Source: Candidatus Firestoneibacteriota bacterium (GTDB taxonomy: Bacteria > Oederibacteriota > D2-FULL-39-29 > JBDRBU01). Taken from it: 32,501 nt of DNA. The notes under the pieces are model-generated. The model saw only the letters and a program-made list of their open reading frames with translations, did not search any database and was not told where the DNA came from. How positions within the stretch are numbered: position 1 is the stretch's first letter; the number at the start of each line of letters is the position of its first letter. Below are positions 1 to 32,501 of the stretch, one piece after another. The stretch lies in the NCBI GenBank assembly GCA_043822305.1, contig JBDRBU010000007.1, positions 1 to 32,501 of the forward strand, in the 5' to 3' direction. A program made the translations under genes and the position numbers.

Positions 1-463
1 TAACAGTGATCAAGGAAGCCAATTTACCAGCAGTGAGTTCATCAGCAAATTGGCAGGAATATTAATAAGCATGGATGGGAGAGGTAGAGCCATGGATAAT
101 ATATTTATAGAACGGCTGTGGCGTTCAGTCAAGTATGAGTGCATATATCTGAATGGTTACCAAAATATACCTGAAGTCAAGGAAGGATTAGAGGAATATT
201 TTAAATTTTATAATACTGAACGATTTCATCAGTCACTGGATTACAAGACACCATGGCAGGTGTATTCTGAAAATAACAGGTATGAAACCATTACCGCAGT
301 TGCAAACGGCTGTTGTAGGGCAAATGTGAGCGGTTTTCAAAAGCCATTGATAGTCGGAAACTGAAAATATTATAAAATTTCAAAAAAATGGTTGTTTGCT
401 CATTGAAAAATTTATCCTTAAGAATGTCTATAAATTGGTCTTGACAAACCCGACCACCTTACA
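1..463 (+). mobile_element. Right part of an IS3-family insertion sequence; putative right terminal inverted repeat at about 436-463
   Basis: Transposase followed by GGTCTTGACAAACCCGACCACCTTACA, ending in CA (IS3 ends are TG...CA) and containing an outward-facing TTGACA at 441-446; rex-like coding sequence starts right after. The left end is not visible. Confidence 0.7.
2..364 (+). CDS. IS3-family transposase, C-terminal integrase core (5' end outside the window)
   Basis: Open frame from base 2 reads NSDQGSQFTS...SMDGRGRAMDNIFIERLWRSVKYE...YNTERFHQSLDYKTP, the DDE-core motifs typical of IS3 OrfB. Confidence 0.92.
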   Translation, partial: NSDQGSQFTSSEFISKLAGILISMDGRGRAMDNIFIERLWRSVKYECIYLNGYQNIPEVKEGLEEYFKFYNTERFHQSLDYKTPWQVYSENNRYETITAVANGCCRANVSGFQKPLIVGN

Positions 464-770
464 AGTTAAATCAGGAAATATCCAGATTTATTCGATAAAA
501 GGAATTTCTGAATTTGTAAAAAGCAATAATATTAAAATTGCTATTCTTACAGTGCCAGGTGTAGTTGCTCAAGAAATAAGTGAAGTATTAATTTCATCAG
601 GTATTTGTGGAATATTGAATTTTGCCCCAGTAAATCTAAAAGTTACAGAAGAAATTATTGTTAGTAATGTGAATCTTGCTATTGAACTTGAAAAGGTAAT
701 TTATTTTGTTAATGCTATAGAAAGAAGTAAAGATAATGTAAAAAGTTCTATGAAAGAAAATAAAAGATAA
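464..770 (+). pseudogene. rex: 3' fragment of redox-sensing repressor Rex (C-terminal part of the NAD(H)-binding domain), cut off by the IS
   Basis: IKIAILTVPGVVAQEISEVLISSGICGILNFAPVNLKV...VNLAIELEKVIYFV matches the Rex C-terminus; the N-terminal winged helix and GxGxxG are absent; the first ~22 codons of ORF 396-770 are IS sequence. Confidence 0.8.
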
Positions 771-799
771 AAGGCAGTCTAAAATAGGAGGAGGAAAAT

Positions 800-3700
800 A
801 TGAAAACCAGTAAAATCAGTCGGAAAGAATTCTTAAAACTAGGCGGTTCATTATCTGCGTTCGCACTTTCCGGATTTAACTTTTTGGATATTTATGGCAA
901 TCAACCGCCGATACCTATAGATAGACTGAAGTATGCTAAAGAGTCGACATCAATATGTTCTTTTTGTGGTGGAGGATGCGGGCAAATTGTGCATACAGAA
1001 AATGGTAAAATAGTAAATATTGAAGGAGACCCGGATCATCCAGTTAATGAAGGAGCACTCTGTAGTAAGTCTAATGCAAGTTACCAGATTGTAAATAATG
1101 AAAGACGACTAAGAAAAGTATTATACCGTGCTCCTAATAGTAATCAATGGGAAGAAAAGACAGTTGACTGGGCAATCAAGGAAATTGCCAAGCGAGTAAA
1201 ATCGGTTCGCAACAACAATTTTATTACTACTGAAGATGGTGTAACAGTTAATCGGACTGAAGCAATTGCTTCTATTGGTGGCGCCGCATTAGATAACGAA
1301 GAGTGCTATCTGATATCTAAACTTACAAGGGCATTAGGAATAGTATTTTTTGAACATGAAGCCAGGCTGTGTCATTCTTCTACTGTAGCAGCTTTAGGAC
1401 ATTCATTTGGAAGAGGTGCGATGACTAACCATTGGGTTGATGTAAAAAATGCTGATTGTATTTTAGTTATAGGTGCTAATCCTGTAGAAAACCATGTGGT
1501 TGCTGCTAAATGGATTGATGTTGCTAAAGAAAATGGTGCAAAATTAATTGTTTGTGACCCGCGATTTACCCGTACTTCTGCTATTGCGGATCTTTGCATA
1601 CAACATCGTGCAGGAACTGATATTGCTTTGATTGGGTATATGATCAACTACTGCTTGGAAAATAAACTATACCACGAAGAATATGTTAGAGAGTATACTA
1701 ACGCATCATTTTTAATTAATCCTGAATTCAATTTTAATGATGGTTTGTTTAACGGTTATGATGCAACAAAAAAAGTATATAATGCAGCAACCTGGGATTA
1801 TCAAGCAGTAGATGGTATACCTAAAAAGGATATGACTTTAAGTGACCCTAACTGTGTTTTTCAATTACTAAAGAAACATTTCAGTCGTTATACTCCAAAT
1901 AAAGCTTCTAAAATAACAGGTGTACCAACAGATAAATTAGTTGAACTTGCAAAAACATACTGTAAAACAGGTAAACCTGGTAAAAGCGGGACAATATTAT
2001 ATGCAATGGGTGCTACTCAGCATACTACTGGTACAGAGTATATTAGAGGTTATGCTATACTGCAACTTTTACTCGGGAATATGGGGATGCCAGGTGGTGG
2101 TATTAATGCCATGCGAGGAGAAAGCAATGTTCAAGGGTCAACAGATTTTGGTCTTTTGTTTCATTTATTACCGGGATATTTAGGAATAACTAATGCGAAA
2201 CTACATCCTGACCTTAAAAGTTATCTTGAAAAAGAAACACCTAAAACAAGTTATTGGTCCAATAAACCTAAGTTTTTTATAAGTTTACTTAAAGCGTGGT
2301 GGGGTGACAGAGCAACAAAAGAAAATGATTATTGTTATGATTATCTTCCTAAGATAGGAACAGGGCATAAGAATGGTGGATATTCCTGGATTGCATTATT
2401 TGAAGCAATGAAAGAAGGTGTAATTAAAGGTTTGCTTAACTGGGGTATGAATCCAGCAGTTAGTGGTGCTAATAGCAATTTAGAACTTAATGCTTTAGAT
2501 AATCTTGATTGGTTAGTTGATATACAGTTATGGGAAACAGAAACAGGAAATTTCTGGCAAAGGCCTGGGGTTAATCCATCTGATATTAAAACTGAGGTGT
2601 TTGTTTTACCGGCATCTTTTGCTTTAGAAAAAGAAGGTTCTATAAGCAATAGTGGTAGATGGATACAATGGCGTTATCAAGCAATTGATTCTCAAGGAGA
2701 TGCTAAACGTGATTTATGGTGGTTAGATAGACTTTACAAGGAATTGAAAGCACTTTATGTGGCTGATAAGAAAGCGATATTTCCCGACCCGATTATTAAC
2801 CTTAACTGGAATTATGGTGATGAACCAGATGTACATTTAGTATCTAAAGAAATTAATGGGTACTCAGTTGAGAACAAACAGCAGTTGTTGAATTTTACAA
2901 AATTAGCAGATGATGGTTCAACTGCATGTGGTTGCTGGATTTATAGTGGATTTTATCCCGGTGCTGATAAAAAAGACAATAAATCTACAGGGCGAGATAA
3001 ATCAGACCCCTCTGGATTAGGATTGTTTCCAGGATGGAGTTATGCTTGGCCGGTTAATCGTAGAATTATCTATAACCGTTGTTCGGCTGATGTTAAAGGG
3101 AATCCTTATAATCCCAAGAAAACATTAGTGAAGTGGAATGCTGTTGATAAGAAATGGATTACAAATGATGTCCCTGATTTTGGTTGGAAAGATGCAAAAA
3201 CGGGCGAGATGATACCACCTGAAAAATCAGCTGCAGCACCATTTATTATGTTACCTGAACTTCATGCAAGATTGTTTGTTATTAAAGGAGCGACTAAAGA
3301 AGGTCCTTTCCCTGAACATTATGAACCGTTTGAAAGTCCGGTGAAAAATTTACTTTCTTCTCAACAGATCAATCCAATAATTAAAATCTGGGATGGCGAA
3401 TTTAATAAAAAAGCTGAAGTAGGCTCAAAAGAATATCCAATTATTGGAATTACATTTAGACTTACAGAACATTGGCAGTCGGGTATTATTACCAGGAATC
3501 TTCCATGGTTAGCAGAGTTGATGCCTGAGATGTTTGTAGAAATCAGTCCGGAATTAGCGCAAGAGAAAGGCATACAAGATAAAGAATGGGTAAAAGTAGT
3601 TAGTATTCGAGGTGAAGTTTTAGCCCGAGCTTGTATTACTTCTCGTCTTGCTCAATATCAAGTTGATGGGAAAAAACATGAAATGATAGGTGTGCCATGG

Positions 3701-3844
3701 CACTTTGGATTTCGTGGATATGTTACTGGTGGGAAAGACAGAAATAAGAACTATGCAGCCAACCAGTTAACGGCTCATGTTGGGGATGGTAATACGATGA
3801 TACCTGAATATAAAGTTTTCCTTTGTGATGTGCGTAAAATATAA
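800..3844 (+). CDS. fdnG: Formate dehydrogenase catalytic alpha subunit (FdnG/FdhA type, Mo/W-bisPGD), Cys ligand, Tat signal
   Basis: GGAGG RBS; SRKEFLK Tat-like motif; CSFCGGGC...C [4Fe-4S] motif; EARLCHSSTV active site; MRGESNVQG; RLTEHWQSG; IPEYK at the C-terminus. Confidence 0.95.
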   Translation: MKTSKISRKEFLKLGGSLSAFALSGFNFLDIYGNQPPIPIDRLKYAKESTSICSFCGGGCGQIVHTENGKIVNIEGDPDHPVNEGALCSKSNASYQIVNNERRLRKVLYRAPNSNQWEEKTVDWAIKEIAKRVKSVRNNNFITTEDGVTVNRTEAIASIGGAALDNEECYLISKLTRALGIVFFEHEARLCHSSTVAALGHSFGRGAMTNHWVDVKNADCILVIGANPVENHVVAAKWIDVAKENGAKLIVCDPRFTRTSAIADLCIQHRAGTDIALIGYMINYCLENKLYHEEYVREYTNASFLINPEFNFNDGLFNGYDATKKVYNAATWDYQAVDGIPKKDMTLSDPNCVFQLLKKHFSRYTPNKASKITGVPTDKLVELAKTYCKTGKPGKSGTILYAMGATQHTTGTEYIRGYAILQLLLGNMGMPGGGINAMRGESNVQGSTDFGLLFHLLPGYLGITNAKLHPDLKSYLEKETPKTSYWSNKPKFFISLLKAWWGDRATKENDYCYDYLPKIGTGHKNGGYSWIALFEAMKEGVIKGLLNWGMNPAVSGANSNLELNALDNLDWLVDIQLWETETGNFWQRPGVNPSDIKTEVFVLPASFALEKEGSISNSGRWIQWRYQAIDSQGDAKRDLWWLDRLYKELKALYVADKKAIFPDPIINLNWNYGDEPDVHLVSKEINGYSVENKQQLLNFTKLADDGSTACGCWIYSGFYPGADKKDNKSTGRDKSDPSGLGLFPGWSYAWPVNRRIIYNRCSADVKGNPYNPKKTLVKWNAVDKKWITNDVPDFGWKDAKTGEMIPPEKSAAAPFIMLPELHARLFVIKGATKEGPFPEHYEPFESPVKNLLSSQQINPIIKIWDGEFNKKAEVGSKEYPIIGITFRLTEHWQSGIITRNLPWLAELMPEMFVEISPELAQEKGIQDKEWVKVVSIRGEVLARACITSRLAQYQVDGKKHEMIGVPWHFGFRGYVTGGKDRNKNYAANQLTAHVGDGNTMIPEYKVFLCDVRKI

Positions 3845-3886
3845 AATAAATAAATCAATTTTTCTGAAAAATAGGAGGGATTTAAT

Positions 3887-4696
3887 ATGGCTAACTCTAA
3901 AAACCCTAAAGGGGTATTAGTTGATTTAAGTAAATGTATTGGTTGCAGGGGATGTCAGGTTGCCTGTAAACAATGGAATCAACTTCCAGCTGAATTAACT
4001 ACTTGGGAAGGGAACTATGAAAATCCATCAACGATAAAATGTAATACTTATACTAAAGTACGTTTTGTGGAAGGATATCAAAACCAAAAGTTTTTCTGGA
4101 AGTTTATTAAAACACAATGTATGCACTGTAAACATCCGGCATGTGTATCTGCTTGTCTTGTAGGTGCATTGTATAAGACTGACGAGGGACCTGTTGTTTA
4201 TAATAGTCAGAAATGTATAGGTTGTCGTTATTGCATGGTTGCCTGCCCATTTAATATCCCTACTTTTGAATGGGATAAAGTATTACCACTTATAAAAAAA
4301 TGTACATTCTGTTTTGATAGGATTAACGGAAATAAAAAGCCTTCTTGTGTTCAAACCTGTCCTTCAGCATCTTTACAGTTTGGCGATTACAAAGATATTT
4401 TAAACGAAGCTGAAAAAAGGATTAAAAAGTATCCTGATAAGTATATTAATCATATATATGGTAAAGATGAAGTTGGCGGAACATCCTGGTTATATATTTC
4501 CAATGTTCCTTTTGAAAAACTTGGGTTTAATACTAATTTACCCAAGGACCCCTTACCACAATTAACTTGGAAGGCGCTTTCAAAAATACCAGCAGTAGTT
4601 GGTGGTTTGGCCGTAGTCCTTACCGGGTTATATTTTATAATCCAGAAACGAGAAGAAGGTTTTGCTAAAAACAAGCAAAACAAAAAGGAGGGATAG
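3887..4696 (+). CDS. Formate dehydrogenase Fe-S beta subunit (FdnH/HybA-like) with C-terminal transmembrane helix
   Basis: CIGCRGCQVACK, CMHCKHPACVSAC, CIGCRYCMVACP and KCTFC...CVQTCP; YGKDEVGGT; hydrophobic tail. Confidence 0.92.
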   Translation: MANSKNPKGVLVDLSKCIGCRGCQVACKQWNQLPAELTTWEGNYENPSTIKCNTYTKVRFVEGYQNQKFFWKFIKTQCMHCKHPACVSACLVGALYKTDEGPVVYNSQKCIGCRYCMVACPFNIPTFEWDKVLPLIKKCTFCFDRINGNKKPSCVQTCPSASLQFGDYKDILNEAEKRIKKYPDKYINHIYGKDEVGGTSWLYISNVPFEKLGFNTNLPKDPLPQLTWKALSKIPAVVGGLAVVLTGLYFIIQKREEGFAKNKQNKKEG

Positions 4697-4704
4697 GAAT
4701 AATT

Positions 4705-5841
4705 ATGAGAGAAACAACAGAAAAAAATATACCTTTATTTAGTTTTGGAACAATCATATTGATATTTTTGGCTTCATTGGGTGCCATATCTGCCATATAC
4801 AGACTTATTGTTGGATTAGGAGCGACGACTAATCTCTCCGATAGGGTTCCATGGGGATTATGGATTGGTATGGATCTTTCTTTGGTTGCTTTATCAGGAT
4901 GTGGATTTACTTTTGCAGCTTTAGTCTATATTTTTAATTTCAAGAAGTATCATCTTATTTTGCGTCGAGCAATTCTTATGGGACTTTTAGGTTATATTTC
5001 GTTCAGTATAATCCTGTTTCTTGAAATAGGTCGTCCTTTTCGATTCTGGCATTCTTTAATAATGTGGCAACACCATTCTGTGCTTTTTGAAGTTACATGG
5101 TGCGTAATGTTATACACAGCAGTAATAGCATTAGAGTTCAGTCCTATTTTATTAGAAAGATTTAAGATGTTTGGATTAATTAAGATTATTCATGTTTTTA
5201 CAATTCCACTGGTGATATCTGGTGTTATACTCTCAACGCTTCATCAGTCATCATTAGGTTCGCTTTTCTTAATAGTTCCTAGTAAATTACATCCGCTTTG
5301 GTATACATCATTGTTGCCATTTTTATTTCTGGTTTCTGCAGTAATGGTTGGAATAGCGATGGTAATTTTTGAATCGTTTATGAGTTCTAAAATATTTAAG
5401 AGTACGCTGAATTTGGATATTATTTCTGGACTTGTGAAATTTGAAATTTTTATGTTATCCGGATATTTTATTTTAAAAATAATTGACATAGTATCTAGAG
5501 GAGCATTGCCTTTTGTTTTTACTGGAAGTTTAGAAGGCAATATGTTTATCTGTGAAATTACCATAGGATTGATTATACCTCTTGTGTTGTTGTTTATATC
5601 AATGTTGAAAAACAAATCTACATTGATCTTTATCTCTTCTATGATGATTGTCGTTGGGCTTATTATTAACAGAATAAATGTCGGTATTGTTGGACTTATA
5701 AGAAAAGCCAATATTTCTTACTTTCCGTCATTAGTTGAGTTTTTTATAACTATTGGAGTGATTTCTGGTGCCTTGTTGGCTTTTAAAATAACAATAAAAT
5801 ATTTTAATGTTTTCTCTACTGAAAAAGGAGGTGAGGTATAG
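4705..5841 (+). CDS. HybB/NrfD (PsrC)-family integral membrane quinone-interacting subunit
   Basis: GLGATTNLSDRVPWGLWIG, EIGRPFRFWH, SVLFEVTWCVMLY, LSTLHQSSLGSL, KLHPLWY; about 10 hydrophobic segments. Confidence 0.9.
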   Translation: MRETTEKNIPLFSFGTIILIFLASLGAISAIYRLIVGLGATTNLSDRVPWGLWIGMDLSLVALSGCGFTFAALVYIFNFKKYHLILRRAILMGLLGYISFSIILFLEIGRPFRFWHSLIMWQHHSVLFEVTWCVMLYTAVIALEFSPILLERFKMFGLIKIIHVFTIPLVISGVILSTLHQSSLGSLFLIVPSKLHPLWYTSLLPFLFLVSAVMVGIAMVIFESFMSSKIFKSTLNLDIISGLVKFEIFMLSGYFILKIIDIVSRGALPFVFTGSLEGNMFICEITIGLIIPLVLLFISMLKNKSTLIFISSMMIVVGLIINRINVGIVGLIRKANISYFPSLVEFFITIGVISGALLAFKITIKYFNVFSTEKGGEV

Positions 5842-5887
5842 AAATTTTTTCTAATAAAATTAAATCTTTAATTAAAAAGGAGGGTAA

Positions 5888-6886
5888 ATGAAGAAAGGTC
5901 TAATGACAATAGTGGTTTTCTTAGTGGTTTTAGTTTGTATAACACCAGCATGGACAGCAGAAATTAAAGTAAATGGGTTGGCTCAAACTCAATTTGTATA
6001 TGATGCTTCTTTAATAGGTAAAGAAACTTCTTTTACTGTTAAGCGTGCCAGAGCCATAGTTAAAGGTGATTTAGGAGATAATATTGGTCTATTTTCACAG
6101 CTTGAAATGTTTACTAATGCAATAAATATTCTTGACCTGGTTATAGACTATAATGTGGTTGGAGTTGCTAAAATAGGAGTCGGTCGTTTTACTAAACCTT
6201 TTGGATTGCAAAATCCTGGTTCCTCATATAATCTTCATACGGTTAACTATGCTCAGGTAGTTTCAAGATTAATAGGTTCTGGATCGAGAGATTTTGGTGT
6301 TCGTCTTATAGGAAACTGTGCGGGTATTGATTGGACAGTTGCAGTTATCAATGGCAATGATGGTGGAGCAACGGTATCTACGGCTACAGTGGCTAATACA
6401 GTTACTGGTGTGGTTACGACTACAGTTAGTAGTACAGATAGTAATATAGCGAAAGATATTGTGGCTAGAATAGGCATTACACCATTTGAAAACTTAACGA
6501 TAGGTTCATCTATATACAAGGATTCAAGTAGTAGTGAAGCGACATCAAGAGTTGGTGGCAATCTAAAATATGAAAAAACACCAATATATATTCAGGTGGA
6601 ATATATATATGGAAAAGACGGTGGTCTTGACAGAAATGGTGGCTACATTGAAGCGGGATATAGCATTGAAAAAATTCAACCTATTGTTCGTGCTGAATAT
6701 TATGATGGAAATGCAAGTGTAGAAGATTCAAGTGAAATAATGATAGCCGCTTTTGGATTAAATTACTATATTAATGACTCTGCAAAGATACAACTTATTT
6801 GTGAACTTAAAAAAGACAAATTAGGTGCCGGTTTAACTGATGCAATGAATGATGGTTTTATTATCCAGACAGCAGTAAAATTTTAA
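5888..6886 (+). CDS. Outer-membrane porin-like beta-barrel (OprO/OprP-like)
   Basis: Signal peptide; GLAQTQF, FTVKRAR, GRFTKPFG, RDFGV, KDIVAR, GLNYY; C-terminal Phe. Confidence 0.78.
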   Translation: MKKGLMTIVVFLVVLVCITPAWTAEIKVNGLAQTQFVYDASLIGKETSFTVKRARAIVKGDLGDNIGLFSQLEMFTNAINILDLVIDYNVVGVAKIGVGRFTKPFGLQNPGSSYNLHTVNYAQVVSRLIGSGSRDFGVRLIGNCAGIDWTVAVINGNDGGATVSTATVANTVTGVVTTTVSSTDSNIAKDIVARIGITPFENLTIGSSIYKDSSSSEATSRVGGNLKYEKTPIYIQVEYIYGKDGGLDRNGGYIEAGYSIEKIQPIVRAEYYDGNASVEDSSEIMIAAFGLNYYINDSAKIQLICELKKDKLGAGLTDAMNDGFIIQTAVKF

Positions 6887-6906
6887 ATAAATGAGGGAGC
6901 CACCTA

Positions 6907-6948
6907 AAATGAGGGACAGACACCTATTAATAGGCGCTGTCCCCATTT
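6907..6948. repeat. Long imperfect palindrome (REP-like or terminator-like) between the porin gene and fdhE
   Basis: AAATGAGGGACAGACACCTATT-AATAGGCGCTGTCCCCATTT; preceded by a partial direct copy AAATGAGGGAGCCACCTA (6889-6906). Confidence 0.6.
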
Positions 6949-6958
6949 ATACATTTAT

Positions 6959-7792
6959 ATGATAAAAGTAGATGAAGCTGTAAAATATTATAAAGGGATA
7001 AAACCACAATTGGGCGAACTTCTTGATCTTTATGTTCGTATTAATTCTTTACAATCTCAATACATCGAACAAATGTCTTACACTTTATCAATATCTTCAG
7101 ATTTGGCAATTGAAAAACTTAAATCCGGTAAGTATTTACTGGAGAAAATTCCTTTTATCATTGATAAAGAAAATTTTATGAAATTAGTGAATGACTTAAT
7201 TAAACTTATGAAAGACAGTGGGGAAAAAGCTGGGAAGGTTGAATCACTATTTTTATCTTCACCGGAATATATTCCTACAGAACTGCAAGAATTGACTGAT
7301 TGTTTTATCAAAAGCAAGGAACTTACTCTTCATGACAAAAATCTGGTTCATTATATTCTCTGGCAGGCATTAAAAACTTTTTATAAAAAAGAAGCAAAAA
7401 ACCTGAAAAGTATTAACGATAAATCATATTGGACAAAATCAATATGTCCTGTTTGTGGGAATTTGCCAAAAATCAGCCGTTTAATGAAAGAAACTGGGAA
7501 GAGACAACTTGTATGCTCTTTATGTTGGACAGAATGGAGTTTCACTCGTATTTCCTGTCCTTATTGTTTAAATACCTGCCAGGACAAATTAGGATATTTC
7601 TATATTGATGATGATAAAGCATATCGGATAGATGTATGTCATATTTGTAAAAACTATATAAAAACTATTGACGAGAAGCAGATTGGCCGAGAAACCGTGT
7701 TAGAAATAGAAGATATCATAACTTATCATATGGATATTCTTGCTTTCAGTAAAGGATATAAAAACCCATTAAATCTATCTATAGAAAAATAA
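6959..7792 (+). CDS. fdhE: Formate dehydrogenase accessory protein FdhE
   Basis: CPVCG...RQLVCSLCWTEW...RISCPYC...RIDVCHICKNYIKT, four CxxC pairs; FDH context. Confidence 0.92.
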   Translation: MIKVDEAVKYYKGIKPQLGELLDLYVRINSLQSQYIEQMSYTLSISSDLAIEKLKSGKYLLEKIPFIIDKENFMKLVNDLIKLMKDSGEKAGKVESLFLSSPEYIPTELQELTDCFIKSKELTLHDKNLVHYILWQALKTFYKKEAKNLKSINDKSYWTKSICPVCGNLPKISRLMKETGKRQLVCSLCWTEWSFTRISCPYCLNTCQDKLGYFYIDDDKAYRIDVCHICKNYIKTIDEKQIGRETVLEIEDIITYHMDILAFSKGYKNPLNLSIEK

Positions 7793-7870
7793 TAATTATA
7801 TGCTAAAAATAGTTTACTTATGGGATGAAAATTGATAAAATATTTATGAAACTTTAATTTTTTTGGGTGG

Positions 7871-7893
7871 CGTTATGCATTTTTTGCATAACG
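7871..7893. promoter_or_regulatory. ModE-type operator
   Basis: Perfect 9-bp inverted repeat CGTTATGCA-N5-TGCATAACG (CGTTAT-N11-ATAACG) ending 15 bp before the ATG of a ModE-like gene; possible TTGATA-17-TAATTT promoter at 7832-7860. Confidence 0.75.
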
Positions 7894-7908
7894 GAAAAGG
7901 AAAACAAT

Positions 7909-8244
7909 ATGAAAATTAAAGCAAAGGTTTGGCTTGAAAAAGACGGAAAACTTGTTTTTGGATTGGGAAAGCAACGAATCCTGGAAGCTGTTGCTGAAAC
8001 CAATTCTATAAATAAAGCGGCAAAAAAATTAAATATGTCATATAGACATACATGGAGTTATATCCATTCTGCTGAAAAAAGATTAGGTAATCTTTTACTT
8101 TTAAAAGTAAGAGGAGGCAAGGAAGGTGGCGGGGCTGTTTTAACGGATTATGCGAAAGAATTGCTTAAAAAATTTGAAAAAGTTGAAAAGAAAGTAATGG
8201 TTTTTACAGATAAATGTTATAAGGAGACTTTTAAGGAAAAATAA
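7909..8244 (+). CDS. modE: ModE-family regulator, N-terminal winged-helix domain only
   Basis: KVWLE...FGLGKQRILEAV...SINKAAKKLNMSYRHTW...RGGKEGGGAVLT; ATG at 7909 preferred to GTG 7867; no TOBE domains. Confidence 0.88.
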   Translation: MKIKAKVWLEKDGKLVFGLGKQRILEAVAETNSINKAAKKLNMSYRHTWSYIHSAEKRLGNLLLLKVRGGKEGGGAVLTDYAKELLKKFEKVEKKVMVFTDKCYKETFKEK

Positions 8245-9012
8245 ATGGAAGAAATAAAAGCAATCAGAATAAATAACGGGATTAAAGAAAATATTAAGGA
8301 GTTTGTTGCGGAAGAAGTCCCCTTTACAATTAATACCGCTAAAATGGAATTTGTTACACTTCTATGTTCTCCGATAAATCTTGATGATCTAATAAGGGGT
8401 TTTCTTTTTACGAGTGGATTAATAAAAGATGTTAAAGATATAAAAAAGATAACAATAGACGAAGAAAGATGGATGGCAGAAGTTGACCTGTCAATATCCA
8501 TAAAAGAAAAGCAGATGACATTTAAAAGACTTTATACTTCCGGATGCGGTAGAGGTGTACTTTTTTATAATACTTTGGATATGCTTCATAGAACAAAGTT
8601 AAAGTCGGATTTTAAAATTAATAGCTTTCAGATTAACAAATTTATACAGGAATTTCGGAAAAAATCAGAAGTATTTTTAAAAACAGGCTGCGTGCATGCT
8701 GCGGCAATTGCAGATTTAAAAGAAATCCTAATTTTCAGGGAAGATATAGGAAGGCATAATGCCGTAGATAAAGTCATAGGTAGTGTGTTGGCCAATAATA
8801 TTTCTTTTAAAGATAAGGTTTTACTTTCCACCGGGAGAATTTCTTCGGAGATAATATTTAAAGTTCAGAAGTGCAAGATACCCGTGATTGTGTCTAAGAG
8901 CGCCCCTACAAACCAGGCAGTTAAACTAGCAAAGGATCTAAATATTACTCTTGTAGGTTTTGCAAGGGGAAACAGAATTAATATTTACAGCAATGAAGAG
9001 AGGATAATTTGA
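8245..9012 (+). CDS. fdhD: Formate dehydrogenase sulfurtransferase FdhD
   Basis: GFLFTSG, TSGCG, EDIGRHNAVDK, STGRISSE, SAPT, TLVGFARG. Confidence 0.95.
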   Translation: MEEIKAIRINNGIKENIKEFVAEEVPFTINTAKMEFVTLLCSPINLDDLIRGFLFTSGLIKDVKDIKKITIDEERWMAEVDLSISIKEKQMTFKRLYTSGCGRGVLFYNTLDMLHRTKLKSDFKINSFQINKFIQEFRKKSEVFLKTGCVHAAAIADLKEILIFREDIGRHNAVDKVIGSVLANNISFKDKVLLSTGRISSEIIFKVQKCKIPVIVSKSAPTNQAVKLAKDLNITLVGFARGNRINIYSNEERII

Positions 9013-9023
9013 AAGAAGGTTGC

Positions 9024-9848
9024 ATGTTTAAAAAAGTAATACTGTTTGTTTTTGTGTTGACGATATTGATAATATCCGTGATAGCAGAGGAAAATAAGAC
9101 GGTAATACTTGCCACCACAACGAGTGTGCAGGATACCGGCTTACTGGATGTTTTAATGGAAAGCTTTGAAAATGAGACAGGATATACAGTAAAACCTATT
9201 GCTGTTGGTACCGGGCAGGCATTAAAACTCGGGATGAACGGTGAGGTGGATATTGTTTGGGTGCATAGCCCGGATGATGAGAAGAAATTTATTGAAGAAG
9301 GTTACGGAATAAACCGCACGACTTTCATGCATAATGATTTTGTCGTTTTGGGACCGGCAAGCGACCCGGCAGGTTTGAAGAATGCAAAGAGCGTAGTAGA
9401 AGGATTTAAAAATATTTTTCAAAAGAATGCATTATTCATCTCAAGAGGTGACCAGTCTGGAACCCATAAAAAGGAATTGAAAATCTGGAAACTGGCAGAA
9501 GTTATGCCAAACAAGGAAAAGTATAATGAAACAGGACAGGGTATGGCCGCGACATTAAGGGTGGCTGACGAGAAACAGTCGTATTGTTTAGCGGACCGTT
9601 CTTCGTATTTGTCTTTGAAAAAGAATATTAGCCTGGTTATATTATTTGAAGGGGACAAGGAACTTTTAAATTACTACAGTATTATTCTGGTTAACCCTCA
9701 AAAATTTCCAAAAGTCAATGTTAAGGGAGCGGAAGATTTCTTTGATTTCCTTCTTTCCGGAAAAACAAAAGAAGTTGTCGAAAATTTTGGGAAGAAAAAG
9801 TTCGGACAACAGCTGTTCTTCTACGATTACAAGGAGAAGGATAAATAA
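9024..9848 (+). CDS. tupA: Tungstate ABC transporter substrate-binding protein
   Basis: ATTTSVQDTGLL (TTTS motif), AVGTGQAL, VH, FISRGDQSGTH; signal peptide; start could be TTG 9009. Confidence 0.92.
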   Translation: MFKKVILFVFVLTILIISVIAEENKTVILATTTSVQDTGLLDVLMESFENETGYTVKPIAVGTGQALKLGMNGEVDIVWVHSPDDEKKFIEEGYGINRTTFMHNDFVVLGPASDPAGLKNAKSVVEGFKNIFQKNALFISRGDQSGTHKKELKIWKLAEVMPNKEKYNETGQGMAATLRVADEKQSYCLADRSSYLSLKKNISLVILFEGDKELLNYYSIILVNPQKFPKVNVKGAEDFFDFLLSGKTKEVVENFGKKKFGQQLFFYDYKEKDK

Positions 9849-10553
9849 ATGAATTTCATTTTAGACGGAATCAAAAAAGCAATCGAATTGATAGTATTTT
9901 TAGATAAGGATATCCTGAATGTTCTTAAGATTTCTTTGCTAGTATCCTTTTCTGCAACGGTTATCGCCGTTCTGGTTGGAGTACCTTTAGGAGCTGTTAT
10001 TGCCGTAAAGAAGTTTCCGTTTAAAAAGATTGTCATTACGTTAATTAACACGGGAATGGGCTTGCCTCCGGTCGTTGTCGGTTTGGTGGTGAGCCTTTTT
10101 CTGTTTCGCAACGGCCCTTTGGGCAGCTTGCAGTGGCTATATACGGTTCAAGGAATGGTTTTAGCCCAGATAATTATTGCCCTGCCCATAATTATGGGTT
10201 TAACTTTAGTTGCTTTTCAAAGCGTCGATAAAAAAATGTATTTTCAGATTTTGGCTTTGGGTGCGAGTACTTCACAGGCTATTTATCTTCTGTTAAAAGA
10301 GATACGTCTTTCGGTGATAGCTTCTGTTATTGCGGGTTTTGGAAGTATAATTTCGGAAGTTGGAGCGGTAATGATGGTCGGTGGCAATATTAAAGGGCAG
10401 ACAAGAGTTTTAACCACAGCTATAGTGCTTGAGACAAATAAAGGAAATTTCGATATTGCTATTGCTTTGGGATTAATACTTTTAATTATGAGTTTTATCG
10501 TTAATCTTGCTTTAACATTTATCCAGCAGAGGAAAAAGATTGATTATGATTAA
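9849..10553 (+). CDS. tupB: Tungstate ABC transporter permease
   Basis: NTGMGLPPVVVGL, SEVGAVMMVGGNIKGQTRVLTTAIVLET. Confidence 0.92.
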   Translation: MNFILDGIKKAIELIVFLDKDILNVLKISLLVSFSATVIAVLVGVPLGAVIAVKKFPFKKIVITLINTGMGLPPVVVGLVVSLFLFRNGPLGSLQWLYTVQGMVLAQIIIALPIIMGLTLVAFQSVDKKMYFQILALGASTSQAIYLLLKEIRLSVIASVIAGFGSIISEVGAVMMVGGNIKGQTRVLTTAIVLETNKGNFDIAIALGLILLIMSFIVNLALTFIQQRKKIDYD

Positions 10554-11604
10554 GATAAATAAGTTAAGATTATCATATAAAAATAATTTTACTTTAAACA
10601 TTAACAGGTTGACTATAAAAGAAGGGGAAATATTTTCAATAATCGGGCCGAATGGTGCCGGAAAAACCACTCTTTTAAATGTGTTAAATCTACTTGAAAA
10701 GCCACAGCAGGGGCAAATAAAAATATTCAATAAAAATATACTGGAACAAAAAAATGCATTGTCTTTCAGGAGACGTATTGCACATGTGTTTTCAAGGCCG
10801 TATTTGTTTAATAATACGGTTTATAAAAATGTTTCAGTGCCTTTAAGTCTGCGCAGAGAAAAATATGAAACAAGGGTGGATGAAATTTTAAGATTGTTTA
10901 AAATATTTGATTTAAAAAATGAAAATGCCCTGACACTTTCTCAGGGACAGATGCACAGGGTTTCTCTTGCCCGTGCTTTTGTGAGCAATCCTGAGCTGAT
11001 ATTGATGGATGAGCCATTTATAAGTCTGGAAAAACCCTATAAAGAAAGTTTAATGGTGGAAATCAGGCAGATTATAAAAAAGAGAAAAATTACAGCTTTG
11101 TTTGTTAGTCAGGAACAGGATGAGGTGTTACGATTGGCTGACAGAATAGCTGTGATGAAAGAAGGGAAAATACTGGAAATCGGTACACCACACCAGATAT
11201 TCACGAAACCCGCCAAAAAAGAAGTGGCTGATTTTATTGGGATTGAGACTGTTGCAGAAGGTATAATTTATAAAAAACAGGACAATCTTTGCAGTGTGCG
11301 CGTGAAGAATAAGGTAATAGAAGCCATATCCGAATATAATGTTATGGATACGGTATTTGTGTTAATTCGTCCTGAGGATGTTGTGTTTTCAAAACATAAA
11401 GAAAAAACAAGTGCAAGGAATTCGTTTAAAGCAAAAATTACAAATATTGAGCCGTACGGATTAGAGTATAAAATAACTTTTAATTGCGGTTTTAACATGC
11501 TGGCTTTTATCACTAAACAGTCTATAGACGAACTTGGATTAAAGAAAAAAAAGAAAGTTTATATATCTTTTAAAGCCACCGCAGTCCATTTAATAAAAAG
11601 GTGA
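10546..11604 (+). CDS. tupC: Tungstate ABC transporter ATPase with C-terminal TOBE domains
   Basis: GPNGAGKTT, LMDEPF, IRPEDV, TSARN, FKATAV. Confidence 0.88.
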   Translation: MIKINKLRLSYKNNFTLNINRLTIKEGEIFSIIGPNGAGKTTLLNVLNLLEKPQQGQIKIFNKNILEQKNALSFRRRIAHVFSRPYLFNNTVYKNVSVPLSLRREKYETRVDEILRLFKIFDLKNENALTLSQGQMHRVSLARAFVSNPELILMDEPFISLEKPYKESLMVEIRQIIKKRKITALFVSQEQDEVLRLADRIAVMKEGKILEIGTPHQIFTKPAKKEVADFIGIETVAEGIIYKKQDNLCSVRVKNKVIEAISEYNVMDTVFVLIRPEDVVFSKHKEKTSARNSFKAKITNIEPYGLEYKITFNCGFNMLAFITKQSIDELGLKKKKKVYISFKATAVHLIKR

Positions 11605-11633
11605 AAAAGCAATTTCAAAAGGAAGGGGTAAAA

Positions 11634-12083
11634 ATGGAAGGGAAAATTTTCTCGATAAATTTAAGCAAATCAAAAGGAGTCTCTAAATTATCGGTTAACG
11701 AGGCGAAACTGGTGGAAAATTTTGGTTTTGAAAATGATGTACATGCCGGGACCGATTTGAGGCAGGTGAGCTTGCTTTCAATAGAGAGCATAAGAAAACA
11801 GAAAGAATGCAAGAAAGTGAAAAAAACCGGAATGGTTTTAAAACCGGGTGATTTTGCCGAAAATATTACAACCGAGGGAATGGATCTTTCAAAATTAAAA
11901 ATCGGGTATGAATTAAAAATAGGAGAAAATATACTTTTAGAGGTAACTAAAATTGGGAAGGAATGCCAGAGGTACTGTTCTATATATTACAAGACAGGAG
12001 ACTGCATAATGCCGAGGGAAGGAATATTTGTAAAAGTTGTTAAAGGCGGAATCGTTAAAAAGGGAGATAAAATCCATCTCTAA
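11634..12083 (+). CDS. MOSC-domain protein (Moco-sulfurase C-terminal-like)
   Basis: DVHAG...RQVSLLS...PGDFAENITT...IGKEC...C...GDCIMPREGIF. Confidence 0.9.
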   Translation: MEGKIFSINLSKSKGVSKLSVNEAKLVENFGFENDVHAGTDLRQVSLLSIESIRKQKECKKVKKTGMVLKPGDFAENITTEGMDLSKLKIGYELKIGENILLEVTKIGKECQRYCSIYYKTGDCIMPREGIFVKVVKGGIVKKGDKIHL

Positions 12084-12179
12084 TGGTGATGGATTACTCC
12101 TCTTTTATCAGTCCGTACCCGCCTAAGTCGGGCTTATTGTATTGTCTATAAAATATTTAAAATATTTAAAAAATTATCC

Positions 12180-12208
12180 TTGATAATCCTGCAAAAAAGT
12201 GATATATT
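12180..12208 (+). promoter_or_regulatory. Putative sigma70 promoter
   Basis: TTGATA-17 bp-TATATT with an extended -10 TG, in an AT-rich intergenic region. Confidence 0.5.
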
Positions 12209-12210
12209 AA

Positions 12211-12549
12211 AATTGTCTAACCTATGTAGAAGATGTAGTTGAAGTTGTTAAAGCACATTATAGGGAAAAACTTGATTTTGAACTATTTGAAATTAAATGT
12301 TATTTAATATTGGGATTTACTAATGAAGGCAAACCATTACATTTTGTATTAGGAAATATAGAAGAAGAAAAAGTTTTGATTATTACAATGTATAGACCTA
12401 AAATAGAGAAGTGGATAGATTTTTTGAGAAGGAAGATTTGTGTTCAATGTGGCGAAAAATATTTTGATGCAGAAGTATCACGACAAATGGAACATATTGT
12501 TTTAAAAGGGAGAAAAACTTTCAACCTTAATTACTGTGCCTGTTTGTGA
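12211..12549 (+). pseudogene. Decayed toxin-antitoxin-like pair: DUF4258-like C-terminus fused to the second half of a YgiT-type zinc finger
   Basis: YLILGFTNEGKPLHFV...VLIITMYRP...KW joined in frame to CVQCGEKYFDAEV; no good start or RBS; only one CxxC of the zinc finger is present. Confidence 0.65.
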
Positions 12550-12661
12550 ATTTGTGACGATATGAACCATAATTCCGAAGAAAAGATAAATAGAGATTAA
12601 ATTTGTAAAATTCGTTTCAGAAAAGAAATAAAAGGTCTCCATAGTGGACCGAGGAGGAAAA

Positions 12662-12823
12662 ATGTTTGGATTAGGAGTGCCAGAATTGGCAATAATTTTA
12701 GTTATATGTTTTTTACTTTTTGGGGCTAAAAAACTTCCTGAGATTGGTAAGTCAATTGGAAAAACAATTAAGGAATTTAAGAATTCAATAAAAGAGATAA
12801 GCAAAGAAGAAGAGAAAAAGTAA
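12662..12823 (+). CDS. tatA: Twin-arginine translocase TatA/E (53 aa, not in the ORF track)
   Basis: GAGGAGG RBS; MFGLGVPELAIILVICFLLFGAKKLPEIGKSIGKTIKEFKNSIKEISKEEEKK. Confidence 0.95.
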   Translation: MFGLGVPELAIILVICFLLFGAKKLPEIGKSIGKTIKEFKNSIKEISKEEEKK

Positions 12824-12845
12824 TCTAGCCAAGAACAATAGAAAA

Positions 12846-12948
12846 TGAATCTCCCCCGCCATAAATGGCGGGGTATCTTCTCTGCAGGGAAAATATATTA
12901 TTATTGTGCCAATTCATCCCCGTCTCAAGAGACGGGGTATTCTTGGCA
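12846..12948. mobile_element. Putative non-autonomous IS200/IS605-like miniature element (two related hairpins)
   Basis: CCCCGCCAT-AA-ATGGCGGGG (12854-12873) and CCCCGTCTC-AA-GAGACGGGG (12918-12937), both followed by TAT, separated by an AT-rich spacer. Confidence 0.55.
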
Positions 12949-12960
12949 CTCCCAGATAAA

Positions 12961-13944
12961 ATGCTCATAGATGCTTATGGTAGAAAAATAGATTATCTAC
13001 GTATATCTGTTACAGATAGATGCAACTTAAGATGCATTTACTGTATGACTGCTAAAGGGATCCTTCATAAACCCCAGAAAGAGATACTTTTATTTGAAGA
13101 AATTTTTAAAATAGTAAGTGTTTTTGCAAAACTTGGTATTAAAAAAATAAGAATTACTGGAGGCGAACCTTTAGTAAGAAAAGATTTACATTTACTTATA
13201 AAGAAATTAAGAAGTATTGAAAAGTTAAAAGAAATCTGTCTTACTACTAATGGAATTTATCTTAGTGATTATGCATATCCGCTTAAGATTGCAGGACTTG
13301 ATAGAGTGAATATTAGTTTGGATACTTTAGTATTAGAGAAATTTAAAAATATAACAAGGGATGGAAATTTAGAAAGAGTGCTTAAAGGAATAGAGTCTGC
13401 ATTTTTAGTAGGTCTAACTCCTGTGAAAATAAATATAGTGCTCATAAAGAGATTTAATGATGATGAGATACTGAATTTTGCGAAATTAACAAAAGATAAG
13501 CCAATACATGTTAGATTCATTGAGTATATGCCTACAAATTTAAGTTATATTCCATGGAAGAATAGTTTCTTTAGTGCAATTAAAGCAAAAAATATTTGCG
13601 ATAGATTAGGAAAACTTAATCCTGTTGAAAATGCATCAGATGGGGTTGCAAAAGTTTTCAGGATAGAAGATTTTTGTGGAACTATAGGTTTTATTTCTGC
13701 AATAACTGAACCTTTTTGTTCTTCTTGTAATAAGTTAAGGTTAACAGCAGATGGAAGGTTAAAGAGTTGTTTGTATTCATCTAAGATGATAGAGTTAAAA
13801 GGGATCCTTAAGAAAGGGACAGAACATGATTTGACTAAGTTAATTAAGGAAGTAGTTATATTAAAACTAAAAGCACATAGTTTATTAAAATCGCCAGTTA
13901 TTTCTGAAATTGAGAGTTTTAGTATGTGTCAAATAGGTGGATAA
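12961..13944 (+). CDS. moaA: GTP 3',8-cyclase MoaA
   Basis: DAYGRKIDYLRISVTDRCNLRCIYCM, TGGEPL, FCSSCNKLR, C-terminal IGG; ATG 12961 matches the usual family start. Confidence 0.96.
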   Translation: MLIDAYGRKIDYLRISVTDRCNLRCIYCMTAKGILHKPQKEILLFEEIFKIVSVFAKLGIKKIRITGGEPLVRKDLHLLIKKLRSIEKLKEICLTTNGIYLSDYAYPLKIAGLDRVNISLDTLVLEKFKNITRDGNLERVLKGIESAFLVGLTPVKINIVLIKRFNDDEILNFAKLTKDKPIHVRFIEYMPTNLSYIPWKNSFFSAIKAKNICDRLGKLNPVENASDGVAKVFRIEDFCGTIGFISAITEPFCSSCNKLRLTADGRLKSCLYSSKMIELKGILKKGTEHDLTKLIKEVVILKLKAHSLLKSPVISEIESFSMCQIGG

Positions 13945-13990
13945 TTGTTTGAATAGGCAGACCCTATTTTTAAAAGAGAAGGAAATAAAA

Positions 13991-14794
13991 ATGAATTTTG
14001 AAACAATCTATAAACCAATTTCTAAAGAATTATTAAAAGTTGAAATGGAAATAAAAAGGCAGATTTTAACTTTAGATAATAATCAAAAAATTGTTAAAGA
14101 AGCAATTAATTATTTTTTTAATAATAAAGGCAAATATCTAAGGCCGGCCTTAGTTTTATTGTCGGGAAAAATAGTAAATGGAAGAGATAAATTAATAAAT
14201 GATAAACTAATTTCATTGTCATCAGCAGTAGAAATGATTCATAATGCATCTCTTATTCATGATGATATCATAGATGATGACGAAAGTCGAAGAGAAGTTT
14301 TAAGTTTAAATAAGAAGTTTGGTAATCATATGGCTATGATGATAGGAGATATGTTATATACAAGAGCTTTTTTGCTTTTGGCTAATAATTGTAATGAAAA
14401 AACATTAAGGATTGTTGCTAATTGTGTAGAAAAAATGTGTTACGGGGAGATAAAAGAAATAACAAAGGATAACTTGAATTTAATGGAATATTTAGAAATT
14501 ATTAAATGCAAAACAGCATCATTTATGTCTGCTTGTTGTGAGGCAGGAGCGATAATATCAGGAGGGGATGAAGAGATAGTTAAATCAATGAGAAATTATG
14601 GATTAAATTTTGGGATTGCTTATCAATTAAGAGATGATTACTTGGATAAAGAAACTCCATTAAATAAAAGAATTGTAATTAAAAAAATGGATAAACATAT
14701 TAAACTTGCAAAGAAGAATTTAGCCATGATAGAAAATAATGAAATTAAAGAATCACTTAATAATCTTTTAGAATATTTTCAGGTGGATAGTTGA
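13991..14794 (+). CDS. Polyprenyl diphosphate synthase family protein (short C-terminal half)
   Basis: GKYLRP, EMIHNASLIHDDIIDDDESRR, GD, KTA, FGIAYQLRDDYLD. Confidence 0.85.
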   Translation: MNFETIYKPISKELLKVEMEIKRQILTLDNNQKIVKEAINYFFNNKGKYLRPALVLLSGKIVNGRDKLINDKLISLSSAVEMIHNASLIHDDIIDDDESRREVLSLNKKFGNHMAMMIGDMLYTRAFLLLANNCNEKTLRIVANCVEKMCYGEIKEITKDNLNLMEYLEIIKCKTASFMSACCEAGAIISGGDEEIVKSMRNYGLNFGIAYQLRDDYLDKETPLNKRIVIKKMDKHIKLAKKNLAMIENNEIKESLNNLLEYFQVDS

Positions 14795-14811
14795 AATATT
14801 ATATTAAGGGT

Positions 14812-14946
14812 ACTCGGGGTCGTCTGACCCCGAGTTGTTGATAAGTAGTTAAGCATCTTTAGATGCTGTTTAATACAGGGTCTAAAGACCCTTGACTACT
14901 CCAGATCATAATATGTTGGGGTCAGAGACGAGCCCGACTTCATTTA
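14812..14946. repeat. Cluster of four hairpins between convergent genes, including two family-1 palindromes
   Basis: ACTCGGGGTC-GTCT-GACCCCGAGT (14812-14835); AGCATCT-TT-AGATGCT; AGGGTCT-AA-AGACCCT; TATGTTGGGGTCAGAGACGAGCCCGACTTCATTTA (14912-14946). Confidence 0.75.
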
Positions 14947-15513
14947 TGATTTAAAATAGTGTCTGCTTACATTCAAGTCCCTATTTATTATGACAATATC
15001 TGCTTTTTTTATCTTTTTGGAAAGAGGGATTTGCGCTGAAATCATATTTTTTGCTAATTTTCGTGAAAGCCCTTTTTTCATAAGGCGGTTTATTTGAGTT
15101 TTTTGGCTACAGACAACGACTATGATTAAATCTACCAGATTGGAAATCTTTGCTTCAAAAAGTAAGGGTGCTTCTAAAATAATAAATTTGTATTTTTTGC
15201 TGTTTTTTGTTCTTTTTATTTCTTTTTTAATTCTGGCTATAATTTCTGGATGGGTAATTCTTTCTAAGATCTTTCTTAGTTTTCTATTTTTAAAAATCCT
15301 TTCGCCTAATTTTTTTCTATCTATGGTTAAATGCTTGCTTAAAACTTCTTTTCCAAACTGCTTGATTATTTTTTTATAGGCAATATTCCCCGGAAGTATT
15401 ATTTTATGTGCAATCTCATCAGCACTTATAAGACATCCACCATATCTTTTTAATATTTTTGACACAGTACTTTTACCTGTAGCAACTCCTCCGGTTATTC
15501 CTAATACTTTCAT
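14944..15513 (-). CDS. coaE: Dephospho-CoA kinase
   Basis: GITGGVATGKSTV, DRKKLG, LERITHP, EAPLLFE; ATGA overlap with the polA stop. Confidence 0.95.
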   Translation of the reverse strand: MKVLGITGGVATGKSTVSKILKRYGGCLISADEIAHKIILPGNIAYKKIIKQFGKEVLSKHLTIDRKKLGERIFKNRKLRKILERITHPEIIARIKKEIKRTKNSKKYKFIILEAPLLFEAKISNLVDLIIVVVCSQKTQINRLMKKGLSRKLAKNMISAQIPLSKKIKKADIVIINRDLNVSRHYFKS

Positions 15514-18077
15514 TTCAATGCCCCCCAATTATCACCAGTTTTAATATCTATTTTTAAAGGTACTTTTAATTTTACTGCATTTTCCATTGTTTCTTTTATG
15601 ATTTCTTTTAACGAATTTAATTCTTTTAAGACACATTCAAAAATTAATTCATCATGTACCTGTAAAATCATTCTAGAAGATAAATTTTCTTTCTTAATCG
15701 TCTTATGAATATTTATCATGGCTAATTTTATAATATCTGATGCCGAGCCTTGAATAGGCATATTTATGGCCTCTCTTTCTGCAAATCCTCTGACCATCTT
15801 ATTTTTACTATTAATCTCCGGGATATATCTTCTTCTATTTAGTATAGTTTCAACATAACCTAATTTTCTTGCTTTTTCAATGGCACCAATCATATACATT
15901 TTTACACCCGGATATTTTAAAAAATAATTTTCAATATATTGTTTGGCTATATCTTTACTTATTTTAAGTTCTTTTGCCAGTCCAAAAGGTGTCATTCCAT
16001 ATATTATTCCAAAATTTACGGTCTTGGCCACCCTTCGTTTTTCACTATCCACCATTTCTTTTGAGATGCTAAATATTTCCATGGCTGTTCTTGTGTGAAT
16101 ATCTTCGTCGTTATTAAAAGCATTTATTAAATTTTTATCAAGACTAAAATGAGCTAATACTCTTAAATCTATTTGAGAGTAGTCAGCAGATAAGATTTTC
16201 CATCCAGTGTCTTCTGGAACAAATGCTTTTCTTATTTCCCGGCCAATTTCAGTTTTAATTGGGATATTCTGTAAATTAGGATGGACACTGCTTAACCTAC
16301 CAGTTGATGTTCCTGTTTGATTGAAAGAAGTATGAATTCTATTGGTCTTTTTATCAACTAACTGTGGGAGGACATCTATATAAGTATTTTTTAATTTTGT
16401 TAATTGTCGGTAATCTAATAAAACAACGGCTATATCTTCTGTTTTTGAAAGTTCTTCTAAAACTTCCACATCAGTTGATGGTCCTGTTTTTGTCTTTTTT
16501 ATGACAGGTAGTTTTAATTTCTCAAACAAAATTTTGCTTAACTGTCTGGGAGAATTAATATTAAATTCTTCTTTGGCCAGGTTATATATATTTTTTATTA
16601 TTTCATTTAACTTTACATTTATTGAATTTGAAAGTTCTTTTAAAAAATCAATATCAATTTTTATCCCGGTTGTTTCCATTTTATACAAAACTTCAATAAG
16701 AGGCATTTCTACATTCTCAAAAAGAAATGTTAAATTTTGATTATCTAATTCTTTTTGTAAAATGTTTTTTAAGTCATTGTTAAAACAAACTATTTCTTTT
16801 TCATTTATATTTTGTGATAAATAAGCGGAAACCAAGGTTAAAGCGCCGTAATTTTCTTTATTTGAATCAATTAGATAAGAAGCGAGCCTAGTCTCAAACT
16901 TTATGCCTGAAATATTTAGTTTATGTTTTGACAAAATGTGCATCATATTTTTAAAATTATGCCCTATTTTAGATATATTTTTATCCGCTAAAATATTTTT
17001 CATCCGAGTAAAATTAAAAGAGTAATAAGTTGATGGTTTTAAACTTAATAATATTTCATTTTCGTTTACATCAATACTAATTTCTTTTATATTGTTTAAT
17101 TCTGTCAAAAATTTCTTAAAAGAGTCTTCATTTTCAATCAGTATCTTTTCACATTTAATAATTTCTTGTTTAAATAACCCTTCATCTCCAGGTTTGGAAA
17201 TTAACTTATTAAAGTCCTCTATTAATCTTTTAAACTCTAATTCTGAAAACAACTTTAATACTTTCTCTGTGTTGGGCTCTTTAAATTCCAAATTAGATAG
17301 TTTCACCTTAAGAGGAGGTGAAACTAAAGTTGCAATCTTTTTACTTAAAATTGCTATTTCTTTATGCTCTTGCAATCTGTTTTTAAGTTTTTCATTTTTT
17401 ATTTTGTTAATATTATTAAAAATAGAATCTAAATCTTTGAATTCTTTGAGCAAACTTGATGCAGTTTTTTCTCCAATACCTTTAACTCCAGGGATGTTGT
17501 CAGCCGTATCTCCGGCCAATCCAAGGAAATCCACAATTTGACATGGTTTAACACCATATTTTTCTATTACTTTTTGCTCATTATAAATAAACTCTTCTTT
17601 GTAGACACTCATAACTTCAACATTTTCATTTATTAGTTGGAGCATATCTTTATCCCCGGTTAGTATTGTTACTTTTAAGTTATTTTCTTCACCTTTTTTT
17701 GTAAAATATGCAATTAGATCGTCTCCTTCATACCCCTCAATTTCATATGTTGGAATGTTAAAACAGTTAAGCATATCTTTTACAATTGGAATCTGTTGAA
17801 TTAAATCTTCGGGAGGTGGCTCTCTTTTTATTTTATAATCTTTGAATTCTTTATGTCTAAAAGTAGGACCTTTTGTATCGAAAGCAAAAGCAAGATAATC
17901 TGGTTTTATTTCCTTTAAAATCTTTAGAAGTAAACGAGCCAAGCCAAAAACGGCATTAGTCGGAATGCCTTTAGATGTGGATAGATTTTTTATAGCATAA
18001 TAGCATCTATACAGGTAAGAGTTTCCATCAACAAGAAGTAATCTTTTAATGTCTATTTCTCTTCTTTTGACTGACAC
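15510..18077 (-). CDS. polA: DNA polymerase I (start uncertain, between 18050 and 18077)
   Basis: LVDGNSY, GDTADNIPGVKGIGEKTA, TGRLSS...PNLQNIP, ADYSQIDLR, AKTVNFGIIYG, QVHDEL. Confidence 0.97.
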   Translation of the reverse strand: MSVKRREIDIKRLLLVDGNSYLYRCYYAIKNLSTSKGIPTNAVFGLARLLLKILKEIKPDYLAFAFDTKGPTFRHKEFKDYKIKREPPPEDLIQQIPIVKDMLNCFNIPTYEIEGYEGDDLIAYFTKKGEENNLKVTILTGDKDMLQLINENVEVMSVYKEEFIYNEQKVIEKYGVKPCQIVDFLGLAGDTADNIPGVKGIGEKTASSLLKEFKDLDSIFNNINKIKNEKLKNRLQEHKEIAILSKKIATLVSPPLKVKLSNLEFKEPNTEKVLKLFSELEFKRLIEDFNKLISKPGDEGLFKQEIIKCEKILIENEDSFKKFLTELNNIKEISIDVNENEILLSLKPSTYYSFNFTRMKNILADKNISKIGHNFKNMMHILSKHKLNISGIKFETRLASYLIDSNKENYGALTLVSAYLSQNINEKEIVCFNNDLKNILQKELDNQNLTFLFENVEMPLIEVLYKMETTGIKIDIDFLKELSNSINVKLNEIIKNIYNLAKEEFNINSPRQLSKILFEKLKLPVIKKTKTGPSTDVEVLEELSKTEDIAVVLLDYRQLTKLKNTYIDVLPQLVDKKTNRIHTSFNQTGTSTGRLSSVHPNLQNIPIKTEIGREIRKAFVPEDTGWKILSADYSQIDLRVLAHFSLDKNLINAFNNDEDIHTRTAMEIFSISKEMVDSEKRRVAKTVNFGIIYGMTPFGLAKELKISKDIAKQYIENYFLKYPGVKMYMIGAIEKARKLGYVETILNRRRYIPEINSKNKMVRGFAEREAINMPIQGSASDIIKLAMINIHKTIKKENLSSRMILQVHDELIFECVLKELNSLKEIIKETMENAVKLKVPLKIDIKTGDNWGALK

Positions 18078-18466
18078 TCTATATCATGTTTTGTAAAAGG
18101 TAACGTTTTTAATCTCTTTTTGTTGATGAGTTTACCACATATTTCACAAGTACCATATGTACCTTTTTCTATTTTTTCTAAAGCAATGTCTATTTCTTCT
18201 AAAGATCTTTTTTCTGTATCGCTCAAATTATGCAAAAACTCAGCATCATATGTATCACCGGCTAAATCTATTGAATCTTTTACTTCTGTAGGATCAATTT
18301 TCTTTCCATTGGCAATATTTTTTGCTAACTCTTCTAATAAATCCTTTTTTTGGAACAAAAGTAATCCCTTAAAATATTTTAGATCTTTAGAAATTAACTT
18401 TTTTGTTTTTACCCCTGATTTTTGTTTCTTTGTTTTTTTAATCTTTTTATATTTCTTCTTCTTCAT
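18053..18466 (-). CDS. dksA: DksA/TraR C4-type zinc finger family protein
   Basis: DSIDLA (DxxDxA), ALEKIEKGTYGTCEICG...RL..LP...HDIEC; GAGGGG RBS before ATG 18466. Confidence 0.85.
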   Translation of the reverse strand: MKKKKYKKIKKTKKQKSGVKTKKLISKDLKYFKGLLLFQKKDLLEELAKNIANGKKIDPTEVKDSIDLAGDTYDAEFLHNLSDTEKRSLEEIDIALEKIEKGTYGTCEICGKLINKKRLKTLPFTKHDIECQSKEEK

Positions 18467-18587
18467 TTTCGTTCCCCTCAGCATGGCAATCCTCAAAATA
18501 AAGACACTTTTTACAGCAGCCTTCCATGAGGGTGCCAGATTCACTACAAATTTCATAATTTGAACATTCTTCGCAACAGTAAAGCAA
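18447..18587 (-). CDS. Small Cys-rich acidic protein (46 aa), not in the ORF track
   Basis: GGGAGG RBS 6 nt before a TTG; MLYCCEECSNYEICSESGTLMEGCCKKCLYFEDCHAEGNENEEEEI; fills the gap between the decarboxylase gene and dksA. Confidence 0.72.
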   Translation of the reverse strand: MLYCCEECSNYEICSESGTLMEGCCKKCLYFEDCHAEGNENEEEEI

Positions 18588-18644
18588 ATCCTACCTCCCT
18601 TTTTACTTTTTATAGTTTTATACAGGACGCTACATTTTCAACTT

Positions 18645-20186
18645 TTACTGTCGTTTCAATTCAATTATTTTATTAAAATCAAAGGTTTCTTGTGCAAGTC
18701 CATTTACTTCATGCCTTGTTTCACAAACTACTTTAATAGTTTGCAAACTTTTATCGTCTTGACCATTTATTATATTACCTAATTCTTTTAGTAAATGCAA
18801 GTAATTATATGCTTCTTTTGTAATTCTTTCTCCGGGAACAAGTAAAGGAATTCCAGGTGGATATGGAGATACTATCTCTGCACAAATTAGCCCTATTGAA
18901 TCTTTAAATGATACTTTTTTTGTTACAGAAAATGATGCTTCTCTTGGAGTTAAAACAACCTCTGAAGCAAACTCTGGAAAACCAATATCTGGAAGCGCCT
19001 TAACAATATTCTCGTTTATTTTGAAATTTTTCTTAATATCTTTTAAGGCCCTGGTTAATTTATATATATCATTTTTAGTATTACCCAGACTGACAATAGC
19101 GAGCAAATTTGATGGAGTAGCGAACTCTACCTGTATTCCATATTTTTTGTTTAGAAGCCGTGATACTTCATAACCTGTATTTCCAATGTTCCTTGTATCT
19201 ATAGTTAATTTTGTCACATCTAATCCAAATATGCCTTCTTTTCCAGTTATTTCTTTTCCAAAACATCTAAGGCCCAGATTGTTTATATGTTTTCTTGTTT
19301 CTTCGGCTAAATCAATAACTCTTGAAAGGATTTCACTTCCAGATGTTGCCATTTGCATTCTGGCTACATCAAGTGAAGCCAGTAATATATATGAAGGTGA
19401 AGTTGTATGTAATAACTGTAATATTCGTTTTAATTTTAATATATCTATTGTCCTTCTGGCGTGAAGCATAGAGGCTTGAGTCATTCCAGAGATAATTTTA
19501 TGCGTACTTTGAACACATATATCTGCTCCGCCTTCCATGGCCGAAGTTGGTAAATCTGGATGGAATTTCAAATGAGGTCCATGGGCTTCATCAACCAGCA
19601 AAATTTTCTTATACTGGTGTGCTATTCTTACTATTTCTCTTATATCCGTAGTTATCCCATTGTATGTTGGATTTGTTATAAGTATAGCTTTTACATCAGG
19701 ATGCTCTTTAATCTTTTCTTCTATCTGTGTCGGGGTTACATTGCATATTATTCCCAGATCTTTATCTACTTTTGGATATACATATATTGGTATTGCTCCA
19801 CTTATTATAACTCCGGCGATAACTGATTTGTGGGCATTCCTGGGAATGATAATTTTATCTCCGGGTAAACATACTGAGAGTATCATGGCATGATTACCTA
19901 TTGTTGTTCCATTAACAAGGAAAAACGAGTAATCCGTACCATATGCTTCGGCGGCTAATTTTTGGGCATCTTTAATTACAGTTTTAGGGTCCTGAAGAGA
20001 ATCAACCTCTTCCAGTAATGTTAAATCTATATCAAATATCCTCGCTCCTACAAAATCTCGAAATCTTTTAGAAATCCCATCTCCATGTTTATGCCCTGGA
20101 GTATGAAAAGATATCTTTTTCTTTTTTGCATAGTTAACCACTGCATCAAAAAGAGGAGTTTTTAATTGCCGCTCGTAATAGTCCAT
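18645..20186 (-). CDS. PLP-dependent Orn/Lys/Arg decarboxylase (fold type I, probably arginine decarboxylase)
   Basis: FHTPGHK, LVNGTT, RNAHKS, VDEAHG, QSTHK, TTSPSY, PYPPGIP; next to speDE. Confidence 0.92.
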   Translation of the reverse strand: MDYYERQLKTPLFDAVVNYAKKKKISFHTPGHKHGDGISKRFRDFVGARIFDIDLTLLEEVDSLQDPKTVIKDAQKLAAEAYGTDYSFFLVNGTTIGNHAMILSVCLPGDKIIIPRNAHKSVIAGVIISGAIPIYVYPKVDKDLGIICNVTPTQIEEKIKEHPDVKAILITNPTYNGITTDIREIVRIAHQYKKILLVDEAHGPHLKFHPDLPTSAMEGGADICVQSTHKIISGMTQASMLHARRTIDILKLKRILQLLHTTSPSYILLASLDVARMQMATSGSEILSRVIDLAEETRKHINNLGLRCFGKEITGKEGIFGLDVTKLTIDTRNIGNTGYEVSRLLNKKYGIQVEFATPSNLLAIVSLGNTKNDIYKLTRALKDIKKNFKINENIVKALPDIGFPEFASEVVLTPREASFSVTKKVSFKDSIGLICAEIVSPYPPGIPLLVPGERITKEAYNYLHLLKELGNIINGQDDKSLQTIKVVCETRHEVNGLAQETFDFNKIIELKRQ

Positions 20187-20203
20187 TAATTAATTACCTC
20201 CGC

Positions 20204-21103
20204 TTAAACAAATAATGGTTTTTTATCTGTTATTATTAATTTTTTATTTAATCTTATATCGGTTATTAAATCTTTTGAACTTGTAAAAAGACCTTTATGT
20301 AAATCGCGATGATAGTATTTCAAATCTTTAATATGTCTTTTTGTTAATTTTTTTTCAATTTCATCTTTAGTTAAATCTTCCGGATTATATTTTTTAGAAG
20401 CAAGGGCAAATCCCCATTCAGTACCATATGATGGAATATAGGCATAAAAAAGTTTAACAACAGGAAATATAGAGCATAATGTATTGTATATGGCTATATG
20501 TATTTTTCTGTATGGATAAATAGGGGATATGGCCTGAGAGATCATAAGACCAATTTTACTTAATTTATCTTTAACTATCTTGTAAAACTCTTTTGTAAAA
20601 AGAAAACCAGAATGGCCATCTTTTACTGGATCAGAAAGATCTAAGATTATAACATCGTATATTTCTCCGGTGTCTTTCAGATACTTTCTACCATCCCCAT
20701 AGATCATCTTTACTCTTTTATCTTGAAAATATTTGCCATTTAATTTCGACATAAGTTCAACCACTTCCAGATCAATATCAATCACAACTACTTCCTTAAC
20801 CATATTGTGTTTAAGAATTTCTCTTAAGGCAAATCCATCTCCACCACCAATGACCAGAACCTTTCTGGGTTTTGGATGTGTAATTAAAGCAGGATGAATT
20901 AAAAGTTCATGATAAATATATTCGTCTTTTTCGGCAAATTGAATATGGTTATTAAGGTATAAACATTTACCATAATCTTTTGTCTCTATAAGTTTAATAT
21001 GTTGATAATTACTCTTTTTATCTATTAATACTTTTTTAACCCGATAAAGGTGATATTCATTATTAGTAATATAGTCTGCTATCCATTTATTTTTTTTACT
21101 CAT
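20204..21103 (-). CDS. speE: Polyamine aminopropyltransferase (spermidine synthase)
   Basis: DEYIYHE, VLVIGGGDG, DVIILDLSDP, LFTKEFY, IPSYG. Confidence 0.93.
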   Translation of the reverse strand: MSKKNKWIADYITNNEYHLYRVKKVLIDKKSNYQHIKLIETKDYGKCLYLNNHIQFAEKDEYIYHELLIHPALITHPKPRKVLVIGGGDGFALREILKHNMVKEVVVIDIDLEVVELMSKLNGKYFQDKRVKMIYGDGRKYLKDTGEIYDVIILDLSDPVKDGHSGFLFTKEFYKIVKDKLSKIGLMISQAISPIYPYRKIHIAIYNTLCSIFPVVKLFYAYIPSYGTEWGFALASKKYNPEDLTKDEIEKKLTKRHIKDLKYYHRDLHKGLFTSSKDLITDIRLNKKLIITDKKPLFV

Positions 21104-21113
21104 TTAGGTTGCC

Positions 21114-21509
21114 TTAAACACTTACGTTGGCCGGCTTATGTGTTAACTCCTTATCTGGAATATGGAGTGAGCCTCTTTTAACTTCCATCGTTGTATAATT
21201 TTGTGCTTGTAATCTTTTGGCAATGTATTCAAATGCAACCCAGGGGTCTATAACTTCACCACAAGTAAACAAATCTAAGGCCGCAAAATTATACTCTGGC
21301 CAGGTATGTATTGACAAATGAGACTCAGCGATGACAACAACCCCACTTAGACCATATGGATTAAATTTATGAACCACAGTTTCGACTACTGTTGCGTTCG
21401 CTTCCTCTGCTCCTTTGATAAGTATGTCTTTAATCTCTTCCTGATTGTTTAAAATTTCATGATGACAGTCATACATTTCAGCTAAGACATGCCGTCCCAG
21501 TGCTTTCAA
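21114..21509 (-). CDS. speD: S-adenosylmethionine decarboxylase proenzyme (class 1B)
   Basis: LGRHVLAE, GLSGVVVIAESHLSIHTWPE, DLFTCG; TTG start after a GGGGGTGA RBS. Confidence 0.95.
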   Translation of the reverse strand: MKALGRHVLAEMYDCHHEILNNQEEIKDILIKGAEEANATVVETVVHKFNPYGLSGVVVIAESHLSIHTWPEYNFAALDLFTCGEVIDPWVAFEYIAKRLQAQNYTTMEVKRGSLHIPDKELTHKPANVSV

Positions 21510-21568
21510 CTTTAATCTCACCCCCTTGAAATAATTCAAAACTTTAAATAAAAAATATCTTTATAGTA

Positions 21569-21596
21569 AGTATAACAAATTTTTTAAAAATGTCAA
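21569..21596 (-). promoter_or_regulatory. sigma70 promoter of the speD operon
   Basis: TTGACA-16 bp-TATACT with an extended -10 TG. Confidence 0.7.
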
Positions 21597-21607
21597 TAGT
21601 TTTTTTA

Positions 21608-22231
21608 TTATTTGAGAGAAAATTTTATGGGTATGCGAATTGAAACTTTAGTTTGGTTTAGATTCATTAGCGGTAAAAAAGGCTGGGCGGATTTAATAAT
21701 TTTAATTGCTCCATCGTCTAAAGATTTATCTCCAGATGATTTAAAAATATTTATATTGCTGACATATCCATCATTTGAAATAGAAATATCAACCAGAACT
21801 TCTCCTTGTATATTTTTTTCCCTGGCCGCTTTTGGATATTTTTTAAATCTTTCTATTTTAGTTTTTATTTCTTTAAACCATAAAATTGTTTCATAATTAT
21901 AACTTAGACTGTTACCAATTAAATTACCATCAGCAACCGGTTCATGGTCATCTTTATCTTCTTGCTCGTTTAAATCTTGCCGTAATTCGATTGGTTTACT
22001 TTCTTCATCTTTTTTTATCGCTATAAATGGAGCCCGTGTTGTTCCTAAAAGTGGAGTCGGGGTCGTCCCCGACCCCGACATATATTTTTTGTGATTTATA
22101 ATTTGTTTTTGAATGTATCCAATTTCTATAACATTTTGCCCTGATATGTAAGTTTTCTTAGAGTTCGGAAATTTTAAAGTTTGAAGAAATAATAAATGTA
22201 ATATGATTGAAAAAATAAAAAAATATTTCAT
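21608..22231 (-). CDS. tonB: TonB-family energy transducer
   Basis: N-terminal SIILH transmembrane motif; YPKAAREKNIQGEV...SSG...LD...A...PF. Confidence 0.88.
   Translation of the reverse strand: MKYFFIFSIILHLLFLQTLKFPNSKKTYISGQNVIEIGYIQKQIINHKKYMSGSGTTPTPLLGTTRAPFIAIKKDEESKPIELRQDLNEQEDKDDHEPVADGNLIGNSLSYNYETILWFKEIKTKIERFKKYPKAAREKNIQGEVLVDISISNDGYVSNINIFKSSGDKSLDDGAIKIIKSAQPFLPLMNLNQTKVSIRIPIKFSLK
22052..22082 (-). repeat. Family-1 palindrome lying in frame inside tonB
   Basis: TATGTCGGGGTCGGGGACGACCCCGACTCCA, near-identical to 30929-30960. Confidence 0.8.
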
Positions 22232-22250
22232 ATTGTTGTGTCGTAAAACC

Positions 22251-22273
22251 CGGGGTCAGGGACGACCCCGAGT
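22251..22273. repeat. Family-1 palindrome between btuB and tonB
   Basis: CGGGGTC-AGGGAC-GACCCCG-AGT. Confidence 0.75.
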
Positions 22274-22280
22274 GCCTTTA

Positions 22281-24128
22281 TTAAAATGTAATGTTTGCTC
22301 CTCCATTAAATGTTCTGCCTGGCATTGGGTATCCATCTCTAAGTTGATAGGGTACATTTTCAATATTTTCTATCCCCAAATTAATCTGTAAATAATCATT
22401 GATTTGCAAAGTTAACCTTACATCTGTTTTTATAAAATTGGGGAGCGATCTTGTATTGCTTGTATTAATAAATCTTTTATCATAATATTCAGAATCTATG
22501 CTTAATTTTTGACCAAAAATGTTATACTCCATTCCCAAATTAACTTTATTTCTTGGTCTATATATTAACTCCTTATCCAAACTTTCATCTTTAGTGAATA
22601 ACCATGTATGATTTACATATCCTGTTAAATTGTTGAAAGGAACTACTTTTAATTCAGTTTCAAGACCATATGTTGCTACTTTGCTAACATTTGATGGTAT
22701 CCATTTAGAAGATGAATCTAATGGATCTATTTGGGCCCACTGAATCATATCAGTTAGATCATTTCTAAAATATGTTTCTTTTACAAGAAGAAAATCTGCA
22801 AGATCATAACTTACTCCTATATCATACGAGAGGGACTTTTCTGGTTTCACATTTGGATTGCCTTCTGCCCATCCTTCATCTGGCCAGTATAAGTTAGAAA
22901 AAGTTGGTGCTCTAAAACTAGTTCCTATTGAACCTTTTATTTGAATATTATCTTCTATATTATAAATTAATGCTGCTAAAGGGTTAAAACTATCTCCGTA
23001 GACAGAATGGTTATCATATCTAACTGCTGCTGTAAAAATCCATGAGCCAAGCAAATCTAAAGTATCCTGTGCATATACTGATTTTATTGTAGCATTTTTA
23101 TTTCCTAGAGCACTTTGTTCTAAGACATCATAACGACACCTTCCACCTAATGTTAGAATATTTATTCCACCTAAATCATAACTATATTGTGTCTCAAAAT
23201 CCAAATTTTTCTCGTCACTAAGTGTATCAGTGAAAGAATAAAAGTTTAAAATATTTCTTGCTCCGTATAAATTAAACTTAATTACTGATTCATCGTCTAA
23301 CCCAATCTTAAAATTCAAAGAAGAATATAATTTTTCGTTTTTTTGTTTATCAGTTAAAGATGGCCAAGAAATACTTCCAGGAGCACCAAGGTCTGATTTA
23401 AATCCACCAAAGTTTAATTTTAAGTTACTTAATTCTGAAAAATTGTAGTTAATTGTTCCGTTTAAATTATAGGAATCATATTTACTATTCTCTCTTTCTC
23501 CGTCAGAATGTTCATATGAGCCCGTTAAATTCAGTAACAAATTATCAAATTTATTTTCAAAAGAAAGTTTATAATCCTGCGTATTAAATGTTCCATAATC
23601 ACCTGAAAAGGTTATCTCTGGTTTATCAACTTTGCTCTTGGTAATAATGTTTACAACTCCACCAACAGCATTTGCTCCATAAAGTGAAGATGCAGGACCT
23701 CTAAGGACTTCAATTCTTTCTATATTATCTAAATTTAACAATGATAGATTTACATCTCCCACATAACTGCTGTTTAATGAAACGCCATCAAGCAAAATCA
23801 ATGTTCCTTCAGCAGATACTCCCCTAAGAAGTATGGATTGGGCTGTCCCTAATGTCCCCAATTTGCCTATATCAACACTGATTAGATTAGAAATTACTTC
23901 TCCTACATTTTTTGAATCACTCGTTTTAATTTTTTCCTTATCAACTACACTTATATTTGCTGGTACTTCTCTTAACAATTTTTCCACCCTTGAACCAGTG
24001 ACAACGATTTCATCTAATTGAAAGACATCTTTTATCTCAACTGGACAAGTAGTGCCACATTCCTGCTTATTCTCTTCAGCAAAAATATTCAAAGATACTA
24101 AAGATAAAACCAACATAATTCTTAACAT
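22281..24128 (-). CDS. btuB: TonB-dependent cobalamin receptor (BtuB-like)
   Basis: DEIVVTGSR TonB box, IERIEVLRGPASSLYGANAVGGVVNIIT plug, FRAPTF, GNPNVKPE, PGRTF, terminal Phe; B12 operon context. Confidence 0.88.
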   Translation of the reverse strand: MLRIMLVLSLVSLNIFAEENKQECGTTCPVEIKDVFQLDEIVVTGSRVEKLLREVPANISVVDKEKIKTSDSKNVGEVISNLISVDIGKLGTLGTAQSILLRGVSAEGTLILLDGVSLNSSYVGDVNLSLLNLDNIERIEVLRGPASSLYGANAVGGVVNIITKSKVDKPEITFSGDYGTFNTQDYKLSFENKFDNLLLNLTGSYEHSDGERENSKYDSYNLNGTINYNFSELSNLKLNFGGFKSDLGAPGSISWPSLTDKQKNEKLYSSLNFKIGLDDESVIKFNLYGARNILNFYSFTDTLSDEKNLDFETQYSYDLGGINILTLGGRCRYDVLEQSALGNKNATIKSVYAQDTLDLLGSWIFTAAVRYDNHSVYGDSFNPLAALIYNIEDNIQIKGSIGTSFRAPTFSNLYWPDEGWAEGNPNVKPEKSLSYDIGVSYDLADFLLVKETYFRNDLTDMIQWAQIDPLDSSSKWIPSNVSKVATYGLETELKVVPFNNLTGYVNHTWLFTKDESLDKELIYRPRNKVNLGMEYNIFGQKLSIDSEYYDKRFINTSNTRSLPNFIKTDVRLTLQINDYLQINLGIENIENVPYQLRDGYPMPGRTFNGGANITF

Positions 24129-24158
24129 TTTTTCCTCCTTTTATTTTTATTCCCTGTT

Positions 24159-24191
24159 ATTCCCCCTTAGAAAAGGGGGTTAGGGGGTTGT
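24159..24191 (+). repeat. Family-2 repeat, copy 1
   Basis: ATTCCCCCTTAGAAAAGGGGGTTAGGGGGTTGT. Confidence 0.8.
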
Positions 24192-24237
24192 AAATCCCTG
24201 TTTTGTGTTTCCATTTGATCTACGCTCCATCACCTCC

Positions 24238-24969
24238 TTATAATTTTAAGGATAAAATAATTAAAACACAAATTTCAATGATTTCTACGGTAAAGCCAAA
24301 AATATCTCCCGTTATGCCACCTATTTTTTTTACAAAATATAAAGCAATTAATATTGAGATTACTGTCGTAATTAAAAATGCAAAAATTCCATTTAATCCA
24401 ACTAATAATGAAATTAGAAATGAAAATCCAATAGCCATAATGAGTTGTTTAAATGGAACTTTCTTGCAAAATATGGATCCTAACCCATTATTTTTAGCCG
24501 GAGGAGCAAAAAACATTTGCAGAATTATTCCGGTTCTACTTAAAACAGGCATTAAAATAAAAGCAATATTTAAATTTGAAATATTAAAATTAACAAGTAG
24601 AAAAACTTTTAATATTAAAATTATAAATAACCAGACGGCTCCCATGGCTCCCAGATGACTATCATCCATTATTTTGAAAATTTCTTCTTTTGTTTTCCCT
24701 CCGTAAAGTCCATCAATAGTATCAGCGAAGCCATCTAAGTGCATACATCCAGTTAGAAGTAGATAAACGGCGAAGGTGAGAAGGAGGGAAGCAAAAGAGG
24801 GTAAAAATAATGACAGAATAAAATTTGTCCCGACTAAGATCAATCCTAAGATTAAACCGGCTAAAGGGAAAAACACGACAGAGTTGACCAAATCGGATTC
24901 TTTAATTTCTCTCTGTATCTTTACTGGTATTCTTGTTAAAAATTGTAAAGCAATTAAGAAGTTTCTCAT
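24238..24969 (-). CDS. cobS: Adenosylcobinamide-GDP ribazoletransferase (cobamide synthase)
   Basis: QFLTRIP, TGCMHLDGFADTIDG, IMDDSHLGAMG, GGITGDIFG. Confidence 0.95.
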   Translation of the reverse strand: MRNFLIALQFLTRIPVKIQREIKESDLVNSVVFFPLAGLILGLILVGTNFILSLFLPSFASLLLTFAVYLLLTGCMHLDGFADTIDGLYGGKTKEEIFKIMDDSHLGAMGAVWLFIILILKVFLLVNFNISNLNIAFILMPVLSRTGIILQMFFAPPAKNNGLGSIFCKKVPFKQLIMAIGFSFLISLLVGLNGIFAFLITTVISILIALYFVKKIGGITGDIFGFTVEIIEICVLIILSLKL

Positions 24970-25487
24970 TTTAATCTCATGGGTAATCCGGCGGCCATAA
25001 AATAAACCTCATCGGCATACTTGGCTAATATTTGATTTGATTTACCTTGTCTATCTCTAAATAATCTGGCTAATTTATTTCTGGGAACAATTCCCAGACC
25101 AACTTCATTTGAAATAATTATCACTGATGATTCACAATTTTTACAAGATTTAGCCATTTCTTTTATTTTGTCTTCTATTGAATTTTCATTATATTTTTTC
25201 ATCATCCAGTTGTTAAGAAGGAGTGTTAAACAGTCTAAAAGGATTACCTTGCCTTTTTTATTTTCTTTTTTAAAGACGGAGATAACATTTAAAGGTTCTT
25301 CTATCACTTTCCATATCTTGCTTCTATTTTCTTTATGCTTTTTAACCCTGTCTTTCATTTCTTTATCAAGTGGAATAGTTGTGGCAATATAGACAAACTC
25401 TTTGCCTAATTTTTGGGCTAATTTTTCACTAAAAGAAGTTTTTCCGCTTCTGGCTCCACCAGTTATAAGAATAAATTTTTTTTTCAT
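24966..25487 (-). CDS. cobU: Adenosylcobinamide kinase/adenosylcobinamide-phosphate guanylyltransferase
   Basis: GGARSGKT, YIAT, LDCLT, SNEVGLGIVP, RLFRD. Confidence 0.96.
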   Translation of the reverse strand: MKKKFILITGGARSGKTSFSEKLAQKLGKEFVYIATTIPLDKEMKDRVKKHKENRSKIWKVIEEPLNVISVFKKENKKGKVILLDCLTLLLNNWMMKKYNENSIEDKIKEMAKSCKNCESSVIIISNEVGLGIVPRNKLARLFRDRQGKSNQILAKYADEVYFMAAGLPMRLK

Positions 25488-26533
25488 TTTATTTTTTCAT
25501 CCACTCCTGCTGATTCAAAAGTAGCCATTTCATTTAATATCTTTACACCAGCATCTATTATATTTATGGCTAAGGCCGCCCCGGTTCCTTCTCCTAATCT
25601 TAAATCTAAATTAAGAATTGGTTTTAATCCCAGATAATCCAAAGCAATTTTATGACCTCTTTCAACGGATACATGAGAAGCAAACAAATATTCTCTGACT
25701 TTAGGGGAAATATTTACAGCAATTAAAGCCGCCGCTCCAGAAATAAATCCATCAATAACCACAGGTATTTTTCTCATGGCCCCGCCAAGTATTACTCCAG
25801 TTAACCCACCTATCTCAAATCCTCCAACCTTAGATAAAACATCAAGAGCATCCTTAGGATTTGGTTTATTTAGTTTTATTCCCTTTTTTATGACTTTAAT
25901 TTTATTTTCGAAAGTTTTATCATCTACCCCCGTCCCTCTTCCAGTTACAATCTCAACTTTTTGTTTGGTAAATACTGAGGTTATGGCACTACTTGGAGTT
26001 GTGTTGCCTATGCCCATATCACCTGTGCCGACTATATCTATATTCTTTTCGCTTAAGACAATATCTAGACCCGCTTCAATAGATTTTATTGCTTCTTCTT
26101 TTGTCATGGCTGGACCTTTTGCAAAATTTTTTGTTCCATAATTGATTTTTTTTATTATTAAGTCTGGATGTTTTTCTAAATCACTGGCCACGCCCAGATC
26201 AACTACTATTACTTTTGCTCCAATATGCCTGGCTAAAACATTTATACCTGCTCCGCCTTTTAAAAAATTATAAACCATTTGAGGGGTTACTTCTTTTGGA
26301 TAGGCCGAAACTTTTTCTTCAACTACTCCATGGTCACCGGCCATGGTAATTATAACTTTATTTTTTAAGGTTGGATTCTTTTTACCTGTAATGGCTACTA
26401 CATATTTGGCCATCTCTTCTAACCGGCCCAGACTTCCAAGTGGTTTTGTAAGATTATCTAACCTCTTTTGTGTTTCCTTAAAAGATTCCTTATCTATCCC
26501 TTCTATTTCTACATCATACTTACCTATTTTCAT
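25484..26533 (-). CDS. cobT: Nicotinate-nucleotide dimethylbenzimidazole phosphoribosyltransferase
   Basis: LTKPLGSLGRLE, GDHGV, GDMGIGNTT, DGFIS, LRLGEGTGA. Confidence 0.97.
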   Translation of the reverse strand: MKIGKYDVEIEGIDKESFKETQKRLDNLTKPLGSLGRLEEMAKYVVAITGKKNPTLKNKVIITMAGDHGVVEEKVSAYPKEVTPQMVYNFLKGGAGINVLARHIGAKVIVVDLGVASDLEKHPDLIIKKINYGTKNFAKGPAMTKEEAIKSIEAGLDIVLSEKNIDIVGTGDMGIGNTTPSSAITSVFTKQKVEIVTGRGTGVDDKTFENKIKVIKKGIKLNKPNPKDALDVLSKVGGFEIGGLTGVILGGAMRKIPVVIDGFISGAAALIAVNISPKVREYLFASHVSVERGHKIALDYLGLKPILNLDLRLGEGTGAALAINIIDAGVKILNEMATFESAGVDEKIK

Positions 26534-26559
26534 ATTAATTTCCTCCTTTAATTTCCTTA

Positions 26560-26592
26560 ATTCCCCCTTAAAAAAGGGGGTTAGGGGGTTGT
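26560..26592 (+). repeat. Family-2 repeat, copy 2
   Basis: ATTCCCCCTTAAAAAAGGGGGTTAGGGGGTTGT; one mismatch to copy 1; supplies the btuD stop codon. Confidence 0.8.
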
Positions 26593-27405
26593 CTTTATTG
26601 TTGTCTTTATTTTTGACTGCCTTTCTCTTGCTTCTTCTGGAACTATTAATATAAAAGGTTTAGAAGAAATTGGATTTTTTTCTACAACCACAATTGTCTT
26701 ATAAACCTCCTCAATGATTTGATATTTTAAAACCTCCTCGGGAGTTCCCATTGAATAAACCCTGCCTTTATTTATAAGAACTAACCTCTGACAATATTCA
26801 CTGGCTAAATTAAGGTCGTGCAGGACCATGATGACTGTAAGTTTAAATTCTTTATTTAACTTTTTTACAAGGTCTAAGATTTTTATTTGATGTGTTATAT
26901 CTAAATGTGTTGTTGGCTCATCCAATAAAAGCAATTTTGGTTCTTGAGCCAAAGCCCGGGCCACAAGGACAGTTTGTCTTTCTCCGCTACTTATTTCTGC
27001 TATAAGTCTATTTTTAAGTTTAAAGGTGTCTGTTAGCCTCATACATCTTTTAGCAATATCCAGATCGTTTTTTGTTTCTAAAAATTGAAATCTTTCATAG
27101 TGAGGAATCCTCCCCAGAAGTACAAATTCCTCTACGGTGATGTATCCTATTTCAGAATCTTGAGAAATTACCGCTATTTTCTTAGCCAGATCCTTAAGGC
27201 CCATCTGCCAGATATCTTTTCCTTCAAATAAAATATTCCCTTTCTTTGGCTTAATCACTTTAGTTATCGCTTTTAGAAGAGTTGTTTTCCCTGACCCATT
27301 TGGACCTATTATGCCTACAAGTTCTCCTGCAGCTACTTTAAGATTAATATCTAAAAGATTAAATTTTAAGTCATAACCACAATTTAAGTTTTCTATCTTA
27401 AGCAC
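26581..27405 (-). CDS. btuD: Cobalamin ABC transporter ATPase
   Basis: GPNGSGKTT, LLLDEPTTHLD, HDLNLA; context. Confidence 0.88.
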   Translation of the reverse strand: MLKIENLNCGYDLKFNLLDINLKVAAGELVGIIGPNGSGKTTLLKAITKVIKPKKGNILFEGKDIWQMGLKDLAKKIAVISQDSEIGYITVEEFVLLGRIPHYERFQFLETKNDLDIAKRCMRLTDTFKLKNRLIAEISSGERQTVLVARALAQEPKLLLLDEPTTHLDITHQIKILDLVKKLNKEFKLTVIMVLHDLNLASEYCQRLVLINKGRVYSMGTPEEVLKYQIIEEVYKTIVVVEKNPISSKPFILIVPEEARERQSKIKTTIKTTP

Positions 27406-28421
27406 TATTTTCCTCCCAGAATAACTTGTTTCTTGCTTAATGTATAAATAAAAATACTTCCTCCTAATATCCCTGTGATGACGCCGACAGGTAATTCTAA
27501 AGGTGATATAACTATTCTAGATAATGTATCGCAAAATATTAAAAAACATGCCCCGCTTAAAAAGGCACTAATCAAAAGAATTCGATGGTCACTTCCAACG
27601 AACATACGGACAAAATGAGGAACAACCAGACCGACAAATCCAATAATACCAGCAACCGCCACACTACAACCAGTAAGTAAAGAGGAGAGTATAAAAAGTA
27701 ACCGCTTTGTTCTTTCTATATTTATGCCCAGATGCAACGCTTCTTCTTCACCAAGTAGAAAAGCATTTAAATCCTTCCAAAATAAACAAGATATGAACAA
27801 CCCTAGAACAGATATTAAAAGTGTTAGTTTTATTAAAACCCAGTTTGGTTCTTCTAATGAACCCATTATCCAGAAGATAATTCCATGAAGGTCCTCAGTC
27901 CGAGAAACAGCCATAATGAGCATAATTAAAGAAGAAGAAATAAAACTTATCATCACACCCGTTAAAAGAAGTTCTTGAATCTTTAAAATACCCTTTTTTA
28001 TACTTAAGGAATAAACCAATAAAATAACTAAGATTGCTCCAGCCCAACCAAAAAGAGGTAAGGTTACAGCACCAAAAGTTTGATATAATCTAAATATAAT
28101 ATTTAAACATACACCTAAGGCTGCTCCTCCAGAAATGCCCAGTGTGTATGGTTCTACAAGAGGATTACGAAACATACCCTGTAAAATTACTCCAGATAAA
28201 GCCAATGCTCCGCCTACGGCAAAACCCAGAATAATGCGCGGTAATCGGATATCAAAAATAATACTATATTCGGTAGAGCCTTTACCTTCAAGGATAACTT
28301 TTAGAATCTTCTTTAAAGATATTCCAACTGAACCTGTGCATATGGAGAAAAGAGAGATACAAAGTAACAAACCGCACAAAACCAATATCCAACAGATCCA
28401 TCTAATAATTTTCTTTCTCAT
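27405..28421 (-). CDS. btuC: Cobalamin ABC transporter permease (FecCD family)
   Basis: IRLPRII, RNPLVEP, GIIGFVGLVVPH, ELPVG. Confidence 0.9.
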   Translation of the reverse strand: MRKKIIRWICWILVLCGLLLCISLFSICTGSVGISLKKILKVILEGKGSTEYSIIFDIRLPRIILGFAVGGALALSGVILQGMFRNPLVEPYTLGISGGAALGVCLNIIFRLYQTFGAVTLPLFGWAGAILVILLVYSLSIKKGILKIQELLLTGVMISFISSSLIMLIMAVSRTEDLHGIIFWIMGSLEEPNWVLIKLTLLISVLGLFISCLFWKDLNAFLLGEEEALHLGINIERTKRLLFILSSLLTGCSVAVAGIIGFVGLVVPHFVRMFVGSDHRILLISAFLSGACFLIFCDTLSRIVISPLELPVGVITGILGGSIFIYTLSKKQVILGGK

Positions 28422-29248
28422 TTTATTACTCCAGGATGTAAAATATTGACAATTTCCTCTAATGTTTTCACGAAACTCACTGGCGTGGGGCTGGTAAGTT
28501 CGTCAGTAGATATAATATAAATTCGGTTGTTCTCTGTCGCACTTAAAGTTTTATATTTCTCCCAGACCTTTTTTTCTTCTTCCCCGGCAATGCCCATGGC
28601 CGTAATAATTATTACATCAGGATTTGCGGATAAAACCTGTTCTCTTGAATATATACCTTCCTTTGCGTCTTTAGCTATATTTATTCCACCAGCAATTTCA
28701 ATATAGTCATTAATAAAACAACTACCTGTTGCGACAAACAAAGGTTTTGCTCCTACCTGGACAAGAACCTTTGGTTTTCCTAAAATTTCAACCTTTTTTT
28801 TAATGAATTTTACATTGTCTTCAGCATTCTTTACAATCTTTTCAGATTCTTTTTCTTTACCAACAAGTCTTCCTAATTCTAAAAACTGTTTGCACAGATC
28901 ACTAAAATTTTCTGGCATAGACAAAGTAATCACTTTTATTTCTAATCTTTTTAATTTCTCTTTTGCCTTAGGATTAGTTAAAGATGTGGCTAAGACCAAG
29001 TCCGGTTTAAGATTAAATATTTTTTCTATGTTTATATCTATAACTGTACCAATCTTCTCTTTTTTTTCTGCTCCAGCAGGGCTAAGGCAGTATATAGTAT
29101 TGGCTATCAATTTATCCTGCACTTCTAAAAGATATAACCCCTTGGTTATAGAAGGCCCTAAAGAGATTATTCTTTGAGGGAGGATGTCGGCTACACAAAT
29201 ACCACATAAAATTATTAAAAATACTGATAATATTATATTTTTTTTCAT
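28418..29248 (-). CDS. btuF: Cobalamin-binding periplasmic protein
   Basis: RIISLGPSIT, EKIFNLKPDLV, AGGINI, NPDVII; signal peptide. Confidence 0.85.
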   Translation of the reverse strand: MKKNIILSVFLIILCGICVADILPQRIISLGPSITKGLYLLEVQDKLIANTIYCLSPAGAEKKEKIGTVIDINIEKIFNLKPDLVLATSLTNPKAKEKLKRLEIKVITLSMPENFSDLCKQFLELGRLVGKEKESEKIVKNAEDNVKFIKKKVEILGKPKVLVQVGAKPLFVATGSCFINDYIEIAGGINIAKDAKEGIYSREQVLSANPDVIIITAMGIAGEEEKKVWEKYKTLSATENNRIYIISTDELTSPTPVSFVKTLEEIVNILHPGVIK

Positions 29249-29895
29249 TTTTCAATCTCCAAAAACCAGTGGTTATCTTTTAATATTTTTTTTCCGGTAA
29301 TAAATTTCATCGGTTTTTTAAAAATGGGTCCATCATAAACGAATGTATGATACTCACCTTTTTCTCCACACATATCAATATTTTTTAAAGATGCCAGTTC
29401 TTTTATGAGATTATTATCAATCTGACGACCTAACCATTTTTTGCCTAAAAAATTACTATTTGTTGCTACAACAATTGCCTTAAATCCAACATCAATAAAC
29501 TCCTTAAGCAACTTTTTTCTTTTTTCTTTCCATAATGGAAGTATTGGCTCAATATTCAATTCTTTACAAACTCTTTCTACCCAGTCCCTGTGTTCTTGTA
29601 AATCAATATCACCAAAAATCCCTGTTATCATGCCTTTTGTCTTTAATTTAGAAACGGTTTTTTTGAATTCCTGTTCGTAAGTTTTCCATTCAGTTTTTCT
29701 TTGTATAATAGGGATCCCTATTATATCTGATTGTAACTTTAATAGAGTGGATTTGATGCCATGTGTTCGAGAACGTTTTCCATCTTCAGAAATCATATTT
29801 AGAAGACAGTCAATTTTCATGTTTTTATTCTTTATTGTTCTGTATAAAGATAGTGCACTTTCCTTGCCACCGCTCCAGCAACAAAATGTTTTCAT
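29245..29895 (-). CDS. DUF71/diphthine-ammonia-ligase (Dph6)-like ATP pyrophosphatase
   Basis: WSGGKES PP-loop, FGDI, WVERVC, PLW, CGEKGEYHTFVYDGPIF. Confidence 0.88.
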   Translation of the reverse strand: MKTFCCWSGGKESALSLYRTIKNKNMKIDCLLNMISEDGKRSRTHGIKSTLLKLQSDIIGIPIIQRKTEWKTYEQEFKKTVSKLKTKGMITGIFGDIDLQEHRDWVERVCKELNIEPILPLWKEKRKKLLKEFIDVGFKAIVVATNSNFLGKKWLGRQIDNNLIKELASLKNIDMCGEKGEYHTFVYDGPIFKKPMKFITGKKILKDNHWFLEIEK

Positions 29896-30959
29896 TTAAT
29901 TCTCCATGTTTTTCTATTTACTTTTAAATTTATTACATATCCACATATTTTACAATGGAAAGCATCCCGTTTCATACCGGCCTCGCATCCCGGACATTTC
30001 TTCTGACTGGTTTTTGGGACCGGAATTTTTCCTAATTCCTTTTTATATATTTCGTAATAATACAGATGTTCTTTATTTAAAAATTTTACCGGATATGCCT
30101 TTTTTTTCTCTTCAAATTCTTCATCTCGTATTTTTAAACTGATTATTCTTCTTAATTTAGTCATTCCCGAACCAGACTCTAAAGGTCTTTTATCCTGCCA
30201 GACAATTTCAGGAGGTAATAAATCTTCAAATGCCTTCCGCAAAATCCATTTTCCTGTATTTTCTTTTATCTTCAAAATAACAGGAATTTTTAAAGCAAAA
30301 TCTACCACATTTTTATCAATAAAGGGCTGGATTATTTTAATCCCAAAATATTTACCAAGTTCGTTAGAACTAAAACTCATGTTTTTAGATATTCTTTTAA
30401 TATAACTTTGTAAATTATGCACATCCTTCATAAACGAATATCCTCCAAAAAGTTCATCACTTCCATCACCAGTCATAACTGATTTCATTCCTAATTTTTT
30501 CGCTTGCTTTAATCCAAAATAAACTGCAATATCATTAGGAATAGCCGGGTCAAAAGTTTTAAGAACTCTTATTATTTCCGGAATAGAGTTTATGGCTTCA
30601 TCTATTTCTACGATTCTTTTGTAATGTTTCATATTTAAGTATTTGGCTAAAAAATTAGCATATTTTAAATCCTCTCCATTTAACTTTAAATTCACAGTAA
30701 TTCCTATAAGATTAGGATTAATACCGGCTAAAATAGACGAATCTAAACCACCGGAGAAAAGCAATCCTTCCGCGTTCACGTTATTCTTTTGAGCAACTTT
30801 TCTTATAATATTTTTCAACTCTAAAACTAGTTCTGGCGTAAAGCCTCCTGGTATAATGTTCACGATAGTTTTTAGTTCTCCTTTGATTCCACAACCCCCT
30901 TGATCCCCCTTTATTAAGGGGGAATAAATGGAGTCGGGGTCGTCCCCTGACCCCGACAT
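29892..30959 (-). CDS. Asparagine-synthase synthetase-domain protein without a glutaminase domain, with a C-terminal zinc ribbon (real start possibly GTG 30863)
   Basis: FSGGLDSS, TGDGSDELFGGY, PF, KWILRKAF, CPGC...CKICG; the first ~24 codons are repeat-derived. Confidence 0.85.
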   Translation of the reverse strand: MSGSGDDPDSIYSPLIKGDQGGCGIKGELKTIVNIIPGGFTPELVLELKNIIRKVAQKNNVNAEGLLFSGGLDSSILAGINPNLIGITVNLKLNGEDLKYANFLAKYLNMKHYKRIVEIDEAINSIPEIIRVLKTFDPAIPNDIAVYFGLKQAKKLGMKSVMTGDGSDELFGGYSFMKDVHNLQSYIKRISKNMSFSSNELGKYFGIKIIQPFIDKNVVDFALKIPVILKIKENTGKWILRKAFEDLLPPEIVWQDKRPLESGSGMTKLRRIISLKIRDEEFEEKKKAYPVKFLNKEHLYYYEIYKKELGKIPVPKTSQKKCPGCEAGMKRDAFHCKICGYVINLKVNRKTWRIK

Positions 30960-30960
30960 A
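30891..30960 (-). repeat. Adjacent family-1 (30925-30960) and family-2 (30891-30925, inverted relative to the other copies) repeats
   Basis: Minus strand reads TATGTCGGGGTCAGGGGACGACCCCGACTCCATTT then ATTCCCCCTTAATAAAGGGGGATCAAGGGGGTTGT. Confidence 0.8.
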
Positions 30961-30965
30961 CCTTA

Positions 30966-31499
30966 CTAATATTCTATCCCCGCCCTGGCTTTAATCCCTG
31001 TTTGATAAGGATGTTTGACTAAAATCATATTAGTTACTAAATCTGCTTTTTCAATGATTTCATCTGGAACATTCCTCCCAGTTAAAATCAACTCAACATT
31101 ATTTGGTTTTTCATCAAGTATCTTTAAAATCTTTTTAATGCTTATAAAATCATCTGATATGCAATTATTTATCTCATCTAAAATTATTATATCGTATTTT
31201 TTTGATTTCATAATTTTAGATACATCTTTTACCATCTTATTTATATCTTTAATTAAACCCCTATTAAGAGGTTTTTTTGTAAAGCCTGGATGAATTTGTT
31301 TCCCCCTTATGATTTTTAAAGAATCCTTAAATTTTTCTGCTGATATTAACTCTCCGCTCTTACAGTTTTTATCTTTTAAAAACTGGAATATGCAAACTTT
31401 TAATCCATTTCCTACGGCTCTAAATGCTTGTCCTAAGGCTGCTGTAGTTTTTCCCTTACCATCACCCGTATAAATTTGAATTAATCCATGTTTTAGCAT
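30966..31499 (-). CDS. cobO: Cob(I)alamin/corrinoid adenosyltransferase (CobO/BtuR/CobA)
   Basis: YTGDGKGKTTAALG, QFLK, ILDEI, LTGR, KHPY..G..AR.GIEY; GGAGGG RBS. Confidence 0.95.
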   Translation of the reverse strand: MLKHGLIQIYTGDGKGKTTAALGQAFRAVGNGLKVCIFQFLKDKNCKSGELISAEKFKDSLKIIRGKQIHPGFTKKPLNRGLIKDINKMVKDVSKIMKSKKYDIIILDEINNCISDDFISIKKILKILDEKPNNVELILTGRNVPDEIIEKADLVTNMILVKHPYQTGIKARAGIEY

Positions 31500-31500
31500 T

Positions 31501-32271
31501 TTACCCTCCATAAAATACTTCCATTACTATTTTTTTGCTACTTAAAATTTCTTTAATCCCTTTTTTGGGTTTAATTTCCAAAGTAAAAACTGCATCTTTA
31601 TGAAATGGTGCTGATTTTTTTATTGTCTTCAACAAAGAGACCATATCAATATTCCCTTTACCAATAGGAAGATGTGAGTCTGTCTGGCCATCATTATCGT
31701 GAATATGAAACTCTATTATTTCAAAAGGTAACGCTTTAAGATAATCACAAAGATTTTTCTTATCAGTTAGATTTTTCTTAAACGCAATATTTAAATGACC
31801 TATATCCAACAACATCCCGAGTCTTTTGTTGTTTACAGCTTTTTTAATTTTTATTAAATCGCTTATCCTGGAGTTTATTATCCAGTTTTCTAAGCTTAGA
31901 TGAATATTTTTTATTTTTTTTAAAGTATATTTTAAAGCCATCACTGTTGCTTCAAAATCAAAAGCATTTTTAAATACAGGATCAAAAGATATGCTCCATA
32001 CATTTTTCTCCAGATTTTCACTCTTAATAAACTGTAATATTCTGTTCAATCTGTAATCTAACCCTTTTATTATTTTATCTTCACTTATTCCAAAAAAACT
32101 TAGATGAAAAGTAATAATTAAGTTATTATCTCTTATGATTTTAGCCATACTTTCTTTTTCTTCAAAAGAACTTCCCAAGAAACTAATTGAGTTAAAGCCC
32201 AGATCAACAACCCTTTGTATTTTTCTGGCTAGATCACCTTTTAAATTCCATAACGATATGCCTATGTTCAT
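31501..32271 (-). CDS. AP-endonuclease-2/xylose-isomerase-like TIM-barrel metalloenzyme; candidate CbiR-like cobamide-remodelling enzyme
   Basis: FH, LEN, LDIGH, FHIHDNDG..DSHLPIGKG, LE metal-binding motifs; first gene under the B12 riboswitch. Confidence 0.8.
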   Translation of the reverse strand: MNIGISLWNLKGDLARKIQRVVDLGFNSISFLGSSFEEKESMAKIIRDNNLIITFHLSFFGISEDKIIKGLDYRLNRILQFIKSENLEKNVWSISFDPVFKNAFDFEATVMALKYTLKKIKNIHLSLENWIINSRISDLIKIKKAVNNKRLGMLLDIGHLNIAFKKNLTDKKNLCDYLKALPFEIIEFHIHDNDGQTDSHLPIGKGNIDMVSLLKTIKKSAPFHKDAVFTLEIKPKKGIKEILSSKKIVMEVFYGG

Positions 32272-32281
32272 TTTTCCCCTT

Positions 32282-32320
32282 AAAATAAAAAACCCCGTTC
32301 GCCTTTAAGACGAACGGGGT
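32282..32320 (-). terminator. Intrinsic terminator in the leader (riboswitch expression platform)
   Basis: 10-bp stem ACCCCGUUCG/CGAACGGGGU followed by a U-rich tract, just upstream of the AGGGG RBS. Confidence 0.85.
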
Positions 32321-32429
32321 GCACCCTGATTTTCTTATCCCGTTTTAATAAAAACTCGACATTCCTTTACGGCGCGAAGGAATTCGATTTACCCGCGCAC
32401 CACTTAAGGGGTACGGGGCTTGTTTTACA

Positions 32430-32501
32430 GCAAGGTTTTCTGACTCACAGGTTTTATCCTACTCTCTTACCTTCCCCTCCATAATGAAGAGTGGTTTGCT
32501 A
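32430..32501 (-). ncRNA. Cobalamin riboswitch, 3' half (5' half outside the window)
   Basis: Minus strand AACCACU...GGGAAGG...GAGUCAGAAAACCUUGC resembles the conserved GCCACUG/GGGAAG/B12-box elements; lies upstream of cob/btu genes. Confidence 0.85.

Follow-up and report, generated by a model that had tools for sequence, protein, structure and literature searches.

An eight-cysteine microprotein gene overlapping dksA in one order of uncultured bacteria: a possible metal-thiolate partner of DksA

WhiB/Wbl proteins carry a [4Fe-4S] cluster and bind sigma factors. The spacing C-x2-C-x5-C is also found in endonuclease III, Cas4/AddB and SPASM domains. The WhiB [4Fe-4S] motif itself reads Cys-X14-22-Cys-X2-Cys-X5-Cys and includes C-x2-C-x5-C (PMC5462746). 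In mycobacteria, polycysteine leaderless sORFs act as attenuators, for which two consecutive cysteines can suffice (10.1101/834739). The transcription regulator DksA is characterized by a DxxDxA coiled-coil tip, and its Cys4 zinc finger is, according to PMC4010833, not essential to its function. DksA senses redox and zinc through its own cysteine site, and its zinc site is a known redox-tuned site (PMC11672702).

Here we examine a window of 32,501 nucleotides (the whole stretch of DNA analysed) in which a cysteine-rich microprotein gene overlaps the start of a dksA-like gene. Our search of the literature for dksA with an upstream cysteine-rich small protein found, at listing level, no dedicated DksA partner. 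To our knowledge, no dedicated small-protein partner encoded with DksA has been described.

The microprotein frame and its neighbours

The microprotein gene (18447..18587, minus strand) begins with a TTG at 18587-18585, ends with a TAA at 18449-18447 and encodes 46 amino acids, eight of them cysteines (17%). Its Shine-Dalgarno (SD) sequence, GGGAGG at 18599-18594 on the same strand, lies 6 nt 5' of the TTG. At the other end, the dksA ATG at 18466 creates a 20-nt overlap between the two frames. The window contains two instances of the codon pattern CCxxC-x5-C, and both belong to this frame: repeat 1 (18578-18546, minus strand; C4-C5-x2-C8-x2-Y-E-x-C14) and repeat 2 (18518-18486, minus strand; C24-C25-x2-C28-x2-[YF]-E-x-C34). 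One hundred shuffles of the window gave a mean of 0.04 occurrences, and none reached two. The original prediction had named the TTG start, the GGGAGG, both repeats and the 20-nt overlap, leaving the minus strand unstated, and had judged such regular spacing unlikely in non-coding AT-rich DNA. We confirmed each of these features.

On the minus strand the genes are ordered speD-like, speE-like, Orn/Lys/Arg decarboxylase (18645..20186), microprotein, dksA (18053..18466), polA and coaE. The decarboxylase (OKR_DC_1) and dksA were named by Pfam; speD-like, speE-like, polA and coaE were named by reading translations. After de-duplication, the genome set plus 17 metagenome loci left 18 distinct copies of the microprotein gene. 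All 18 lie between dksA and an upstream Orn/Lys/Arg decarboxylase gene, and in 17 the dksA ATG falls at nucleotide offset 121 of the microprotein. Since genomes of the order keep the decarboxylase-dksA-polA(-coaE) block together as far as their loci extend, and since the decarboxylase-dksA adjacency also exists elsewhere in the phylum without the microprotein gene, synteny of the microprotein is not independent evidence. A frame of this kind is missing upstream of dksA in all 18 loci examined from outside the order. Overlaps of at least 11 nt, found in 57/479 close gene pairs of the source genome, are ordinary there, and dksA overlaps polA too. The apparent start of polA is a GTG that has no clear SD and lies within dksA, so that the last 25 nt of dksA (18053-18077) are shared by both genes.

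The product of dksA (137 aa) scores above the cut-off of Pfam zf-dskA_traR and below the cut-offs of the NCBIfam DksA models. The DxxDxA tip is present as DSIDLA, with D64, D67 and A69 invariant in 11 aligned sequences. All 11 of these proteins have a Lys-rich N-terminal extension, just as the original prediction described for the DksA of the window. The Cys4 zinc finger is incomplete in the window DksA, where Asp replaces the third cysteine (CxxC-x17-DxxC). The same Asp is found at locus L054, and the other 15 full-length DksA copies have Cys4 (L042 is cut and was left out). By position, the replaced residue corresponds to C135 of E. coli DksA, which belongs to the redox-sensing pair (PMC11672702). 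dksA has an SD of its own (18479-18474 in the window) in 17/18 copies, with pairing of -7.7 to -12.0 kcal/mol; that of L054 is weaker, at -5.6 kcal/mol at best. Therefore, dksA need not depend on coupling. As a separate observation, RelA_SpoT (PF04607) was detected in 8/11 same-order relatives and not in the source genome (96.8% complete), which may reflect an assembly gap.

Other features of these loci were recorded along the way. The intergenic region that separates the decarboxylase from the microprotein contains imperfect direct repeats of ~60-90 nt in L008, L010 and L069, and those of L008 and L010 duplicate the last decarboxylase codons. In five loci of another family, f5, a very acidic protein of 120-138 aa is encoded directly before dksA, and behind the decarboxylase in those loci that extend so far (L018:1866-2264(-), L020:1866-2279(-), L022:1164-1523(+), L023:1955-2329(-), L024:1014-1403(+)); it has a conserved [LM][DE]EAGFH motif and no Pfam match. 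A sigma-70-like site with 11/12 matches stands 5' of speD in a scan that gave no more sites than shuffles. The flanks of the window (800-13944 and 22281-31511, translations read only) contain a formate-dehydrogenase-like operon with tungstate/molybdate uptake and cofactor genes, and a cobalamin uptake/salvage cluster; both look ordinary for an anaerobe.

Conservation, acidic tail and start codon

When 99 genomes of the phylum were searched with a profile built from 11 copies, 12 gave a match, namely 12/12 of the window's order and 0/87 others. Three remote homologue groups (P0023/P0026, P0025 and P0028/P0030-32; 41-51% identity) were found in Logan or ENA only. In 29 sequences, down to 41% identity, all eight cysteines and the 9-residue linker are fixed, Y11 is invariant, and both repeats read CCxxCxx[YF]ExC. 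Among 11 sequences 22/46 positions are invariant, and one His is conserved within the window's order. The core pN/pS is 0.131 across the 18 distinct copies, where synonymous sites are saturated, and 0.016-0.096 inside each of four closely related groups. Third codon positions carry most of the variation (variable columns 11/6/32 of 34 by codon position). The gene is under purifying selection. The original prediction took the frame to be a real protein-coding gene and proposed looking for homologues upstream of dksA with conserved cysteines and dN/dS below 1. Such homologues exist, with frame and cysteine pattern intact, and we consider it practically certain that the gene is real.

The original prediction had not recognised the family, and neither did the databases. 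Pfam and NCBIfam gave no match to the microprotein at E<=1 (11 members gave DUF4734 at E 7.7 only), PHROGs gave no family match (best E 1.9), PDB sequences gave none, and a single-sequence search of 5.8 billion proteins yielded no candidate. Some public sources annotate it as a hypothetical protein. We found no paper on this family in the literature, although small-protein catalogues in supplements could list it. Weak matches to a wider profile within the phylum were inspected at eight loci (those of G085 and G096 lie outside these), and none was a homologue. P0022, an insect repeat protein, and P0024 were rejected as repeat artefacts. The window microprotein had no match in phages, the A4 query found no relative in viral contigs, and L101, from such contigs, was dismissed as a chance match within another gene. 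The microprotein represents an undescribed small-protein family of narrow range.

The acidic tail (residues 36-46; 18450..18482, minus strand) has 6-9 acidic residues among its 10-11 in 18/18 copies, and acidic tails are kept in the three remote homologue groups. Its sequence is loosely conserved (pN/pS 0.63). The same bases encode the dksA SD and the first dksA codons, and the acidity might be a by-product of the SD and of ATG-AAG-AAG, which read Glu in the other frame. Codon usage argues otherwise. The Lys codons of dksA are AAG in 52/56 cases within the overlap versus 68/217 downstream, counts that overstate significance because the 18 copies are kin. ATG-AAG-AAG opens 15/18 dksA genes, whereas AAG-AAG follows in 2/69 SD-led MKK starts of the source genome, and therefore Glu is kept in the microprotein frame. 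In this genome AAG makes up 24% in KK runs and 40% in longer runs. The tail that the original prediction called acidic appears to be so by selection in its own frame.

A start AUG is normally favoured (PMC5622118). The 18 copies start with GTG (10) or TTG (8) and never with ATG, compared with ~16% non-ATG starts in the source genome by a crude call. On the tree of copies two GTG/TTG switches are needed, which is few, and no tip has ATG. This persistence suggests selection for low or regulated translation of the microprotein. A GGAG-containing site is present upstream in 18/18 copies (anti-SD pairing of -8.3 to -13.2 kcal/mol). In 13/18 copies 10 nt separate GGAG from the start codon, against 7 nt in the window; spacers of at least 10 nt are found in 84/451 ATG genes of the source genome.

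These starts could also serve a role in cis. The E. coli polyamine modulon is marked by UUG/GUG starts and by SD sites at a distance of 10 nt (PMC4405209), and an inefficient start of this kind might respond to polyamines and relay the signal to dksA by coupling. Either signature, start or distant SD, can be seen among the copies: all 18 starts are non-AUG, and the 10-nt spacer prevails outside the window copy. The upstream gene in all 18 copies is a polyamine-pathway decarboxylase, and in the window this gene is itself preceded by speD and speE. Set against this, the spacer of the window copy is short, dksA has its own SD, and the invariant positions go far beyond what a cis element needs. 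Many non-AUG genes also lie outside the polyamine modulon. We regard this role as unlikely.

Metal binding and a possible tie to DksA

Eight invariant cysteines in two equal repeats are most simply read as two metal sites, and on this pattern the microprotein very probably binds metal. Since C-x2-C-x5-C is part of the WhiB [4Fe-4S] motif and of the other proteins and domains named at the outset, Fe-S is as open as Zn. We also lean towards translational coupling of the microprotein to dksA, which the original prediction had proposed, and towards low expression.

Our best explanation, to which we give a probability of roughly 35%, is a low-abundance two-site metal-thiolate protein that acts on DksA as a metal or redox partner. 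The acidic microprotein would fold around two metal-thiolate sites (Zn or Fe-S) and would be made in low amounts together with DksA. Its tail would grip the basic N-terminal extension of DksA, a pairing suggested in the original prediction, and the microprotein could thereby report metal or redox status to this regulator. The estimate rests on the fixed overlap, on a tail selected to be acidic where DksA offers a basic extension, and on the metal/redox tuning of DksA. It is lowered by the gene block, which is conserved anyway, and by the independent SD of dksA. Two observations count against binding of the tail to DksA: overlaps are ordinary in the source genome, and in G012, a genome of the same class, the N-terminus of DksA is Lys-rich although dksA has no such gene upstream.

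G012 does encode a look-alike at another site (L082:1468-1614(-)), and its position is a further argument against a DksA partner. This 49-aa protein has the same double CCxxC-x5-C with a 14-residue linker and lacks the acidic tail. It is encoded directly after AsrA/AsrB-like (or HydB/HydG-like) genes instead of beside dksA, and was found in 1/99 genomes. When all 99 genomes were scanned for the DNA pattern, 24 genomes outside the order gave matches, mostly triplet repeats among the matches listed; eight loci were inspected, and among them the G012 look-alike was the one real case. Eight stretches in viral contigs are candidate matches to the G012 protein, which had no match in plasmids. In the Atlas, the microprotein (0.90) and the look-alike (0.93) share their top match, a 55-aa cluster of 61 members, commonest in Omnitrophota. 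The neighbours of the look-alike are this cluster and one of 114 members, both commonest in that group.

These data suit a small redox protein of anaerobes with Fe-S or Zn that works on its own, as an electron or cluster carrier or an O2 sensor, and merely resides in a housekeeping operon without acting directly on DksA. The company of the look-alike, the shared Atlas cluster and the strong net negative charge of the microprotein (-11 to -13 in the eight sequences counted) all fit such a carrier. A charge of this kind is ferredoxin-like. The microprotein nevertheless lacks the motif CxxCxxCxxxCP of 2[4Fe-4S] bacterial ferredoxins and has no Fer4 match. Little connects it to the look-alike in sequence (hhalign 84% over 14 columns; E 0.16 in a separate search), and such a carrier leaves the fixed dksA overlap and the weak start unexplained. 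We consider this carrier doubtful in itself, and nearly as likely as the DksA partner.

A more elaborate form of the DksA partner would be a dedicated cofactor, in which a tail-bound, two-site metal or Fe-S microprotein gates DksA by redox or zinc, and the invariant UUG/GUG start, inside a polyamine-synthesis operon, ties both proteins to polyamine levels. This combination is improbable; if true, the stringent response would have gained a new input at the protein level. Action of the microprotein on DksA in any form would mean that a global regulator has a new control point and that the Lys-rich DksA extensions have a job. Otherwise it would still represent an undescribed eight-cysteine architecture, presumably metal-binding, that is short enough to synthesise. 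The microprotein probably marks a single order of uncultured bacteria; its impact is limited by this narrow range and by hosts that have not been cultured.

Comparison with described cysteine-rich systems

Bacterial metallothioneins (SmtA/BmtA, MymT) resemble the microprotein in being small and cysteine-rich, with an easily missed reading frame and with aromatic and His residues. The original prediction read the microprotein as a metallothionein-like Zn/Cu or Fe-S-binding protein. A metallothionein-like Zn/Cu store or buffer would account for the cysteine content and for the His conserved within the order. Folding can depend on metal (PMC3323870), and the AlphaFold models, computed for the apo form, are weak (pLDDT 58 and 65.5; range given as 58-66), which would fit a protein of this kind. 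With these weak models neither Foldseek nor VIA-align produced a match, a result that says nothing on the fold. The metallothionein assignment does not hold up well otherwise. The microprotein has no profile match to these families, and no metal sensor or efflux gene is among its neighbours (decarboxylase, dksA, polA, coaE). The decarboxylase-microprotein gap, 12-267 nt long, contains no shared motif when compared by eye. The duplicated spacing is regular, and the weak start suits a low-abundance protein, not a store. We therefore think a storage role unlikely.

The polycysteine attenuators share with the microprotein a short reading frame, consecutive cysteines (two CC pairs in 29/29 sequences) and a position upstream of another gene. 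A cysteine-sensing leader peptide controlling dksA would have to tolerate several differences. The microprotein is SD-led and mid-operon, and in two copies the decarboxylase stop precedes it by only 12 and 19 nt (19 nt in L067). It is conserved like a folded protein, and the gene downstream does not belong to cysteine metabolism. An RNA structure hiding the dksA SD was rejected, because pairing is no higher than in synonymous shuffles (mean z 0.2, 18 copies), and so was a conserved RNA fold, with compensatory change in 0/10 consensus pairs. Such a leader is highly improbable. A frameshift fusion to DksA was likewise rejected: in 11/11 loci examined no stop interrupts the dksA frame over the length of the microprotein, but the pN/pS of that frame is 1.6. 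Synonymous shuffles keep it open in 75-93% of cases in 10 loci and in 23% in the window.

Like the microprotein, WhiB/Wbl proteins are small and linked to transcription, and the WhiB spacing is formally present in C5-x19-C25-x2-C28-x5-C34. The microprotein is about half the length of WhiB. It differs in having two repeats with eight cysteines instead of four, an acidic tail and a host that is not actinobacterial; no WhiB profile, Pfam, NCBIfam or PDB match was found, and fold searches on the weak models were empty.

The unnamed double-CCxxC-x5-C proteins, comprising the G012 look-alike and the Atlas clusters, have the same eight-cysteine layout and size. They differ from the microprotein in their 14-residue linker, their KWxRGE-type core, the missing acidic tail and their position after AsrAB-like genes. 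The shared top match in the Atlas may serve as a lead, not as proof of homology. The look-alike and its Atlas neighbours possibly form a larger undescribed family of their own.

Follow-up and report, generated by a model that had tools for sequence, protein, structure and literature searches.

Two PP-loop proteins in corrinoid salvage operons, one of which alternates with CobQ/CbiP

Organisation of the operon and salvage gene content

The stretch of DNA analysed here (the window, 32,501 nucleotides from Candidatus Firestoneibacteriota bacterium) carries a minus-strand operon with the order riboswitch, TIM barrel, cobO, AsnL, DUF71, btuFCD, cobTUS, btuB and tonB. The original prediction described two tandem PP-loop genes lying between cobO and btuFCD and joined by ATGA overlaps to each other and to btuF. 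Both open reading frames (ORFs) are confirmed on the minus strand (29892-30959, a 355-aa ORF, and 29245-29895, 216 aa), the ATGA overlaps are found at both the AsnL/DUF71 and the DUF71/btuF junction, and Pfam matches confirm cobO upstream and btuF, btuC and btuD downstream. The features are as follows:

32412..32501, minus strand: 3' half of a cobalamin riboswitch aptamer (RF00174, 30.8 bits, E 9.4e-5, model positions 102-189 of 189)
32285..32384, minus strand: terminator-like GC hairpin and U run in the gap between aptamer and first gene (perfect GC-rich stem, then UUUUUU)
31501..32271, minus strand: xylose-isomerase-like TIM barrel of the AP endonuclease 2 superfamily, first gene of the operon (PF01261, 60.3 bits)
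30966..31511, minus strand: cobO/btuR, ATP:corrinoid adenosyltransferase (PF02572, 195.3 bits)
29892..30863 (ORF up to 30959), minus strand: AsnL, glutaminase-less asparagine-synthetase-like PP-loop protein (PF00733, 143.7 bits)
29245..29895, minus strand: DUF71-B12 PP-loop ATP pyrophosphatase with Dph6-like fold, 216 aa (PF01902, 190.2 bits)
28418-29248, minus strand: btuF, corrinoid ABC importer (PF01497; BtuF model 95.5 bits, under its cut-off)
27405-28421, minus strand: btuC, corrinoid ABC importer (PF01032)
26581-27405, minus strand: btuD, corrinoid ABC importer (PF00005)
25484-26533, minus strand: cobT, nucleotide-loop assembly (PF02277, 464.7 bits)
24966-25487, minus strand: cobU, nucleotide-loop assembly (PF02283, 206.9 bits)
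24238-24969, minus strand: cobS, nucleotide-loop assembly (PF02654, 180.4 bits)
22281-24128, minus strand: btuB-like TonB-dependent receptor (PF00593 with PF07715)
21608-22231, minus strand: tonB (PF03544)

The operon had also been described as controlled by a B12 riboswitch, a claim that stands in part. The 3' half of the aptamer is detected, the 5' part being missing because the window and the contig end there, and this half match, at 30.8 bits, falls short of the gathering score of 31.5 and is absent at that threshold. The hairpin downstream of it, which surfaced solely as a sub-threshold PyrR match (32.8 bits versus 54), is probably the expression platform of the riboswitch. Complete RF00174 riboswitches were found upstream in 7/7 related loci tested.

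The operon serves corrinoid uptake and salvage, and its host cannot make the corrin ring. The noted lack of cbiA/cobB, cbiP/cobQ and cbiB extends to the entire assembly (2.15 Mb, 96.8% complete), where no CbiB, CobQ or CobB scores over the cut-offs. CbiZ is likewise absent above its cut-off from the whole assembly, as is the threonine-phosphate decarboxylase CobD, for which the best match reaches 199.5 of the required 290.55 bits.

On the basis of its genomic context, the TIM barrel is a candidate CbiR-like cobamide hydrolase. CbiR has been delimited by membership of the AP endonuclease 2 superfamily together with cobamide neighbours on the same strand (Mok et al. 2020, PMC7733943), and the window's protein belongs to this superfamily, is co-oriented with cobamide genes and adjoins them, directly upstream of cobO. 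Membership of the CbiR family itself was rejected (NF041277, 19.1 bits versus a cut-off of 105). The name CbiR is absent among its 17 homologues in the protein collection, and no homologue was found in the other loci examined for it. Like AsnL and DUF71, CbiZ and CbiR are accessory enzymes of salvage operons encoded beside transport genes; those two are hydrolases, whereas AsnL and DUF71 have ATP-dependent ligase folds.

The two PP-loop proteins

The DUF71 protein is covered by PF01902 over residues 1-216. Its predicted PP-loop motif SGGKES is present in the translation, and S8, G10 and K11 are invariant in 25/25 sequences. Fold and PP-loop are shared with Dph6 (diphthine-ammonia ligase); identification as Dph6 was rejected on both score (TIGR03679, 130.8 bits versus a cut-off of 197.3) and the replacement of the catalytic Glu188 by His. 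More specifically, in an alignment to PF0828 (3rjz; 113 bits), the nearest solved structure, the Dph6 motif GEGGEFET corresponds to GEKGEYHT in the window, and the pattern G-E-x-G-E-[YF]-H is invariant in 25/25 sequences. Diphthamide is not known from bacteria.

DUF71-B12 was described as a subgroup of the DUF71/COG2102 (MJ0570/Dph6) PP-loop ATPases by de Crecy-Lagard et al. (2012, Biol Direct 7:32, PMC3541065). According to that paper, members of the subgroup carry the signature ENGE[F/Y]H, in which Glu188 of the Dph6 motif EGGE/DxE has become His, lie beside btu genes in 75/102 cases and beside cbiB in 18/102, and show a strict anticorrelation with bacterial CbiZ across the genomes used in 2012. 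The paper also proposes a CbiZ-like role for DUF71-B12, notes that the Dph6 residues for EF-2 are altered in it, and considers protein amidation to be the ancestral DUF71 function. The window's protein combines PF01902, the SGGK PP-loop and the His-for-Glu signature with clustering among B12 genes, adjoining btuFCD through its ATGA overlap with btuF; it departs from the published signature in reading EKGEYH, with K at the N position. In a DUF71 tree (IQ-TREE, careful setting, 34 rows, 200 bootstrap trees) it falls inside the DUF71-B12 clade (100/100), apart from non-B12 DUF71.

The two genes had been presented as an unexplained pair. The window's DUF71 carries the DUF71-B12 signature and is therefore not unexplained, its link to B12 having been in print since 2012 (PMC3541065); for AsnL the description holds, no B12 link having been found in the literature searched. 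Apart from that paper, no publication tying an AsnB-like or PP-loop enzyme to corrinoids was found in the open-access literature and bioRxiv, and the parts of it covered here are silent on a glutaminase-less AsnB-like partner and on an alternation with CobQ.

AsnL contains the expected motifs SGGLDSS, GDGSDE and CPGC-x10-CKIC, the last forming a C-terminal CxxC-x10-CxxC zinc ribbon. As predicted, it has no N-terminal Ntn glutaminase domain: PF00733 (Asn_synthase), starting at residue 65, is the sole Pfam match, and homologues measure 297-344 aa. The probable start codon is the GTG at 30863, which yields a product of 323 aa and agrees with the length of the called protein; the 32-residue N-terminal extension of the ORF is unconserved across 17 homologues and spans two GC-rich hairpins. 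The SGGLD PP-loop, GKWI/RKA and the four zinc-ribbon Cys are invariant in 18/18 aligned sequences. Within the TGDGSDELFGGY block, T-G-D and D-E-L are equally invariant (18/18), and G166/S167, F171 and G172 vary.

AsnL shares the PF00733 fold, the SGGLDS PP-loop and the xGxGSDExFGGY block with asparagine synthetase B (E. coli AsnB, PDB 1ct9; human ASNS, 6gq3), and the fold also with beta-lactam synthetase/CarA. AsnB and beta-lactam synthetase are its nearest solved structures (best, E. coli AsnB, E 1.4e-23), and its Atlas structure model superposes on full-length AsnB clusters with TM 0.81-0.83. AsnL differs in its size (about 310 aa versus about 550, the glutaminase domain being absent), in reading TGDGSDE where AsnB has SGEGSDE, in its additional zinc ribbon and in its B12 genomic context. 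Furthermore, it scores far under the NCBIfam asparagine-synthase equivalog cut-offs (NF006949, 153.9 versus 499; TIGR01536, 119.8 versus 267.1) and is just 28-33% identical to true AsnB, as opposed to at least 55% within its own family. A search among longer proteins recovered ordinary AsnB alone, at 28-33% identity, and no close fusion linking AsnL with DUF71 or a glutaminase. A complex prediction of AsnL (residues 33-355) with DUF71 gave a score of 0.01 and a mark of 0.32, which speaks neither for nor against a complex.

Among 99 genomes of the window's phylum, an AsnL orthologue occurs in the window's genome alone, which suggests horizontal acquisition; the other three matches (E 1e-37 to 1e-40, 433-491 aa) resemble ordinary AsnB. 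Similarly, one genome (G102) is the sole carrier among the 151 of its phylum. The sole CbiA-family gene detected in an AsnL genome is that of G102; it lies where a contig stops, next to a YcaO-type gene, and the 7.7 kb around it show no cob or dsr context.

Conserved context and alternation with CobQ/CbiP

To place AsnL in its wider context, we used a non-random sample of 80 loci from many phyla, the best of at least 489 AsnL relatives in species-representative genomes. DUF71 lies within 3.5 kb downstream of AsnL in 63 of the 70 loci with at least 900 nt of downstream sequence and is directly adjacent in 51. In 73/80 loci, AsnL has a co-oriented btu or cob gene no more than 10 kb away; the gene-neighbourhood survey called for by the original prediction finds these close homologues mostly in B12 context.

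These results bear on the simplest reading, in which AsnL is an ordinary ammonia-dependent asparagine synthetase located in the operon by chance. PF00733 membership and E. coli AsnB as best solved relative are in line with it, but the scores far under the equivalog cut-offs, the missing glutaminase domain, the low identity to true AsnB, the B12 context, the riboswitch in every related locus tested and a separate full-length AsnB with glutaminase domain in the window's genome make it extremely unlikely.

In closely related salvage operons, AsnL and CobQ/CbiP alternate at one operon position. Two sister operons (L047 and L084), both led by a riboswitch, encode BtuB (70% identity), TonB (41%), DUF71 (66%), BtuF (72%), BtuC (90%), BtuD (83%), CobO (82%) and two further ORFs (85% and 92%). 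Their sole difference is the interval between TonB and DUF71, which holds AsnL (317 aa) in one and CobQ (511 aa) in the other. Among 18 DUF71 loci of AsnL-less genomes, 13 have btu/cob neighbours; 8 of these 13 contain a CobQ-type gene (PF01656 + PF07685), directly upstream of DUF71 in 4. Conversely, CobQ above cut-off occurs in 0/24 AsnL genomes, and no CobQ-like ORF is found across the 80 AsnL loci (1.08 Mb).

The exclusivity statistics alone are weak. Of the 34 Omnitrophota genomes whose DUF71 is of high identity, 10 carry AsnL, 9 CobQ, none both and 15 neither, corresponding to a nominal Fisher p of 0.034 for relatives that are not independent. Across all 201 sampled Omnitrophota, which are again related genomes, CobQ is present in 0/11 with AsnL versus 44/190 without (Fisher p 0.13). 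In the DUF71 tree, the CobQ-paired proteins form two separate (starred) clades, one nested within AsnL-paired rows (100/99), and 0/200 bootstrap trees unite them in a single clade. It follows that the DUF71 partner switched between AsnL and CobQ at least twice.

CbiC was found in 0/5 AsnL genomes, 0/5 CobQ-type salvage genomes and 4/5 genomes with both CbiA and CobQ. The tested carriers are therefore salvagers, and this pattern indicates that CobQ, or AsnL, is retained in import-only operons. DUF71 and CbiA, present in 51 and 21 of the 201 sampled genomes, do not overlap. A case for DUF71-B12 as a CbiA analogue from this zero overlap was set back, the genomes with both CbiA and CobQ being producers by their CbiC content: because CbiA tracks producers, lifestyle alone can account for the anticorrelation.

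AsnL has neither the CbiA-type nucleotide-binding domain nor the GATase_3 domain and thus stands outside the CobQ/CbiP family (TIGR00313; MinD-type ATPase plus triad glutaminase); at most it would be a functional analogue. The two share an operon slot that they occupy in a mutually exclusive manner, and both folds turn carboxylates into carboxamides with ATP. CobQ/CbiP places amides on the b, d, e and g side chains of the corrin and works via a phosphorylated intermediate (ADP + Pi), whereas AsnL, which is non-homologous, is of the PP-loop adenylating type and would yield AMP + PPi.

Candidate reactions of AsnL and DUF71-B12

Characterised members of both folds (AsnB, beta-lactam synthetase and the Dph6 PF0828) adenylate a carboxylate and form an amide, and the PP-loops of AsnL and DUF71-B12 are both intact. 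Several substrates can be considered on this basis, and the other genes of the clusters help to discriminate between them.

CbiB is present in the AsnL cluster in 37/80 loci and CobD in 33, AsnL directly following cobD in those 33. The original prediction had offered, as one option, that the pair may attach the aminopropanol linker in place of CbiB. In such a scheme, one of the two ligases would adenylate the f-propionate of cobyric acid and add aminopropanol (phosphate). An adenylating amide ligase could carry out this chemistry, the window's genome lacks CbiB, and AsnL often sits right behind cobD. Nevertheless, CbiB is not replaced in the 37 loci where it accompanies AsnL, the window's genome has neither a CobD over cut-off nor CbiZ as a source of cobyric acid, and AsnL alternates with CobQ rather than with CbiB. 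The replacement of CbiB is accordingly very improbable, and the claim is not upheld.

CbiZ itself (PF01955, 169.8 bits) is encoded in the AsnL/DUF71 cluster of 5/80 loci, overlapping the DUF71 ORF in one (L009) and following shortly after DUF71 in the other four. This bears on the 2012 proposal that DUF71-B12 does the job of CbiZ, cleaving adenosyl-pseudocobalamin or cobinamide to cobyric acid or otherwise opening pseudo-B12 salvage, with AsnL as an accessory. The btu and cbiB adjacencies and the CbiZ anticorrelation given in PMC3541065 support it, as does the clustering of CbiB with AsnL seen here. The five CbiZ-bearing clusters show that DUF71-B12 and CbiZ are not exclusive, and in the window's genome, where CbiB, CbiZ and CobD are lacking, cobyric acid would be a dead end. 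One referee of the 2012 paper objected that PP-loop enzymes use ATP for amide formation and not for hydrolysis (PMC3541065), and the enzymes repeatedly paired with DUF71-B12, CobQ or AsnL, are of the amide-forming kind. We consider this proposal quite unlikely.

In 11 to 12 of the 80 loci, AsnL and DUF71 are separated by a gene for the peptide CbpA (TIGR04164, 59.4 bits versus a cut-off of 35) and one for its radical-SAM maturase CbpB (TIGR04163, 708 bits); CbpA, by motif search, is present in 11/80 and CbpB in 12/80. Their position leaves room for a peptide or protein substrate, be it CbpA, a B12 enzyme or a protein acting in transport or as a chaperone, which would be amidated or cyclised. 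Dph6 acts on EF-2 and AsnB-like cyclases on lasso peptides, and macrolactam-cyclase and lasso-peptide-cyclase models match AsnL weakly. The ancestral DUF71 activity is also protein amidation, although the EF-2 residues of Dph6 are altered in DUF71-B12 (both from PMC3541065). A six-frame motif search found no CbpA-like peptide in the window, CbpB is likewise absent there, and both are missing from most loci; moreover CobQ, the alternate of AsnL, acts on corrinoids, which are small molecules. A peptide or protein substrate is thus unlikely. No paper connecting CbpB with cobalamin, or describing salvage of cobalamin monocarboxylic acids, was found in the open-access literature and bioRxiv.

Given the gene content, the conserved synteny, the riboswitch control, the AsnL/CobQ alternation and the missing ring synthesis, we favour a reading in which imported corrinoids are amidated at their carboxylate side chains with ammonia and AsnL takes over the part of CobQ; drawn from sequence comparison, it has in our view about even chances. 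In this model, AsnL and DUF71-B12 would be two ATP-dependent amidoligases fed by free ammonia; ammonia and not glutamine is the likely donor for AsnL because the glutaminase domain is absent. Acting on an imported corrinoid, each enzyme would adenylate a side chain with a free carboxylate, releasing PPi, and the acyl-adenylate would then be converted to a carboxamide. Effectively, under-amidated corrinoids would be completed, or deamidated ones repaired, ahead of the final steps to the cofactor by CobO, CobU, CobT and CobS. AsnL would act as a non-homologous substitute for CobQ/CbiP and DUF71-B12 would perform a different amidation. We infer the corrinoid substrate, ammonia as nitrogen donor and the amidation itself from these comparisons. 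Re-amidation of salvaged corrinoids was the other option of the original prediction, and its part concerning AsnL gains comparative support from the shared slot, the lack of co-occurrence in 24 genomes and the repeated partner switches, all of it at the level of genome comparison.

AsnL and DUF71 do not form an obligate pair: 6 AsnL loci whose downstream sequence extends for 3.5 kb or more lack DUF71, and the 15/34 Omnitrophota genomes above have a high-identity DUF71-B12 with neither AsnL nor CobQ. These exceptions also imply that amidation by the partner is not always needed. A broader version, possible but doubtful, would have the two proteins form a complete, glutamine-independent PP-loop pathway for amidation and repair of imported B12 precursors in auxotrophs of many anaerobic phyla, AsnL being convergent for CobQ and DUF71-B12 for CbiA (a,c-diamide synthase) or acting on another side chain.

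In models of cobamide metabolism, salvage consists of uptake and assembly of the nucleotide loop, and auxotrophy is predicted by means of a set list of genes. If AsnL, and with it DUF71-B12, amidates imported corrinoids, a function would be assigned to a widespread family, the puzzling retention of CobQ in non-producers would be explained, and cross-feeding could draw on more corrinoids than cobinamide and the complete cobamides. Two unrelated folds, both ATP-dependent and amide-forming, would then provide a clean example of non-orthologous gene displacement. Should the complete-pathway version hold, deamidated and under-amidated corrinoids would be a significant shared natural resource and salvage would include repair of the ring periphery; AsnL relatives of Nitrososphaerota, Bathyarchaeota and Mucoromycota (Atlas leads) might then serve archaeal producers and B12-using eukaryotes. 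A cultured carrier exists in Syntrophorhabdus aromaticivorans UI (locus L058), which makes the question raised for DUF71-B12 in 2012 directly testable.

The window operon and the genome that carries it

The operon contains AsnL, a glutaminase-less asparagine-synthetase-like PP-loop protein with a C-terminal zinc ribbon, and comprises the following features.

32412-32501, minus strand: 3' half of a cobalamin riboswitch, truncated at the contig end
Between riboswitch and TIM-barrel gene, minus strand: terminator-like hairpin
31501-32271, minus strand: xylose-isomerase-like TIM barrel, first gene after the riboswitch
30966-31511, minus strand: cobO
29892-30959, minus strand: open reading frame of AsnL
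29245-29895, minus strand: DUF71 gene
Downstream of the DUF71 gene, minus strand: btuF, btuC, btuD
Downstream of btuFCD, minus strand: cobT, cobU, cobS
After a 110-nt gap behind cobS, minus strand: TonB-dependent receptor and tonB

The partial riboswitch scores 30.8 bits (E 9.4e-5) against a gathering score of 31.5, and the window has no cobalamin riboswitch match at that threshold. Positions 1-21600 hold unrelated genes (a formate-dehydrogenase-like molybdoenzyme, molybdate transport, MoaA, PolA and polyamine synthesis). The original prediction of two PP-loop genes between cobO and btuFCD is confirmed as an observation: the motifs SGGLDSS, GDGSDE, CxxC-x10-CxxC and SGGKES are all found in the translations, and both ATGA overlaps (AsnL/DUF71 and DUF71/btuF) are present.

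The most likely start of AsnL is the GTG at 30863, which yields 323 aa, the same length as the called protein; the 32 codons upstream are unconserved among 17 homologues and span two GC-rich hairpins. These correspond to two inverted repeats in the cobO-AsnL spacer (30864-30965, minus strand), GTCGGGGTC…GACCCCGAC and CCCCCTT…AAGGGGG, which are GC-rich in an AT-rich genome and both fall inside the unconserved 5' extension of the reading frame.

The absence of cbiA/cobB, cbiP/cobQ and cbiB, originally noted for the operon, extends to the whole assembly (2.15 Mb, 125 contigs, 96.8% complete), in which CbiB, CobQ/CbiP (cobyric acid synthase, which amidates corrin side chains), CobB/CbiA (a,c-diamide synthase) and the remodelling hydrolase CbiZ all lack matches over cut-offs, as does CobD threonine-phosphate decarboxylase (best match 199.5 bits against 290.55). 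The organism salvages corrinoids and lacks the usual side routes. Because CbiB, CbiZ and CobD are missing, remodelling via cobyric acid appears closed; an enzyme of CbiR type, which cleaves to cobinamide phosphate, would circumvent the linker (PMC7733943).

The TIM barrel (31501-32271, minus strand) is AP-endonuclease-2/xylose-isomerase-like, from the superfamily that includes the remodelling enzyme CbiR, and at 19.1 bits against a cut-off of 105 it falls outside the CbiR family. Its own family, of which 17 proteins were found, is rare and has no member in the other loci searched. As a lead only, the TIM barrel is a candidate for an independent cobamide hydrolase of CbiR type, in a genome that lacks CbiB, CbiZ and CobD.

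The AsnL family and its neighbourhood

AsnL is a distinct, well-populated family. The best 120 homologues listed (Nitrospirota, Omnitrophota, Elusimicrobia and others) are 297-344 aa long and 55-77% identical, have PF00733 as their only domain and are annotated at most as 'asparagine synthase-related protein'. The SGGLD PP-loop, GKWI/RKA, WQ.KRP.E.GSGM and the four zinc-ribbon cysteines are invariant in 18/18 aligned sequences, as are T-G-D and D-E-L of the TGDGSDELFGGY block, in which G166/S167, F171 and G172 vary. A search of longer proteins with AsnL gave ordinary AsnB as best matches (28-33% identity), and thus no close fused form. Across 99 genomes of the window's own phylum the orthologue is restricted to this assembly, which suggests horizontal acquisition. 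An Atlas look-up placed archaeal (Nitrososphaerota, Bathyarchaeota) and Mucoromycota clusters nearest to AsnL, a lead to possible orthologues. One Omnitrophota orthologue (G148:C4:7160-8077) has an in-frame TGA within an otherwise full-length match, which could reflect sequencing error, pseudogene formation or recoding.

At least 489 AsnL relatives turned up in species-representative genomes. The best 80 loci, being the closest relatives and not a random sample, were fetched and annotated by phmmer with the window's own proteins; unassigned neighbours were searched against Pfam and NCBIfam. The proposed linkage to B12 genes is borne out by this survey: 73/80 loci have one or more btu/cob genes within 10 kb of AsnL, and 5 of the 7 exceptions are short contigs. 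The genes found are BtuF (56 loci), BtuC (53), BtuD (51), BtuB (50), CobT (48), CobU (43), CobS (41), CbiB (37), CobD (33), CobO (32), a CobC-like phosphatase (22) and CbiZ (5). Of the 70 loci whose sequence extends at least 900 nt beyond AsnL, 63 have DUF71 downstream on the same strand within 3.5 kb, and in 51 of these the two are directly adjacent; AsnL occurs without DUF71 in six loci that extend at least 3.5 kb downstream. A cobalamin riboswitch precedes the AsnL operon on the same strand in 7/7 loci tested.

This context, together with scores far under both asparagine-synthase cut-offs, makes plain asparagine synthesis an unlikely function for AsnL. On another contig the assembly also encodes a full-length AsnB that includes the glutaminase domain, and AsnB is only 28-33% identical to AsnL. 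That AsnB (GATase_7 plus Asn_synthase, 487 aa; locus L100, contig C125, 234-4528) is flanked by an octopine-dehydrogenase-like gene and a 559-aa protein whose match to a B12-binding domain is sub-threshold (31.6 bits against 32.1), and its locus may be a small biosynthetic cluster, not housekeeping asparagine synthesis. The suggestion that one of the two ligases attaches the aminopropanol linker in place of CbiB is weakened, given that CbiB is itself present in 37/80 AsnL clusters and that the window's assembly lacks CobD.

A peptide or protein substrate for AsnL and DUF71 is kept alive by CbpA (TIGR04164), found by motif search in 11/80 AsnL loci, and its radical-SAM/SPASM maturase CbpB (TIGR04163, 457-484 aa), found in 12/80, mostly between AsnL and DUF71; against it, both are absent from the window. 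CbpA is a 35-aa lysine-rich peptide (…RKKCKAxGTGLSHYxLxDKK), and the sites are L003 11049, L006 3351, L009 1337, L017 6781, L021 4505, L022 7179-7283, L023 10946, L032 10966, L033 2415, L040 2724 and L066 3050. No paper in the open-access and bioRxiv literature was found to treat CbpB together with cobalamin. Another small radical-SAM protein (about 244 aa, PF04055 plus Fer4_12), weakly similar to MoaA and activating enzymes, lies between DUF71 and btuF in 11/80 loci (L004 13321-14034, L006 5644-6372, L008 8693-10293 and 8 more). CbiE-like tetrapyrrole methylase genes occur in or near three AsnL clusters (L032 13904-14572, TIGR02467 at 139 bits; L069 17537-18253; L080 3040-3795 and 9111-9983).

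Alternation of AsnL and CobQ in salvage operons

Among 201 sampled Omnitrophota genomes, DUF71 occurs in 51, AsnL in 11, CobQ in 44 (42 over the cut-off) and CbiA in 21. DUF71 adjoins AsnL on the same contig in 10 of the 11 AsnL genomes, the eleventh AsnL lying at a contig end. From genomes lacking AsnL we retrieved 18 DUF71 loci; 13 have btu/cob neighbours, and 8 of these 13 contain a CobQ-type gene (PF01656 plus PF07685, 498-546 aa), directly upstream of DUF71 in 4 of the 8 and in the order CobD-CobQ-CbiB-DUF71 in 3. The replacement is clearest between two riboswitch-led operons, L047 and L084, in which BtuB, TonB, DUF71, BtuF, BtuC, BtuD, CobO and two more ORFs are orthologous (41-92% identity) and the sole difference, between TonB and DUF71, is AsnL (317 aa) in the former and CobQ (511 aa) in the latter. 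The 80 AsnL loci, together 1.08 Mb, contain no CobQ-like ORF, and CobQ exceeds the cut-off in 0/24 distinct AsnL genomes.

In a careful DUF71 tree of 34 rows, with which a quick tree of 82 rows agrees, the rows paired with CobQ fall into two separate starred clades, of which one is nested among AsnL-paired rows as sister of L047 (100/99), and they are united in 0/200 bootstrap trees. The DUF71 partner has therefore been exchanged at least twice. Taken alone, the exclusivity statistics are modest: CobQ occurs in 0/11 AsnL genomes and 44/190 others (p 0.13), and 34 genomes with high-identity DUF71 divide into AsnL 10, CobQ 9, both 0 and neither 15 (p 0.034), relatives not being independent in either comparison. 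What gives the alternation weight is that one gene takes the other's position in operons that are otherwise orthologous, and that this recurs on the DUF71 tree.

The AsnL carriers tested are salvagers. The ring-synthesis marker CbiC, which PMC6461909 (Table 2) records for 99% of producers and for 5% of cobinamide salvagers, was found in 0/5 AsnL genomes, 0/5 CobQ-type salvage genomes and 4/5 genomes carrying both CbiA and CobQ. In 11 further Omnitrophota genomes with CobQ and without DUF71 or CbiA, CobQ sits amid btu/cob genes in 11/11, two having weak BtuF-like matches as only neighbours and one adjoining CbiX; the non-producer Akkermansia muciniphila similarly retains cobDQ within its salvage locus (PMC7733943). 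Operons that serve corrinoid import alone thus regularly include an amidating enzyme, and AsnL occupies that slot.

In some Omnitrophota salvage operons, CobQ is directly followed by a 132-148-aa protein without Pfam match (L103 9585-10007, L111 9609-10019, L110 1383-1781, L105 7544-7972, L106 913-1359), located before cobO where present (cobO is not in L105).

DUF71-B12 and the predicted amidation

De Crecy-Lagard et al. (2012; PMC3541065) divided DUF71 into Dph6 and a 'DUF71-B12' subgroup, adjoining btu genes in 75/102 cases and cbiB in 18/102, with the signature ENGE[F/Y]H, His standing in for the Dph6 catalytic Glu. The window's DUF71 protein (216 aa) scores below the Dph6 equivalog cut-off, and its GEKGEYHT aligns with GEGGEFET of PF0828; G-E-x-G-E-[YF]-H is invariant in 25/25 sequences. 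Since the window protein bears the published signature, the DUF71 half of the finding is a known prediction, and of the 'two unexplained enzymes' only AsnL retains that description: PMC3541065 brings up AsnB solely as an ammonia source, fused N-terminally to DUF71 in a few archaea, and full-text search of the open-access and bioRxiv literature found no other paper that connects corrinoids with an AsnB-like or PP-loop enzyme. The mechanism cautiously proposed there, substitution for bacterial CbiZ, looks unlikely here; it is weakened by the 5 loci in which CbiZ shares a cluster with DUF71, by the lack of CbiB, CobD and CbiZ together in the window's assembly, and by the chemistry.

From the observed genes, context, regulation and displacement we infer a substrate and a reaction. 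Imported corrinoids with free carboxylates, either under-amidated precursors or deamidated cobamides/cobinamides, would be adenylated (ATP to AMP and PPi) and then amidated with ammonia; both AsnL and DUF71-B12 lack a glutaminase domain. AsnL would take over the job of CobQ, and DUF71-B12 would carry out another amidation. The originally proposed re-amidation of corrin side chains thus gains comparative support for AsnL, for which we consider it about an even chance.

For DUF71-B12, a CbiA-like role fits its never occurring with CbiA: the 51 and 21 genomes among the 201 Omnitrophota do not overlap, and CobQ genomes have CbiA only (19), DUF71 only (12) or both (0). Lifestyle explains this exclusion equally, because CbiA tracks producers.

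A second, deeply separate DUF71 clade (L092-L099, from Omnitrophota G170, G202, G230, G204, G130, G208 and G163, plus a second copy in L088) is 28-39% identical to the window's DUF71 and lies mostly outside B12 context, with neighbours that include lipid A acyltransferase and glycosyltransferase genes or an NAD-synthase-like PP-loop gene. Two RNA elements were also seen in the fetched loci, a 6S RNA gene immediately 3' of DUF71 (L010 11929-12113) and a c-di-GMP-I riboswitch immediately after tonB (L089 9507-9594).
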